IMG/VR virus record: IMGVR_UViG_3300005673_000003
Coordinates: 1-64,000 of that record
Strand: one strand, 5' to 3'
Length of the DNA: 64,000 bases
DNA from: a virus
Shown: positions 1 through 64,000 of the stretch, piece after piece
Position numbering within the stretch: position 1 is the stretch's first letter
Layout of the letters: each line of letters starts with the position of its first letter
Notes under the pieces: generated by a model
What the model saw: the letters and a program-made list of their open reading frames with translations, nothing else
The model's database searches: none
Told to the model about the DNA's origin: nothing
Made by a program: the position numbers and the translations under genes

Positions 1-154
1 ATATTTCCCTCCAGGCGAATGATTGACTTGGATAGAGATCCAATAAATAAGGACTCTTAAATAATTTTAATATTTTTTAAGAATCGTATAACGGGAGCAT
101 TTCTAGGTTTCAGGGTTCTTATAGAAGCATTGGATTAAGCAGCAATACTGAAAT

Positions 155-664
155 ATGGGAAATTCGGGGAAAGATGGTCAGGTAGCTATTCGGAAGCTTA
201 TCAAAGGTCAGGTCTATTGCGGTGGGCCTGCCAGCAGCGAGGATAATACTGAATCGGTGATTACTGAATTTTTAAGATTAGCTGCTGGCAATATCCGCAG
301 TGCGATCGCTCAAACAATGGCCCATCCAGGAGAGTGCAGTTTGGAGTTTGAGTTTCCGGCTGGCTTTGAACACCGGGGAGTCAAAATGAGAGTTACTACA
401 GAGGGCTTTTTGAATATCGATCAAAATCGGTGCTCTGATTTATGGAGCAGTAAGGCACCTATGATCACTGGGTCGCTCAGTATCCCTCCAAATTTGGCGC
501 GTAGCACTAAACGAGCACTGGGAGTTTGTAAATCTGCCTTGCCGCCGCTCCTGGAGAAAGAGCGCAAAGATGCTGGCACCACTCGGATCCTCTTAGTATT
601 CAAATCCGGCGAATTGATTGCTTGTGATATAACAAAGAGAAATAATTTTGATGCAAAGCATTAG
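155..664 (+). CDS. Hypothetical phage protein
   Basis: 169-aa ORF, first of a co-directional array. Confidence 0.6.
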   Translation: MGNSGKDGQVAIRKLIKGQVYCGGPASSEDNTESVITEFLRLAAGNIRSAIAQTMAHPGECSLEFEFPAGFEHRGVKMRVTTEGFLNIDQNRCSDLWSSKAPMITGSLSIPPNLARSTKRALGVCKSALPPLLEKERKDAGTTRILLVFKSGELIACDITKRNNFDAKH

Positions 665-703
665 GCATCAATAAATCAATCAATTATCCCGGAGGATGAC
701 CCA

Positions 704-1081
704 ATGAGTGACGCAGTAGTTACGGTTACGCTTCCTGTCGGTCAGATGGCTTGGATTAAAAAAGAGCTGGAGAGCGGAGAGATAGAGAACCTGTTTCATG
801 TCAAGCTACCCGGGCCTGGGCAGCACTGGCAGCACTACACCAATATTCCGGCGATCGCTCTACTGGGAGGAATTCCAGCGATGCAAGTACAAGCTGGAGA
901 CACGCCCCAAGCTAAGGACGCAACCAGAGCTACCCTGCAAGACTCAGCAAGGGTAGCAAGCTGGTCGGATGGCTGGTTTGCCTACCTTGCGCTTTTGAAG
1001 CAAGGCTGGAAGCTGATCAGTGAAAAAGAAGTATTAGCCGAAATGCATCAGGCTCTATGCAGTAAAACTGCTAACCTATGA
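704..1081 (+). CDS. Hypothetical phage protein
   Basis: 12-mer repeat plus GGAGG RBS upstream; terminator downstream. Confidence 0.75.
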   Translation: MSDAVVTVTLPVGQMAWIKKELESGEIENLFHVKLPGPGQHWQHYTNIPAIALLGGIPAMQVQAGDTPQAKDATRATLQDSARVASWSDGWFAYLALLKQGWKLISEKEVLAEMHQALCSKTANL

Positions 1082-1108
1082 AAACTATGCTTACAACTAA
1101 CACACCAG

Positions 1109-1134
1109 AAGGGGCCAGCACTGGCTCCTTTTTT
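1109..1134 (+). terminator. Intrinsic terminator
   Basis: AAGGGGCCAG-CA-CTGGCTCCTT stem followed by a T run. Confidence 0.7.
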
Positions 1135-1195
1135 ATTGTCGGTTGCATGAGACAAAAATATGATGTAATGATATAGGAATAGTTCGGGAGAAGGT

Positions 1196-1642
1196 ATGAC
1201 AAACGAGAAGAGGCAGGGGAGCGCTATCTCGCCTCCGGTATGCCCGGAGTGCAAAATCCCAATGATGAGGAATGGTCAGCGGAATGGGGGCATTCAGTAT
1301 CGCTGCACCTGCGGCAAGACCACCACTGTGCGGGTGGTGGAGCGGAAGCGTCCTGGCCGCAAACCCGTTTACCCTCCTGGGTACGACCGCAAGGCAGCAT
1401 GGAGGGAGAGGCAGGGGCAGCTAAACCCAGCGGCTCTGCCTGAATTTATCGGCATAGCGCGGCTGGTTAATCCTCCAGAGTTTTGGAGCGGCGAGGGCTT
1501 TGTATCTGATATAAAGCAGATCAGACCCTACCGCTCCATCCAAGCAGGAAAGGCAGCTATCCATCGCTTGCCGCAAGGGCTGACCAAACTGAAGTTGATC
1601 AGGGTGGTTCGGAGTGATTGGAGTTATTCAATAATCAATTGA
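1196..1642 (+). CDS. Zn-ribbon DNA-binding protein
   Basis: CPEC...YRCTCGK ribbon followed by basic RKRPGRKP motif. Confidence 0.6.
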   Translation: MTNEKRQGSAISPPVCPECKIPMMRNGQRNGGIQYRCTCGKTTTVRVVERKRPGRKPVYPPGYDRKAAWRERQGQLNPAALPEFIGIARLVNPPEFWSGEGFVSDIKQIRPYRSIQAGKAAIHRLPQGLTKLKLIRVVRSDWSYSIIN

Positions 1643-1652
1643 TTAACCAGTT

Positions 1653-2273
1653 ATGAATCAGTTATCGTTACTGCCGTCAGAAGAGGCTCCCGTAGAACCT
1701 TGGAGGAAATGGAGGACTGTAGAGCAGGAAGCCGCTTTTCAGAATCATCTTGCAGGTATTCGTCAGCAAGCGCAAGAGATTCTGGCGATCGCTCATGAGC
1801 AGAACCCTGGCAAGCATTGGGATCGGCTTACCGAAGTCAGGGGAGACGAATTCTCGAACGCTTGCCGGGAATATCACCGTAGGCAGGGCACCTTAATGGA
1901 TACCCTGCCCCTAACTCCCCCCATATCGCTATCCAAACCGTCGCGACCTTATATTCCCTGGTCACTAGAACGCAAGCAACGGGAGCGGGTCAAGAAGTTG
2001 CTGCAACGAATCAGCAAGCGTTACTCTCTGATCGATTTATTCGTTGATGCTGTTCAGGATGAGCTGCTGAGTAATCCCCAGTATTTCGGTGTCTGCCCAT
2101 TGCCGGGAAGCGCTGATAGCTGCAAGATAGTTTTAAGAAATCTGGTGCAAGAAACCGCGATCGCTTATGAGCAGCAACTGCGATTAACTGAGCATCTCCC
2201 AGTAGAACCGCTAGCTATCCCCCTGGCGATTAAACAGCCCGAATATGCTTTGCAGGAAATGCAAACTAAATAG
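1653..2273 (+). CDS. Hypothetical phage protein
   Basis: 206-aa ORF preceded by the 12-mer repeat. Confidence 0.7.
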   Translation: MNQLSLLPSEEAPVEPWRKWRTVEQEAAFQNHLAGIRQQAQEILAIAHEQNPGKHWDRLTEVRGDEFSNACREYHRRQGTLMDTLPLTPPISLSKPSRPYIPWSLERKQRERVKKLLQRISKRYSLIDLFVDAVQDELLSNPQYFGVCPLPGSADSCKIVLRNLVQETAIAYEQQLRLTEHLPVEPLAIPLAIKQPEYALQEMQTK

Positions 2274-2277
2274 ATAT

Positions 2278-2334
2278 ATCCGTAAATATACGGATCCCGC
2301 TATCCTGGGTATGAGACATAATTGTGATGTAAGG
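2278..2334 (+). promoter_or_regulatory. Bipartite phage promoter, copy 1
   Basis: Perfect ATCCGTA-AATA-TACGGAT (2278-2295), 17 nt, GAGACATAATTGTGATGTAAG. Confidence 0.8.
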
Positions 2335-2401
2335 AAATCGGCAGGGGAGTTACAAGCCTCCCCTTTCTACCCCTTCAAATCAATCAATTAATCGTTTAGC
2401 T

Positions 2402-4604
2402 ATGCACCCGAATTACATCAGAAAGGTCACGCCAAGAAAAGCGATGACCGAGAAAAACTTTGCTGCTATTGCAAGAGCGGTGATTGTGACCGAGAGCCGC
2501 ATTATATCTGTCCTAAAGTCAGGAGTGCCAAAGAGTTCTCAGCAGCTCCGGCACTATTGCTTCCAATGCTGCATCGAGCTGAAGGAAGAGCGGCGGGAGG
2601 AGTTTGAAACGCTAATGGGATACACGCTGGAAGATGGGGATGTACCAGCCATTGATCAGCCAAGAAGATCCCATTCCCATGCTTATGATGTAGCTCCAGC
2701 TCTCGATTATGACGGGATTCGCAAATTCCTGGAAGAGGCAGTAGAGCGGTATCAAACCTCTGCCCCCACTGCTGCTCAGCACTGCGATTGGCTCTATCGC
2801 AGACTTGCCGATCAGCCCAAAAACGTAACCTATTACGAACTGGAGAATATCATCAAGCTCAAGATGGATGGGAGCTGGAAAAACCCCCACCAGGCCGCAA
2901 ATCTCGTTTACCATCTACGGAATGATCTCAAGATGGGGCATTCCGTCACCCTACCATTCGATTTCTAATCAAATAATCAATCAATTTAATTTTGGAGGCT
3001 AATTATGATCGTTGGCGAATACCTGGAACATCATCCCGAAGCAGATAAGACAGCTCTGCTGCTCATCGATGAGCATCGCAAGGGTGATGAACCCTACTAC
3101 CTGGCAGAGCTAAAATTCTTTTTCCCAAAGATTGGAACTTTCACTATTACCCTTCGCAAGCAATCCAGTTCGCTGGATGGTGCCCGTCATTATGCTGTCG
3201 GGGTGCTGAAAGAGATTCGTAATGTCGGATTAGTTGACTGGCTGAATGCAGATATAGAGGAAGGCAAGCAAAAAGGAAGGAGTGCTGGATAATGCAACCT
3301 TTCTGCGCGTTTCAGTACGAAAAATTCTCCTATGCCCAGCTCCGTAGAGCTTACTTCGAGCTTGCCAAAGTGCAGAAGTCAAACGGGAAAGAGTTTACAT
3401 TCGGGCATGGAATTGGCTTTAATCGCTCAGAGAGAAGACTTAAGCGCGGTGCAGTTACGGTGCTGAAGCAGGGGCCGATCAAGTCAATCAGCGCTGGCGC
3501 GATCGTATTCATGCAAACGGCCTCCCCAGGAAGCAAGTCCTACATAGTAGGGCAGTTCAAATCATTTATGCCGGGAACTATCCATGACCGGATCTTCACG
3601 ACTGCCCCTGATTATGCATCCTCTGCAATCATGCGAATCCTATTCAGGATGCACCAGGATGGGAGCCATCCATCCTTAAACTTTTACCCAGATAGATCCT
3701 GGAAAGCTATCTCCCTCCACTAGGATGAGGGGCATAGAGAAGCAGTTAGCGCTTGTAAATCAATCAATTAATCGTTGGAGACATCATGAAAGACTTAAGT
3801 GGGTTACTAGAAGCAGAATGCAATACCGAGCCTGATTACCAGGAGCAGGAAGAGTGCAGGCCCATCCTCCCTGGCGATATTATCGAGCTTCAGATAGGCG
3901 ATGAAGTTGTCGAAGTCCAGTTATGCTCCTATGTTGCATCCGATGCAAATCTGGATATTCTTAGACGGTTAGCCGCTGTTGATATTCCGGTCGCGGAAGA
4001 GCATCGGGAAGTGTACGAGCGGCATTATCGAGGGTTAAAAGAAGATGGCATAGACATCTTTTCTAGTTACGCCTGCTGGCTATTCCTGAAGCGTAAAGCT
4101 GCGCTAGATGGGATAGCGAAGGAAAATGAAGAGCTTATATCCCAGGCTTCCCAAGTTGCTTAACTTAATACCTGTTCCCTATTGTAATCAAGTCAATAAT
4201 CAATCAATTCAAGGTACAGAGCTATGATGACTATGCGCAATTATCCAGAAGCGATCGCTACCGCTGCTGAAAAAGTAGCTGAGATAGATCTGGCAATCAC
4301 TCAGGCGAAAAGACTGCTTCACGAAATCGAGTCGGAGATAGATCAAGAAATAGCTTGCGAATCCAATCTGAAAAACGAATTACAGCGTAAAGCAGCCAGA
4401 AGCATAGCGATAGCAGCTCATCCAGATCATCGCAAGCTACTGCAAGCAATGGATAATAACACCTTCAATAAAGCAGTTGCAGCCGCTGAACTAGAGCGAT
4501 TGCGAGGTGAATTCGCTATCCTCAAACTGGAGGCAAAGGAACGTATCTCAGACAAGATGCGTTCTCTTGAAAACGGTGATCTGGTAGCTGTTAGCTTGAC
4601 CTGA
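2402..4604 (+). other. Operon of five hypothetical CDS (2402-2968, 3005-3292, 3292-3723, 3786-4163, 4224-4604 coiled-coil)
   Basis: Tightly packed, same strand, four preceded by the 12-mer repeat. Confidence 0.75.
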
Positions 4605-4623
4605 AGACGTAATAGTGATGTAA

Positions 4624-4680
4624 ATCAGTAGAAATACGGATACTCTTCCCGCCTTATTGGGACATAATTGTGATGTAAGC
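4624..4680 (+). promoter_or_regulatory. Bipartite phage promoter, copy 2
   Basis: ATCAGTA-GAAA-TACGGAT, 17 nt, GGGACATAATTGTGATGTAAG, then the 12-mer repeat at 4684. Confidence 0.8.
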
Positions 4681-4706
4681 AGCAATCAATCAATTACGTC
4701 GCAATC

Positions 4707-7514
4707 ATGAGAGATCTTAGAGACTACGGATTTACAAGGTTTTCAGTTCCCAGCGAAGTAGAAGCTTTTGAGGATGCTTGCTATCAAGCTGGTCGAGGAT
4801 GGGCTAAGACGGGAAATAAAAAGCTCCCCCGCATCGCATCGGTAGACGGCAAGCAGGTGCCTATCCTGCAATCAATCAGCCTCAACTCCAGAGCTTTCGT
4901 CCAAGGATGGAAGGATGGAGGGAGAGGGCAATAATTAATCAGTTAGCGGCTCCTGAGTGGGGCCGCAAGGAGTTCAAATATGCTGACCTACATTTATCTG
5001 CACTGCAATAAGACGGATGCTTCTATCCCATTATTCGAGGGGGAGCAGCCCCCATTCATTCCAGAGGTGGGAGATAATCTATCGGTGGTTATCGCTGGCG
5101 AGGATGGACAGCCTTACGAATGCAAGTATCGAGTTCACCAGCGAACCTATGATTACCAGAACCGGACGATTACGCTTTACAGTGACTGGATGAACCACGG
5201 AGAGTACTTACTCCGATATAGCAATCAATGCACCCCAATGGAAACGCAAGCCATGAGGGAGTGTGCCAATGCTTAGACCCGCAACTGTAGCAATTCCTCG
5301 CCTGGGGAATCTGGCTGGGGAAGTTCCCAAATCGATCGCAGACGCAAGGCTGCTTATCCTATCTTTGGAGCGCGAGATCCGCTCGATAGAAATTGATTTG
5401 ATCAATTCCGGCAGTCGTCTTGAGTTTGATTTTCAAGGGGATGACTTGCGCTGGTCGAATTGGGAGGCAGAGAGACGCAAGCAAGCGCTCAATGCTTTGC
5501 AGCAAAAGACGGCATTAGAAGGCTGGCTGGTACTGCAAGAGTGTAAGGGCAGTAATCAGCAACAGCAAAGCATTCCGAATGATTCAAAGATTCTTGCTAT
5601 CCGCAAATCAACCACCAGATCAAAACAGGAATCAAAACAGGAAGAGGAGATGATTCAGGAACTCAAGGTAGAACTAGCAGCACTCAGAGCTGAGGTAGCT
5701 GCATTGAAGCGGCAGGTAGAGAGCCAGGTAGAGAGCCAGGGTAAAGTTAAAAAGCAGGTTGATAACCTATCAAATATCCTGGAAACCCTGATCCGCCAAT
5801 TCACTGACTACTTTCATAAGGAAACCGTCAGAAATTCAACTCGCTGGGTGCTGTCAACCTTTCCTGGGTACATCCGCTCCCTTCGCAAACATAGAGGCGA
5901 AGATGCAGATAATACCAGCTTTAACGAGCAATCAAATCTGTTTAATTTCCTGATAGCTCAGGGACATAACCCCCCATTCGCAACTGAAGTCTTGCAAAAC
6001 GGAGCAAAGCTTATCAAGCAGGCCAGCGTCCAGTCGAGCGTAAATCAATCAATTAATCCAAGGTAAGCAACTATGTTCGCAACGCTAGAAGATATAGGGC
6101 TTCTCCGCACTATCGAAGGTGCTGCTAAAGTCCGGTCCATCAATCGCGGCCCTCATAAAAAGCCAGTCCTCCTGCCTTCTACCATTCGCGGGATTAGCCA
6201 TTGGCAGGGGGATGAGGAGGCTATTTGCATCTGGACAACCACAGATAGCTTGCAGGTTTACGAGTTGCCGGAGCTGGCTCCATCGGAGATAGAAGCTATC
6301 CAGGAGTTCATTAAGGGCAGATTGCAGGATACTCCCCAGCAATCGATCGCTGGCACTCGCAACCGATTGGAATTAGTCAATAAACGGGTAATCGTGCAAA
6401 CTGCCGCCTTAGCTCCCAGATGTACAGGGAAGCTCTGGGGTCATGCCAAAGAGTATCACTACGATGATCTAGGGGATTCATGGTTGGTCGGTTTTGATAA
6501 CGGGGCCAAGCATTATATCCCGGCAAATATCATCTATCTGGACGACTCGCCTACTCCCACTCGACATCTATCAGTAGTCAGGTAATCATCATGAAACGAA
6601 TATTATTCAATCGGTTTTTCATCAGGATTGACTGGTCAACAGAAGACCTTTGGTGGGATGTGATGGATGACGGACATAAGCAAACCTATCTATTCGATGT
6701 GAGTACCGTCAGCCGCAAGATGGATGGGAAATCATACCAAGGTTTGCAAATCATCATGGGGAAGCTTGCTGTCAGGCTTGCTGATCTCAATAGCATCAAA
6801 CCTGCTTCAGAAATCAATCAATTAACGGAGATAGAAAAGCATGGACAAAGTACTGATAAGGTTCCCCATGAAGAGGGCGATCAACAGGCTGCTACGCTTG
6901 ATTCTCCCCAGTTATGATCTTGCTGGACGAGAGCTTGATGAACTCATCAAAGCACTAAGGAAAGCAAAAGAAAAGAAACAGATCAATCAATTATCAAGGG
7001 AGTAGGGTGTATGCCTTTTATTATTCAGCTTGAAGCTACAAACCCAGATAACGGGGATCTCCTCATTACATACGTAAGCAGGGGTTATTTTAACGGGTAT
7101 CCAGCCTGTATTCCCGGCAAGCCAGGGCAGCGGCCAGCTTTCTGGAAAACAGGAAACGGAGCTACGGGTGCCCTATATAGAAGGGCACCCAGTTTCGCTT
7201 TCGATAGGGGATTGGATAAATCAGACGCAACCCTTCTGGATTGGCTCAACTTCATTGGCGGCCATCAATACACTGGCAAGGCTTTGGAGGTTGATCACGA
7301 TTTCATCATCCCTGGCGAGGTATTACCTCAATTACAGGAACTGCAAGCGATAAAACTGGTTCGTCGATTAAAAGCAGATATTCGCCGTCTGCAATTGCAA
7401 CGCCAAAGAATCGAGCAGCAAATCAATGCTAAGCAGGAAAAACTCGTAATAGCAGAGCAGGAGGTAGAGAGAGAACGGATAAGCAAGATCAGAACTATTG
7501 ATGCAATCGCTTAA
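4707..7514 (+). other. Operon of hypothetical CDS (4707-4934, 4980-5276, 5263-6066 coiled-coil, 6073-6585, 6591-6917, 7011-7514)
   Basis: Co-directional overlapping or abutting ORFs with RBS-like sites and 12-mer repeats. Confidence 0.72.
6841..7005 (+). CDS. Small protein (54 aa, MDKVLIRFPM...), absent from the ORF track
   Basis: 12-mer at 6812 and GGAG RBS precede the ATG; fills the gap before 7011. Confidence 0.6.
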   Translation: MDKVLIRFPMKRAINRLLRLILPSYDLAGRELDELIKALRKAKEKKQINQLSRE

Positions 7515-7540
7515 TCAATCAATTATCAAAGGAGCAGATT

Positions 7541-8047
7541 ATGGTACCAGATATTATCTATTCGGGAGGCCAGACTGGGGCAGACCGGGCCGCATTGGAT
7601 GCCGCTGGATGCCTGCGGATACCGACTGGGGGATGGGCACCAAAGGGATACCGGACGGAGAACGGGAATGAGCCAATCCTTAAAGCTTATGGACTAAAGG
7701 AAACCGAGAGCCGCGAATACCCTCCCAGGACTCGCCTAAACGCTGAGCAGTCCGATGGTACTGCATGGTTCGGGAATACCAATTCTCGTGGCTATGAACT
7801 CACCCTAAGAGCTGCTCGGAGTGCAGGGAAGCATTTCATAGCTAACCCATCCCCGACAGCTCTTAGAGCTTGGGTGGAAGAGCATGGCATCAAGGTTCTC
7901 AATGTAGCTGGCAACCGGGCCAGCATGAATCCTGATGCTTACGGGCAAACGTTTGAGTGTATCTGTGCCGCATTTCGGGATGAGGTTGTTAAGCATCGAT
8001 TTGAAAACTGGGAAGCGATCGCAACTGTCAAGAAATCAATCAATTAA
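7541..8047 (+). CDS. SLOG-superfamily protein (circularly permuted YpsA / putative Mo-carrier family)
   Basis: SGGQTGADRAALDAA, GGWAPKG, YPPRTRLNAEQSDGT, VLNVAGNRAS motifs. Confidence 0.85.
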   Translation: MVPDIIYSGGQTGADRAALDAAGCLRIPTGGWAPKGYRTENGNEPILKAYGLKETESREYPPRTRLNAEQSDGTAWFGNTNSRGYELTLRAARSAGKHFIANPSPTALRAWVEEHGIKVLNVAGNRASMNPDAYGQTFECICAAFRDEVVKHRFENWEAIATVKKSIN

Positions 8048-8061
8048 TGAGGTAGGCAACT

Positions 8062-8673
8062 ATGGTGACGCTAAGCGAGTATCAAACCCTGATCAAAGGT
8101 TGGCATGATCACAACTTCCCGATTGCTCGACCAGGCAAAGCGGAACGGGTGATCTTAAAAATAGGGGAAGAGCTAGGGGAATTGAATCGAGCTTATATCA
8201 ATAAGTTCGACGGCATCAAAGGAACCAAAGCTCATTGGGTGAATAAGGCTTGCGATGCGATCGGGGACATCATCCTGGCTACTTTGGTTTACTGCAACGA
8301 GGGCGGCTACAGTATCAATGAGTGCTTAACTTTATCCTGGGATGAGCTACGGGATGAGGAGAAGCTCCGGCAGGTATGGGATGAGGAGTTAAAGGCATCA
8401 AGCGGGAGATTGCCAAGCTCACCGGAGGAGATTCTAATCAGAGCACTTTGCAGCGCTGCATCAATCGGCCATGTCTACTATGCGTTGCGGGATGACAATT
8501 GGGAAGGCTGGGCTGATGCAACCAAGCTTATGATCTTACGGCTGATCATCCTCCTGGCTCTCTACTGCCTACAAGCTGGATTCGACATTGAGCGTTGCAT
8601 TGCAGACTCCTGGGAGGAGGTTAAGGGTAGGGATTTTAGCAGGTCCAGCAGTACTGAAAATCAATCCTCCTAA
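8062..8673 (+). CDS. MazG-like all-alpha NTP pyrophosphohydrolase with a degenerate second repeat
   Basis: KIGEELGEL...DAIGDI motif; second half repeats the YC..G..I..C...SW.E segment. Confidence 0.8.
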   Translation: MVTLSEYQTLIKGWHDHNFPIARPGKAERVILKIGEELGELNRAYINKFDGIKGTKAHWVNKACDAIGDIILATLVYCNEGGYSINECLTLSWDELRDEEKLRQVWDEELKASSGRLPSSPEEILIRALCSAASIGHVYYALRDDNWEGWADATKLMILRLIILLALYCLQAGFDIERCIADSWEEVKGRDFSRSSSTENQSS

Positions 8674-8679
8674 CAGACT

Positions 8680-8720
8680 AACCCTGACTAATTGCCCATC
8701 ACACGCAATTAGTCAGGGTT
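8680..8720. terminator. 16-bp perfect inverted repeat between convergent genes
   Basis: AACCCTGACTAATTGC-N9-GCAATTAGTCAGGGTT. Confidence 0.7.
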
Positions 8721-8797
8721 CTAGAACTCCCTCTACGAGCTAACCTTCGGGCTTGATAAAAAACGCTGGACTATTTCTGGCCTATCTTAACCTTCCC

Positions 8798-8962
8798 TTA
8801 ACCTGCAATATCCAGCAGGCTTAACTGGGAGATCACTTGATAGGAGTATTCTACCGCAGTGATTCCGATTCCATGCCGCTCCAATGCTTTAATCATCCCC
8901 AGCACTGCATCATCAAAGCTCCTGGCAACCAGATAGCCTTTTTTCACCTTAGCCTCTGCCAT
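8798..8962 (-). CDS. Small protein (54 aa, MAEAKVKKGY...)
   Basis: ATG directly follows the stop of 8963-9430. Confidence 0.55.
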   Translation of the reverse strand: MAEAKVKKGYLVARSFDDAVLGMIKALERHGIGITAVEYSYQVISQLSLLDIAG

Positions 8963-9430
8963 TTAGTTTAGTAGCTGGGTTAAATGTCTGGGCCTTGCCC
9001 TTTCAGCTTTGACCTCGCCAATGTAATGCTTGCCGCGAAAATCGCATCGTAGATCCTCGGATAAGGGTACTTCAATGGATGCTCTTTTGATTTCTGCAAA
9101 CTTCACCTTAACGATGTCATGCTCTGAGAATCCGATGGGTGCAATCTTGGAATCCTCTAATTTGGTCAGTCGGATTGCCTCCTGCTTAGCGCGATCGATA
9201 TTTGCTTTGGTTGCCTTCAGTCGTAGGGAGATTCGCCGCTGCTTCCTGCCGCTACCATCCCCCATATCGAAGTAGCCGCGAAGCGATAGCCTACGGTTTT
9301 TTATATCAATCATGAACTGGGATCCGGATTGCTTCAGCTCTCTGTTTAGCTGCTGTTTGTAATCCTGTAAATAATCGATTGATTCTAGCTCAGCATCTTG
9401 GATGGCATCTGAAGCGTCCATAGAAAACAT
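8963..9430 (-). CDS. Stand-alone integrase arm-type DNA-binding-domain protein
   Basis: NRRLSLRGYF...GRKQRRISL...ANIDRAKQEAIRL resembles the N-terminal domain of cyanobacterial tyrosine integrases; no catalytic domain. Confidence 0.5.
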   Translation of the reverse strand: MFSMDASDAIQDAELESIDYLQDYKQQLNRELKQSGSQFMIDIKNRRLSLRGYFDMGDGSGRKQRRISLRLKATKANIDRAKQEAIRLTKLEDSKIAPIGFSEHDIVKVKFAEIKRASIEVPLSEDLRCDFRGKHYIGEVKAERARPRHLTQLLN

Positions 9431-9556
9431 TATTAATTTCTACAATCTTTCTTGATTCTAGATCCCGGTAATCCGCTATGCCTATACCTTTCGGGATTAT
9501 ATTCAAATCTGATGCAAGATCATTTTAGCAATCTGCGATAAGATTTAATTGCAAAG

Positions 9557-9615
9557 CAAAACCCCACTCAACTTTCCGGGCCGAATGGGGTTTTAGCTAA
9601 TCACTATCATCTTAT
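9557..9615 (-). ncRNA. Putative counter-transcribed antisense RNA over the leader of 9614
   Basis: Minus-strand TTGTCA-N18-TACACT promoter with extended TG (9651-9622) and an AAAACCCCA...TGGGGTTTT hairpin at 9557-9594. Confidence 0.5.
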
Positions 9616-10312
9616 GGAAACAGTGTACCAAAATAGCACTGCTACTGACAACAATTTTTCAAAAGAATCTCCAAAGGGATTCGGTGAAAGAGTTACGAGA
9701 TTCTATAGCCGGATAGCTGACCGGAGTGCGATCGCTGCCACCTGGCACTACATTAGGGGGCTAGATCAAAAAGGGTCAGGCTGGGCCAAGTTTTTATTAT
9801 CAGAAGCCGCTACCACTCTCAGAGTCACCGTTGCCACCATTAGAAGGCATCTGCGCGAGGGTAGGCGAGAAGGATTTATCAATTGGTCCTCGACCAAAGG
9901 CGGCATCGCTACGGCTGCTTATGCGAGTCGAGATAAAGTTTGTTGCAGGTTGGGCCTGGATGATTTTGGCGCGGTTGCCGAAGTCTATCTATCAGATCTA
10001 GCTGCTTCAAAGGAAACGGCTACTGAGTTGGAGGCGATTCGTCTTCAGCGAGGTAGCCAGGTATTAGCGAGAAAGGAGAGCAAGCGGAAGACCGTTGCTA
10101 TTCATGACATACTTAATCCCTCCCTTTATGCTCAAGCTGGCAGCGGCGATAAAGCTGAAGCCAGTTGGGGGACAAGAAGCGGCGTGCTATGGATTAGCAA
10201 TCGGTACACTTTTGTTAGCTCTGACTTTGTAGCTTATGGTGCATCTCAGGCCGGAATCGGCAAGCGGTTGGATCGGATTGACCCAATTTGGAAGTATAGG
10301 CAGGCAGTATGA
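9614..10312 (+). pseudogene. 5' part of an interrupted HTH-containing putative replication initiator
   Basis: HTH-like LSEAATTLRVTVATIRRHL; second HTH (GASQAGIGKRLDR..DRTVKRRL) is split and resumes in the same frame at 12041. Confidence 0.55.
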
Positions 10313-11664
10313 CGAGATACTATGGCGTGATTGGAAACCGTGACCACATCAAATACCAGGGGGAGAAGCGACCATTCTGGGAATTTCTGGATAGACAGCC
10401 TGACGGGTTCCTGTCGTCTCTTGCCTATCTTCCTGTACCGTTTGGCTTACCTGATATGCCGATGATTGGTGACTGTGGGGCATGGAGTTACAAGGCTGCA
10501 ATTATCCCAAAACTAGGCAAGAATTTGGTAACTCCAGAATGGGCATTGAGTCAATACCAGAACTACTTCAAGCTTGGAGATTTGGTGGTTGCGCCGGATC
10601 ATATGCTGATACCAGGAGAGGGGATTGACCTGGACGATCGCCGGAGATTCAATATTCAGTCTGCTCGTGAATTCCTGCCGATCGCAGAAGCTGCGGGATT
10701 CCGCCCGATGGCGACTGTGCATGGCATGGATCTAGAGGAGCGACTGATTAACGTTGGCAGACTCTACGAGATTGGTTATCGCCACTTCTCGTTAGGGGGT
10801 ATGGCAGCAAGAGCAAGCCAGAAGCGGATGCTGCTGGAATCCATTCAAGCTATTTCTGATAAGGTGCGATCGCTCCTCCCTGATGCATGGATTCACGTTC
10901 TAGGGCTTTCCTCCCCCGACTATTTTGCGGCATTTAATCAGATGGGGATTGATAGCTGTGATGGTTCCAGTCACTTTAAGCAGGCATTTACTGCAGGCAC
11001 ATTTTTTGCCTACACAAACGGTAAGCTGGTTAAGCATCAAGCCGCAAGGCCAACTAATGGGGAAGAAATCACCGCACCATTCTGTGAGTGTTTAGCCTGC
11101 TCCAAACTCCGGGAGGAAGGCATAGACACCCGATCCTATGGCAGCAACGAGAACAATATGGGACGGGCAGCACACAACCTCAATATGTTGATGAGGGCGC
11201 AAAAGAACGCGATCGCATCCCTCACCCTCGTCTCCTGTGTTGGGCAGAAGAAATCTAAACCATGTCCAGCGAAGGAACTCTACCAATCCGATTGGTTTCT
11301 TAAAGCCAGATCCTACATGGAGATGCAAGGGTATGACTGGCACATCATTTCTGCTAAGCATGGGCTGATTGACCGGGATGCGATCGTTGAGCCGTATGAG
11401 CAAACCTTGAATAATGCATCTGCAGGGGAGTGTCGGGAGTGGAGCGATCGCACCTTCACTCAAATCATGGAGCGACTGCCCAACGGTGGGTTGGTACGGA
11501 TATTTGCAGGCGATAAATATCGTGAGTATTTGGTGCCTCTACTTGAAAATGCCGGGTACACAGTTGAAATCCCTCTGAAGGGTTTAGGAATAGGTCAGCA
11601 ATTGCAATGGTTCAATCAAGAGATTCAGGGGAGACGGCTAACTCAGTTGTCACTCTTCCAATAG
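10309..11664 (+). CDS. dpdA: DpdA-like tRNA-guanine transglycosylase family protein fused to a DUF6884-like C-terminal domain
   Basis: TGT motifs DCGAWS, VAPDH, TVHG, LGG, HVLG, DSCDGSS, Zn site CECLAC...HNL; C-terminal SCVGQK...ELYQS...ISAKHGL...EPYEQTL; followed by a queE fragment. Confidence 0.75.
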   Translation: MTRYYGVIGNRDHIKYQGEKRPFWEFLDRQPDGFLSSLAYLPVPFGLPDMPMIGDCGAWSYKAAIIPKLGKNLVTPEWALSQYQNYFKLGDLVVAPDHMLIPGEGIDLDDRRRFNIQSAREFLPIAEAAGFRPMATVHGMDLEERLINVGRLYEIGYRHFSLGGMAARASQKRMLLESIQAISDKVRSLLPDAWIHVLGLSSPDYFAAFNQMGIDSCDGSSHFKQAFTAGTFFAYTNGKLVKHQAARPTNGEEITAPFCECLACSKLREEGIDTRSYGSNENNMGRAAHNLNMLMRAQKNAIASLTLVSCVGQKKSKPCPAKELYQSDWFLKARSYMEMQGYDWHIISAKHGLIDRDAIVEPYEQTLNNASAGECREWSDRTFTQIMERLPNGGLVRIFAGDKYREYLVPLLENAGYTVEIPLKGLGIGQQLQWFNQEIQGRRLTQLSLFQ

Positions 11665-11706
11665 TTGAAACATTCCACTCAGTACAGGGTGAGGGCTTCC
11701 ATTCCA
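11631..11706 (+). pseudogene. queE: N-terminal remnant of 7-carboxy-7-deazaguanine synthase
   Basis: TLPIVETFHSVQGEG is the canonical QueE N-terminus; truncated before the CxxxCxxC radical-SAM motif. Confidence 0.8.
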
Positions 11707-12040
11707 GATTCTCCTCAAAGGATGGCGTGAACCGGACTGTTAAATATTTGCCCTGCTCCACCCTGAAATCAAACTTCTCGGCGATCGCGGCTGGGAGCCG
11801 TTCCACTTGTTGGATAAATTCTTCACTCATACGATCCTTCTCCACGGTCAAAATGCCCTCTGCAACCGCTTCATCATAAACCCGCTCAATTTCTAATTTT
11901 CTAATTGATCCATCTCCTCACTAAGGATGTGGGCCTGTTCCCGTAGCTCTACAGCCATCTGGCAGGCTTCCTTGAGGCCATAGATTAACTCGGCCTTGGT
12001 GCCCTTATCCCACTTCTCAGGGGTAACAGCCAGTACTGAC

Positions 12041-12394
12041 CGGACGGTGAAGCGTCGGCTCTCAAATACCCAAAGAGAAAAGAAGGGCTTGCCTCCACTC
12101 GCACGCAGGCAGATTGCTCAGCAAGTAGAGCATCCAGACAGCCTTAAGCTGTACATGCAGTTCTACGAGACTCCCGGCAAGCTATTTTCAGCGGCAGGTA
12201 AGCCATTTATTGCCAGGTGCAACATCTATGATCCCTGCTATGACTTGATTTCAATGCGGTTTGCCAGAAAAGCGCTTGCTAAAAAAGCTGCCGAAAATCT
12301 TACGATCGCAAATCGGGACGCGGGGGAGGGGGGAGAGTGCCTTTTGACCCTAAGAAATCAGGATGCCTCCATACCTGAGCAGATACAGGGGTAA
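12041..12394 (+). pseudogene. 3' part of the interrupted putative replication initiator
   Basis: Same frame as 9614; begins RTVKRRLSN completing the HTH; no credible start of its own. Confidence 0.6.
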
Positions 12395-12459
12395 CTTTTG
12401 TACATGGCCTGCATCCGAAGTAGGAGCATGGAGATTTCTCTAATCTTCATAATTCTCCG

Positions 12460-12500
12460 TTGCATTCTTATTCGATGTGAGACATAATGTTGATGTAAGG
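12460..12500 (+). promoter_or_regulatory. Promoter with the conserved -10 block but a sigma70-type -35
   Basis: TTGCAT-N17-CATAAT within GAGACATAATGTTGATGTAAG. Confidence 0.7.
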
Positions 12501-12516
12501 CGATGGAGATCAATCA

Positions 12517-13711
12517 ATGACCGCTACAGCAGTAGAAAGGACTCAGCTTAAGATTAGTGCTCGTTCCAAGAAAAGCGGGAAGGGATGGGAGAGGATTGGG
12601 GTGGTTACGGTTGGAGCTAAATGCCTTGCTGATAAAGGGGTCAGCGACTTCTTTCCAGCAGGCACATGCGGACGTAAGGAAGTATTGAATATCTGCCGAC
12701 AGATGGAGAAAGATCTCAGATGCAGATCTACTGAGTACCCTTACCGGGGAATGACGGTCATGGTCGAACGAATCTAATTTCCTACAAATTAATCAATCAA
12801 TTATCCAGGAGTAAGGCAATGAAGGCGAGAACCAATAAACCTAAAGTGAAAGTAACTCATAAGTGCGATCGCGCCGATTGCAGCAATCAAACATCCAGCG
12901 AGTCGGGCTACTGCTGTCAGGAGTGCGAGGAAAAGGGTGTAAACCCGTATCTTGACGGCATAGGAGAAGCATTAACATTCAGGATCATGGCCTGGATTCC
13001 TTAGTTCAATAATCAATCAATCATCGGAGAAACTTTATCATGACTACTGCGACCCAAATTCAAGGCTTCGATACCCTGCCCGAACTGATTTCAAATCAAC
13101 CGATGGTAGGCTCTACCGAGTACTACACCTTTGTCCGCCAGCATACCTTAGAGCATCTGGAAGACCGGATGATCATAAAGGTGGAGGAGTTGATCTGGCT
13201 AGCATTGGGCCAGGGTGCGATCGCTGCCCCAACTAGAACCGCTTTGCTCAAGTTTGCAATGGATACCTACATCAACGATTTCCCCTATTACTTCCCGACT
13301 ATTCGCAATGGACGCTGGGGTTATGGGGAGATCTGGTACAAATTCGACGAGAAGGATCAGGGGGTGATCTACAAGTGGGTAGCTGCTATTCCATCCAGGG
13401 AATAGCAGCTATTAATCAATCGATTTTAAGGTAAGCAAAGGAGAAACAGCATGATAGACGATGAGATTGTATTTGGCTCACCTAATGAACCCCGATGGGA
13501 GCCTGACCCGAATGAGATGGATGTGAACTCGAATAAGTTTTATATAGGGGATATGGCAGTAGTGGTATCCACTAAAGAGCAAGGGGAGGTGATTGGAGTA
13601 TGGATGGATGAAAGTCGTCATTGCTGGCGATACCGTCTCCGAGGATTGAATCACTGCGGCGCATCCTGGTGGAAGGAGGATATGCTTAAGCGGCCATCAG
13701 AAATGAGATAA
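12517..13711 (+). other. Operon of four small CDS (12517-12777, 12819-13004 Cys-rich, 13040-13405, 13451-13711 SH3/KOW-like)
   Basis: Each has a 12-mer repeat or variant and an RBS; bounded by a promoter and a terminator. Confidence 0.75.
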
Positions 13712-13723
13712 ATGTAGACACAA

Positions 13724-13751
13724 AAAAGCCCGGTGATAGCTCCGGGCTTTT
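13724..13751. terminator. Bidirectional intrinsic terminator
   Basis: AAAAGCCCGG-N8-CCGGGCTTTT between convergent units. Confidence 0.8.
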
Positions 13752-13897
13752 GCTTGATGTTGTCCCTTACAAGCGAAGGTGTCTCGGTTAGGTCTTCTAG
13801 AGTAAATTTTGGATACTAAATTCGGTTTACTAAATAAGCGGCTTCACTCATTTGGAAGTATAGCAAAGATTGGATTCCCATCCAATATTGCTCCCTG

Positions 13898-14071
13898 CTA
13901 TCTCACTGGTTTCCCTGTGTACCAGGCAACCAGAGCGGTTGCAAATGTCGCGCCAGCATCAGCAACGGGAGCTAGTTCCGCAGGGACTAACCCGCTCTTG
14001 ACAGCTTGATTGACCAGGAAACCTAGCAGGACGATAGCTCCTGCCACATTCGTCACTTTATCTTTCATCAT
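13898..14071 (-). CDS. 57-aa two-helix membrane protein (holin-like), absent from the ORF track
   Basis: MMKDKVTNVAGAIVLLGFLVNQAV...ATFATALVAWYTGKPVR; GGAGG RBS and 12-mer at 14083. Confidence 0.65.
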   Translation of the reverse strand: MMKDKVTNVAGAIVLLGFLVNQAVKSGLVPAELAPVADAGATFATALVAWYTGKPVR

Positions 14072-14150
14072 TCCTCCGACTTAATTGATTGATTATCGCC
14101 ACTGCCAGTATAGCTGCATTGGATAGCTATCCAAGAACTTCACACAATCC

Positions 14151-16193
14151 TTAAGGATCCATCGCAACGAAGGTCAGCTCGGATTTATGCGGCTGATGGT
14201 ACCCAGATATGTAGACTGCCATCTCTGCGAAGTTATCGGCATGAAACCAGTGATCTGGTGCTCCTGGTGTTTTCGTCCATGCCCCTTCATTGGAGCGGGT
14301 AGAGGATAGGTAGTGGTAGAAGACGTTCTGCTCATCTCCTGGAGAGTAGGTTAACCCATCGGGCATACATTGCAGGTGCCTATAGATGCGATTACGAACG
14401 CAATCCAAGCCAAACGATCGGTGCAATGCGAAAACGGGCACCATTTCCCGCTGAATCTCCTGCAACCCTGTCTTGAATTTTTGCCCCTTCAAATTAACTT
14501 GATCCATCCGAAAGAATTGCCCCTTCCTCCCGTTAACGTGCGGCTCTGGGTAGATAGGGTGGGTCAAAGCAAACTCGGAGCACTTCTCATACTCCGGCTC
14601 CCCATCGCAACCAATCAGATTGACTTCCCATTTATCAATCAATTCCTGCAAGCTATCAAACCCAGCCGCTTCCCCGTACCAGACGACTTGCTTGATTGCC
14701 TTCTTCCAGCGTTGATCCCATTCATCTTTCCCGCTATTGGGAGGGAGCCACCAATGCTGAATACATACCCAGTGGAACGCTTTACCCTGGTCAATGCCCA
14801 TGACAACTAAATCTGGCTTAGAGCCAAGTAGATGCTGCTCTGGATTAACCTCTGGGTAGTAATGACGGAAAACATCAATCGGCTTCCGGCCCGAACACTT
14901 GCGTAGAGCATCCAGCTCAATCTTCCCTCCACCAATACTGACCGCAAGGCCCAACCCTTGCTGATATTGGTCGGTCGGGTCTACCGCATTAATCAAGAGC
15001 CGGATACGCTCGACTGGATTGAAGTTTGTGAAAGCCAGGGTTGGCACTCGCAATGCCACCGCATAAGGGAACGGCTTCTGATCTTTAAGTAGCTTCTGCT
15101 CGAATTCGTCTGCCGTCTCATTAAATGATCCATCCTTAAACTCGCCTTTGCAGATTACCTCCCAGCTTAAGGGGGCATCGCAATGGCTGCAGCCGATATA
15201 GGCAGTATCGATCGCTAAATCTCGCTCTTGCTGGGTATCACCATTGGGCACCCCTTGAGAGCTAAACCATTTGAGCGGCTTCCCTACCGCATCCCAAAAC
15301 GCCTTCTCTTGCACTCCATCATCACGCTGTAACCAGACGGGCTTAAGGAAGTTGCCCAATGGGTGCAGCGCTTGCTCCTGCTGGCAAGACGGGCAGACAA
15401 TATGCCATTCAAATAGTCTTCCTGATTGCTTAACCTGGGAGTCCACTACCCCTCCCTCAAATCCTGGAGTCGAGCCAAGTCTTAGCGGCTTGCTGGGGAG
15501 CTGGGTAGCCATAAAGCGCTCTCTGAAGATACCGATCGCCTTCTCGCTCCATAGCTCCACTTCATCCCCTGCCCCAATCATGCAAGGGAACGATCGCATA
15601 GATGACGGAGCTTCTGCCTTCTTATTGTTGCCGCTGCTTACTGTACTGGTGTAAAACAGGGTCAACTCGATTCCCCCTGCTGTTATTTTTCTTTGTTGAA
15701 AATCTGTATCCTTGCGTCTGGTAGCGGCAAAGCGCTCCTCTCTAAGTTTTTTGATTGGCTCGGTATAGTCAAAGCTTGGCTGAATCCGAGGATTTACAAT
15801 ATCGCGAAGTTTACCCTCCGCCTCGAATCCGAACGCGCAGGGCACCCGGATTTCAGAAATCCCAAAGGCCATAAAAGCTACCATGCATTCTGTAAACCCT
15901 CTTTGCGCGGCTTTATCAATTATTAAAGTCTCAATCCAAGGGTTTCCCACAACGCGATACATTCCGGGCATGTACGGCTCTTTCCAGGAGAGCTTAGCTC
16001 CATTACTCATCCTGAAGTGAGTCATAGCCCAATACTGAAAGTAATTGCCGCCAATGGAATACCAGCGCTTAATAGCTTCCTCCCTATATCGTAGAAGCGA
16101 TTCAGTGAAGTTCTTTTGAGCGGCCTGGATGGTGCTGGCTACCTTCCCCCAGGCGTGCGGGGTTAGTCCTTTGCTGGTTCTAAGCTGGGGCAT
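14151..16193 (-). CDS. Terminase large subunit (lambda GpA-like)
   Basis: KAAQRGFTE Walker A, GDEVE Walker B, STP motif, CPSC/CSHC Zn ribbon, GIDQG...HWFHAD nuclease. Confidence 0.9.
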   Translation of the reverse strand: MPQLRTSKGLTPHAWGKVASTIQAAQKNFTESLLRYREEAIKRWYSIGGNYFQYWAMTHFRMSNGAKLSWKEPYMPGMYRVVGNPWIETLIIDKAAQRGFTECMVAFMAFGISEIRVPCAFGFEAEGKLRDIVNPRIQPSFDYTEPIKKLREERFAATRRKDTDFQQRKITAGGIELTLFYTSTVSSGNNKKAEAPSSMRSFPCMIGAGDEVELWSEKAIGIFRERFMATQLPSKPLRLGSTPGFEGGVVDSQVKQSGRLFEWHIVCPSCQQEQALHPLGNFLKPVWLQRDDGVQEKAFWDAVGKPLKWFSSQGVPNGDTQQERDLAIDTAYIGCSHCDAPLSWEVICKGEFKDGSFNETADEFEQKLLKDQKPFPYAVALRVPTLAFTNFNPVERIRLLINAVDPTDQYQQGLGLAVSIGGGKIELDALRKCSGRKPIDVFRHYYPEVNPEQHLLGSKPDLVVMGIDQGKAFHWVCIQHWWLPPNSGKDEWDQRWKKAIKQVVWYGEAAGFDSLQELIDKWEVNLIGCDGEPEYEKCSEFALTHPIYPEPHVNGRKGQFFRMDQVNLKGQKFKTGLQEIQREMVPVFALHRSFGLDCVRNRIYRHLQCMPDGLTYSPGDEQNVFYHYLSSTRSNEGAWTKTPGAPDHWFHADNFAEMAVYISGYHQPHKSELTFVAMDP

Positions 16194-16228
16194 AAATTGA
16201 TTGATTATTGTATTAGCTCATCATCACA

Positions 16229-17005
16229 TCAAATCTCTGGATCTCCACCCTCTTCGGGTTTTGGCGGTTGCGAATCTGAAGGTTCTGCGCTCTTAAGGTC
16301 AGGCAGATTAGCAAAGTCTGGTAGAGCGGTTGGATTTTCGAGAGCAAGGCCCATACTGTTTAGCTCATCAATCCCTGCTCCCTCCAGGTAAACCGAGGGA
16401 TCGCTAGCTACGGTAGGATCAACGACTTTGAAGCCTTTTTGGGTAATCAAGTTTACGGCTGCATTGGCATCACCGATGACCATTGCTCCGATTTCCATCG
16501 CATCTTTGATCATCTTCATGGGTACCAAGAACTGTCTCCACTCGGTTGCGGTGATGGTGGTTAGGGTGACTTTCCCTCCCTGGTTCTGGGTGATAGATTG
16601 CTCGACGAACGGCATTCTGAGCATCGGCTCTGCCTTTTCCATCAGCAACTCAAAATACTCCCAGCCTTTATCTCGCCATTTATTCCAGCGTTCATCCCAT
16701 ACCTGATCTTCCATCTCCTGCTTATGGAGATCCCAGGCTTGGAACCGCTCATCCCATCGGAAGCGAATTCTAGCCCTGCTCCAAGTGCCCGGATGACTGC
16801 GTGGGAGCTTCCCTTTCCTACCCTTCTCCTCGCATTCAGCACGATATGCGGCCAGGAAATTTCTGGTGCCAATCTGATTCCTGACGCGGCAGAAGCGCTT
16901 AAACCATTCGATCGGCTCCCCTGGCTGTTGCTCCCATAGCGGCTCAATTAGCTCGATTAGCTCGATAACCTTCTCATTTCCTCCAGTACCTTTCTTGGGC
17001 GGCAC
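16229..17005 (-). CDS. Putative terminase small subunit
   Basis: Directly upstream of TerL; WEQQPGE...WDERFQAWD motif. Confidence 0.65.
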   Translation of the reverse strand: MPPKKGTGGNEKVIELIELIEPLWEQQPGEPIEWFKRFCRVRNQIGTRNFLAAYRAECEEKGRKGKLPRSHPGTWSRARIRFRWDERFQAWDLHKQEMEDQVWDERWNKWRDKGWEYFELLMEKAEPMLRMPFVEQSITQNQGGKVTLTTITATEWRQFLVPMKMIKDAMEIGAMVIGDANAAVNLITQKGFKVVDPTVASDPSVYLEGAGIDELNSMGLALENPTALPDFANLPDLKSAEPSDSQPPKPEEGGDPEI

Positions 17006-17041
17006 GATGAAACTCCTAAGTGCAGTACGCGATCGCTACCC

Positions 17042-17425
17042 TTAGAACTTGCAAACTTTATCCCCTGAGTGGTCATCTGCTTTCGATTGCAGAGCAATTG
17101 ACTTACCCTGCTCGTTATAGACAGATTCCCCAAACTGGCTTGCAAGCTCTCCGCTCTGCCAGGTAACCGTTGCCTTCCCATCAAATGTATAGGTGCCTGT
17201 AGCAGTCCCTAGCTTGTAGTTAGAGCCTTCGAGTTCCAGTACTCCGGCAGGCTGATAGGCGAGCGTTTCACAGGTGTACTTCCCTGCTAAAGCTGGCTTA
17301 TCGGCTGATGCTTGGGTGGTTGCCTGGGATGGCTCTGGAGCTATCTGCGCGGTGTCAGATTTGGTCTGAGTGCATCCGACTGCAGAGGTGAGCAGGATCA
17401 AGGCTAGGACTGTTTTGGCTAACAT
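17042..17425 (-). CDS. Lipoprotein (start reassigned to ATG 17425)
   Basis: MLAKTVLALILLTSAVGC lipobox; 12-mer at 17438 lies just upstream. Confidence 0.75.
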   Translation of the reverse strand: MLAKTVLALILLTSAVGCTQTKSDTAQIAPEPSQATTQASADKPALAGKYTCETLAYQPAGVLELEGSNYKLGTATGTYTFDGKATVTWQSGELASQFGESVYNEQGKSIALQSKADDHSGDKVCKF

Positions 17426-17561
17426 TTCCGGCACAAAAATCGATTGATTATCCAACTATAACCTGAGAAAGAGGTTTGAGAAGCTAGGAGGGTATAGCAG
17501 CAATAAAAAAGCCAGCTCCCAGGTAAGAGCTGGCCCATGTAAGCAATAATTAATCGATTAT

Positions 17562-17771
17562 CTATCCGATTGTAGGAGAGCCAGGGTTAAACCATCTTGC
17601 TCCAGAAGGGCGGCTTCTCCTGGGGCCGCCGATACCTTGAGGGCTATAGGTAAGCCGGAAGCGAAGACTGTGAGAAGGCATAGGCGTGTACGGCTGAGTG
17701 TCGGGCCAGGTGGCAACAGCAGAAAGGATGAGTGTAAGAAGGATGATAGATGAGTTGAGATGTGGTTTCAT
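17562..17771 (-). CDS. Small secreted peptide
   Basis: Signal-peptide-like N-terminus; terminator hairpin at ~17505-17534 downstream. Confidence 0.5.
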   Translation of the reverse strand: MKPHLNSSIILLTLILSAVATWPDTQPYTPMPSHSLRFRLTYSPQGIGGPRRSRPSGARWFNPGSPTIG

Positions 17772-17877
17772 TGAGATACCTCATGATGTGGGGTCGGTGC
17801 CGATCAGCTTTTCGAGAGGTAGGTCGGCACCGTTTGAATTTAGTTCAACAGGGAATACTTAAGTCTCTAAGTAGCTC

Positions 17878-18624
17878 TCAGCAAACTAGCCGCCAGAAGT
17901 ATCCAGCGCATTCCTGCCCGTTTTTTACAGCTCTAGAGATTGATTTCTTGCAGATATGGTTAGCTTTGCCAGCCTTGGTAAGGCTTGGATATACAGCTCT
18001 ATCATCAGGAGCGTCCGGCTTCCAGCGCTCGACCTTAGCAGCCATACTCTTTTTGATCGGAGCAGGCTGAGCAGCTTGGATGACTTCGAGAATATCATCG
18101 CCTAGCGCCCAGGTTAGCCATTCAAGATCAATATCGTGCATTTTGATTTCTAGTGGATTCGAGGCTACCCACTCTCTAAAGTCTTTATTAGAGATAGCCG
18201 CTCGTTTAGATGTGATGCGGCTGCAAGGCAACCCAAGTTTAGCGATCCACCGTTTAACGACTCCAAGAGACACTCCCAGATTTCTGGCAAGGCTTGCTAT
18301 CGAATAGTTGTCATAAATAGCTGATCTATGACAGCCAAGCTGATGGATACGGGAGCTGATGCTCTCTTCTGAGCGAATGGGCCATCCATTTTTCTTGCCA
18401 AGTCGCCGGATAGCTTTACAGATAAGCTTGAATGGCTTGGAGCCGGATAGCTCCTCAATCAGATCATCTTCTTCTTTGCGCCAAACCTGACATCCTGATT
18501 TTGTCGCGCTTAAATTGTGAGCGCATTTACTAGAGCAGGTTCTGCGCTTGTAGGAGAGGGTTTCAAAAGGGTTTTGGCAATACTCGCAAATTCGAGTGGC
18601 AGGCTTTGCTCGTCTTCTTGGCAT
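17878..18624 (-). CDS. Multi-domain DNA-binding protein (Zn finger, HTH, NUMOD1-like)
   Basis: CEYC...CSSKC; SIASLARNLGVSLGVVKRWI; VYPSLTKAGKANHICKKSISRAV. Confidence 0.7.
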   Translation of the reverse strand: MPRRRAKPATRICEYCQNPFETLSYKRRTCSSKCAHNLSATKSGCQVWRKEEDDLIEELSGSKPFKLICKAIRRLGKKNGWPIRSEESISSRIHQLGCHRSAIYDNYSIASLARNLGVSLGVVKRWIAKLGLPCSRITSKRAAISNKDFREWVASNPLEIKMHDIDLEWLTWALGDDILEVIQAAQPAPIKKSMAAKVERWKPDAPDDRAVYPSLTKAGKANHICKKSISRAVKNGQECAGYFWRLVC

Positions 18625-18633
18625 AGCTCCCCC

Positions 18634-18966
18634 TTAAACTGGAACCAGAATTCCGAGGGAGCGCACCAATGCCTCAGCAGTCCGCTTTTGGCAGACCGGG
18701 CAAAGCAGCACGCGATCGCTCACATAGTCATAGACAATGCCAATCTCTAAACCCTTCCAAGTCTCTGCTGCGACCAGACTCCGAGCTTTGAAGACAGCGA
18801 GCTTGTAATCATCTCGCTCTTTTAACGCTTGCTCCAGAACAAATGCTGGGACAGTCAAGGGAGTGGGATGAGACTCTGTTTCGTAACGAGCTTGGGCACG
18901 CAATACGCCAGCCATTAACTCTTCAGCGAGGATGTCTGTGAATCCTGAAGACCATTGCATATTCAA
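18634..18966 (-). CDS. Hypothetical protein
   Basis: 12-mer and GGAG RBS upstream. Confidence 0.65.
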   Translation of the reverse strand: MNMQWSSGFTDILAEELMAGVLRAQARYETESHPTPLTVPAFVLEQALKERDDYKLAVFKARSLVAAETWKGLEIGIVYDYVSDRVLLCPVCQKRTAEALVRSLGILVPV

Positions 18967-19002
18967 TATCTCCGGCTAAATTGATTGATTATTGATGAGA
19001 AG

Positions 19003-19170
19003 CTACTGGCCGAGTTCTTTGACGTAGAACTGACCATCTTTAACCACAAGAGCTTTGCTGCCGCTGAGGAATTGGCACGCAAAAACCGTCAGGTAGATGA
19101 AGAATGCAATTCCTACGATCGCTCTAACTACTGCTAGCGTGAAGACGATTGGACTTTGATCTTCGCCCAT
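19003..19170 (-). CDS. 55-aa single-pass membrane protein, absent from the ORF track
   Basis: MGEDQSPIVFTLAVVRAIVGIAFFIYLTVF...; GGAGG RBS and 12-mer at 19183. Confidence 0.65.
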   Translation of the reverse strand: MGEDQSPIVFTLAVVRAIVGIAFFIYLTVFACQFLSGSKALVVKDGQFYVKELGQ

Positions 19171-19241
19171 AATTACCTCCGAAATCGATTGATTATTGCT
19201 TGATTAGCAGGCTACCCACCAGTGAGCGGCAGGTAGCTCAT

Positions 19242-20545
19242 TGAGTCTCCGGGGGTTGAGGAGAACGCCCTCCCACGCCTGCGGAAGCAGGCAGAGTCTA
19301 ACTTGCATGATGAAACCTCCATGAGTTGTAGGACAAAAACTTGATATCTTCCGGTTTGGCGTTTTGGCAGAGCCGCTTACCAGTTTCCAGGGAATGCAGA
19401 CTGACGCGTCCCTTACTAGAACCGCCGATATAGACCGTTCCATACTTGGGGTACTTAGCAATGCCACCCCGCTTGAACCCCATCGATAATGTGCCGCCAT
19501 AAGGGGAGCGGATATGTCCCTTAGCGTGTTCAAGGCGGTGCAATTGCCGTCTGTGGAATCGCAGCGGAATAAACTCCATGACCGTTTGATTCTCTGGCTT
19601 AGGTTCACCACCCGCGACCAGATACGCTAGCACCCAGGAATCGACGCAATGAGCGTGAAAATCGGTAGATAGCTTATTTTTAAGCTTCTTTAATCCCAAC
19701 TCTTGACGGGTTTGATAGGTATGTTCAAACCCGTCAAACAGCTCCAGGGTTGCCAGCCTGCGGCACTCCGAATAAAACCACAGCTTCCCAACCTCCAGTG
19801 GGCTGAATGAAGTATTCCATCGTCTTGCACCCTTCCAAGTTCTAGCTTTCACATCCTCCACCGCTATGCGGGAAACAGGAAACAATTGCGCCAGGAATTT
19901 AATCAGCCGTAACTTTGCTTGCCATCTAGCTTTGGTGGAAGGAGGTAGAAATTCACCTCTGTCGTAGTTCTTTTTAGGGGAACGACAGGGTGTTTTACGG
20001 AATCTTCTAGCCCTCCGCATATTCGTGCTGACCTCCTCTGCGTCCTTGACCCAATCTACCGCATGGGACTGGATGTTGAAATAGGTATGGGCTTGAGACT
20101 TGACGGTGAACGCCTCGCGCTTGGAGCCTGGATCGACACCAATACAAATGGGTTGGAGGTGACGCGATGATGGTTCAATATTGAGTCGAATACACCATAC
20201 CCCTTTCTTCCAAAATGGAGTAGCTTTACCACTCTTAACCCACCTATCCGCCCGTTGGGGCTTAGTAGGCATTAGCGGTCGGTTATTGGAATCAAAAACT
20301 GGAACAAACTTTTGCATAGCGGTAAGCCTAAATATGTACATCCCTTCGTCTCTGACCAGCCAAACAATTCCAAATTAGGGAGGCGTTTGGTGCTTGTTAG
20401 GATGCCACTCCCACTGGTTCAGTTGTATCTCGAAGACCTAGACTAGACAACCTTTTAATTGCTTAGAACCATTAGCTTTGGTTCGATCCCGCTCGTAGAG
20501 CTGGACTATCCGCAAACCCCTAGCTTTAGCTACGGGGTGGCTGAC
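19242..20545 (-). mobile_element. Non-autonomous IS200/IS605-family IsrB (OMEGA) element
   Basis: End hairpins (GCCTGC-GGAA-GCAGGC ~19277-19292; CCCCTAGCT-TT-AGCTACGGGG ~20517-20537); TCAT on the left flank and CTGAC at the right end; no tnpA; ends ambiguous by about 4 nt (TGAG on both sides). Confidence 0.8.
19298..20341 (-). CDS. isrB: IsrB RNA-guided nickase (likely start MQKF at 20317)
   Basis: PLMP domain, RuvC-I GVDPG, RRARRFRK bridge helix, RuvC-II VEDV, RuvC-III HCVDS; ~340 aa and no HNH domain. Confidence 0.88.
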   Translation of the reverse strand: MYIFRLTAMQKFVPVFDSNNRPLMPTKPQRADRWVKSGKATPFWKKGVWCIRLNIEPSSRHLQPICIGVDPGSKREAFTVKSQAHTYFNIQSHAVDWVKDAEEVSTNMRRARRFRKTPCRSPKKNYDRGEFLPPSTKARWQAKLRLIKFLAQLFPVSRIAVEDVKARTWKGARRWNTSFSPLEVGKLWFYSECRRLATLELFDGFEHTYQTRQELGLKKLKNKLSTDFHAHCVDSWVLAYLVAGGEPKPENQTVMEFIPLRFHRRQLHRLEHAKGHIRSPYGGTLSMGFKRGGIAKYPKYGTVYIGGSSKGRVSLHSLETGKRLCQNAKPEDIKFLSYNSWRFHHAS

Positions 20546-20565
20546 TGAGCTACTTCCTTGATTTG
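20330..20565 (-). ncRNA. omegaRNA (5' guide from the flank plus scaffold)
   Basis: Structured non-coding region directly upstream of isrB starting GTCAGCCACCCC; guide predicted from 20565-20546; 3' end approximate. Confidence 0.72.
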
Positions 20566-20577
20566 ATTGATTATCGC

Positions 20578-20634
20578 CTTACATCATCATTATGTCTCAT
20601 GATGGGGGAAAGGCGTATCCGTATTTCTACTCAT
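20578..20634 (-). promoter_or_regulatory. Bipartite phage promoter, copy 3 (points into the omegaRNA)
   Basis: Operator 20617-20634 (imperfect), 18 nt, GAGACATAATGATGATGTAAG on the minus strand. Confidence 0.78.
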
Positions 20635-20646
20635 CTTGCAAAAGTA

Positions 20647-20676
20647 TTGACAATTTTCTGGGGTATCAGCTATAAA
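20647..20676 (+). promoter_or_regulatory. Divergent sigma70-type promoter
   Basis: TTGACA-N18-TATAAA followed by TGTAAG and the 12-mer at 20687. Confidence 0.65.
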
Positions 20677-20713
20677 TGTAAGCAGCAATCAATCAATTCT
20701 CTCGGAGGTAGAT

Positions 20714-21112
20714 ATGGTAACGATTCAAGGGATTCAGCAAGCGCTCGATATTATCGCTCTTCTGCCGATTGGGGCAGCATTCGCCCTCTTTGGGTGCCAC
20801 ATGGTCAACTGCTGGAATCGAGCGGGTCAGGTACAGGTAGCCCAGGTTGCGCTCATGCCGGAGCAGGAAGATAGCGATAATTTGGCAGATGAAGCGGAAG
20901 CATTGACCCAGCAATGGGCAGCGATGGCAATGGAGTCAGCAGAAGCTACCCTGACGGTCGAGATCAAACAGGAGGCTATCAGCTACGACGATATGAATAT
21001 CACTCAGCTACGGAAGGAGTGCAAGTCTTTGGGGATTTGCTGGAAGGATGCTCATGGCAAAGGGAAGCATCTGAAGCGTGCCGAAATCCTAGAGGCGATC
21101 GCTGCTATCTAA
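20714..21112 (+). CDS. Membrane-anchored protein with C-terminal SAP/Rho-N-like domain
   Basis: N-terminal hydrophobic helix; YDDMNITQLRKECKSLGI...KRAEILEAI. Confidence 0.65.
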   Translation: MVTIQGIQQALDIIALLPIGAAFALFGCHMVNCWNRAGQVQVAQVALMPEQEDSDNLADEAEALTQQWAAMAMESAEATLTVEIKQEAISYDDMNITQLRKECKSLGICWKDAHGKGKHLKRAEILEAIAAI

Positions 21113-21331
21113 TCTAATCCTGGGAGGGGTTACCGCGCTCCTCCCAGTCAATCAATCAGTTCAATCGGAGGCGTTATGAACTACCAGCACTACTATGCCC
21201 AAATTCAATATCAGCAACGAATCATTCACGAACAGGGGAGAATCCCGCCCGAAATCGAAGTATTGATAGCAGTACAGAAGTACAGAATGAACCAAGCAAT
21301 CATCAAATCGTGAATTCGGGGAATCAATCGA

Positions 21332-21832
21332 TTGACGGGGAACCCAGCAATGCTGAATAGGAAAGATGAGGAAGCGGTGCCGCGAGTGGTTTACGTTTGG
21401 CAATGGGAGCAATGGTGGAGCATCCCAATTGATGCTTGGCTGGAGCTAGCATTGGAGCCAAAGTATTACAACCTGGATGAGATGGGGAAGCGAATCAAAC
21501 CGCCTTACAAAGCGGTTTGGAACGCTGGCTCTAAGGATTCCAGTCAAATCTCACCCAGGCCCGGAGTACTGATTGCAGTCATGCCGTGTGATTGGTCGGA
21601 GGATGACTGGAGGCTGCAAGCGGAGGAGCTATTGAAGCTGAATCAGGAGCTACTGCAGAGCTTCTTAGATGCCCTGGCAGAGCAAGGGAGCACCCGTAAG
21701 GCAGCGGCAGCGCTGGGATGCTCCCATGAGCTAATCAGCAAGCGGTTCCGCTTGCTGCCGGATAATCACCCATTAAAGGAGCGCTATCAAAAGTTTCAGG
21801 GGAAGCCAGGGAGGAAGAAAAAGAGCGATTGA
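21332..21832 (+). CDS. Hypothetical protein with C-terminal HTH
   Basis: GSTRKAAAALGCSHELISKR. Confidence 0.6.
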   Translation: MTGNPAMLNRKDEEAVPRVVYVWQWEQWWSIPIDAWLELALEPKYYNLDEMGKRIKPPYKAVWNAGSKDSSQISPRPGVLIAVMPCDWSEDDWRLQAEELLKLNQELLQSFLDALAEQGSTRKAAAALGCSHELISKRFRLLPDNHPLKERYQKFQGKPGRKKKSD

Positions 21833-22151
21833 GCCTGCTCTCAGAAATCAATTGATTAACTAAATCCTCCAGAATTGCAACTCTTTGCTTAAGGGTTGCA
21901 ACTTCCGTTTCCAGGGAGCCGGACTCCTCTCTCAGGAACGCTGCGATCGTCTGACGATCATCTTTCGCTAGCATCCTATCAAGCCTATCTAATCTGTCAC
22001 GCTGCTTCTCCGTGATATAGGATTGCCGTCCTATCCGTACAGGCTTGATGCCTATGTCACGCATTCTTCTCCAAACGCCGCTTCTAGCTACCTTGTAGCG
22101 TCTTACCAGGGTTGTAACTGCAACTATCGGCTCATCAGGCGAATCAGTCAT
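21735..22151 (-). CDS. Excisionase/MerR-like HTH protein with coiled coil
   Basis: VTTLVRRYKVARSGVWRRMRDIGI...SYITEKQ. Confidence 0.55.
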   Translation of the reverse strand: MTDSPDEPIVAVTTLVRRYKVARSGVWRRMRDIGIKPVRIGRQSYITEKQRDRLDRLDRMLAKDDRQTIAAFLREESGSLETEVATLKQRVAILEDLVNQLISESRLNRSFSSSLASPETFDSAPLMGDYPAASGTAC

Positions 22152-22169
22152 ACGTCCTATCTGTGCAGG

Positions 22170-22829
22170 TCAATAACCCGATAATAGCTCAGCAGCTAGC
22201 GCTTCTACTACCAGGCCCCAGGCTATCTCGTCATCTTCTGGTAGCGGCTCTCCCCGAACCTCCTCGACCTTGAGGCGTGCCCGTTGGATTGTTGCCATTG
22301 CGCCGATGGGGATTTTGAGCTTAAGAGTTACCCACTTTTCGCTGGAGGAGTCGCGCCTGCGTTTACCCTTCGGTTGCTGCTCTGCTGAGCGAGATTGTTC
22401 GATTAAGGCTAGCAGTTCATTCTCTGGGATTGGCATAGTTGAGGCCACCTGATTCAATCCAACCTCAAGCTCAATCTCCCCCAGCAGTTGCATTAAGTCA
22501 TTTTGGGCTGCTTCCCCATGAGTTGAGTTCATGACGATAGAGAGATGCTTTGCTTCGGCATCGCTTAGCCCATGAATGATGTTGGCGTACACATCACCCG
22601 ATAACTCCCTGGCCCGATGTTCTCCTGAGAGTATCTGGTAGAAGCCAGGGAGTAAGGGATGATGTCTAACCAGTAACTCTTCCACCTGTCCAAAGAATCC
22701 AAGGGAGCCAGCGATCGCCCGTTGCTGGATTTCGTCGGTTTGCTGGATATTCCAGGGGTTTGGCACCAGCTTATCAACTGGTACTAAAACCGCTCTCTCA
22801 ATCCGAAAGTGACTCCCTAAAGGCTCCAT
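22170..22829 (-). CDS. ParB/Srx N-terminal domain protein
   Basis: VPVDKLVPNPWN...FGQVEELLVR...YQILSGEHR. Confidence 0.8.
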   Translation of the reverse strand: MEPLGSHFRIERAVLVPVDKLVPNPWNIQQTDEIQQRAIAGSLGFFGQVEELLVRHHPLLPGFYQILSGEHRARELSGDVYANIIHGLSDAEAKHLSIVMNSTHGEAAQNDLMQLLGEIELEVGLNQVASTMPIPENELLALIEQSRSAEQQPKGKRRRDSSSEKWVTLKLKIPIGAMATIQRARLKVEEVRGEPLPEDDEIAWGLVVEALAAELLSGY

Positions 22830-22831
22830 GA

Positions 22832-23314
22832 TTAGGCAGCTACCACCCCAGAGCTTTCTCCCAGATGCTTTTCAATTTCGTAGCGACTGAAGCCCGACAT
22901 TTTCTTGATTCGGTAAAACAGGTGATCATAATACTGCTCCAGCCTGATTCGCGATTGCACCAGGGAGTCAATCAGGTAGGCTGGCTGATCCGCATCATGA
23001 GCATCGTTAATCAATCGATTCAAGGTATGACGATGTTTCCAGGCATCTATCAGGCATTTAGCTTCCGAGTTGCTCTGAAAGTAATCCGAAATATCGCTAA
23101 TCGGGGCAGTACTAAAATAATCGGCAGAAGGGATCCCGTACTGATAAGCTAGAGCCTTGATTTTTTCGATCGTAATCCCTGCTGCGATGCCAAGCTGTAC
23201 TGCGCTCTCATTCATCCGAGTGGCACAACGATTCATCTCCTCTATCTGTTCAGGCGCAATATTGAGCAATCCTAAGTTTTCAGATGCATTAATCGATTGA
23301 TTATTTGATGTCAT
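22832..23314 (-). CDS. Hypothetical protein
   Basis: In operon after the tape measure gene; AGGT RBS. Confidence 0.6.
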   Translation of the reverse strand: MTSNNQSINASENLGLLNIAPEQIEEMNRCATRMNESAVQLGIAAGITIEKIKALAYQYGIPSADYFSTAPISDISDYFQSNSEAKCLIDAWKHRHTLNRLINDAHDADQPAYLIDSLVQSRIRLEQYYDHLFYRIKKMSGFSRYEIEKHLGESSGVVAA

Positions 23315-23343
23315 TTCGTATTACCTAGCGAGTTTTTTTAACT

Positions 23344-26300
23344 TTACCGCGTCCGTTCAACTTCTGACCTTAAGATGTCTACGATCGCTCGTTTTAATTG
23401 CGGTTCAATCATATCCAAAAATTCCATTGCCGATGCTCTGATTGATTGCTGGCTATCCTGTCCTCCCTCGATATTGATATTAATATCTCCAAAATTGATT
23501 TGAATGGGTGGCAGCTCTGCTCCCCCTATAGATGCGCCAGCAGGAGCGAGGACGGGCTGAGGGATGGGGATTGGGATTGGCGGGAGCATCTGCAGGAGCG
23601 AGGTAGCTCCAGAATTCATCTGCTCCAAAATCGGGGCAAATAGGCGAGAAGCGGCAGGATTGACCACATACTCGCCAGGGGTAAGCATTGCTGGCACGCT
23701 ATCTGTCTTACCAGAACCTGCAACCAAGCCCCCTACTGCAAACTTCTGGACTGGGGTTTCTGGATTAGTATTCCCTCCACCGAATAGCGCTCCAACGACA
23801 GGTAGATTCGCGGCAAACTGCCCAATATTGGCAACTGCGCTGACAATACCCTGCACGATATTAGCGATTAATTGGAATGGAGCAACCAAGCCCTCAACCA
23901 CCGGGGTCAGCACGAACGAGACTGCATCTGCAACAAATCCAATTACATTGAAGATGCCCTCTAGCACCCAAGCAACCAATTTTAAGGGGCCGAGCAGGGC
24001 ATTAGTAATCGCCCCAGCAATGCCGATGAAGACCTGGCCCAATCCACCATCGCCCTGGCCGCCAAATAAAGGAGCTAGAGCATTCATAAGAGCCTGCCCG
24101 ACTCTTATGACCGGAGCAATGATGCGGCCAATTGCAGCTCCTATCCGGTTGATCATAGAGTTGAATGATTGCCAAACCTCATTAGCAATCCCCATAACTG
24201 ACCCAATGAAGTTGCCGATGATGGCATTGATCACCCCAAAGACTCCATCAACCAGAGTCCTGATGCCCAGGAAGTTATTTTGGAATCCCTGATAGAGAAG
24301 ATAGATTGCACCAGCAACCAATCCTATTCCCGCGATAAAGGGAAGCATCGGCCCGGTGATTGCGGCCCAGGCTACAGAAGCGATGGATCCCAATGCGGCA
24401 AAGCCAGCGCTGACGATTCCAGTGATACCTCCCATCGCTGCAAGCCCAGATACTAGAGCAGGGATTGCCCCAGCTAAGCTGATCACACTGGAAAATACCA
24501 TGCTGATGGTTCCCAGTAGTCCTCCCAAGGCAGGGTTAACCACGCTTACCAGACTGGTAATCGCATTCGCGGCTTGTCCTACTGCTCCCCTGGCTTGCTC
24601 TTCAGAATTTTGGAAATCTAAATTTTTAGAATTCTGAACTTCTGGAGGTTGAGCAGGGGTAGCCGCTGCTTCTACACCCGTTGCAATGGGAGGAGCGTTC
24701 TTTTTGAATAATCGATTGATTAGTGACGGCTTAGGCTGTTTAGAGTTGAGTTCGGAATCAAACTCAGCCATTGTTACGCCTTCAGGGACGGTGCCTACTT
24801 TTCCAGTGACAACGTTAGCGGCTCCCCTGACAAATTTGCCAACCGGAGAGCTGGAGATCGCTTCTCCAATCCCCCTGATTTTCGCTTCTATTGCCTCCAG
24901 CATTCTGACAAAGCTTTCCCATGCCTGCTTGGGTCGCTGGAGCGACAAACCGATAGCTCCAGCGACTGTATTAATGACCTGGCCGAGGGCTTGGAACATC
25001 CCCTGCACTGCTCTGGTAGCCCCGCTAAAAACAGCTCTCATGATGCTGGCAGTACCATCAAAGACTTGCCCGAATCCCATAAAGATTTGAGCGATCGCAT
25101 CCCTCATTCCCTGGAAATCGAGTCGCACCAGCGAAACGAGGGTTTGAAGGGTGCCGCGAATCACATCAGACACGCCCAAGACAATCTGAGCTAACCCTTC
25201 AAAGGCTCCCGAAATCGCCAGCATGACTCCGATGAAGATAGAGCGCAGGCCCAAGAAGTTTCGCGATACCAGATAGATGGCAACACCCACACCAGCCAAT
25301 AGCAAGATCACCGGAGAGAAGGAGAACAGAGCGGAAGCTCCGAATGCGAGGACAGACCAAATTAGATTATTGAGTGCTTTGCCTACGGTATCGGTTAGCA
25401 CGCTGCCGATTGCTGAGAAGGTTCCAGTCAATTTATTTTCGGAGGCCGCAATATTGCCAAAGAAGTTTTTGAAGCTGGTATAGATACCACCGAAAGAGGC
25501 ATCCCAGGCCGCATGAACATTTGCCATGACTGGATGCAGAGCGCTCGACATTGCACCTTCGACAGATGAAGCAACGCCGCTAAATAGCCCGGTCAGAATA
25601 TTTCCGCTCTTTGCCGCATTAGATACCAAATTGACAAAGCCCCCACCAATTTGATGGATTGCCTTATCCCAGGCAATTGGTATCCAGACCGTCGGTGAGT
25701 GATTTAAGGCGTTAATCAACCCTTGCCCTGCCTGTACACCCATTCCAACTAATCCACCCATCAATCCACCAAACCAATCGCCAAACCCCTGCCATGCCCC
25801 CTGGATGAGCTGAGCAGCGAAGGAAAGGGTATTAGCAACCCCTGACGCTATCCCTTGCAGGATATTTAAGGGATTCAGGATGAAGGTGATGGCATTAAAG
25901 AGCGTCCCGAATACTCCGGTTGTAAATTCGATAGCAGTGCGGATACCCAGGAAATTGGTTTTGAAGATCAGCGCTCCCACTGCAACCGCTGCCCCTACTG
26001 CCGCAATGATAGGTAGAGCAGGGAGTAACGCTGTTCCAATTGCAGCTCCCACGCTCATCAATGGGGGGATCATGCTGAGCATACTGGCTCTGACGATAGG
26101 AGCCAGCTTAATCAAGAGGGTGAAGCCCTGCCCTGCCAGGGAGCTAAGCAATCTTCCAGCGCTGGCGATAAATGGAGTAATTGCCCCGAATGCTGTTTTC
26201 AATCCTGGGAGCGATTGCATTAACCCTTCTACGCTACTGGTGAGTGCGGCGAAGCCCATGATGGGTGCAGCGAATTGAGGGGCGATGACGCTCAGTACAC

Positions 26301-29300
26301 CTCCCATCGAATTAGACATATTGCTGGCAGTGCTTAGCGCTTGCGAGTGGATAGCATTCAGCTTTTTCAAATTCTCTTGCTGAGAAGGCAGCTTAGGAGC
26401 CTGAGCAGGTTTGACTGGGGAAGCTACAGGAGCAGCATGAATTGATTGATTTACAGGGGCAGCAATTGCTTTCTTGGTGCCGCCCATTATCTTTTCTGTG
26501 TCGATACCAATGCCTTTCAGGATGCCACCGATGGTTGTTCGCATCCCAGCAAATACTCCCTCGACTGTTTGAGCCAGGGAGGAAAGGGCAGATTTAATGC
26601 CATTAAAAATCAGCTTAGCCCCCTGCTCGATCCGCTCAAAATCGAGAGTGATAGCTCCAGCGAGGATACTAAAAGCACCTTTGATCATCTCTGCAACAGA
26701 AGCAGCGATTTGCAGGATTCCTCGGAAGACTGCGAACCCAGCTTGACCAATTCCAATTAGAGCGGTACGAATGCCCAGAAAATTAGTGGCGATCGCCACC
26801 CCTGCCAGTACTACCCCTCCCATGATTGCCAGGAATGGAAGCAGCGCTGTAGAAGCAGTTACTCCAAAGAATACGGCTCCCGCTCCTGCTGTAAAGAACT
26901 GCTGGGTTGCTTTGCCGATTACATCGATCAGGGAGCCAATCCCAGAGATCACAATATCGATACCCTTGGATAATCCCTGGCTAATCAATGGGCCAGCCGC
27001 GCCCAGGACTCCGGTTAACTTGCCTCCAGTTTGAGCGCCAGCATCAACCAGGGAGGTAAGACCTCCTCCAATCTTCTGGACAGCCTCTGACCAGGCAATC
27101 GGAATGCGAACCGTTGGCGAGTGATTTAAGGCGTTGATCAGCCCCTGCCCAGCTTCTGCACCCATGCCAACCAATCCACCCATCAGATTACCAAAGAATC
27201 CAGCGAACCCTTCCCAAGCTCCTTGGATCATTTGAGCGGCAGAGGTAAGCGCGAAGGCGATGCCCGATGCTATCCCTTGCAGGATATTTAGAGGATTCAG
27301 TACAAAAGTGACGGCATTGAAGAGTATCCCGAATATCTTAGCGGTCAATTCGACTGCACTACGGATTCCCAGGAAATTGGTCTTGAAAACCAGGGTGGTA
27401 ATAGCAACCGCTGCTCCCACTGCGGCAATCACTGGAAGGATAGGCATTAGCGCTCCAACTACCGCTGCACCCATGCTCATGAGTGGGGGAATCATGCTGA
27501 TGACGCTAGCTCTCAAGATGGGAGCATAGCGGATCAATGCTCCAAACCCCTGGACTGCCAATTTACTCATCAATTGAGCAGTGCTGGAGAGCGTTGGCAG
27601 GATAGCTCCGAATGCGGTTTTAATGCCGGGAATCGAGGTAATCAATCCCTCGATATTGGAGGTAATAGCCGCGAATCCAGCGAGGGGAGCGGCGAATTGG
27701 GGAGCCACCATGCCCAGCATTCCCGCTAGCGAGTTTGATAGATTGCTGGCACTATTGAGCGCTTCTGAATGCAGTGCTTTGATCTTGGCTTGATGATCTA
27801 TGCCTTGAGCGATCGCTGGCTTCTTCTCTGCACTTTGTACCGGAGTAGGAGCAATAATCGATTGATTTTTAGCCTGCACTTTACCGAGTAGTTTATCAGT
27901 GTCCAAGCCAATTCCTTTGAGGATGCCGCCGATAGCAGTTCGCATTCCCCGGAAGATTCCCTGAATGGTTTCAGCAAAGGCTGAGAGTGTATTCTGTAAG
28001 CCAGAGAAGACGAGTTTTACACCCTGCTCGACTCGCTCAAAATCGAGGGTGATTGCACCAGCGAGGATACTAAAAGCACCCTGGATAAACTCGACCGCAG
28101 ACATTGCGACTCTGAGAATACCTTGGAAAACAGAAACACCTGCCTGCCCAATCCCGACGATCACGGTACGCAGGCCCAGGAAGTTGGTAGCCAGCGCAAT
28201 CGCTCCCAGTACTGCTCCTCCCAGGATTAATGTAAAGGGTAGAAATGCAGTGCTAGCAGTGATACCGAATAGGATTGCACCCAATCCAGCTACCGAGAAC
28301 TGATGCTGTACCCCTCCGATGGCATTCGATAGAGACTGGATGCCTGCACCCATTAAATCCCCACCTTGCTTAACAGATCCCATCAGATTCCCCATCAGGG
28401 AAGCACCCACCGATTGAATGCTGTCAAATTTGCCAATCAGCCAATCAGCAAATCCCGTCCACGCTGCTTTTAAGGGCTGAGGAGATAGTTCTGCTATTGG
28501 AGGGGTAACGGGCTGTACAACGGGCTTAATGACGGGCTGGATAACTTGCTCTACAACTGGCTGAGCAACGGGAGCCGCTGCAACCGGAGTAATGACTGGA
28601 GCGGGAGCAGCGGCAACAGTAGGAGCGGTGGGAGCAATCGGAGCAGGCACCATTGGAGCAATGGGAGCGGGAGTAGTAACCTGCTCGACTGGGGGAGCGG
28701 ATGGGGAAGCTTTTTCTGCTGGCTTGCCGGGAATAAGTTTGGTGATTCCAGAGATTACCTGCCCTGCCTTTTGGAATGGGCTAATTAAGAAGGTGGAGAT
28801 GGTTGCTCCAATTTGGGCGATCGCTTGCTGGACAGCCTGCACCCCTTGCAATAAGAATCCGATGAGTGATAGCGCTGCTCCGAATGGGGAGGTGATAGTA
28901 CGAGCTGCCGCGCTTACTCCCTGCCATGCAATTGACAAGAGGTTGATTGGATTAATCAGTCTGAAGATAACTCCTCCGACCAGGCCCAGGAGATTAAACA
29001 ATCCTCCCACTACCACTCTGATTCCCTGAAAATTATTTCTAAATGCCAAATACAGCACGCCGGAAGCTAATGCAATGCCAGCAATAATAGGCAAGAACGG
29101 CATCATCGCTGCCATCATTGGGGCCATCGCTGAGATAGCGCTGGTTGCCAGTGTGATCAAACTCCCCCGCAAGCTTCCAATCATCCCGATCACTGCCGGG
29201 AGTTGGCCCTTAAGAGCGATCGCCTGTCGGGTAAGAATTTGGAAACCCCCCTTAGCAGCGGTCACGCCAATTTGGGCGACACTACCAGCAATCTGCTGGC

Positions 29301-32300
29301 TAACTTGAATAATGGAGGGTAGCTGCCCTTTGAAGGTAATTGCCTGCTGAGTCAGGAACTGCAACCCACCTTTAGCAGCGGCCATAGAAAGAGATGCAAT
29401 ACCACCGGAAACCTGTCGTGTAGCTGCCAGCATCGAAGGAATCTGACCCTTAAACGCAACCGCTTGCTGGCTTAAGAATCCAAGCCCTTGGCCCATTGCC
29501 GCTTTACTTAGCGCTGGCAATTGAGCAGTAAGCGATTTTGCTCCCTGGACGATCGCGGGAATCTGGCCCCTGAAGTTTCCAGCTTGCTCCAGAATCCCTT
29601 TGCCGACATTCTTCAGCGAGGGCAGCGCATTTCGCAGGCTACCAATCCCATCAATCAGCGAGGATACAGCCAGCAAGGGAGTCGCTAATCCCGGAGCAAA
29701 GCCGCTGAGTGCTACTCCTATGCCGCTCACCGCTTGATTAGTAGAGGCCAGCATTCGCTTCTGATGAATAGCTACTTTACCCTCCAGCTCTGCCATCGCA
29801 CTAATAGCCAGCCGAGCGTCAGGGGGATGCACGATTGGTGCTGGGATAACTGGAGCGGGATGGATAATTGATTGATTTATCGGCTTGATGACCGATTTCT
29901 CGATAGTCGATTTTTCGATGTTCGCGATGGGCGATTTTCCGACTATCGGGGATAGGGTATTTTTAACCTTCCCGGCGATACGCTCAGCATCTAACCCAAT
30001 CCCTTTCAGGATTCCACCTACAGCCGTTCTAGCTCCCGCAAAAATCCCCTTGATTGTTTCAGCTAGAGTTGCGGCGGCTGACCGGACAGCATCAAAAGCG
30101 AGTTTAGCCCCTTGCTCAATTCGCTCAAAGTCAAGCGTGACTGCTCCTGCAAGGATATTAAATATCCCCTGGATTAACTCCGCAGTCGAGCTGATAACTC
30201 CTAAGATTCCTTTGAAGACTGCAATACCTGCTTGCCCGACTCCGACCAATACCGTCCGCAGGCCCAGGAAATTAGTGGCGATCGCTACTCCAGCCAGCAC
30301 AACCCCAGCCATAATCGCAGTCACCGGAAGGAATGCAGCGCTAGCCGTCACTCCAAAGATGACAGCACCAATCCCAGCCAGCGAGAATTGCTTGGAGATG
30401 CCGCCGATGATACCCGTCAGGGAAGACACTCCAGCAGAGACAGTATCAACTCCTTTCTGGACGCTGCCAGCCAGGGCAGGCATGATGGCAGCACCAGCCG
30501 CCCGAATCATGGAGAATCTGCCAGATAGCCAGTTAGAGAAAATTGACCACTGCGCTTGCAATGGATTGGGAGCTAATTCAGCAACCGGAGATGCTTCTGG
30601 GGGCTTAACTCTGGCTTCTATCGCCTGGGTCACTACTTGCTGGATGGGCTGCACTACTGGAACTGGAGCAGGGGGAGGCTCAATAATTTGCTGTACTACA
30701 GGTTGTACTACAGGCTCAGGAGTAACCACCGGAGCGGCAGCTATGGCAGGTTTAGGCTCTGCTTTCTTGCTAGGCAATAATCGATTGATTCCTGCACCAA
30801 TGCCAGAGGCAACCTGTCCAGCCTTTTGGAATGGAGCTACCAGGAAGGTGGAGATAGTGCCTCCCATGCCAGCGATCGTCTTAGCTAAGCTGAGCGCTCC
30901 TGTCACCAGGAACCCGATTAGCGAGAGGATCTTGGTAAATGGGAACTCCAGCAAGCGTACTGTCAAGCCGATCCCCTGCCAAACCAAAGAGATTAGATTC
31001 AGCGGATTCAAGAGGCTTAGCACCCTCCCAGCCATGCCGCCGATAACGCCTATGACTCCTTCGAGCAAGCTCCGAATACCCAGAAAATCCTTAGCAAAAA
31101 TCAGATAGAGTGCTCCGACTGCCAATCCCACCCCGGCAATGATGGGCAGGAATGGAACTATCGCGGCCATCATTGGGGCCAGGGCAGAGACAGCAGTACT
31201 GCCCAGAGTTAGGACGCTGGCCCGGAGATTACCAACCAATCCAAGCACTGCTGGAAGCTGCCCCCTAAGCGCTCCCACTTGCCGGATTGCTATCTGGAAG
31301 CCGCCTTTTGCGGCGGTTGACCCAAGCTGAATTAATCGATTTGAGAATCCCTGAGTAGCCTGGAGGATAGCAGGAAGCTGGCCCCTAAGAGCGATTGCTT
31401 GGCGAGTAGCGATTTGCAGACCTCCCCTGGCAGCGGTTATGCCAAGCTGAGCGAATCTGCCGGAGAATGCCTGAGCAGTTTGCATCAGGGCGGGTAATCG
31501 GCCCCTAAGTATCCCAATCTGATTTACCGCAACCTGGAAGCCGCTCTTTGCAGTGCTTATGCCAATTTGAGCTATCTTGCCGGAAAAATCCTGAGCGAGT
31601 TGCTTGACCAATGGAAGCTGCCCTCTTAAAGCGATCGCTTGCCGTTCCATGAATCGCAACCCGCTCTTACCAGCAACCGCGCCCATGCCTGCAATCGAGC
31701 TGGCAATCTGCTTTGTCCCTGCCAGGATGCCGGGGAGCTGCCCCTTGAATGTAGTTGCCTGCTGGGAGAGGAAAGTTAACCCCTTGCCTGCAGCCAGCTT
31801 ACTTAACGCTGGGAGTTCAGCGGCTAATGATTTGGCACCGGATACGATCGCAGGAATCTGACTCTTAAAGCTGCCAGCCTGCGTCAGCAATTCTTTCCCG
31901 GTATTCTTGAGCGATGGCAGCGCACCTTTTAGCCCTGATACCCCATCAATCAGCGAGGATACCGAGAGGATAGGCGCGGCTAATCCAGGAGCGAATCCGC
32001 TTAAGGCTACTCCCACCGAGCTTACAGCTTGGTTTGTAGAGGCCAGCATTCGAGTCTGACGCCCTGTGACCTCATGCTCTAATTTTGTCAAGGCATTAAG
32101 AGCTTGATGAGTATCAGGTGGTTTTACCTCTATTTTTGAAACTGCTGGCGGGAGTAGCTTTGGAGCTTCGATTGGAGAGTTTGCTAATCGAATAATTGAT
32201 TGATTATTGACTGGCTTAGCTAAAGCTGGCAGGGTTGGCTCTGAAGGTAGAGCCAGGTTAGGAGTAGGGCGAGGAGTGAGGGATGGGGAGTGGGGAGTAG

Positions 32301-35300
32301 TAAGTAGCTGAGCAGGAGGCTGCACCGGAGCGGGAGTAGGAACGGGCTTGGCAGTAAGAACATCGGGAGCGTGAGGTACTTCTGTAGAAACTTTAGGAGC
32401 TTCCAAGGTTTCTACAACGGTTGCTCTTTTGCCAAACCCAAACTTAGATTTCACGGTTTCCACTGCTTTGGCGGGAGCAGTGGAGATAGAAGAAACTAGA
32501 TTTCTAAATTTCTGCTGTATCTGGTCGAGCAGGCTCATAAATCCTTTCCAGGCAGCTTCAGGAGCAGCGAGGACGGAGGCCATGAGAGCGGCGGCAGCGC
32601 TGGCAGATGATTCAATGAAGTGGAATACTGCCTGTCCGGTCTTGCCGATGAATTGCAGCGATGCGGCTGGAGCTTTGAAGGTGATTGCGATCGCTCCAAA
32701 GGTGCCTCTGATGATGCCTTCTAACCCCTCGAAAACACCTTGCAGTAACTGCGCTGCACCCCGGAAGACTCCGGTTAGGGCATTAGCTACTCCCTGCCCG
32801 ATTCGTAAAATGCCGGAGAATGCGAGATGCGCGGCTTCCTGGATGGCACTGAAATCACCTCTGATAGCAGAACCGATGGAAGTAAAGATCTGCACTACTC
32901 CCTTTGCAGTCTGCACCAGCCCTTGAATGATTTCATAAATCCCTCGGCCCAGTGATCCGATAATTTGGATCACTCCTCCCAGGACGGTACGCAAGCCCAG
33001 GAAGTTGGTAGCGATCGCCAATACTGTGAGCGCTATCCCTCCCAGGATTAAAAGCATCGGAGAAAAGGCACCCAATGACGCAATCCCGAATAACCCTACC
33101 CCGAACGATAAGCCGCTCATGGTCTTACTGATTCCGTCGAGCGCTCCTGAGAACTTAGCGCTGAATCCGGTTGCCAGCTCGAATACCCCTGATAACCGCT
33201 CCTTGAGCTTGTCGATTAGCGGCTGTACGCCTGTTTCTACCGCTTTGCCGATGGGAGTTAGTTCAGCTTGCTTAATCCCAGCATCCCAGGTTGCTTTGAC
33301 TGCCCCTACCAGTTGCGTGATAGCGGCTTGCACCAGTGGAGCATTAGCCTGAATGGATGCTGCCTGCTGAGCAATCACTTGGGTTACAACCGGGGTCACA
33401 GATTGTTCTGGAATGACTGGAGCAGGCAGTACCGGAGCAGGTAAGCCCGGAATTGTTTGCTGCAAGAATTGATTGATTTGCCCGGTTATCCCTGCCAGGT
33501 CAACGCTGGGGGCTGGGATAGGAGGCATCTCAATTTGGGGGAAGGTAAATTTGGGTGCTTCTGGTGTTCCAGTATTGATGACGGGATTACCGGGAGCAGG
33601 CACCGGAGCGGCTAATGCTGGCGCGAGAGCTGGGGTTTGCTGATTGAAAAATTGATTGATTTTATCGGTGACTCCAGAAAGATCTACTACTGGCACCATT
33701 GCCATGCCAGGGATCTTCCCAGTCAATGGCGCTTGCTCTACTACCTCTGCTAAGGGCTGAGCGACCGCAGTTTTGATCTCTCTTGCATCCTCTTTTTTGC
33801 GCAGGAAGGGAGGGATGATATTTTCAAAACTATCCTTAATGCTATTGGGCACAGCCATCAAAATATCAGTCAGCCAGCCTGCGAAAATCCTCCAAAGAGT
33901 CTTGATTGAATCGATTGCGGCATTAGCGATGCTTGGGAGGATCATGAACGGGAAAGCGATCGCCCTCCCAATCATCTGCCCAACGATTTCGCCTGATGCT
34001 GCCATTTTGGTGAAGGAGGCGATCGCCATTCCAACCGCTTCCCCAATGCCGCCAAATGCCGCTTGCATTGCTCCGGTGAATGGGGATAGAGCTACCGTTG
34101 CCACCTCGATCGCTGGCTTTAACCCCTGGTAAATTCCCTCTGCAATCCCTTTGACTAATCCCCAGACAAATCCCAAGGGAGCAACGATTGCGCTCAGTAC
34201 AGTACCCAGGACATTGATTCCAGGGGTCAGATACTCGATTGCAGCATACAGGCCCAGAATTGCTCCAATCGCTAGCGTGACCGGATTAAAGATCAGCGCC
34301 AGCGCTCCAGTAATAAATCCGGTCACGGTGGTTGCCAGCCCAGTAAAACCTCCCCCCAGAGCGACCAGGGCACCCATTAATCCCTGCTCCCCAATCGCAA
34401 CGGTAACAGTCTGGAAAAATCCAGTCAGGGGGATTAGCCCAGTTCGCATAACGGTGGAAGCGATACCAGCTTCAGCTATCGCTGCTTGCAGTCCAAAGAA
34501 AGCAGCGGCTGCAGTACCTAGAACGACTGCTAGCGAGGCGATTCCAGCGGTCAGAGTTGCAGCAATAGCGATTGAATTTTTGATTGGATCTGGGAGGCTT
34601 AGGAAAGTGCGGATCAGTTGCGAAATAGTATCTACAGTAGTTTTTATTGCAGGATTAAGAGCTTCCATGAATTGAATTTTTAAGCCCTCAATCGCAGAGG
34701 AAAGAGAGCGCATAGAGCCACCGATGCCGGATTCCATGATTCCCGCTTGACGCTTTGCCGCTCCTTCTCCCTGACTGGAAGCAAGAGCATCTCTGGTCAT
34801 GCTTCTAATATCTTTGGTATGGGAGGCCAGGTAAGTTGCAGCGCTCGAACCTTCTGTACCAAAGATAGATTTCATCTTCTGGATTTTCTCGGCTTCCGTA
34901 AGCCCTGCCATACTGCGGTTTAATTCACCGAGTACCACATCAACCGATTTCAGTTTACCTGTGTCATCTACTGTCTCTACTCCCAGCTCTGCCATCGCAC
35001 TCTTGGCGCGAGTAGTGGGAGCAGCAAGGGAGGTAAAAACTGTTCTTAATGCAGTACCTGCCATACTGCCTTTAATCCCTGCATTCGATAGCAGGGCAGT
35101 CATAGCAGCGGTTTGCTCCAAGGTAGCTCCGTAGCTCTGAGCAGAAACACCCGCATACTTCAGCGTTTCGCCCAAGTCTGCTACTTCAAGCTGACCCGCT
35201 CCGGCAGCGTAGGCTAACACATCCGCGACATGGTTTGCTTTCCCTGCCTGCAACTGGAATTGACCCAAAGTGGAGACGGTAATATCGGTGGCTTGAGCTA

Positions 35301-36156
35301 ACCCCAGATTTCCGGCAGCGGCCAGGTTTAGCGTGCCTCCGATCGCAGCCATTTGCTGATCCACCTTGTACCCAGCTTGGGCCAGTAGCACAAAACCGCT
35401 AGCAGCTTCAGAGGCAGAGAATCGAGTTTCCGCGCCCAATTGCTTTGCTTTGGTGCGGATCTTATCCATATTGTCAGCGGTTGCCTGGAGCGGATCCAGA
35501 ACCGCTTTCACTTGCAGCATCTGATCATCGAAGCTCTTGAAGACATTGAAGCTATCAATGCCAGCGCCAATCAGAGGAGCAGCAACTTGCATCCCGGTAT
35601 CAGCAATACTTTGAGCAACCCCTTGCCGACGCTGAGCAATTACGGCAGAGCGTTGATTCTCATGCAAATCAATCTTGTCGCCTGCTATCCGCTGCTCCCG
35701 CTGCAACTGCGCTCTAAATTCGCGCTCCGCTGCTGTATCCCCCTGGATTTGCAACTCCAGCCGCTTCAATTCAGCGATATACTCAGCAACCGATTGCTTA
35801 GCCTGATGGAATGCCTTAGCATCCCCAATGTCTCCAAAATCGATATTTCTAGATTCTGCTCGGAGCGCTCGGAATTCCCCCTTGAGTGGCATCAGAGCTT
35901 TCCCAACAGAAGAAAGCGCGGTTCCAGTATGAGCAATATTGTTCGCTGCCTGCTTAGCGGCAGTCCCTGCTCCCTGGAAGGCAGACTTTAGCCCAGAGCC
36001 TAGATCTGATGATTTGACAATGGTAGCAACCCGCTTTACAGCATCCTCGATATTTTTTAGGCCGCGCTCTGATTTATCCATATTGCTGAGAGCGGCTGCT
36101 CCCAACTCGAAATCGAAGACCGCTTGTAACCCATATCTATCTTGATTGTCAGCCAT
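23344..36156 (-). CDS. Giant tail tape measure protein (~4,270 aa, TP901-type core; start reassigned to MADNQD)
   Basis: AKQLGAETRFSASEAA...LAQAG, LGETLKYAG, AGIKGSMAGTALR core; many NFLG(L/I)R repeats; C-terminal FAVGGLV...DSVPAMLTPGEYVVN. Confidence 0.93.
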   Translation of the reverse strand: MADNQDRYGLQAVFDFELGAAALSNMDKSERGLKNIEDAVKRVATIVKSSDLGSGLKSAFQGAGTAAKQAANNIAHTGTALSSVGKALMPLKGEFRALRAESRNIDFGDIGDAKAFHQAKQSVAEYIAELKRLELQIQGDTAAEREFRAQLQREQRIAGDKIDLHENQRSAVIAQRRQGVAQSIADTGMQVAAPLIGAGIDSFNVFKSFDDQMLQVKAVLDPLQATADNMDKIRTKAKQLGAETRFSASEAASGFVLLAQAGYKVDQQMAAIGGTLNLAAAGNLGLAQATDITVSTLGQFQLQAGKANHVADVLAYAAGAGQLEVADLGETLKYAGVSAQSYGATLEQTAAMTALLSNAGIKGSMAGTALRTVFTSLAAPTTRAKSAMAELGVETVDDTGKLKSVDVVLGELNRSMAGLTEAEKIQKMKSIFGTEGSSAATYLASHTKDIRSMTRDALASSQGEGAAKRQAGIMESGIGGSMRSLSSAIEGLKIQFMEALNPAIKTTVDTISQLIRTFLSLPDPIKNSIAIAATLTAGIASLAVVLGTAAAAFFGLQAAIAEAGIASTVMRTGLIPLTGFFQTVTVAIGEQGLMGALVALGGGFTGLATTVTGFITGALALIFNPVTLAIGAILGLYAAIEYLTPGINVLGTVLSAIVAPLGFVWGLVKGIAEGIYQGLKPAIEVATVALSPFTGAMQAAFGGIGEAVGMAIASFTKMAASGEIVGQMIGRAIAFPFMILPSIANAAIDSIKTLWRIFAGWLTDILMAVPNSIKDSFENIIPPFLRKKEDAREIKTAVAQPLAEVVEQAPLTGKIPGMAMVPVVDLSGVTDKINQFFNQQTPALAPALAAPVPAPGNPVINTGTPEAPKFTFPQIEMPPIPAPSVDLAGITGQINQFLQQTIPGLPAPVLPAPVIPEQSVTPVVTQVIAQQAASIQANAPLVQAAITQLVGAVKATWDAGIKQAELTPIGKAVETGVQPLIDKLKERLSGVFELATGFSAKFSGALDGISKTMSGLSFGVGLFGIASLGAFSPMLLILGGIALTVLAIATNFLGLRTVLGGVIQIIGSLGRGIYEIIQGLVQTAKGVVQIFTSIGSAIRGDFSAIQEAAHLAFSGILRIGQGVANALTGVFRGAAQLLQGVFEGLEGIIRGTFGAIAITFKAPAASLQFIGKTGQAVFHFIESSASAAAALMASVLAAPEAAWKGFMSLLDQIQQKFRNLVSSISTAPAKAVETVKSKFGFGKRATVVETLEAPKVSTEVPHAPDVLTAKPVPTPAPVQPPAQLLTTPHSPSLTPRPTPNLALPSEPTLPALAKPVNNQSIIRLANSPIEAPKLLPPAVSKIEVKPPDTHQALNALTKLEHEVTGRQTRMLASTNQAVSSVGVALSGFAPGLAAPILSVSSLIDGVSGLKGALPSLKNTGKELLTQAGSFKSQIPAIVSGAKSLAAELPALSKLAAGKGLTFLSQQATTFKGQLPGILAGTKQIASSIAGMGAVAGKSGLRFMERQAIALRGQLPLVKQLAQDFSGKIAQIGISTAKSGFQVAVNQIGILRGRLPALMQTAQAFSGRFAQLGITAARGGLQIATRQAIALRGQLPAILQATQGFSNRLIQLGSTAAKGGFQIAIRQVGALRGQLPAVLGLVGNLRASVLTLGSTAVSALAPMMAAIVPFLPIIAGVGLAVGALYLIFAKDFLGIRSLLEGVIGVIGGMAGRVLSLLNPLNLISLVWQGIGLTVRLLEFPFTKILSLIGFLVTGALSLAKTIAGMGGTISTFLVAPFQKAGQVASGIGAGINRLLPSKKAEPKPAIAAAPVVTPEPVVQPVVQQIIEPPPAPVPVVQPIQQVVTQAIEARVKPPEASPVAELAPNPLQAQWSIFSNWLSGRFSMIRAAGAAIMPALAGSVQKGVDTVSAGVSSLTGIIGGISKQFSLAGIGAVIFGVTASAAFLPVTAIMAGVVLAGVAIATNFLGLRTVLVGVGQAGIAVFKGILGVISSTAELIQGIFNILAGAVTLDFERIEQGAKLAFDAVRSAAATLAETIKGIFAGARTAVGGILKGIGLDAERIAGKVKNTLSPIVGKSPIANIEKSTIEKSVIKPINQSIIHPAPVIPAPIVHPPDARLAISAMAELEGKVAIHQKRMLASTNQAVSGIGVALSGFAPGLATPLLAVSSLIDGIGSLRNALPSLKNVGKGILEQAGNFRGQIPAIVQGAKSLTAQLPALSKAAMGQGLGFLSQQAVAFKGQIPSMLAATRQVSGGIASLSMAAAKGGLQFLTQQAITFKGQLPSIIQVSQQIAGSVAQIGVTAAKGGFQILTRQAIALKGQLPAVIGMIGSLRGSLITLATSAISAMAPMMAAMMPFLPIIAGIALASGVLYLAFRNNFQGIRVVVGGLFNLLGLVGGVIFRLINPINLLSIAWQGVSAAARTITSPFGAALSLIGFLLQGVQAVQQAIAQIGATISTFLISPFQKAGQVISGITKLIPGKPAEKASPSAPPVEQVTTPAPIAPMVPAPIAPTAPTVAAAPAPVITPVAAAPVAQPVVEQVIQPVIKPVVQPVTPPIAELSPQPLKAAWTGFADWLIGKFDSIQSVGASLMGNLMGSVKQGGDLMGAGIQSLSNAIGGVQHQFSVAGLGAILFGITASTAFLPFTLILGGAVLGAIALATNFLGLRTVIVGIGQAGVSVFQGILRVAMSAVEFIQGAFSILAGAITLDFERVEQGVKLVFSGLQNTLSAFAETIQGIFRGMRTAIGGILKGIGLDTDKLLGKVQAKNQSIIAPTPVQSAEKKPAIAQGIDHQAKIKALHSEALNSASNLSNSLAGMLGMVAPQFAAPLAGFAAITSNIEGLITSIPGIKTAFGAILPTLSSTAQLMSKLAVQGFGALIRYAPILRASVISMIPPLMSMGAAVVGALMPILPVIAAVGAAVAITTLVFKTNFLGIRSAVELTAKIFGILFNAVTFVLNPLNILQGIASGIAFALTSAAQMIQGAWEGFAGFFGNLMGGLVGMGAEAGQGLINALNHSPTVRIPIAWSEAVQKIGGGLTSLVDAGAQTGGKLTGVLGAAGPLISQGLSKGIDIVISGIGSLIDVIGKATQQFFTAGAGAVFFGVTASTALLPFLAIMGGVVLAGVAIATNFLGIRTALIGIGQAGFAVFRGILQIAASVAEMIKGAFSILAGAITLDFERIEQGAKLIFNGIKSALSSLAQTVEGVFAGMRTTIGGILKGIGIDTEKIMGGTKKAIAAPVNQSIHAAPVASPVKPAQAPKLPSQQENLKKLNAIHSQALSTASNMSNSMGGVLSVIAPQFAAPIMGFAALTSSVEGLMQSLPGLKTAFGAITPFIASAGRLLSSLAGQGFTLLIKLAPIVRASMLSMIPPLMSVGAAIGTALLPALPIIAAVGAAVAVGALIFKTNFLGIRTAIEFTTGVFGTLFNAITFILNPLNILQGIASGVANTLSFAAQLIQGAWQGFGDWFGGLMGGLVGMGVQAGQGLINALNHSPTVWIPIAWDKAIHQIGGGFVNLVSNAAKSGNILTGLFSGVASSVEGAMSSALHPVMANVHAAWDASFGGIYTSFKNFFGNIAASENKLTGTFSAIGSVLTDTVGKALNNLIWSVLAFGASALFSFSPVILLLAGVGVAIYLVSRNFLGLRSIFIGVMLAISGAFEGLAQIVLGVSDVIRGTLQTLVSLVRLDFQGMRDAIAQIFMGFGQVFDGTASIMRAVFSGATRAVQGMFQALGQVINTVAGAIGLSLQRPKQAWESFVRMLEAIEAKIRGIGEAISSSPVGKFVRGAANVVTGKVGTVPEGVTMAEFDSELNSKQPKPSLINRLFKKNAPPIATGVEAAATPAQPPEVQNSKNLDFQNSEEQARGAVGQAANAITSLVSVVNPALGGLLGTISMVFSSVISLAGAIPALVSGLAAMGGITGIVSAGFAALGSIASVAWAAITGPMLPFIAGIGLVAGAIYLLYQGFQNNFLGIRTLVDGVFGVINAIIGNFIGSVMGIANEVWQSFNSMINRIGAAIGRIIAPVIRVGQALMNALAPLFGGQGDGGLGQVFIGIAGAITNALLGPLKLVAWVLEGIFNVIGFVADAVSFVLTPVVEGLVAPFQLIANIVQGIVSAVANIGQFAANLPVVGALFGGGNTNPETPVQKFAVGGLVAGSGKTDSVPAMLTPGEYVVNPAASRLFAPILEQMNSGATSLLQMLPPIPIPIPQPVLAPAGASIGGAELPPIQINFGDININIEGGQDSQQSIRASAMEFLDMIEPQLKRAIVDILRSEVERTR

Positions 36157-36278
36157 ACTGCCCCAGCACGCAAAAAATAAGCACCGCAAAGAGGGTGCTC
36201 CTTGCAGTGCTGGTTCATATCTTAATTTTGTGAGGATTGCACTCCGGCATTCCTGCTCAGATTATATCAAGAGGCTAC

Positions 36279-36533
36279 TCAGCCGCTGACTCTATCGGCG
36301 TTGCTTCTGATGCCGATAGAGTCAATCATGTATTCCTTCCCAGGTTCAAAAAAGGCGAACGCACCAGGATTTAAGAGGCCCATTCGGAGCTGACCGCTGG
36401 GGGTGTACTTAAAGAATGAATCGTTCTCATCGCTGCCGCCTGTTACAGCTTCCAGACGGACTTCTCCATGATTCGGATCGTGAGTACTATGCTCTTTACT
36501 GATACAAACAAACTTTGCTCTAACTACTGTCAT
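36279..36533 (-). CDS. Conserved small phage protein (start MTVVRAKF)
   Basis: VRAKF...ENDSFFKYTPSG...FEPGKEY pattern; AAGGAG RBS and 12-mer at 36550. Confidence 0.7.
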   Translation of the reverse strand: MTVVRAKFVCISKEHSTHDPNHGEVRLEAVTGGSDENDSFFKYTPSGQLRMGLLNPGAFAFFEPGKEYMIDSIGIRSNADRVSG

Positions 36534-36559
36534 TTTTAGCTCCTTCGATAATTGATTGA

Positions 36560-36799
36560 TTAAGCTGCTTCCAAAAGGCATTGCAGCGATCGGCCCAACT
36601 CATTCTCAGCTATCTCGAATACTTCGGCAAGCGTCCTCCCAGAACCATCCTCAGAAAGTGATTTAACCCTCTGCATGAAATCATTGAACGCGCTAACCCC
36701 TTCTGGCGGCAAGGAGTAAATGTAGTCGATAAACTCTCCTCCCAATGGGCCGCACTGCTTAATGATTTCTGCTCTTTCTAATGGTTTCATAGGTATCAC
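36560..36799 (-). CDS. Hypothetical protein
   Basis: 12-mer at 36810 upstream. Confidence 0.6.
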   Translation of the reverse strand: MIPMKPLERAEIIKQCGPLGGEFIDYIYSLPPEGVSAFNDFMQRVKSLSEDGSGRTLAEVFEIAENELGRSLQCLLEAA

Positions 36800-36847
36800 C
36801 GATAGCGATAATTGATTGATTTCGAAAGGGGACGCGATCTGCTTTGA

Positions 36848-38689
36848 TTAGTAGCTCCACCTGCGCCTTGGGGAACCCGGCAAGCCGTTAGCTCCGGGCA
36901 CCCCGATAGCGTCCAAGTGTATGAACGAATTTGGAGAAATTGCTACTCCCCCCTCCCATGATTTCGCATAATCCGCATGAATCCGGCTCATTTTTGGGTG
37001 ATAAAAATCCACTGCGCTGCCAGTCGTATGCGGCCCGGACAGGCCAGAACTAGACACCCTAGCATTCTCTCTGGGAGGGCGATACCAGGAAGTGACTTCG
37101 ATTCCTGCACCATATTTCTGCTCGATAGCAATCAGGTTTTGAGCGGCCAGGATGATCCCTTTCATCACCGACTCTGATTCAGGCACCCTTTGCCCATTAC
37201 GGGTTGCATCACCCCATGTCCACTTCCCGCCAGGAACGATCGCATCTTTAAGGTTGACCTGGCCCCACTTCGGCACCTGGATATTTCCGGTTGGATGCGG
37301 AGAGGTTGGCGAGGTAGTCACCACCGTAGCACTTACCATCGCCTTATCATTGGGACTCCAGCCCTGTACTGTTACCGCTCCGTAGCCGCTCTGGAGCTGA
37401 TAGGGCGTTTTCTTGGTGATAGTTGGAGGCCGGATAAAAGCATTCCGGTGCTCCTGCCAAGACAGAACCAATCCGGTTGATTCCCCCTGCCCTGGCCCAA
37501 CCTGTTTGATGGTATTCCCTTCGGCAATGATCACATCGCCTTTAAGTGCAGCCTCCCTGACTGCGGCAGATAGAGCGCTTTGAGACATCGCAATCACGCC
37601 AGCATCCCCCGTTTTATTGCCCTGGGTAGCCGCAATATATTTGAGATCTGGAGTCAGAGCAGTTACCGTATCAAGTACGCCGCTTGTAGGCTGGCCCGAT
37701 TTCCCAAGGGCAGCGTCAGCCGCTTTTTTCTGCTGCTCTAATGCTTTCCCTTGGGTGGTAGAGGTATCAACCGATGATTGCGCTGTAGAAGCTTTGGGAG
37801 GGGTAATAGGGGAGGTGTTAGCATTCTGCCCTCCAGTACCAGAGCCAGCGCTGAACAGGTCAGGGGATGCGCTGCTAATTGATAGATTTCCAGTAGTGGG
37901 AGCCGCGATAGTATTCGCAGGGTTGAAAGTCTGCAAGCTGGCTCCCTGAGCTACTTTAAGGGTGCTCGGATCTGCGCTGGTGAATGAATCCTTATCAACA
38001 GGCTTTTCTCCAGTAGCAACCACGGTGGAAATGGTGGAGTTACCCAAAGTTGCCGAATTATCAACCAATTCCAGGATTACTCCATCGGGAAACTTGCGGC
38101 CCACTCGGTATAGCTTGCCTGAGAATATGGTTTGCACTTTATCGGGTGGGTATCCCAGCTCGATCGCCACATCAGAGCCGATATTAGCGTTGATCCTGCT
38201 CCAGAGCGAACCATCTAAGCTTTGCTCTGTACTTTTACTTTGAGGAGTATTCGCCTGGGTAGTGCTGGCGGCTGGCTTGCCTTCGTCAGGTTTTCCGGTT
38301 TGATTCTGCCCAGCATTATTCGGTAAAGCGGGAGGGATAGCGGCTGGCGGCTGGTTGGTAACAGCTTGAGGATTGTCAGTCGTGCGAGTCTCCCCTGATG
38401 AATCATTTAGCACCACGCATACTTCCGAGTACTGGCGCGTGCGAAGGGAGATGACTGGCTCCCCCAGAAAATCACCCCTCAAATTAGAGAATGATAGGTT
38501 GCCTACTTGGATCCGGAGTAAATAAGTATAACGCCCCTCTTCCCGGTTCTGGGAGGAAGGGCTGGCAGGTTTATTAGCTGTGGTAGCAGTCGATTTTGAT
38601 GCGGCTGCGGCTGATGATTGACTTAAACTGCTTGGCTTTACTGGTTGCGTCGTTGTTGTAGCAGGCTGAGCAGCGACCTTATCAGCCAT
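36848..38689 (-). CDS. Baseplate hub / late-control-D-like protein fused to a peptidase M15 domain
   Basis: VAIELGYP...IFSGKLYRV and VTVQGWSP hub-like segments; C-terminal VTSWYRP...H.TGSAVDF...FIHLD. Confidence 0.72.
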   Translation of the reverse strand: MADKVAAQPATTTTQPVKPSSLSQSSAAAASKSTATTANKPASPSSQNREEGRYTYLLRIQVGNLSFSNLRGDFLGEPVISLRTRQYSEVCVVLNDSSGETRTTDNPQAVTNQPPAAIPPALPNNAGQNQTGKPDEGKPAASTTQANTPQSKSTEQSLDGSLWSRINANIGSDVAIELGYPPDKVQTIFSGKLYRVGRKFPDGVILELVDNSATLGNSTISTVVATGEKPVDKDSFTSADPSTLKVAQGASLQTFNPANTIAAPTTGNLSISSASPDLFSAGSGTGGQNANTSPITPPKASTAQSSVDTSTTQGKALEQQKKAADAALGKSGQPTSGVLDTVTALTPDLKYIAATQGNKTGDAGVIAMSQSALSAAVREAALKGDVIIAEGNTIKQVGPGQGESTGLVLSWQEHRNAFIRPPTITKKTPYQLQSGYGAVTVQGWSPNDKAMVSATVVTTSPTSPHPTGNIQVPKWGQVNLKDAIVPGGKWTWGDATRNGQRVPESESVMKGIILAAQNLIAIEQKYGAGIEVTSWYRPPRENARVSSSGLSGPHTTGSAVDFYHPKMSRIHADYAKSWEGGVAISPNSFIHLDAIGVPGANGLPGSPRRRWSY

Positions 38690-38925
38690 ACGAGAACTTC
38701 CTAACTCTGCCAGTTCATTCTAACTGCCTCTTGGATCTAGATACAATGATGGAGACTTGCCTCTTTTAAGTTCATCCAGCCTGACCAGTTCAGCCATGAG
38801 TATATCTATCTGGCCAGGAGAAAGGGTTTCAAATACTTGCTTGGCAAGGCTGACAGGATTAACTGGCTGAGTTGATTTCGTCATCGGATTGGATCTCTAT
38901 GCTAAAAATCAGGAAAAATTAACCG

Positions 38926-39402
38926 ATGGCACTTGACAATAAAGAAGGCGATACCACTGATTTTAATCGAATATTCCGAGAATCGTTCATCTCAGAGGAT
39001 TTACGGTTAAAGATACAAGAATTAGATCCCATTTTACGGGACGCATTCCTGGAGATGGAAAATCAATTGATTTTGTTCTGCGACCGTATCGAAACGCTTG
39101 AATGCGTGACAGATCAGCATCTCAAAGAGGAGCGGGAGCAAACCGAGATTGACATGGAGCGAGTGAGCAAGCGGATTGGCCGGAAAGCGTTAGCCTACAG
39201 CAAACAAGTAGCAGCATTAGCGCTCTCCTTATTTGGTGCAGCGATTTTATGGGGGAATCTTACCGAGGATCAAAAACAGAAGGTTGCAGGCAGCTTCTAC
39301 GAACAAGCCATTGGACAGATAGCCCCTGCCGCCTTCGCGACGATCGCGGGTGCTCTCCTGGTCAATAGCCGAAAAGCCGCAAAGGAGTCGAAGGATGAAT
39401 GA
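38926..39402 (+). CDS. Coiled-coil plus two-TM membrane protein
   Basis: Two hydrophobic helices near the C-terminus, charged tail. Confidence 0.65.
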   Translation: MALDNKEGDTTDFNRIFRESFISEDLRLKIQELDPILRDAFLEMENQLILFCDRIETLECVTDQHLKEEREQTEIDMERVSKRIGRKALAYSKQVAALALSLFGAAILWGNLTEDQKQKVAGSFYEQAIGQIAPAAFATIAGALLVNSRKAAKESKDE

Positions 39403-40153
39403 GCTACTTCTCTGGCTCAGGGATTTAGTTAATTGGTTGCGTGAAGCAGTGGGGGGAGGAGTCTCTAGCACCTTTCACGTTGCAGAACATCTGAAGGGGT
39501 TAGATGGTGAATGCGAGGCTTGGCTAATTGGGACAGAGGAGTATGATTGCGGCATCCCCGGAATGACTGCTTGCTGGTATATTCGCCGGAATAGTGCATC
39601 CAAAGACTTCATTCTTCTGTGCTTCAATATCGCCCAAATTAAGGAGGCTTACAAACCCGCTGGAGATGGCTACCTGCCGGATGAATGGAGACGCAAATTC
39701 GAGGTTAATGCTCGACTACATCTCAAGCTACAAAAGAATGTGGGTGGCTCCCACTTATTTATGGTGTGCTCGGTGCAGCGTGAACCAGCTACCGTTAAAT
39801 TCACAGCAAATCAAGCGATCGAGTATAAATCGATTGATTGTGAATCCTGCTTTTCTGTAGATCTCCAGGGAGCATCGGTTGCCTGGATGGGCGCAAACGG
39901 CAGCGCTATCAAAATCGTTCGAGCAGTTGCAGAGCGAGTGCTGCAAATCCCAGCGATCAACTCCAGAGGATACCTCTGGGAGCAGGTAATTCTTTCGCTG
40001 TCAGATGCGGATGCTCGGCATACATGGTTGACCTGGCTCAATTACTTTTGCCGGGAGTACCGAGCAACCCGGATTGATGCGGAACACATCTTGCAGCCGC
40101 CGATCGGCAAGGCTTACTTCCAGCGTAAGCGTGCTAAGCAGCCCAAAGAATAA
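39395..40153 (+). CDS. Hypothetical protein (start MNELLL)
   Basis: Overlaps the upstream stop; AAGGAG RBS. Confidence 0.65.
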   Translation: MNELLLWLRDLVNWLREAVGGGVSSTFHVAEHLKGLDGECEAWLIGTEEYDCGIPGMTACWYIRRNSASKDFILLCFNIAQIKEAYKPAGDGYLPDEWRRKFEVNARLHLKLQKNVGGSHLFMVCSVQREPATVKFTANQAIEYKSIDCESCFSVDLQGASVAWMGANGSAIKIVRAVAERVLQIPAINSRGYLWEQVILSLSDADARHTWLTWLNYFCREYRATRIDAEHILQPPIGKAYFQRKRAKQPKE

Positions 40154-40594
40154 TCAATCAATTTCTAGCTCTAGCTTGGGTTCAACTCTTGCGAATCTGG
40201 GATTACCGTCGCGGTTAATGCCATACCAGGATTCTAAACTGCGTCGTCGATACGCTCCGGTCGGCATATCATCCGAGCGGTAAAGCACTTCCCAATCATC
40301 ATCAGAATCGCTCTCGCAATGGGAAACCCTGCCAACTACAATGTAGACTTTCTTCCTTCTATCATTGAGCCAACGGGAGCCGATTGCAGGGAATTCTAGA
40401 TTATCTTTCATGATTAAAAAAATAGGCTGCATGTTGCGTTGCAGCCGGAAACGATCTTGTTGCGTAGTCTTATAAGCCTGATTATATCGCAAACCAAAGG
40501 CTCCAGAAATAATCCCCCATTCTGGAGCCTTTGGAACCCGTGTTGACGAGGTATTGCCCAAATACAGTTTATGGAATGCTCTAAATATCGTCAA
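40154..40594 (-). CDS. DUF1653-like SH3-fold protein
   Basis: KVYIVVG...HCES...VLYRS...RSLESW...RF. Confidence 0.55.
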   Translation of the reverse strand: MTIFRAFHKLYLGNTSSTRVPKAPEWGIISGAFGLRYNQAYKTTQQDRFRLQRNMQPIFLIMKDNLEFPAIGSRWLNDRRKKVYIVVGRVSHCESDSDDDWEVLYRSDDMPTGAYRRRSLESWYGINRDGNPRFARVEPKLELEID

Positions 40595-40708
40595 GAGCCT
40601 GGATTAGAGTTGTTTCCGTAAACACTGTCAAACCCAGCTTGCCTTGCCGCTGCACATCCCCCCAGATACTTATTGTAAGTGCCAGCAGTATTGGTGCCCC
40701 ACATCGCA

Positions 40709-41248
40709 TCACGAACAGCTAGGGTTCTTAAATAATTGGTTTGGCGATATTGTTGAACGATTTCGCCTGCTAGTTCTCGCCTTGCTCGCTGAACTTGCTG
40801 TAGCTGATCTCCGTACTCTTCGATAATTATTCTTTCTAGGTCGTTTTCTAACATCTCTTTCGCTCCCGGCAGAAATCAATCGATTATTCGATAGCTGCTT
40901 AAATCCTAGCGTAAGTTTGAATATCCATACATCCGTATTATGGTTATTCAATGCTGGATCTACTTTGCAGCGAACCCAAACATCCTTCCGATGGGAACGC
41001 TTATGACAACGTAGGCAGAGCGGGAAAACATCTCTCCCTGGCACTTCGCGGCCAGCGATCGCTCCCCACTCATCCTTGTAGCGAACATGATGAATTTCTG
41101 CGCTCTTACGCTTCAGACAATTGCAGCACTTATTCCCGGTCAACCGATGACTAAACGCTACGATATACCGATAGTTTTTAGCATATCGAGCTTCATAAGC
41201 TAGATCTAAAAGAGTCGATGATAGAGTTGCTTGCGCCACATTAATCAA
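40709..41248 (-). CDS. HNH endonuclease
   Basis: CCNC...EIHHVRY...DVFPLCLRCHKRSH. Confidence 0.78.
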   Translation of the reverse strand: MINVAQATLSSTLLDLAYEARYAKNYRYIVAFSHRLTGNKCCNCLKRKSAEIHHVRYKDEWGAIAGREVPGRDVFPLCLRCHKRSHRKDVWVRCKVDPALNNHNTDVWIFKLTLGFKQLSNNRLISAGSERDVRKRPRKNNYRRVRRSATASSASKARTSRRNRSTISPNQLFKNPSCS

Positions 41249-41463
41249 TCAATTTCTATCGAAGGCTGGCGAGGAGTATTCTCCTGGTTGGGAGCTGGAA
41301 AGTATGAGAATACAATCATCAGCAATACAGTGCTAATCAAAGCGATCGTCACGACGACATCCCAGAGATTCGGCTTCGCTTTTTTCTCCTCGACGGCTTC
41401 CCACTTAACAATGCCGTCTTTGTTGATAGTTACCTTGAATTTTTGCTCTTTTTTCTCCGTCAT
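41245..41463 (-). CDS. Small single-TM protein
   Basis: VVVTIALISTVLLMIVFSYF. Confidence 0.65.
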   Translation of the reverse strand: MTEKKEQKFKVTINKDGIVKWEAVEEKKAKPNLWDVVVTIALISTVLLMIVFSYFPAPNQENTPRQPSIEID

Positions 41464-41471
41464 AATTGCCC

Positions 41472-42107
41472 CTATAAACGATTCAAAATATTAGCCATTG
41501 CCTGCCATTGCCAGGGGTGTTGCTGCATAACCGGATCATTCAAAATCGTCTTAGCGCACGCTTCAGCAAATCCCTCGCCAATCTTCCAGGCTGCATAGCT
41601 GGACATCTTTTTCTCCCAATAGTAAGCTCTGCCAAACTCGCTATTAATCGGCACTCCAGAGGGGCCATGCATTTCTAAATCTAGAACGTGGCAGTACTCG
41701 TGAATAAAGTAAGTGGGAATAATTGCACTCTTAAGGGTATTCGGATAAATCCTGAGTTCGCGTTTCATGGAAATGATAGATAGATACTTCGGAGTAGGAG
41801 GGATGTAGTCATCTATCATTTCGTCTTTAGGATGCAAAACTACTTTATTGACATAGCTTTGCATCTTACGGGGGAGTAGGGAGGTAGCTTGACAGTTCGC
41901 ATCTTTGAACTGCTGGGGAAGCCTGTTATCAAACGCGATGCCGCACTGATAAGTAAAAATCGGCTCAGCATCAGGGAGCGATTGAGCGGGGAGAGAGGGA
42001 GGAGCAGGCATTGCTGATTCCAAAGGATTTTCCATGGATCGGTTAACCTCAAAAGAAGCTAGTCCAGCCAAACAAGCAATGCCTGCAATCACTCCAAACT
42101 CTTTCAT
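41472..42107 (-). CDS. Exported zincin metallopeptidase
   Basis: Signal/anchor; HEYCH followed by SSYA...EGFAE. Confidence 0.72.
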   Translation of the reverse strand: MKEFGVIAGIACLAGLASFEVNRSMENPLESAMPAPPSLPAQSLPDAEPIFTYQCGIAFDNRLPQQFKDANCQATSLLPRKMQSYVNKVVLHPKDEMIDDYIPPTPKYLSIISMKRELRIYPNTLKSAIIPTYFIHEYCHVLDLEMHGPSGVPINSEFGRAYYWEKKMSSYAAWKIGEGFAEACAKTILNDPVMQQHPWQWQAMANILNRL

Positions 42108-42111
42108 GACA

Positions 42112-44025
42112 CTACGCCTTCAACATTGCTGGCAGATTCTTGAGCAGAAACTCCATATCCTTAACACTGACTTCCAGGCCGGAAAAACCCTGATAAGCCT
42201 TCTGAATTTCTTCAATTTTTGGAGTAGAACCAATATCATGCTGAGCTTGGAGCCAAAGACTTAACGCTTTGTAAGGATCTCCCTTAGCTCCCTTCAGAAA
42301 AGGCGCATAAGGGTCACTACCGCTAGGCTGATTAGACGCTTGAGGCTGGGGAGCATTAATCGATTGATTATTGCTTCGAGGGGGAGTTGGGGGAGCAGTA
42401 GGGGTGAACCAAAAATCCTCTATCTCTTGCTGGGTAAATTCCGGCGAGGTATTCGCAACGGGCTTAGGAGGGGGAGGGGGAGGGGGAGCCTGGGGAACTT
42501 GCTGAGCGGGAACCTCTACCGTCATTTGGCTTGCGGCAGGGGGAGGGGAATCTGGGGGAGCGCTGGCAGATTTCGCAGGGGTAGCAGGAGCGGCAGGGGT
42601 GCCCGGAATGATACTCCCCGTCCAATTGCTCCCAGGCACCCAGTTAAGCCGCAACTCTTCCAGGCCATTAATCGGAGGAGTAGGCAGGTAGCCCATATCG
42701 ACGGGCAGCGAGGTAGCAAATCCGGCTGGCCTACCAACCTGCCGATAGATAGATTGAGCATACTCAGCCGCGCTATCTGGGATAGTGCGAGGAGAGAGTT
42801 TCATTTGAATCTTATCCTGAGTCATTTCAGCACCCATGATGATATGGGCCTGACGTAAAGCCTTCCGCTTGATGCCCATCTCTTCGAGCGTTAGAGTGTG
42901 CATCATTAGCCAGAAATAGATTCCGAACTTTTTAGCTTCTGTTGCCAGTTTATTTAGAGTCTTATTGACCTCCTCCCGCTCGTCGTCATCCAGCTCCTCT
43001 AATTGGTTGGTGAATTCATCAACCCCAACAACAACAGGAGGGTAGTTAATATTATTCTTTTTGCGATACTCAAACAGCTCTCGAACACGCAAAAGAAACT
43101 GATTAAGATCCTTTGCATCGCCTTTGAAAATACCACTTTGAACTGCCTTGGGAACGCTCTGCATTAATGGGATTCCAAGCCAGTTTGATCGAAATTCAGG
43201 AGTCGAGCCATTGCCGTAATGGCTATCGAACACATACAGCACCAAATTAGGCTCAGCAGTAGCCCATTGATAGAGCGCATAATGCGCGGCCACTGTTTTC
43301 CCTTCCTGGGAGTTCGCCGCAAAAACGCAATGCTCTTTGGCGCACTTAGCATACAACTCGTAGGCATCCTTGGGCCGCGCTAGCTCAGCTTGGTAAGCGG
43401 CTACTTCATCAAAGGAGGTCAGGTAATTTTGCTCCGGCATCCCTCCACCTGGCGCGGCTTCTAAAGCGGGTTGCTGATAAGGCAGCTCAAGCAGTCCATG
43501 TAATTGGAATTTTTCAAGGTAGCGAGGCTGCTTATACTCCGGCAGAGTCGAGATATAGCCTGCTAGATTATCCTCTGCGCTAATCATATCCACTGCATCA
43601 TTGAAAGCTTGGTTGTGAGCCAGCTTCTTGGCAAGCGAGATTTGATCTGCTCTCCGTAACTTGGAATGCGTCTCTTCTTGTGTTTGCTGGAGGTAGGAGA
43701 CATAGGAAAATGCGCCAGCGCTAATCGTGCTGGTAGCCAGCAGAAGGAAATTGGCAGCTTTGGGAATATGAAAAATAGGGGTCAGGATTAGTGATGCTCC
43801 GTAAGTGACGATCGCTAATCCTGCCAGCTTCCACATCGCAGAGCGCTGATCAGCAATCGATTGCCGGATAGCGTCAGTTTTAGGATCTCGAATGTAGCCC
43901 GTCTCATCGTAGACCTGATTAGCTCCTGGTATTGGTAGATAAGGATTGCCCTCAAACTGAGTGGAGCGGTAGTAATGGGGATTTTGAATTTCCTGATAGT
44001 AAGGATCGTATCCGTAAGTCATCAC
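42112..44025 (-). CDS. Membrane-anchored FtsK/HerA-superfamily ATPase (coupling-protein-like)
   Basis: Two N-terminal TMs; ANSQEGKT P-loop; VVVGVDEF Walker B; EAKKFGI motif; Pro-rich linker and small C-terminal domain. Confidence 0.72.
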   Translation of the reverse strand: MMTYGYDPYYQEIQNPHYYRSTQFEGNPYLPIPGANQVYDETGYIRDPKTDAIRQSIADQRSAMWKLAGLAIVTYGASLILTPIFHIPKAANFLLLATSTISAGAFSYVSYLQQTQEETHSKLRRADQISLAKKLAHNQAFNDAVDMISAEDNLAGYISTLPEYKQPRYLEKFQLHGLLELPYQQPALEAAPGGGMPEQNYLTSFDEVAAYQAELARPKDAYELYAKCAKEHCVFAANSQEGKTVAAHYALYQWATAEPNLVLYVFDSHYGNGSTPEFRSNWLGIPLMQSVPKAVQSGIFKGDAKDLNQFLLRVRELFEYRKKNNINYPPVVVGVDEFTNQLEELDDDEREEVNKTLNKLATEAKKFGIYFWLMMHTLTLEEMGIKRKALRQAHIIMGAEMTQDKIQMKLSPRTIPDSAAEYAQSIYRQVGRPAGFATSLPVDMGYLPTPPINGLEELRLNWVPGSNWTGSIIPGTPAAPATPAKSASAPPDSPPPAASQMTVEVPAQQVPQAPPPPPPPKPVANTSPEFTQQEIEDFWFTPTAPPTPPRSNNQSINAPQPQASNQPSGSDPYAPFLKGAKGDPYKALSLWLQAQHDIGSTPKIEEIQKAYQGFSGLEVSVKDMEFLLKNLPAMLKA

Positions 44026-44031
44026 AGCCCC

Positions 44032-44331
44032 CTAACTTGATTGAGAGGCGATATACACCCCGATAGCTACAACGAAACCAAGAGCCATACACCCCAGGAA
44101 ACCAGGGATGCCAGCCGCAATAAAATCGCTCGGTCGGGCACGCACCCCTTTATTAGCCTTCAGTAGCACCATCATGACCAGCGAGAGGGCAAAGAATGCC
44201 AGGAATACGCCAATCAGAATCACATTGGTACCGCCGCTAAACTGCGGGAATGCCCTGGCGATGAATCCGAGCAATGTAACTAAACTAATTCCTGTGAAGA
44301 ATAAGCCCAGGAATGGGAAAGCCTTAACCAT
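44032..44331 (-). CDS. Three-TM membrane protein
   Basis: Three hydrophobic segments in 99 aa. Confidence 0.75.
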   Translation of the reverse strand: MVKAFPFLGLFFTGISLVTLLGFIARAFPQFSGGTNVILIGVFLAFFALSLVMMVLLKANKGVRARPSDFIAAGIPGFLGCMALGFVVAIGVYIASQSS

Positions 44332-44333
44332 AG

Positions 44334-46835
44334 CTACATTCCTCCATTTGGATCGTAATCATTAATCAGGTAAAGGTTTTGATCAAACGAGTAACTGTAG
44401 CTATCCGTCACCGGATTGTAGGAGTTCGCCATCCGGTTCATTGCGGCCATGTACCCTTGCATATTCTGAGCATTTTGCTCAGAATATGCAAGGGGTTTCT
44501 TGCAACCATTCAGGATGGCTGCAACTCGCTGTTGATGCTGTTGACGGATAGCCTCTGCTCGGCTTACTGCATTTTGCCCCCGTTGTAGTTCAGCCTGGAT
44601 ACTCTCTTGAGTTCCGTCGAACATAGGGTAAGGATACTGGTTGTAGTCGATTGGCTGGGAATCGTCCTCATACTCCCAGTCGATAACCTCTGCGTCAATC
44701 ACGTCGCTATTCTGAAAGGATTGCGATTGCGTTGGCCGCGCCTGCGGCGAGGATGGTACACCCTGAGAATCATCTAAGTCTGGAGGATTGCAGAGGTTTT
44801 TAAGTACACCCAAAAATGAAAGGCTATTCGCGCTCATAATTTAATGCTCCTTGATTGCTTGACCGATTAGAAATTGATTGATTATTGCTGGTACAAGAAG
44901 GGGCTACAGGAAGTGATTGAGAGCATCTCCATAGATAGCGTTATAGCCCTCCGCTTTGGCTTGATGACCGCCAAAGACAAAGTTTTGCCGTTGGTAAGAC
45001 CGATTAAATTTCTCCTGATGACCCGCGATCTGATTATTAACTCGCATCATTGCCGCCGCATGGTTCACTTCAATTCCGACTTGCCGAGCAAGCGCATTGG
45101 CTTGCTGAATCCTGGCTTGAGATAAATCCTGCAATAACTCTGCTGTTGCCTGAGATTTCGCTGCATCCTGCATGGCCTGATGGACGCTCTGAGGAGTCGT
45201 GGTATAAGGCAGAGATGCAATACCACCGATTTCACCTAGCCAGGTTGGGGCATTTGCTAATTGCCCAGGATTGTAATTAGGCAAGCCAGTAACTATAGAA
45301 GATCCACTACTCCCACCTACAAGGGAGCTAAACATGCCGCTTACAGTTCTAACAAGATCTAATCCAAAGGCCATTACTCTATCTCCTGGTTAAATTTCTA
45401 GATTTCTATCGAACTTGAGCGGTATAACCACCGCTGGGGGTGCCTACAGTTTGATAGGGTGCTGTCGGTGGAGGCGCGACTGGTGCTATCGGCTGCTGGC
45501 CGCCATAAGGATCAGGGGTAGTGGGAACCGGAGGTAAGCCAGGAGCGGGAGCCTGGTATGGATATGAAGGCTGAGCAGGCTGACCATAGGGAGGCTGATA
45601 CTGTTGCTGCAATGACTTTGTTGCTTCTTTAGCTGCATCGCCGCACCCAAATAAGCAATTCACCGAAACACTTGGAGGAGGGCGCTTAGCTGCCTCGACT
45701 GCGGCTTGAGCATTAAGCTTGGCAATCTCCATCATTTGATTGGATGGGGATGCACTGGTCAGGTAAGACAAGAACCATGCTCCACCGCACCCCAGAATGA
45801 CAATCCCAGCCAATCCGAACGTCCAGAGCTTCTCTGGAGCATGAACAGGAGTATTTTGAATAGGGCGCGGCTGCAAGCGTTGCTGAGCCATTACCTGCTC
45901 ATAAACGGGCCTGGGCACCATTCCCACTCCAGGCATCTCAACCATCTGCCCTGCCGCTTGTCGCTGCATTAACGCGGCTTGCTGCGCTTGCATCTGACGA
46001 GGATCATACCCAGGAGGCAGAGAAGGTACTTGGGCTATATTCGCTGGATAGCGAGGGGGAGGAGGAGCCTCTTCGTCAGCCAATTGCGGTTGTTGAGGTA
46101 GAGCTGTTTTGAGTTTTTCCAGAATTTCCATTAATTGCTCCAAATACCGAGAGGGCGATCGCGATAATTACCAAAGCTGCAAGAATTTTGTAGAGAGCTG
46201 CCAACCAAGTTGGCTGACCAGGAAATAATCGATCAATTAGTAGGTGCTCCGCCAAAGATTTGGGCAGATAGCTCTTTGCCCCGAGAACGAAAGTGGGTCA
46301 GCCTTGGCTGACTACCTCCCGCTTTATTCATAAATTTGTCTATGGTCAAGTCAGCAGTATTGAGAGCAATGCCTATCAATAAGTCCGAGTAGCCTTCTGC
46401 AAACTCATGACTTCCAGCTAAAAGCTCCTCTTTAATAACCGTGAGTTCTTGATCGACAATTCGAGCAATGTTCCTCATTCCATCCTGATTGCCGCCGCTA
46501 TCTTGCGCGTCTTGAGGTTGATCCCCCAAAGAAACTTCATCCGCTTTAACTAAGCCGCCAGCTTGAGCATCCTCAGCTTGAGGATTGCCAGCATCATCGC
46601 TTTTGCCGCTCTTCTTAGAATTAGATTTTGCTAGTTTGCTTTTGTTAGTCTGCTCCCGCTGATCATTGATTGATTGACCAAGAAGCAGAACATCCTCGTC
46701 ACCATTGATAACCCATCCTGCATCCAAGCATTTCTGGACTAGCTTTTCGTCGGCTTCTACGCCGACATCTGCAAGCTTGGCAATAATGTCTAAAGTGTTC
46801 ATAACCATTCCTTGAGTGCTACTGAGGCGATGCAC
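44334..46835 (-). other. Four co-transcribed Gln/Pro-rich or coiled-coil CDS (44334-44837, 44904-45374, 45406-46143 single TM, 46233-46835)
   Basis: Tight operon upstream of the ATPase gene with RBS-like sites. Confidence 0.72.
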
Positions 46836-46911
46836 CCGATTGGGGCACTGAACACACTCTAAACGGTTAAGATAAACCTGTCAACATGACAGGATAAAAA
46901 TATCTCGAAAA

Positions 46912-47268
46912 TCAATCGATTTTCTTGGTTCGCTTCCTGGCTCTCTTCGTCAAATTACCTGTCCGCTCAGCTTCAATCCTCCTGGCGCGGGCTATCTCGT
47001 AGATCTCCCGTTGCTGGGGAGGCATGATGTTATCCTGAGCATCCCAAGCCAAAAAGAGTGCATGAAGGTTATCCAGGTGATTTAGAAGCGACTGGGGAGG
47101 GCTTACTGGGTTTTCCTTCCTGAACCAATGCTGCACCCCATCAACGGTGTAGCCGCCAATCAAGTCAGCCAGCTCAGGGTACGTGAGCCGCCAATGCTCC
47201 TTGAATTCTTTCGGGTGCATTATTAGCTCAAGCTCCTGAACCGCTTTTGCAGAGCTTGAGGGGAGCAA
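46912..47268 (-). CDS. XRE-like HTH regulator (likely start MHPKEF)
   Basis: LTYPELADLIGGYTVDGVQHWF. Confidence 0.7.
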   Translation of the reverse strand: MLPSSSAKAVQELELIMHPKEFKEHWRLTYPELADLIGGYTVDGVQHWFRKENPVSPPQSLLNHLDNLHALFLAWDAQDNIMPPQQREIYEIARARRIEAERTGNLTKRARKRTKKID

Positions 47269-47936
47269 TCCTTAGCTCCATAGAGATCCAAGCCATCGGG
47301 CAGCTTAGAGCCTGGGGTAACTACCTTTAACCCAAATAGCTCCAATGCCTTGCGGCCCATTTCGGTCTGAGCTTGACCGTACATATAGCAGGGATAGGCA
47401 ATGTGCCCCGAATTCCTCCAAGCGCCGATCGCGCATCGCATCAAAGGCCGCGCCAGTCCAGCATTTCTCCACTTCTCGACAATCACAATGCCGCTAAAAT
47501 ACCAATGCTTCGCCCCATATTCGAGGCAATCCCATTCGCTAAACGGGAAGAGATCTTCCTCCCGGATTTCTCCAGCAATAAATTGAGCAGCCTGCTTCTC
47601 GCTCAAGGGATAAATGCCAAGAGATCCAACTATCCGGCCCCCAATTAGCAGGCAGCGGCCAGCGTTAGGGTATTGAGTCCACCATCGCTCAAAGCTCTCA
47701 AACTCAATTGAGTGATCCTGGTAAGCTTCTTTGTCTATCTCCCAAAGTTCCCGGAGCATTGATAGATCTTGTACTGCCGATACTTGGATCAGTGAAGGAG
47801 CGGATACGGTTTTCACTAGCTCTTCGCAGGCTGCATCCCTTGAGGATAGTACACTTGAACTCATTAGACTGACCGGGATATGAATGATTACCTTCATCAC
47901 ACTCGCTTTCGTCTTATCTGTCAATAATTGGGTCAA
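47223..47936 (-). CDS. GNAT-family acetyltransferase
   Basis: YFSGIVIVEKWRNAGLARPLM motif A; TEMGRKALELFGL motif B. Confidence 0.75.
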   Translation of the reverse strand: MTQLLTDKTKASVMKVIIHIPVSLMSSSVLSSRDAACEELVKTVSAPSLIQVSAVQDLSMLRELWEIDKEAYQDHSIEFESFERWWTQYPNAGRCLLIGGRIVGSLGIYPLSEKQAAQFIAGEIREEDLFPFSEWDCLEYGAKHWYFSGIVIVEKWRNAGLARPLMRCAIGAWRNSGHIAYPCYMYGQAQTEMGRKALELFGLKVVTPGSKLPDGLDLYGAKDCSPQALQKRFRSLS

Positions 47937-48054
47937 CTATTCTGTCAAAAATATCTTAAGTTTCTGTTTATAGCTACTGACAAATTAAGACATTATTGGT
48001 AGAATCCTGGCATGATTACAGGATAAACCCCATCAATACAAGGGAACTACACCA

Positions 48055-48594
48055 ATGGGAAAAACTATCTACAGCATTGATAACGAATTGCAAATTTGCG
48101 ATTCAGCTTATATCCGAGTCCTCTGCGGATCACCTTCAGACCCAACCTGGGCAAAGTATCGGAGACTGGCAGGAGTGCCCAAAAAGGCTAAGAGAATCAC
48201 TCTGCGGCAAAGCTTCTTACTCTGGACGACTGCCAACCTATACCATAACGGGGAGAGGGGATTGACCCGCTTCAAAGTAGCATCGATCGCGAACGAGTTG
48301 CTCCAGGTACATCCAGAGGTAAGCGACTTGATGACGACGCTAGCCGGAGGGGATGGCATCGAAGGCCGCAATCTAGCGCAGGCTATCTCCAATTTAATCG
48401 GGAAAGAAGTATCAACCAGAACGCTTTACCGGAGGGGATCTGCACTCAGCCTCCCAAAGTTCCAGATGAATAAGCGGTACTCGCTGGAGCAGGTTCGCAG
48501 ATTTGCCGCCTCCTTCCCGGAGCGACAACCCAGACGGAAGCGCGCCCCAAAGAAGCGGCAGGAAAAAGAAGCTCCTGAAGCCAAAAGAGCTTAA
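48055..48594 (+). CDS. Putative wHTH DNA-binding protein
   Basis: NLAQAISNLIGKEVSTRTLYRRG...YSLEQV; basic tail. Confidence 0.55.
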   Translation: MGKTIYSIDNELQICDSAYIRVLCGSPSDPTWAKYRRLAGVPKKAKRITLRQSFLLWTTANLYHNGERGLTRFKVASIANELLQVHPEVSDLMTTLAGGDGIEGRNLAQAISNLIGKEVSTRTLYRRGSALSLPKFQMNKRYSLEQVRRFAASFPERQPRRKRAPKKRQEKEAPEAKRA

Positions 48595-48653
48595 CCCTAG
48601 CTCAGCACTTAATCGACTATCAATAATCAATCAATTTCACATCGGAGTCAGAT

Positions 48654-49229
48654 ATGAATCCAATCAAGAGCCTCTTTAAGTTTTTCCTCCAGATAGGCAT
48701 CCTGGGAGGGATTCTGATCGGCATGATGCACATGGTTAGCCAGAGTGACCAGAGACAAGCAGCAAAACTGGCCGCGCAGAGTCAACAATCCCAACAAGAA
48801 GGAAGACAGCAGGAGGGGCAAGGGGGAATAGTTACCGTGGTACCCAGCCCAGGCACTACGGTAACGCAACCTGGCGATAGCCGGATCATTATTCAGGCTA
48901 ATCCTACTCCTACCCCTCAAGCAATCGCGCCATCTCCGGTTGCACCAGCACCTATCCCCACTCCTGCTCCTACTCCTCAATCTCCTGCGCAAGGGATTGG
49001 AACCCCTATCTTCAGTCAACCAAATACATCTGCAGCAAATCAATCGGGCTACCTGCCCAGCCGCTCTCCAATCTCGTTACCCAGCAATCCACAAACCGGG
49101 CAACCCTATCGGCAGAACGGCATGATCTGGATTGTGTCTGGGGGGCAGTCAGGCTGGATCATGGAGGGAGCGATCGCTGCCCCTGCACCCGTAGCACCGC
49201 AGGCGGCTCAGCCCTATCAAGCTCTCTAA
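48654..49229 (+). CDS. Single-TM Pro/Gln-rich protein
   Basis: N-terminal TM; PAP repeats; 12-mer and RBS upstream. Confidence 0.7.
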   Translation: MNPIKSLFKFFLQIGILGGILIGMMHMVSQSDQRQAAKLAAQSQQSQQEGRQQEGQGGIVTVVPSPGTTVTQPGDSRIIIQANPTPTPQAIAPSPVAPAPIPTPAPTPQSPAQGIGTPIFSQPNTSAANQSGYLPSRSPISLPSNPQTGQPYRQNGMIWIVSGGQSGWIMEGAIAAPAPVAPQAAQPYQAL

Positions 49230-49310
49230 GCTCTTTTTTAGCTGTTCTAGATTTCTAGAAATCTGAATTTCTAGATTCGCAATAATCAATCAATTCATGG
49301 AGGTAAGAAG

Positions 49311-49643
49311 ATGCTGGGAAGATTGCTGGTGATTTTATTAGCTGTGCCGTTTTTAATCGTCCTGACCGCTGGCGTTGCTGGGGTGTTCAAGGCTGGCAAG
49401 TATGCAGAGGTTGCTAAGGATGCTGGCAACCTCCTAGATAGCATCGGCAGGTTAGATTCTGGCGGCTTGCCAGTATTTGATCAGCCTTACGGGTCGAATC
49501 GGGTTGCAATCCTGCCTAAAGGCTCTCAGGTGCAAGTTAGTGCCTACAAAGAAAACGGGAGGGTATTTATCCAATCTGGCAGCACTTCTGGATGGGTGCA
49601 GGAAAGCGCTCTAACTCCGGTGACTGGCTCATCTCCCCGGTGA
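49311..49643 (+). CDS. Membrane-anchored SH3b-like domain protein
   Basis: N-terminal TM; LPVFDQP...ILPKGSQVQV...SGWVQESAL. Confidence 0.7.
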   Translation: MLGRLLVILLAVPFLIVLTAGVAGVFKAGKYAEVAKDAGNLLDSIGRLDSGGLPVFDQPYGSNRVAILPKGSQVQVSAYKENGRVFIQSGSTSGWVQESALTPVTGSSPR

Positions 49644-50109
49644 CGCTTTTTGTCAAAAAATTTCGCTTAAGATAGAGTTGTCACGGCTGAAACCCGCTCT
49701 GGGCTTGGATCTCTATTTTTGACAAACTTAAGACATTTTTGAAAGTCGATAATTGATCGATTATTGCAAAGATGGCTGAAACGCCCAGCCAGAGCGTTAA
49801 TCAATCGATTTTCGAGAGCTAAAAAAGAGGGCAAAAGGGGTTAAGATAAACTTTGCAGAAAATGGCAGTTTGTCACAAGACAGCCCTCAAACACTCTCTG
49901 GGTATGGCCTGCGAGGTTATCTTAAGTGTTTTTCGGATCTGGAAAAACCCCAAAAAACCAGGGGTTTCCTATAAGGGGATCTGGCGATCGGCCAGCGCTG
50001 CCAAACCGAGCTGAGGTTAGCCAGGGCTGCCACGACTCGCAAGAGATACCTCACCAGGATGTCTACCAGGACAACCAAGCATCAATAATCAATCGATTTT
50101 GGAGGATAG

Positions 50110-51099
50110 ATGATCACAGCAAAACGATTGGCTTACTCTCTACTCCAGGCACTTTTACTGCAAGGAGCTAGCGGGGCAGAACTGGATCCAGATGATCCAG
50201 AAACCGATCCAACCAGCCCAAATTATTTAGCCTGGATGTGCCATCAGGTTATCAATGCACCGGAGCATCCAACGGTAGAGGAAAATGAAAAACTACATCG
50301 CTGGATTGGCTGCATTCAGGGAGTACTTATCTCCTCAGGGCAGACAATTGAGGAGCGTCGAGCGATCCTTCAGCATGAACGGGATAGAACCCGGAATATA
50401 GTCAAACCTTTAAGCAGCCAATAATCAATCGATTTTGAAGGAAGTATCGGAGGAAGTATGGGAGCAGCAAAACAGAAGCGATTAGCCAATAAAGATACTG
50501 GTCGAGCTGCCAGGTATTGCATCTGGTTTTGGCATGACCTTGATCCAGGGGCAGGGAAGTACAACTGGTTCAGCAAGATTATTTTTTATACGAGAACAGA
50601 TAGCGGCGTTTGGAGCGGCGACTTGCAGGCCATCCACGATACCAATATCCGGGCGGTTGGTTGCCTGGGAATCATCACTGCTTTCATGCGGTTCCCCGGC
50701 AACAAGAACTACAGAGAAGCGCTGATAAAAGCATTGGGCCAGGAGAGCTTAAAGCAGCTTGAAGGATTAGCTGCTGATAGGCCCATTGGGAAAACCTTTG
50801 TAATGCAGCTCCGAGGCAGGCTAATCAATATCGATAATGAGAGTTTTGACTCGGTGGGGATCTACCCCTACCTGGAAGGGGTGCCGGACGGAGATGGGAT
50901 CAAAGCTGGGGAATATGCTCTAAATTTAGAGCGATCGCTGGCGCTGGCGACCGAGAGTACCGCTAATAAGGTAAAGCGGATTGATTACGACAAAGAAGCA
51001 GCAAAGCTGGATGAGCTTGGAGATCTTGCTGAAAAGCTGCATCAGATGGGAGTCAGCGCCCCAGTCCCTATCGAGCATCGAATTATGAAGCTTGCGTAA
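50110..51099 (+). other. Two hypothetical CDS (50110-50424, 50458-51099)
   Basis: Each preceded by a 12-mer and a GGAGG RBS. Confidence 0.72.
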
Positions 51100-51123
51100 A
51101 TCAGGTGCCCCTCCCTACCCGTT

Positions 51124-51145
51124 GAGACATAATAGGGATGTAAGC
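51124..51145 (+). promoter_or_regulatory. Conserved -10 block promoter
   Basis: GAGACATAATAGGGATGTAAG, then the 12-mer, RBS and a 53-aa ORF at 51177-51338. Confidence 0.7.
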
Positions 51146-51603
51146 GCGAATCAATCAATTATCGGAGTAAGCAGCCATGTCTAATCAATACGCTAATCTG
51201 ACCGCTTCTGAGCTGAGAGCCGAATTCGAGCGTTTAACCGCTGTAATGCAAGAGGTTGCTCAGCGGATCTCCAATGACTACAAAGGGTATCTTTCCCCGA
51301 CTGCGGAGCAGATGCATGAAGCTCACACCACCTGCTGACGCGAGGTGGTGTGAGCTTCATTACCAGCATGGAGGCGAGGGGCACCCGTTAAGGTTTTCTC
51401 AATACCAGAATAATTAATCGATTATTGCCCTAAAAATTCTTGTAGTCAGATCCAATCAAAATCAGATACAATCAATTCGCTCGGAGCTTCTAACCAACTC
51501 TAAGCAACGCTGATAACTGTACTTCAAGCCGTAGTCCATCCTGCGGCTTATTTTTGTATTTTTATCCAATTACCCCTCGCTAGAATAGTGGCAAGCAAAT
51601 TTA

Positions 51604-52350
51604 ATGAGGGATAGGGATATGCAGACAATCACAGCAAAAATTGCAACCAAGCTTAAGAGGCGGCCCATCGATTCATCCCAGTTGCAACCCAACGAATTTA
51701 TCTCAGTGCCTGTCGGGAAGAGCTATGGAGTAGATAAAATCTCTCCCATTGAAAACGGGCATTACAAAGTAACTCTGGCAGCTAATAGCGGTACCTTCTT
51801 TGTCTTTGGTGGACATTGGGATGGGATAGCTACCCAGTTAATCTCTAAAAAGCAAGCAGAGATTATCTTCGGGAATCCAATCTACGATAACGAGCTGAAC
51901 GATTTGAATGCCTGCTTAAATCGCTACCAGATCAATACAGCTCTAAGGATGCGGCATTTTATGAGCCAGATTGCCCACGAATCGGGTGGTCTGCGCTGGA
52001 TGAAAGAGCTGGCAGATGGCTGGGATTATGAATGGAGGAGCGACCTGGGAAATAATCGGCCCGGTGATGGCCCCAGATACAAAGGGGCAGGAGTAATTCA
52101 GCTCACCGGACGGGCAAATTACCAGGCATTCAGCAAAGCGATCGGAGATCCCAGGGTTATGGAAGGTTGCGATTATGTTGCCTCCACCTATCCGTTTACC
52201 AGCGCTGGATTTTTCTGGAGCCGGAACAGGTTAAACGATTTGTGTGACTCTAGTGCTTCGGTTGAGCAAATCACCAGAGTCATTAATGGCGGAGTTAACG
52301 GCTTAGACGATCGTATTCACTACTACAACCTGGCCTGCAAGGTTATTTAG
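51604..52350 (+). CDS. Glycoside hydrolase family 19 endolysin
   Basis: HFMSQIAHESGGL, LGNNRPGDGPRYKGAGVIQLTGRANY, ITRVINGGVNGLDDR. Confidence 0.92.
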   Translation: MRDRDMQTITAKIATKLKRRPIDSSQLQPNEFISVPVGKSYGVDKISPIENGHYKVTLAANSGTFFVFGGHWDGIATQLISKKQAEIIFGNPIYDNELNDLNACLNRYQINTALRMRHFMSQIAHESGGLRWMKELADGWDYEWRSDLGNNRPGDGPRYKGAGVIQLTGRANYQAFSKAIGDPRVMEGCDYVASTYPFTSAGFFWSRNRLNDLCDSSASVEQITRVINGGVNGLDDRIHYYNLACKVI

Positions 52351-53017
52351 TGCCGTTTCCCTTGAACGCTCTTGTCGGAGGGAGTGAAATCGCTTCCTCC
52401 GTATTCCATCCGCAATTCAACCTAGTTTTAAGCGACTCCCGCCCGATATTGCATCGCTGGTCTTTTAGCCACATCGCAAGGGTTTTAGTCTCTCCCCATG
52501 CGGTTACATACCTGCAAGCCGCTTTATTGTTTTGCTGTGTAACCCAATCAGCCCATCTGCAATTTTCAGGGCAGTAATCTTTTGAGCCATCCTTGCGATC
52601 CAAAGTCAGATTATCCTGATACCCATTCTGCAAAGCCCAATCTCTAAAAGACTCATAGCTTTCGCTCCATTCATCGCAAACCTTAATCCCCTTACCAAAA
52701 TAGTGCCTATTCTTGCCGTCGCGACGATGGTTTTTACACCTATCTTTCATCCCATGCCAAATACTATAAAGCCTGGTATACGTCTCCCCATGCGTTTTAC
52801 TGGGATGCTTCTTTTTGATTGCTTCAACTCTTAAGCACCCGCATGATCTTGTAGGCCGAGCTTTACTACGCAATCTAGATTGTCTAATCACGACTGGATT
52901 AGGATTACCACAATCGCAGGTGCATTCCCATAGGCCATCCTTTTGACCGCCCGGAGAAATGTGAAACCCCAAAAATTTAACAGGGTTCAAACGCCCAATT
53001 TTTGATATCGTGTCCAT
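52343..53017 (-). CDS. Free-standing HNH homing-endonuclease-like protein
   Basis: WECTCDCG, SCGC, LYSIWHGMKDRC, TLDRKDGSKDYCPENCRWA. Confidence 0.85.
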   Translation of the reverse strand: MDTISKIGRLNPVKFLGFHISPGGQKDGLWECTCDCGNPNPVVIRQSRLRSKARPTRSCGCLRVEAIKKKHPSKTHGETYTRLYSIWHGMKDRCKNHRRDGKNRHYFGKGIKVCDEWSESYESFRDWALQNGYQDNLTLDRKDGSKDYCPENCRWADWVTQQNNKAACRYVTAWGETKTLAMWLKDQRCNIGRESLKTRLNCGWNTEEAISLPPTRAFKGNGTK

Positions 53018-53240
53018 AGTCCCTCAATAGATGAAGCTGTTGATGGATTAGAGACTGCTCGATTAAAAACCACTAAAACCGAGCAGTCTTGCTAGTTCAA
53101 TTGTACTTTATGTATATATGCTGTTATGCATAAAACACAATTAAAAATGGAGTCTATCTAAAAGCATAAAGAAATCGATGCAGCCCATGATTAGGCGCTG
53201 CATCGATATATCGGAGTAAAATCAATCAATTTTAGCAATG

Positions 53241-53417
53241 CTATCGCAACCTCTTGAAGGCACTTGGCTTATGAGTATCCCAGGCAACCCAAGCTGTCAG
53301 GGCTATCGCTGCCAGTAGCATTATCCATCCTGGGAGCTTGAAGACAGCAAGTATGAGGGCGATAACTGCAATCGATAAATAGACGATGACCATCTGACGG
53401 ATGAGCTTCTTAAGCAT
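53241..53417 (-). CDS. 58-aa two-TM protein, absent from the ORF track
   Basis: MLKKLIRQMVIVYLSIAVIALILAVFKLPGWIMLLAAIALTAWVAW...; start overlaps the upstream stop. Confidence 0.6.
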   Translation of the reverse strand: MLKKLIRQMVIVYLSIAVIALILAVFKLPGWIMLLAAIALTAWVAWDTHKPSAFKRLR

Positions 53418-54620
53418 TACGAACTACCTGCCATTCATGCAGAGTTATTCTATCAGCTCCAATAAACTCCCAGTAGGGCTTCCCTAGCGGCTGGCAGGAT
53501 AACTTAAACTTGCAGAGCCAGCCTTCGCCCCATACCATCGTTTGATAGCCAATGTAGTGAGTTTCTGGATTATTCAATAATTCGCAAGTCCTAAGCAACC
53601 TGGCGACCAGTTCGGTTGATGGCTGCTCCTGCTCTATCTCTATAAGATCACTTGATGGAATCACCTTACCTTTCTTCCCGATTTTGGTTTCATTGGTGCA
53701 GCTATCAAGCTCCTGAATTTGCTGTCTGACATAATCCGGCGTTGCATGATCTTCAGGGGTTACTGCAGTTACTGCGGCGTTCTTGCGGTTATCAAGTATG
53801 CGGTCAGGAATGCGATCGCGGAACGGGTAAACATCCATCACTCGCGTATCTAGCAGGTTAATCAATTCCCAGATGTAGCCGATAGCTGGATTACCTTCAC
53901 CGTAAATAATCACATGCTTGATGCAGCGTGCCATTAGAAGCGCTATCTTCGCCCTGGCTGGCAGTATCTCCCATCCTGGGCAATTAGTCCCGGCATCGAA
54001 AGCAATGCTAAGTAATTCCGATGCATCCTCTGATAACTGCGGCAGCTCATCCCCTTCCTGACAAAAAACGCACAGATCCTTGTACTCGTAATATCCACGT
54101 TTCATGATTTGATTGCTCCTTAAAATCGATTGATTATTGTGATGACTGAACTGTAGATGCATCCCTGATAGAGCTAGAAGCGGCTGGAAGGATTGCTACC
54201 TCCAGCTAGGTAATCGTAAACCTGAGCAGCAACCGGAGCTGATTGCGGCTCGGTAGACTGCAAGCTAATGCCAGGGAAATCTCTGACTACCTGAATTTCC
54301 TCGACGATACTTCTATCGGTTCCGCCGCTCTTAAATCTGCGGCAAAGTTCAGCCTTGGAAAAGATAGCTTCATCGGCATCTGCTTGCACTACCAAGTACA
54401 GATCTTGAAGCTCTGATTTGCCTACAGATTGCTTCAAATCGTAAGTCCTGATGAAGCCGCCATGAGGATACTCTAGTTCCTTGACTGCTACCACCTCACA
54501 GTAGTAAGTCTCCAGGATTGCGGATGGCCGCATTTCATAGGTAGGGATTCCAAGCTCATGAGTCGGCTCTTGCGGCTGACCAGCTTCGATTTTAGCTCTA
54601 GCTCTGATTCTTAGAATCAT
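53410..54620 (-). other. Two hypothetical CDS (53410 to ~54105, start MKRGYY; 54174-54620)
   Basis: RBS-like sites; 12-mer at 54124. Confidence 0.65.
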
Positions 54621-54652
54621 GATTACTTACTCCGATGAATCGTTTGAGTCGA

Positions 54653-54945
54653 TTATTTACCTTCAAACCGCTCTACGCGATCGTAGTATTGGTTAGCTAC
54701 AAACTCCCTGGCTAATGCTGCTCCGTTATCAACATACTCGACTAGATTCAGCTCTTGCCAAACCTCTCTCGCTTCTACAAGCTCCGAGGGGTCACTCTCT
54801 AACTGACTCCAGAAACCATCCTTAAAAGAGCGCTCCCAATTCCCGCGACACCACAATCCCTTTTCTTTTAGCTTGCCTAGCAGGAATAAACGGGCAGCCT
54901 CGAAATCGTAATCTTTGGGGGGGGAATAAAGGTGGGGGTGGTCAT
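54653..54945 (-). pseudogene. Hypothetical gene frameshifted at a G8/C8 tract
   Basis: ATG at 54945 downstream of the promoter is out of frame with the long ORF; adding one C at 54917-54924 restores MTTPTFIPPPKDYDF... Confidence 0.55.
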
Positions 54946-54965
54946 AGCGCTTAAGGTTTGATTGG

Positions 54966-55021
54966 CTTACATCACTATTATGTCTCGCACTCTTGAAAGG
55001 GGGATCCGTATTTCTACGGAT
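54966..55021 (-). promoter_or_regulatory. Bipartite phage promoter, copy 4
   Basis: Perfect ATCCGTA-N4-TACGGAT (55004-55021), 17 nt, GAGACATAATAGTGATGTAAG on the minus strand. Confidence 0.82.
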
Positions 55022-55050
55022 ATTTGCAGAAGCCGCAGAAATCAATCAAT

Positions 55051-55548
55051 TTATAGATCCTTCTTTCGGATTGCTGGGATTCCGGCATACAATCCGTTCG
55101 GAGCGGTGGAGTGGGTAACTACGGCTCCTGCCGCAATCACGCATCCAGAAGCTATCTGCACTCCAGGGAGGATGGCAGCTCCCGCGCATATCCAGCTTCC
55201 CTGCCCAATCACTACAGATTTAAGGATTAAGCCGCCCAGCTTGACTCGGCAAGCGCTGCCGCCAATCTCATGCGAAGTAGTAAGGATCCGGACTCCTGGC
55301 CCCAATCTGGCGCAATCTTCCAGGATGATTGACGCTCCATTATCCAGAAAGCAATCCCGGTTTAGATAGGATTTATGCCCCATGTAAATATTGCTTAAAT
55401 CAGGATGAGCGAAGGTGCAGCGAGGGGAGATATATGCATCTTCTTCCAGATGCATCCCGCCAAATAATCGATAGATTATTGCCCTCTCCTCGCTGGATAA
55501 CAGTTCTGACCCAGCGATCGCGTTAATTAGGAATGATTTGAATTTCAT
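55051..55548 (-). CDS. Hexapeptide-repeat (LbH) sugar O-acetyltransferase
   Basis: LGPGVRILTTSH, VVIGQGSWICAGAAILPGVQIASGCVIAAGAVVT, LYAGIPA. Confidence 0.9.
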   Translation of the reverse strand: MKFKSFLINAIAGSELLSSEERAIIYRLFGGMHLEEDAYISPRCTFAHPDLSNIYMGHKSYLNRDCFLDNGASIILEDCARLGPGVRILTTSHEIGGSACRVKLGGLILKSVVIGQGSWICAGAAILPGVQIASGCVIAAGAVVTHSTAPNGLYAGIPAIRKKDL

Positions 55549-55569
55549 AATACTGCCTTAAATCATCAA

Positions 55570-55600
55570 AAAAGGCTGTAGCAATCATCGCCACAGCCTT
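55570..55600 (-). terminator. Terminator after tail tube
   Basis: AAGGCTGT...ACAGCCTT stem with a T run on the minus strand. Confidence 0.6.
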
Positions 55601-55700
55601 AAACTAGCACCTAGAAGAAATTTGCTTGGAGTATCTAAAACTGGAAGCATAAACCTATCAAAACGGCAAACTTATGCTTCCAGTCACACTCATTTTGACT

Positions 55701-56204
55701 CTAGTTCTCCAACATCACATCATCGTAGTTGATAGTGACCTTGAGCATGGTATCTCCATCTTCGCCATTATCAGCCTTCACATCCAGAGCGGGAAGCTCC
55801 ATTTTGGACGGGAAGCAGCCGAATAACCGAGCGCGAACAGGGGGAAGATCTGAACCAGAATCGTAAGTCCCTGGAGAACCCCGGAAAAGCCGGAAGTAGA
55901 TCAGGGTTGCATCTCGCTTGTATTTGGGGTTAATCCCCTTGTCACCAGAAACGTCTTTGCACATATTGAACCATTCGCTGTAAGCTTGACGGTCTTCATT
56001 ACGTGCAAACTGAATCTCGATAGTGAAATCACCCGCTCTCACCCGACCACCAGGCACCCTGGTTTGGTCTGCAAGGTTAATAACTCCGATTTCCATTGGG
56101 ATGGGATCGCGGGTCAGGTGAATAATTACTTCAGGAAGCCCGTTTACCAAAAAGCGTTGCTTCGCCTTTGGTAAAATATTGCCCTCTAATGTTCTCTTCT
56201 GCAT
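55701..56204 (-). CDS. Tail tube protein
   Basis: Directly after the sheath gene; KRDATLIY...ARLFGCFPSKMELPALD...VTINYD (T4 gp19-like pattern). Confidence 0.8.
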   Translation of the reverse strand: MQKRTLEGNILPKAKQRFLVNGLPEVIIHLTRDPIPMEIGVINLADQTRVPGGRVRAGDFTIEIQFARNEDRQAYSEWFNMCKDVSGDKGINPKYKRDATLIYFRLFRGSPGTYDSGSDLPPVRARLFGCFPSKMELPALDVKADNGEDGDTMLKVTINYDDVMLEN

Positions 56205-56258
56205 TGCTTGAATATCTCCTTTGTTGAGTTTATTGCACCAAGTTATTAGATGCTTTGA

Positions 56259-59200
56259 TTAGTACAGAGAACCAGAGAGGCTATTTCCGTACTGGCTTAC
56301 CAGAATATCCGGGCCTAAGTTGATGCTCAGTTCTTCGATAATTCCGGTTGGGACGTAGCTGATTGCAATTTGCAATTTACCGTTGATGATGTCCACCAGC
56401 CCGATCGACTGATTAGCGTCAGTGATTACGCCAGTACCCACGCTGGGGCCGCTGATCTCAACGGCTTGTTGAAAGCTTAGATACTGGGTGAAAACCCCTT
56501 TGGCATACTCTTTGCGTGCCCATGCATTGAGTACCATGATGATTTGCTCGACCGTGTAAGGCTGAGCAGGCTTAAACATCTGCTCCAGCAACTCCCGCGC
56601 TTCCAGGAATACCCGAACGTAATTGGTCTGAATCCGCCGAATATGCAGAAAATCGTAGAGAGGAGAAATCGAGGTAGCCCGACCACCCCAGACAACGCAA
56701 TTGCCATACATCATTTTGATTGGCTGAATGCCTGCCAGGTTAAGTACCGCTTCATCCTGGGGTTTCACATCAATCGGCAGCTTAATCACTCGCGCCATCA
56801 ACGCATCGACCCCGGCAAAGGGAACATGGTAGCCTTGCGCGACATTACTGCGTGCTGCTTCTCCACCAGCGATTTCACCGCTCAGGGAAATGAATCTTTC
56901 ACCATTTCCGAGAGGGTTACTGATATAGCCATAACTTGGGAAAGCGATTGATTGGAAATCATTGCGGCCCAAGTATTGATTTACGAATACTTCAGCCGTA
57001 GAAGCGCTGTAGTAGTTAGAGGGCACTTCTGCTCGATACTCGAATGCCCGTTGCTCCGCATAGAAGCTGCCAGCTTTCTGGACAACGGAATCAGATACAC
57101 CAGGGGTCATAGTGCGGACTAATCCGAGGTTTTTACCCCACACGGCATTCTCGATGATATTGGCATCAACATCAAAGTATTTCGTGTAGTAGTAAGGAAT
57201 GATTCCTCCAAGATCCCCATCGTATCCCTTGGAAAGGAATTGCGGGAACTGCACCAGGAATCGCTTGCCAACCTGGGTTGCAACTCTGAGATCATAGCCG
57301 CGAGAGACTTCCAGGTATCCGGTTTTCTTGGTTTTAGTCAACGCTGGCAGGTTTGTAGTAAACGCAGATTCCAGCACCAGCGAGGTATTGCTAACAACTG
57401 AGCGAATCTTACGGGCCTGGTTATTAACTGGGTCATACAGGTAATCGCCAGCTTTGAGCGCTGCTTGGAAGTTGGTGGAAGTTCCAGTTACATTTACGCC
57501 AGTAGAGGAGATGGTACCTTGCAAACCAACTGGAGCCTGGTAGCCAGTCACCCGGAAATAGGAGCGTGCTACCTGATAGGGATTCGGGTAGAGTAAATTA
57601 CCCATCGCTCCCGCATAATCAAAATCCCCGACTGTGTATAGGCGGGTCGCAGTTAATGCCAGGACGATACCAGAACCGTTAGCGGGTCGCACATCTGCGG
57701 ACGAATGGGTGGTGTAGGCAGAAGTCCACAGGTTGGTGGTGGTAATCCACTTCTGGTAGTTCATGCTGCCAGTCCGGTAGGCGATATTTTTGCCGTCCGA
57801 ATTGACGTAGGTATCAACAAATAAGCCTTTAGGATCTGACGGATCTAAACTTACGTCAGGAGCCTGATAAACCAGGGAGCCATTAAAGCGGACGTTGATC
57901 GAGAAGTGAGTCGAAGGGTATTTGGTACCCTGCCCAACGTCGATCGATAGCCCAGCATTGCCAACCTGGGGAAGGCTAACCTTAGCGCTCAGTGATTGCT
58001 TGGTAATTTGAGCGTCAGTGAAGTCATAAGAGAAAGCTTTCTCGATTTCGATCGAGGTCGCATCGGTGATTGTCACCACTCGAACCGCATTCCCTGCTCG
58101 ATTGGGATCTACGATGTAGGAAACGCCAGCCTGCAACTCGGTCGTAAACTGGGTAGTTGTCCCAGTTACAGTCAAATTATCTTGCGAGAGCTGAGCAGCA
58201 GTTAGAGCTTCCGTGAAGCCAGAGGTTAGCTTCATGGAGGTTTCGCTGGTGATGCTGGCGATCGTTCGGCCTTGACGTACTCCACCAATCATGGCGTAGA
58301 CGGTTTGACCGACCGCAAGCTCGGTTTGAAATTTGGAGCCGACCGCACCAGTAACCGTGACGTTATCGCGCTCAATGGTAACGCTAGCAGCATCCAAAGC
58401 GAATGGAGCATCCACGGTCATCGTGGTGTCAGAGGTAACGGAGGTGACTACTCGTGCCTCCCCGTTGTAGTAAACGTTATGACCTACTTCAAACTCGGTC
58501 AGGAAGGTAGTTCCAACCCCGGTGATTACACGATCTCGCAGAGTCGCGGTGCCAGTTGCATCGACGGTTAGCTCAAAGCTAGCAGTACCAGTCAGGTTGC
58601 TGTATCGGGTGTAACTGGCAGTACCTGTCAAGGTGGTGGGGCCAGAGACATTATCAGCAATCAAGCTATACTGAGCGGCCAGCGTAAATACCACTTCACC
58701 AGAAACCGGATCGGCTTCGGTGTTGCCAACGATTTCATAGGTCTTGCCAGTATCATTGCTGAATTCAGCAATGCCTCCGACAAACTCATTAGAGAGCGTT
58801 CCGGGAGCTGAGAGGGTAAAGGTATTGATAGTAGCGAAGATGATCGGGCGATAGCTGATTTCATTCGCTTGACCACCCCAGCGGCCTTCATTTGCTGCCT
58901 CGATTTTCAGGCAGTCTGTACCCAAAGAGTTCTTGAGGATGACGGATGATTTTCTTGCTTTGCCGTCCAGGTCTAAGCGCACTAACCAGAGCTGGCCTGC
59001 TCCTCCGCCTGTTTTGTAATAGCCGTCGATCGCATCAGGTAGGAGCTGGCTACCATCCTGGAATAAGTGCCAGGTTTGGTCGCGAGGATCCCCACAAATA
59101 TCTTGATACTCAGCGTAGTTATTAAATGGAATGGGAAGCCCCATTGGGCCACGCTGTAGCACCCCAAACATCATTGTGGTGCCGTATCGGGGATCCTGCA

Positions 59201-59288
59201 TTGCATTGAATCCGGCACGCTCGACCACCCGTACACCGGGAGCACCCTTCGGCACGCCAAATACTCGGACGTTATCTTGAATTGCCAT
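56259..59288 (-). CDS. Contractile tail sheath protein with inserted repeat domains
   Basis: PGVRVVE...RGPMG N-terminus; LNLAGIQPI...VVWGGRAT...FLHIRR C-terminus; internal VTG..T.F..EL..G repeats. Confidence 0.92.
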   Translation of the reverse strand: MAIQDNVRVFGVPKGAPGVRVVERAGFNAMQDPRYGTTMMFGVLQRGPMGLPIPFNNYAEYQDICGDPRDQTWHLFQDGSQLLPDAIDGYYKTGGGAGQLWLVRLDLDGKARKSSVILKNSLGTDCLKIEAANEGRWGGQANEISYRPIIFATINTFTLSAPGTLSNEFVGGIAEFSNDTGKTYEIVGNTEADPVSGEVVFTLAAQYSLIADNVSGPTTLTGTASYTRYSNLTGTASFELTVDATGTATLRDRVITGVGTTFLTEFEVGHNVYYNGEARVVTSVTSDTTMTVDAPFALDAASVTIERDNVTVTGAVGSKFQTELAVGQTVYAMIGGVRQGRTIASITSETSMKLTSGFTEALTAAQLSQDNLTVTGTTTQFTTELQAGVSYIVDPNRAGNAVRVVTITDATSIEIEKAFSYDFTDAQITKQSLSAKVSLPQVGNAGLSIDVGQGTKYPSTHFSINVRFNGSLVYQAPDVSLDPSDPKGLFVDTYVNSDGKNIAYRTGSMNYQKWITTTNLWTSAYTTHSSADVRPANGSGIVLALTATRLYTVGDFDYAGAMGNLLYPNPYQVARSYFRVTGYQAPVGLQGTISSTGVNVTGTSTNFQAALKAGDYLYDPVNNQARKIRSVVSNTSLVLESAFTTNLPALTKTKKTGYLEVSRGYDLRVATQVGKRFLVQFPQFLSKGYDGDLGGIIPYYYTKYFDVDANIIENAVWGKNLGLVRTMTPGVSDSVVQKAGSFYAEQRAFEYRAEVPSNYYSASTAEVFVNQYLGRNDFQSIAFPSYGYISNPLGNGERFISLSGEIAGGEAARSNVAQGYHVPFAGVDALMARVIKLPIDVKPQDEAVLNLAGIQPIKMMYGNCVVWGGRATSISPLYDFLHIRRIQTNYVRVFLEARELLEQMFKPAQPYTVEQIIMVLNAWARKEYAKGVFTQYLSFQQAVEISGPSVGTGVITDANQSIGLVDIINGKLQIAISYVPTGIIEELSINLGPDILVSQYGNSLSGSLY

Positions 59289-59344
59289 TTCTGCCTTCTT
59301 CCTTGAATTAATTGATTGATTAGCGGCTTAGTAGAGTCAGCGGA

Positions 59345-59869
59345 TTAGCTAGCCTCTGCCAGCATGAGCTTCCCGTTGCCTAAAAAGCCTTGTTCACGAA
59401 TGATCAACACCCGCTCGTAAAGCGTGCGTCTCCCTGAGCCTGGAGCGAATTCCGTAATTTGCAAGCCGTTTTCTGCTTCGACTTTGCTTAATCCTTCATG
59501 ATCCAATTCCAGGAGCGGATCATCCGAATCAATCATGATTGCCCCTTTCACCAGTACTTGAGAGTAGGGCAGGGTAGGCAAGTAAGCTTCGATTACTTGC
59601 TGCTCGTCAAGCGTAAATAGCCCGGGTTGCGTCGTGATCCAGAGGTCTGGCGCATCTGGATCTCCGCGCTCTCCCTGGAAATCCTCTGGAATGGGAACCT
59701 GAAGCGGCTCCCGACCGTACCGTAGAGATAGATATTGCTTCATAAAATCCCCCAAAAACGCCAAAAGGAGCCGCCCATAAATGGGTGACTCCCGGTTAAT
59801 CAATCGATTTTCTGCAATGGCTACCTGGCGGCTCTCAAATAAGCCATATCCGAGCGCTGTAAGTAGCAT
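59345..59869 (-). CDS. Hypothetical protein (probable start MKQYLSL)
   Basis: ORF upstream of the sheath gene; 12-mer at 59798. Confidence 0.55.
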   Translation of the reverse strand: MLLTALGYGLFESRQVAIAENRLINRESPIYGRLLLAFLGDFMKQYLSLRYGREPLQVPIPEDFQGERGDPDAPDLWITTQPGLFTLDEQQVIEAYLPTLPYSQVLVKGAIMIDSDDPLLELDHEGLSKVEAENGLQITEFAPGSGRRTLYERVLIIREQGFLGNGKLMLAEAS

Positions 59870-59932
59870 CTGAATTGTAACTTAATCCAATGATTTTTTG
59901 CCAGAAATACTACAAGCCGCTTGCAGGTATTA

Positions 59933-59957
59933 AAAAAGCCAGGATCTCTCCTGGCTG
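59933..59957 (-). terminator. Intrinsic terminator
   Basis: AGCCAGGA-TCTC-TCCTGGCT stem with a T run on the minus strand. Confidence 0.7.
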
Positions 59958-60275
59958 GTTAATCAATCTGTTTCTCGGTAAGCAATCAAGCAGGCAAATC
60001 AATCAATTCTCTAATGCAACCAGTGTCTAGCTTGGCTTTTTCCGCTTCTAATCGAAGTGCCAGCTAAGCTGCTCCGATGTACCTAAAAAACGGCATTAAA
60101 GAAGAATTTACCAATCGCATGACCATAAAATTAATGTTAACTCAAAGAATCAAGAGCTGCAATCAAGGTTCCCCAGCCCTCTTAAAGGCAGCAATCGCCA
60201 GAATAATTCCAGCGACAAAGCAAAAAGATACTACAGCAAACAGAATCCATCCAAATACGGTTAGCAGGATAGACA

Positions 60276-61364
60276 TTATTTGGTAACTCCTATAAATAAA
60301 GGTTTCATTTGAGCGCTATCCATTCCGATGATATTTTGAGCGATCGCTTCTTGCGGCCTGCCCGGAATGGAAACCAGCGTGAGAGTGAAGGTAGCAGATT
60401 GCAGTTGCCCTGATTCCAAATTATCGCCCAAAGAGCTAGATCGCTCCCAGTCAAGATCCTGGCTGTAGCGAACACCGTAGCGAATACCAAAGGGGGGAGC
60501 ATCAACTGCTCCATACTGATCCACCTTTGAGATGATCGAAGTAGCAATGCTTTCCACATCATCTACCGAATAGCCAACTACAGTTACAGAGAACCGCTGG
60601 TCGAAAGCTCGATTGAAGCTGAGCAGCTTGGATTGACTGGGGGAAATCCGAATAGAATCAACCTCGCTAATCTGATGATGGTTTTCCGTCTCCTGCAATT
60701 GCAGGAGGACACAGGGAATATCCTGCAATTGGTAAAACTCGTTATTACCGATCGAGAGGAAAGGTACTTGGTAGTCAATACCAGCCAGGTATCTCCCGTC
60801 AAATTGAGTTGTATTCCTGCTCAAAACTAAATCAGGATTAATCCCCTCAACTTCATCATCAGGAGCCTCTAGCCAGCGATTTAAGATGATTGGAGGAGTG
60901 CTTAGGAACTGAGCTATCCCAAAATTAAAGAGGTAGCTGAGCGGGTTATTGTAGAGGGAGGAGCACCCAAACTTGATTTCCTTCAGGAGCGGCGAGATAT
61001 TATCCAGCCGTTGCAGCTTTAAGCGAATCTTGAGGGGGAGCTTCCAGGAGGGCAGGCCAGCTCTGATCTGATCTGGAGTATTGTAGGGAGGATTGGCACC
61101 AGTAGGTTGCTGCGCCCAAGCCGAGCCATTCCAGATCCAAGGGGTTCCAGATTGGTCGAGCAGCGCTACAGAAATACCCCTTTCCGAGGGCTGAACCTCA
61201 AATCCAGCATAACTATCGAGCAACTTAGCCTCAAAGGATTGCAGGTCGATCATGCCGGAGTTAGCGCTCCCCCTGAGCCGGATAGTATCGGCATCTCTGA
61301 TTACTCCCTCAAAGCGACTGCATTGCCAGGGCAGGATAGGTAGTGTATGAATCCAGAAGCTCAT
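60276..61364 (-). CDS. Putative tail completion / structural protein
   Basis: Between the neck-like gene and the sheath; C-terminal PCVLLQL...FSVTVVG...ATFTLTL pattern. Confidence 0.5.
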   Translation of the reverse strand: MSFWIHTLPILPWQCSRFEGVIRDADTIRLRGSANSGMIDLQSFEAKLLDSYAGFEVQPSERGISVALLDQSGTPWIWNGSAWAQQPTGANPPYNTPDQIRAGLPSWKLPLKIRLKLQRLDNISPLLKEIKFGCSSLYNNPLSYLFNFGIAQFLSTPPIILNRWLEAPDDEVEGINPDLVLSRNTTQFDGRYLAGIDYQVPFLSIGNNEFYQLQDIPCVLLQLQETENHHQISEVDSIRISPSQSKLLSFNRAFDQRFSVTVVGYSVDDVESIATSIISKVDQYGAVDAPPFGIRYGVRYSQDLDWERSSSLGDNLESGQLQSATFTLTLVSIPGRPQEAIAQNIIGMDSAQMKPLFIGVTK

Positions 61365-61870
61365 AGTTTACCCCTCATGATTTGCTTTAATTTTGCTCGA
61401 CTCCTAGAGCGCACTTGATTCCAGGATTTACGCCAGAAGCGTCTTGCTGGAATGCGAATTACTTTCGTCTTAGGATTCAAGTGGATGCCGCGATAATGCA
61501 GCCACCCGCGCATCTTGTCAGTGACTCGGATAGTTGCGCCCCTGTCTTGCACTTTAGCAATCATGGAGGGCTTCCCGTCAGGAATTCCTACGGTAGAAAT
61601 TGATTGATTTTTGGTGCGATGATGGGTTTTCTGGATATGGTCACGGATGCCTGAACCATCCGGCTCACCCTCATGAGAATAGATTTGATGGGTTGCGGTA
61701 GATAGAAGTGGAGCTGCACCCCTGCCCTGCTTTTCCAGGGTATCTTGCAACGTATCGTACATATCCCTCGCGCTATTCTCTGCCCACCGCTGCCCTGCAA
61801 CCCGCATCCGCTTCATATTCTGGAGCTTAACGAAAAGCATATCGAGTTCTGACTTAACCCTAAAATCCAT
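61361..61870 (-). CDS. Virion morphogenesis / neck protein (Mu gpG / HK97 gp10-like)
   Basis: IAKVQDRGATIRVTDKMR...IRIPARRFWR. Confidence 0.7.
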   Translation of the reverse strand: MDFRVKSELDMLFVKLQNMKRMRVAGQRWAENSARDMYDTLQDTLEKQGRGAAPLLSTATHQIYSHEGEPDGSGIRDHIQKTHHRTKNQSISTVGIPDGKPSMIAKVQDRGATIRVTDKMRGWLHYRGIHLNPKTKVIRIPARRFWRKSWNQVRSRSRAKLKQIMRGKL

Positions 61871-61879
61871 GGCTTGCCT

Positions 61880-62434
61880 CTACTTAATTTTTGAAGTCAT
61901 CCCGATTTGATGGGCATAGGCAACCGCGATCGCGTCTGCCGCATCATCAGGTTGAGGGATTTCTGGCAGTCCATAAGTGACCATCACGGCATACTGGACA
62001 TCCTCCTTCTCAGCTCTACCATTGCCAGTCATGCCCTTCTTTACCTGGGACTGGTGCAGGTAGGCAGGAATTAACCCCTTCTGGCCCAGCGACATTTCGA
62101 CGATTCCCAGCGCTTTTAGAACCTTGGCAGCATTGTAATTATCACGGTCAAAAAACGGATGCTCTATGCAAACCGCATCCGGCTTGAAAGTATCGCAGAG
62201 CGTGTAAATATCATTCTGAATCTGCTCTAATCGCTGCCAGGGTGCGACTTTGCGCTTCTCTTTTTTCTTGCCATTGAGTACCGTTACAGTGGCGGGAACA
62301 GTGGCGGGAGTAGTGATCACGCCATACTCTAGGATTCGATTCCCTTGAATAATGCCAAAACCCATTGTTGCGTAGCCCACATCTAATCCCAGAATAATCC
62401 TATTGTCGCCCATATCCTTAAAGCTGTCCTTCAA
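61880..62434 (-). CDS. ruvC: Holliday junction resolvase RuvC
   Basis: ILGLDVG, VCIEHPFF, VKKGMTGNGRAEKEDV, PDDAADAIAVA. Confidence 0.93.
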   Translation of the reverse strand: MKDSFKDMGDNRIILGLDVGYATMGFGIIQGNRILEYGVITTPATVPATVTVLNGKKKEKRKVAPWQRLEQIQNDIYTLCDTFKPDAVCIEHPFFDRDNYNAAKVLKALGIVEMSLGQKGLIPAYLHQSQVKKGMTGNGRAEKEDVQYAVMVTYGLPEIPQPDDAADAIAVAYAHQIGMTSKIK

Positions 62435-62518
62435 AGCTGTCCTTCGCTTTCTCGAACTGAAAAGGATTGTAGAAGTCTACAATCCCTATACCCCTCTTTT
62501 GAATTAATTGATTGATTT

Positions 62519-63628
62519 TTACTCAGCTTCTATTGGGATGCCTTGAAACTGCTCTCTGGGGTCTACGGCAACCCTAAAATCACTGAGATACAACTCATAC
62601 TTGGTTTCCGCGTGCAGGTTTGCCTTAACCCATAGCTCCAGAAAGCCTCGATTAAGGCTCCCTCTGCGCTCCTGGATAGCATCTTGCACCGCTTCAGGTA
62701 AAACCAGGGTAGGGATAAAGACCAGTGTATCGGGCTTCCAATCCTGGATGATAACGCCAATCGAGTGATCGCTGACGATGCTCACCCGAACTCTCACGTC
62801 GAACATCGTCCGATTTGCATCCAGCTCACTTAAATCCTTAAGGGTCAGCGCTTTCTTAAGCATACTCTCGAAAGCGAGTGACTCGCCGCAGGGAAGCTTT
62901 TTCACGAAGGCATACAGGGAGGATTCTGGATTCTGAAAATCAGGATGAGCCATAGCCGCATACTTTTGCTGGCGATAGCCGTACCAAAAGCGCGAGACTG
63001 TCATAAGAGCTGCTTTCAGCTTGACTACCTCTTCTTGCTGCTCGATTGGAGTGCTAGGGGCGCATGTACCTGCACCAGCAGCGTGATACTGGAAAGCAGC
63101 TCCATGCAATCTTAGGAGGGCAAGGCAAAGCGCGATCGCTGGATTATCCAGATGAAACCCATAGAAGCGTTGATGCTCGCCTGGGTTTTCTGGATCTGGA
63201 TGCTCAAGGATTGCCCAGGTTCCCTGCTTATCTGAATGAATATGCAAAGATAAATCCAATCCGAATAAGTTTTGCCGCTCCCACTCCAGAATCCTCATGC
63301 AGGCATCAAAATTCTGATGCAATTTAGGGATAGGGGAAATTGATTGATTCAGCCAATCTGCGGCCAGGGGAACAGCTACGCTTACTTCTTCTAGAAAACC
63401 GCTGCCAAGCATTCGCTGGATATCATCCGATTGCGGATCTAATAGCCAGCGGCAAACAGGTGCATCTCCAGAGCTGTTCACTCTGGCATACCATCTCCAG
63501 CCAAAGATATCGCGACAAACTAATGCATCTAGCTCTCTGGGGGATTGAATGATTTGAGGTATTTTTTCCATGACTTGAATTTTGCAAAATTGATTGATTA
63601 TTGACTTCAGGGTTTTAGATCGATGCAC
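62519..63628 (-). CDS. Hypothetical protein with an N-terminal phage ABA-sandwich-like domain
   Basis: RELDALVCRDIFGW...PKLHQNFDACMRILE...PAIALCLALL. Confidence 0.5.
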   Translation of the reverse strand: MHRSKTLKSIINQFCKIQVMEKIPQIIQSPRELDALVCRDIFGWRWYARVNSSGDAPVCRWLLDPQSDDIQRMLGSGFLEEVSVAVPLAADWLNQSISPIPKLHQNFDACMRILEWERQNLFGLDLSLHIHSDKQGTWAILEHPDPENPGEHQRFYGFHLDNPAIALCLALLRLHGAAFQYHAAGAGTCAPSTPIEQQEEVVKLKAALMTVSRFWYGYRQQKYAAMAHPDFQNPESSLYAFVKKLPCGESLAFESMLKKALTLKDLSELDANRTMFDVRVRVSIVSDHSIGVIIQDWKPDTLVFIPTLVLPEAVQDAIQERRGSLNRGFLELWVKANLHAETKYELYLSDFRVAVDPREQFQGIPIEAE

Positions 63629-63630
63629 TC

Positions 63631-63927
63631 TTAAGGGGTCAGGATGAAGCTGAGTTCTTTATCTGAGACTGGTTGCCCATACTGAGCCGCAATATCTCGA
63701 AGCTTGATGATTGAGTAAATCATAACCGCTCTATCTACCGGACTCTGACTCCCACTAGCCAGCACTGTAGCCAGAGTAGCCATCCCATTTCGGCAGGCAG
63801 CACCATCAAAATTGAGTCGTTCCATCCGCGCCCCTACTTCCAATAGGAGCGCAGTGTTAGCTAATTCCTGAGAGTAATCGAATTCTTGAGCGGCTTGCAT
63901 AATTCGGATTCCTTTGTTGACAATCAA
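63631..63927 (-). CDS. Hypothetical protein
   Basis: Probable start MQAAQEF after an AAGGA RBS and the 12-mer at 63922. Confidence 0.55.
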   Translation of the reverse strand: MIVNKGIRIMQAAQEFDYSQELANTALLLEVGARMERLNFDGAACRNGMATLATVLASGSQSPVDRAVMIYSIIKLRDIAAQYGQPVSDKELSFILTP

Positions 63928-64000
63928 TTGATTTTAAGGCAGCTATTTAATCAGAGTAGCTGCCAGGTTAATTAGCGGGAAGTGAAGTACCCGACGCTCA

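Follow-up and report, generated by a model that had tools for sequence, protein, structure and literature searches.

Organization of the locus

The window analyzed here is the stretch of 64,000 nucleotides that opens virus record IMGVR_UViG_3300005673_000003 (positions 1 to 64,000). The record is 148,728 bp long with direct terminal repeats and is rated 100% complete by CheckV; the carrier is a complete, terminally redundant 148.7-kb tailed cyanophage, whose genes include a large terminase (14151-16193 of the phage) and a tail-fiber-like gene (56259-59288 of the phage). An operon combining Gln/Pro-rich and membrane proteins with an ATPase, a zincin peptidase, and an HNH nuclease had been predicted here, and these genes indeed form one tight head-to-tail operon on the minus strand, which begins at 46835 and reaches ~40600 in the window. 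From the ATPase gene to the HNH gene, gaps or overlaps are ≤10 bp throughout; the start of the HNH gene overlaps the stop of the gene at 41245-41463. The features are as follows, from the downstream end of the operon to the non-coding block beyond its divergent neighbor.

40446-40425, terminator-like hairpin past the operon end
40709-41248, minus strand, putative HNH nuclease (Pfam HNH, E = 0.0016, below cut-off)
41245-41463, minus strand, small protein of 72 aa with one transmembrane (TM) segment
41472-42107, minus strand, zincin metallopeptidase (HExxH motif), 211 aa, with a hydrophobic segment near the N terminus; predicted to be exported or membrane anchored
42112-44025, minus strand, FtsK/HerA-superfamily ATPase, 637 aa, assigned by Walker motifs, profile, and fold; predicted to be membrane anchored
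44032-44331, minus strand, protein E, 99 aa, a three-TM protein encoded immediately before the ATPase
44334-44837, minus strand, protein D, 167 aa, Gln-rich
44904-45374, minus strand, protein C, 156 aa, helical
45406-46143, minus strand, protein B, 245 aa, one TM segment (residues 110 to 128), Gln/Pro-rich on either side
46233-46835, minus strand, start of the core operon; protein A, an acidic soluble protein of 200 aa
46884-46856, promoter-like site ahead of the operon (protein A gene)
46893-46877, terminator-like site between the operon and the gene at 46912-47268
46912-47268, minus strand, neighboring gene for a 118-aa protein
47977-48005, promoter-like site for Reg
48055-48594, plus strand, Reg, 179 aa, with a C-terminal helix-turn-helix (HTH)-like motif (TLYRxG..LP); divergent, a conserved companion of the operon
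49644-50109, unstranded, non-coding block of 466 bp, outside the module as counted here

Accessory proteins and flanking genes

Homologs of Reg, for which Pfam gave no match in the window protein, adjoin the module in five compared loci (L010, L011, L012, L033, and L035) and in plasmid pNPUN02. Protein A has homologs at the same position in L010, L011, L033, L035, and pNPUN02. Protein B is 12% Gln and 17% Pro; its positional equivalent in L033 (6739-7608) shows, by eye, a stretch rich in Q and P and a single TM-like hydrophobic segment. Among the accessory proteins, protein C is conserved most widely: in 11 of 13 loci, phages N1 and A-1(L) and plasmid pNPUN02 among them, a homolog is encoded one to three genes upstream of the ATPase. 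Family and fold searches with protein C gave no lead. No conservation of protein D was detectable in the compared loci. The longest perfect palindrome of the genome (44454-44494) lies inside the protein D gene. Homologs of protein E (94 to 114 aa) are encoded directly before the ATPase in seven other loci (in L032, with one gene between), and 95-aa positional equivalents occur in N1, A-1(L), and Nostoc plasmids.

Downstream of the ATPase, the zincin resembles ATLF/M90-type peptidases (Atlas feature search, score 0.94; the Pfam match is faint). In its place L033 encodes a non-homologous zinc peptidase (DUF922), followed by a 73-aa TM protein. Judged by its sequence features, the zincin is an ATLF-type protease, an accessory outside the conserved core, and no wall hydrolase. 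A Peptidase_M15 domain is found elsewhere in the phage by Pfam (36848-38689). The small TM proteins of the operon are conserved but had no family match.

The 118-aa neighbor has relatives near the module in L032 and L033 and is probably a separate transcription unit. Its relatives probably carry Xre-type HTH domains, as HTH_3/Xre-like matches occurred among the relatives scanned, in a tally that does not assign them to individual proteins. Some of what had been read in the flanks held up in part. A predicted GNAT gene gave a marginal match (21.4 bits against a cut-off of 20.7), and two genes described as SH3b (48654-49229 and 49311-49643) do have a TM segment but had no Pfam SH3 match. The repeat-rich block of ~450 bp is real as a 466-bp non-coding block, but its repeats are short inverted ones and a 12-mer that occurs three times in the block and throughout the genome (66 in the window versus 0.13 expected). 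We detected no tandem array and no Rfam family in the block, and Tandem Repeats Finder returned only low-scoring rows of two to four copies between 38 and 52 kb, none of them clt-like. Neither a clt-like nor an oriT-like repeat array turned up, and the stretch first proposed as clt-like (49640-50090) is not counted in the module.

The ATPase

Profile and fold comparisons confirm the predicted assignment of the 637-aa protein to the FtsK/HerA superfamily. Its AlphaFold2 (AF2) model (mean pLDDT 80) consists of an N-terminal TM hairpin and stalk helix, a RecA-like core, a Pro-rich linker, and a small C-terminal helical domain. Walker A (GEGKT, K242) and Walker B (D335-E336) are intact and conserved. 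The model places the hairpin inside helices 47-84 and 88-158 and the core, which is the only one, at residues 220-460; a hydropathy scan put one TM segment above threshold (67-85), and the second TM segment appears only as a model helix. The N-terminal HAS barrel is absent from the model, which has helices and a disordered linker before the core, and so are the FtsK alpha and gamma domains. The C-terminal domain is modeled as three or four bundled helices and no strand (pLDDT 85); its best fold matches are HTH and winged-helix domains, and these are weak (Z ≤ 5.5).

Among solved structures, the best profile match was a HerA-DUF defense protein (9c1m, 2e-15), followed by EssC (7e-14), EccC (2.5e-13), two further defense-system HerA proteins (8ziq, 4e-12; 8xau, 1.5e-11), TcpA (3e-7), and FtsK (5e-7). 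The fold search ranked TcpA first (Z 17.5, rmsd 3.2, 215 residues aligned), then FtsK (16.6) and HerA (16.4). TcpA, FtsK, HerA, EccC, and VirB4 tie by structure, which leaves the ATPase without an assignable clade. It does not fall cleanly with packaging or defense HerA proteins: TcpA, FtsK, and HerA tie by fold, although the best match by sequence profile is a defense HerA. Pfam gave no match at E ≤ 0.01 for the window ATPase, PF01580 (FtsK_SpoIIIE) included, and only 6 of 70 relatives touch PF01580 (best, 8.5e-5). The protein matches phrog_38189 (2e-12) and founds a small family that lacks a Pfam model, with ~185 clusters among 1.84 billion representatives.

A nuclease linked to the ATPase C terminus

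Although the Pfam match of the window HNH protein is below cut-off, its Cys/His motif is kept in homologs. Homologs are encoded directly after the ATPase in L011, L012, L032, and L044, and in the window and in L046 an HNH gene lies a short distance downstream of it. An HNH domain is fused to the ATPase C terminus in P0023/L033, and P0031 and P0058 carry, at the same fusion point, a PD-(D/E)xK-like tail (Pfam PDDEXK_9, E = 0.0012). N1-type loci have no recognizable nuclease.

Complex prediction paired the window HNH protein with the ATPase C-terminal domain at an ipSAE of 0.75, compared with 0.01 for the best control; the mark applied to this pair is reached by 58 of 80 solved complexes and by 2 of 110 mismatched pairs. 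Contacts were at least 86% alike between runs, partner pLDDT was at least 70, and in the predicted interface the HNH protein makes contact through its C-terminal helix (residues 107 to 121). The window HNH protein is thus predicted to dock on the ATPase C-terminal domain. Both the nuclease fusions at the ATPase C terminus and this predicted docking are new in this analysis.

Distribution in phages, plasmids, and hosts

The same core order, Reg-A-B-C-E-ATPase, is seen again in unrelated elements, namely myophages, contigs of temperate phages, a phage contig of 145 kb, and Nostoc plasmids. The genes do co-occur in other elements, as the original prediction required. Each of the seven records in the strictly lytic N1/A-1(L)/Elbi/YongM/Dfl-JY23 group of Nostoc and Anabaena myophages has the ATPase (61 to 72% identity), which sits there among replication genes; in N1 and A-1(L) the module is directly upstream of helicase and DNA polymerase genes. 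The closest relatives of the module have no hydrolase adjoining the ATPase.

In plasmids pNPUN02 and pC052_A, the module adjoins genes for AIPR (Abi), a large DEAD/DEAH helicase, and toxin-antitoxin proteins. Because pNPUN02 has its own full type IV secretion system (T4SS), coupling protein, and MobV relaxase, ~55 kb from the module, the module is an extra function on this plasmid. Wider-family ATPases occur on two small circular plasmids: G149:C31 (17.1 kb) also encodes a Rep-like helicase, ParA, a ParB-like protein, a recombinase, and an HNH protein, and G345:C65 (11.6 kb) a Rep-like protein and an NlpC/P60+GH108 wall hydrolase. With little more than Rep, Par, and recombinase genes beside the ATPase, these two recall the layout of TraB plasmids. 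Hydrolases (M23, SLT, or NlpC/P60) are encoded one to four genes downstream of the ATPase in L040, L041, L042, L047, and PaV-LD, with M23 and SLT in L040-L042. The small-plasmid and hydrolase loci belong to distant subfamilies (profile match ~1e-19 to 1e-34), in which no homologs of A, C, or Reg were detectable.

All 14 family-positive genomes among 401 sampled cyanobacteria carry hetR, compared with 101 of the 401 overall (Fisher test, 2e-9, uncorrected for phylogeny), and in isolate collections every phage and plasmid match has a filamentous host, bearing out the predicted correlation in this sample. This restriction could also reflect a lineage-bound gene pool.

A candidate envelope module for DNA transfer

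The operon looks like a plasmid-type envelope module, common to the phage and other mobile elements of filamentous cyanobacteria, and could act at the cell membrane by moving DNA or by intercepting it. DNA transfer is the leading explanation, one that we hold tentatively. Two N-terminal TM helices would anchor the P-loop ATPase in the cytoplasmic membrane, presumably as a hexameric ring, judging from its family. Its small C-terminal domain would recruit a nuclease, here the free-standing HNH protein, and the three-TM protein, the Gln/Pro-rich one-TM protein, and two or three small soluble proteins would probably form the membrane and periplasmic part. In this "cut and pump" scheme, the nuclease would make an end or nick in the element's DNA, and the motor would thread the double-stranded DNA across the cytoplasmic membrane and into the next cell along the filament; neither a relaxase nor a type IV secretion channel would be needed. 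We commit to DNA as the likely substrate because of the nuclease fusions, the adjacency of nuclease and ATPase genes, and the docking prediction, and the functional likeness would be to Streptomyces TraB/Spd or to TcpA.

Support for transfer comes from the FtsK/HerA fold, the recurring gene order, the small plasmids, the filamentous hosts, and the lack of a relaxase or VirB4 match. The last point agrees with the original prediction: across the complete phage genome we found no match to the four families searched, relaxase families PF03432 and PF01076 and VirB4 families PF12846 and PF03135. The wall hydrolase on the 11-kb plasmid favors envelope crossing over lysis or defense. Several observations weaken the transfer reading. 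A defense HerA is the best profile match, and conflict systems typically exchange unrelated nuclease domains; there is no clt- or oriT-like array, and the HTH/winged-helix-like matches of the C-terminal domain are weak; the support from small plasmids and hydrolases comes from distant subfamilies, and the window peptidase is of the ATLF type; the modules on Nostoc plasmids lie near Abi (AIPR) and toxin-antitoxin genes; and we know of no precedent for virion-independent spread of a tailed phage.

The nuclease partner, absent from TraB systems, points equally to exclusion or defense, which is the main rival, although we consider it rather unlikely. Here the membrane motor would catch incoming foreign DNA and feed it to the docked nuclease, keeping competitors out by superinfection exclusion or anti-mobile-element defense. 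Two unrelated nuclease folds are coupled to the ATPase (HNH, as a free or a fused protein, and the fused PD-(D/E)xK-like tail), which would suit such a role, as would the three defense HerA proteins among the best profile matches, the occurrence of the module on prophage-like contigs and plasmids, its AIPR, helicase, and toxin-antitoxin neighbors in pNPUN02 and pC052_A, and the fact that pNPUN02 already has its own T4SS and relaxase. However, neither the ATPase nor its partners matched PADLOC models beyond chance level, and five of the seven conserved genes encode membrane or helical proteins that are small and non-enzymatic, an unusual composition for a defense system. Presence of the ATPase in 7 of 7 strictly lytic N1/A-1(L)-group records, among replication genes, also argues against defense, as do the wall hydrolases that recur beside it (11.6-kb plasmid included) and the N1-type loci with no recognizable nuclease.

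The position of the module upstream of replication genes in N1 and A-1(L), together with the FtsK-like fold, the predicted nuclease partner, and the small plasmids that carry the ATPase beside Par and recombinase genes, would fit DNA handling at the membrane inside the cell: anchoring or resolving concatemers, septal segregation as by SpoIIIE/FtsK, or degradation of the host chromosome. We judge this improbable; the FtsK alpha and gamma domains are missing from the model, periplasm-exposed partners and wall hydrolases would be superfluous for internal work, and degrading the chromosome would damage the very plasmids and prophages that bear the module.

Type VII-like export of a toxin or other effector, with the ATPase recognizing the C-terminal helix of the HNH protein or the small helical proteins encoded upstream, is suggested by EssC and EccC as second- and third-best profile matches and by the predicted interface on that helix. 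It is very unlikely: the operon and its relatives yielded no WXG100, LXG, or immunity-type gene, the HNH proteins are small (~120 aa) with no delivery domain, nucleases fused at the cytoplasmic end of an anchored ATPase would need to be cleaved first, and the ATPase has one ATPase domain rather than three. Least probable of all is an accessory role in a lysis cassette, in which the ATPase and small membrane proteins would time or effect lysis with the peptidase and a holin-like protein, as the PaV-LD order (ORF127 ATPase upstream of ORF124 and ORF123, which were tested as a holin and an M23 endopeptidase in PMC9096620), the peptidase and 72-aa TM protein right behind the window ATPase, and the M23 and SLT genes of L040-L042 might suggest. 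Against it, the core module occurs on plasmids (11.6-kb and 17.1-kb circular ones included), which do not lyse their host, the peptidase of the window is a zincin of the ATLF type rather than a wall hydrolase, a Peptidase_M15 domain lies in another part of the phage, and the closest relatives have no hydrolase beside the ATPase.

Taken to its full extent, the transfer explanation would have phages pass their genome from cell to cell across the septum without virions, and small plasmids of the same hosts use relaxase-free, TraB-like conjugation; in this extended form we regard it as unlikely. If true, it would represent a second, independent origin of FtsK-driven double-stranded DNA transfer in a multicellular bacterium.

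Comparison with known systems

The ATPase of Planktothrix phage PaV-LD (within ORF122-ORF129) and the genes annotated "DNA translocase FtsK" in the Nostoc/Anabaena phages A-1(L) (gp45), N1, Elbi, YongM, and Dfl-JY23 belong to the same ATPase family. The window ATPase is 21 to 23% identical to these relatives (tblastn, E down to 1e-8), and hhalign aligned it with PaV-LD ORF127 at 99.2% (E = 1.4e-19). N1 and A-1(L) have a protein C homolog and a protein E equivalent in the same order as in the window. The terminase of the window phage is unrelated to those of PaV-LD and the Nostoc/Anabaena phages. We found no functional work on these genes in the literature, only annotation. Whereas the window pairs its ATPase with an HNH protein, PaV-LD pairs it with a holin and an M23 peptidase (ORF124 and ORF123, tested in these roles in PMC9096620).

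EssC and EccC of type VII systems have three tandem ATPase domains, compared with one in the window protein, and their WXG100/LXG substrates are encoded nearby. HerA-nuclease assemblies (HerA-NurA, and the DUF4297 or Sir2 defense HerA proteins, 9c1m and 8j4u) provide the best profile match (2e-15) and fold Z scores of 15.6 to 16.4, and they share by analogy the logic of a nuclease brought in, and probably controlled, by a ring ATPase. Unlike these, the window ATPase has no HAS barrel, is predicted to be membrane anchored, and comes with five small conserved partner genes.

TcpA is a protein of ~500 aa with two N-terminal TM helices and one RecA-like core. The layout of the window ATPase, a predicted TM hairpin followed by one FtsK-like NTPase domain, is the same, and TcpA of Clostridium perfringens pCW3 (PDB 6o1w/6o1x) is the best structural match to its core, tied with FtsK, HerA, and EccC. 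Identity is ~14%, and TcpA has no docked HNH protein; moreover, its partners are a relaxase, a VirB4-like ATPase, and a VirB6-like channel protein, whereas the phage has no relaxase or VirB4 match in the four families searched.

The TraB/Spd-like reading first proposed is partly supported, and none of the three outcomes named as refuting it was seen. Co-occurrence of the genes, the lack of relaxase and VirB4 matches, the filamentous hosts, and the small-plasmid layout speak for it; the clt array did not materialize, and the zincin lies outside the core. The window ATPase is no detectable TraB homolog (no PF01580 match), and the FtsK/SpoIIIE-type domain with intact Walker A and B motifs is shared at the superfamily level only. 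TraB reads the 8-bp repeats of a clt locus with a C-terminal winged HTH; no such array lies near the window ATPase, and the window C-terminal domain, with its weak HTH/winged-helix-like matches, is predicted to bind a nuclease, which TraB systems do not have; and the window module is carried by tailed phages. Nevertheless, the systems of Streptomyces plasmids of the pSVH1 and pIJ101 type (TraB/Spd/clt) likewise have one membrane ATPase of the FtsK type, accompanied by small membrane proteins of low conservation and a divergent gene for a DNA-binding protein, without relaxase or T4SS, in multicellular filamentous hosts, and the wider-family ATPases on 11- to 17-kb plasmids with little beyond Rep and Par genes extend this likeness.

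The operon and its phage

The phage genome G000 is complete according to CheckV (148,728 bp, with direct terminal repeats), and the window is its initial 64 kb. It is a tailed phage: its genes include a large terminase (14151-16193), a tail-fiber-like gene (56259-59288), and a very long 4281-aa ORF (23344-36189), which may encode a tape measure or virion protein. After this ORF lies the gene for a 613-aa protein ending in a Peptidase_M15_3 domain (36848-38689), probably a wall hydrolase that is tail-associated or serves lysis. Tblastn found no relative of the terminase among 50,697 phage records, and megablast of the module region against phages returned nothing. A cyanobacterial host is supported because the HIP1 palindrome (GCGATCGC) occurs far above expectation, with 68 copies in 148.7 kb versus ~2 expected from base composition.

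The module genes run head to tail on the minus strand (46835-40600); a promoter-like site precedes the first operon gene, with a terminator-like hairpin at 40446-40425. A separate long perfect hairpin (40494-40534; 15-bp stem) is found at the operon 3' end.

Genes of the operon, in order of transcription, and the divergent gene
Protein A, minus strand, first: 200 aa, acidic, soluble
Protein B, minus strand, second: 245 aa, one TM segment, 12% Gln, 17% Pro
Protein C, minus strand, third: 156 aa, helical
Protein D, 44334-44837, minus strand, fourth: 167 aa, Gln-rich
Protein E, minus strand, fifth: 99 aa, three TM segments
ATPase, 42112-44025, minus strand, sixth: 637 aa
HExxH protein (zincin), 41472-42107, minus strand, seventh: 211 aa, N-terminal hydrophobic segment
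Small TM protein, 41245-41463, minus strand, eighth: 72 aa, one TM segment
HNH protein, 40709-41248, minus strand, last
Reg, 48055-48594, plus strand, divergent: 179 aa, HTH-like C terminus

Gene order and product features bear out the operon of Gln/Pro-rich and membrane proteins, ATPase, HExxH protein, and HNH protein described in the original prediction. As for the other genes it named, the GNAT gene has a match, albeit a marginal one, and the two "SH3b" genes are without Pfam support. PADLOC returned nothing for nine operon and neighbor proteins, and NCBIfam and PHROGs were uninformative on the accessory proteins; when 46 accessory proteins from many loci were compared with Pfam, only HTH domains and DUF922 matched. 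An Atlas search gave no lead for protein C. The zincin was rejected both as a wall hydrolase, because it is ATLF-type, and as belonging to the module core, because it is missing from most relatives.

The ATPase

The ATPase belongs to no Pfam or NCBIfam family; it matches phrog_38189, whose function is unknown. Among 1.84 billion representative proteins, a profile search recovered only 185 relatives, mostly 480-560 aa long, and the ten relatives in a cluster look-up were all unnamed singletons. In the 70 of 185 relatives compared, K242 (Walker A) and R320 never vary, and D335-E336 (Walker B) are nearly invariant. Against solved structures, the family profile matched HerA of a defense assembly (9c1m; E 2e-15), EssC (E 7e-14) and EccC (E 2.5e-13) of type VII secretion, other HerA proteins (E 4e-12 to 1.6e-7), TcpA (E 3e-7), and FtsK (E 5e-7).

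The AlphaFold model (mean pLDDT 80) has four parts: residues 47-158 form a helical hairpin with two TM helices that extends into a long stalk, and residues 220-460 a RecA-like core; a disordered Pro-rich linker and a small helical end domain (residues 573-635) follow. Fold searches with this model yielded Z scores of 17.5 for TcpA (the FtsK-like coupling protein of pCW3), 16.6 for FtsK, 16.4 for HerA, 15.6 each for EccCb1 and defense HerA, and 15.5 for VirB4, with Foldseek concordant. Because these top matches span only two Z units, we place the ATPase in the FtsK/HerA superfamily, above clade level. The ATPase is a minimal, membrane-anchored member of the superfamily. Its model contains no HAS barrel, FtsK alpha domain, or all-alpha insertion.

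The nuclease link

Nucleases recur at the C terminus of the ATPase. In the related locus L033, an HNH domain is fused onto it, and in two ATPase representatives (P0031 and P0058) a PD-(D/E)xK-like domain, with weak Pfam support (E 0.0012), is fused at the same point. A free HNH gene directly follows the ATPase gene in L011, L012, L032, and L044; in the window and L046 the HNH gene comes three or four genes further on. Complex prediction for the ATPase C-terminal domain and the window HNH protein gave a median-run ipSAE of 0.75, a mark attained by 58 of 80 solved complexes and 2 of 110 mismatched pairs; the best control reached 0.01. Contact agreement between runs was at least 86%, with partner pLDDT at least 70. 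The prediction supports binding of the HNH protein to the C-terminal domain, which, folded alone (pLDDT 85), showed weak matches only, mostly to HTH or winged-helix folds (Z ≤5.5), so that it may or may not act as a DNA reader of the TraB/FtsK-gamma type. We read this domain as a putative docking site for exchangeable nucleases. If nucleases do dock there, DNA is the likely substrate of the motor.

Conservation and carriers

Component families were defined by all-against-all ORF comparison of 13 loci. The ATPase is present in all 13, and protein C, always upstream of it, in 11. Protein E was found in 8 loci, and N1, A-1(L), and the plasmids have a protein of equal size in its position; Reg in 7 and protein A in 5; free-standing HNH occurs in 4, in addition to the L032 gene beside the ATPase and the L033 fusion. 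The module genes co-occur in other elements, phages and plasmids alike, as the original prediction required.

The carriers are unrelated kinds of element. Lytic myophages of Nostoc, Anabaena, and Dolichospermum (N1, A1, A-1(L), Elbi, YongM, YongM2, and Dfl-JY23) keep the ATPase at 61-72% identity. The module is also carried by temperate-phage-like contigs with integrases, by one more contig with Mu-type head genes and no integrase listed, by a 145-kb phage contig sharing the extended module layout of the window, by the large Nostoc plasmids pNPUN02 and pC052_A, and by a prophage-like region of Phormidium tenue. A scan of GTDB genomes recovered only P. tenue FACHB-886, and IMG/VR and JGI metagenome contigs held no close relatives. 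ORF127 of PaV-LD falls within the wider ATPase family (hhalign, 99.2%). On pNPUN02 (3100-10289; L008/L038) and pC052_A (L009), the module lies near the same RpoD/SigA sigma factor and AIPR (Abi-like) genes; the pNPUN02 neighborhood also has a 1400-aa DEAD/DEAH helicase, and on pC052_A the genes upstream of protein E are replaced by IS630 copies.

Hosts and small circular plasmids

The gene hetR marks filamentous cyanobacteria. Of 401 cyanobacterial genomes sampled, 14 reach E ≤1e-15 against the family profile, and all 14 are among the 101 with hetR (Fisher p = 2e-9; with the eight broadest matches, p = 1e-5; both uncorrected for shared ancestry). The hosts of all isolate-phage and plasmid matches are likewise filamentous, and in this sample the proposed correlation with filamentous hosts held up.

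Two contigs that carry ATPases of the wider family, both from hetR-positive cyanobacteria, have matching ends and are small circular replicons: G149:C31 (L048; 17,091 bp) and G345:C65 (L047; 11,561 bp), with end overlaps of 77 and 141 bp, respectively. The former encodes a 927-aa AAA_25 Rep-like protein, ParA, a ParB-like protein, a tyrosine recombinase, and a two-TM ATPase with an adjacent HNH; the latter encodes an NlpC/P60+GH108+PG-binding hydrolase besides a 947-aa Rep-like protein and a two-TM ATPase. They have the appearance of minimal plasmids. In L040-L042 and PaV-LD, the ATPase is followed by M23, either alone or with SLT.

Repeats and hairpins

By analogy with the Streptomyces TraB/Spd system, a repeat-rich block had been proposed as a clt-like locus. 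Repeats are present at 49644-50109, but they are mostly three copies of a 12-mer, AATYRATYRATT, plus short inverted repeats, and the block has no tandem array. The 12-mer occurs genome-wide (66 copies in the window versus 0.13 expected, e.g., at 674, 40152, 41243, 49799, and 50087), and we therefore rejected the block as clt. No Rfam family matched within 47.8-50.5 kb.

Gene D contains a 41-nt perfect palindrome (44454-44494; 19-bp stem, 3-nt loop), the longest perfect hairpin of the whole 148.7-kb genome; related loci do not conserve it. It might serve in RNA processing or attenuation, or, at the DNA level, as a site for the motor or nuclease. Another long perfect hairpin, with an 18-bp stem, is intergenic, after 51099 (51316-51360).

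Possible roles of the module

We regard as well supported a membrane-anchored motor, presumably of ring type, DNA as its probable substrate, and an assembly of several membrane-associated proteins that mobile elements of filamentous cyanobacteria inherit together. We tentatively favor DNA transfer, in which the element exports or spreads its own DNA, because small plasmids have minimal backbones, wall hydrolases recur beside the ATPase, the Gln/Pro-rich partner is periplasm-exposed, a lytic phage lineage retains the ATPase gene, and because of the host range. The strongest argument for an envelope-crossing role is that replicons this small can accommodate little beyond replication, partition, and transfer, and that plasmids do not lyse their host; this argument and that from the hydrolases draw on distant subfamilies without detectable homologues of A, C, and Reg. 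Searches of the phage genome for the Relaxase, Mob_Pre, AAA_10, and VirB4 families came back empty, so that the absence of relaxase and VirB4 claimed in the original prediction stands for the four families searched. The module was rejected as the coupling protein of the plasmids because pNPUN02 has a T4SS of its own and encodes its own coupling protein ~55 kb away, together with VirB10, a DUF3854 protein, and a MobV relaxase.

Superinfection exclusion or defense is a more doubtful role, in favor of which are the swapping of nucleases on the ATPase, its HerA-type profile matches, the Abi and toxin-antitoxin genes that adjoin the module on Nostoc plasmids, and the low prior of virion-free spread by a tailed phage. 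Internal DNA handling seems unlikely; toxin export is improbable, and an accessory role in lysis marginally more so. Exchangeable nucleases docked on a small C-terminal domain would be a clear mechanistic lead under transfer or exclusion alike.

Comparison with known systems

We found no literature on the function of the module genes. Published traces are annotations only: the PaV-LD gene is labeled "FtsK/SpoIIIE", those of A-1(L) and YongM "DNA translocase FtsK". Functional work concerns only the PaV-LD peptidase and holin beside the ATPase (PMC9096620). For A-1(L)-like phages, a preprint describes asynchronous lysis of neighboring cells and "potential cell-to-cell spread" (2026, 10.64898/2026.02.14.705889); it leaves the ATPase gene unmentioned and links spread to no gene. 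New here are the nuclease fusions and predicted docking, the hetR association, the two minimal circular plasmids, and the negative test of the clt idea. The ATPase gene occurs in A-1(L), N-1, and Elbi, phages infecting the model strain Anabaena/Nostoc PCC 7120, and its family is a concrete, genetically testable target.

Little is known of the routes that plasmids and phages take inside and between the filaments of multicellular cyanobacteria. If the module excludes foreign DNA, it would be a new membrane-based defense with an FtsK/HerA motor at its core. Outward pumping of DNA, if that is its function, would alter the modeling of phage spread in blooms and symbioses and could give a new DNA delivery route; native FtsK-type DNA transfer is, as far as we know, known only in actinomycetes and, as the TcpA type, in Firmicutes.
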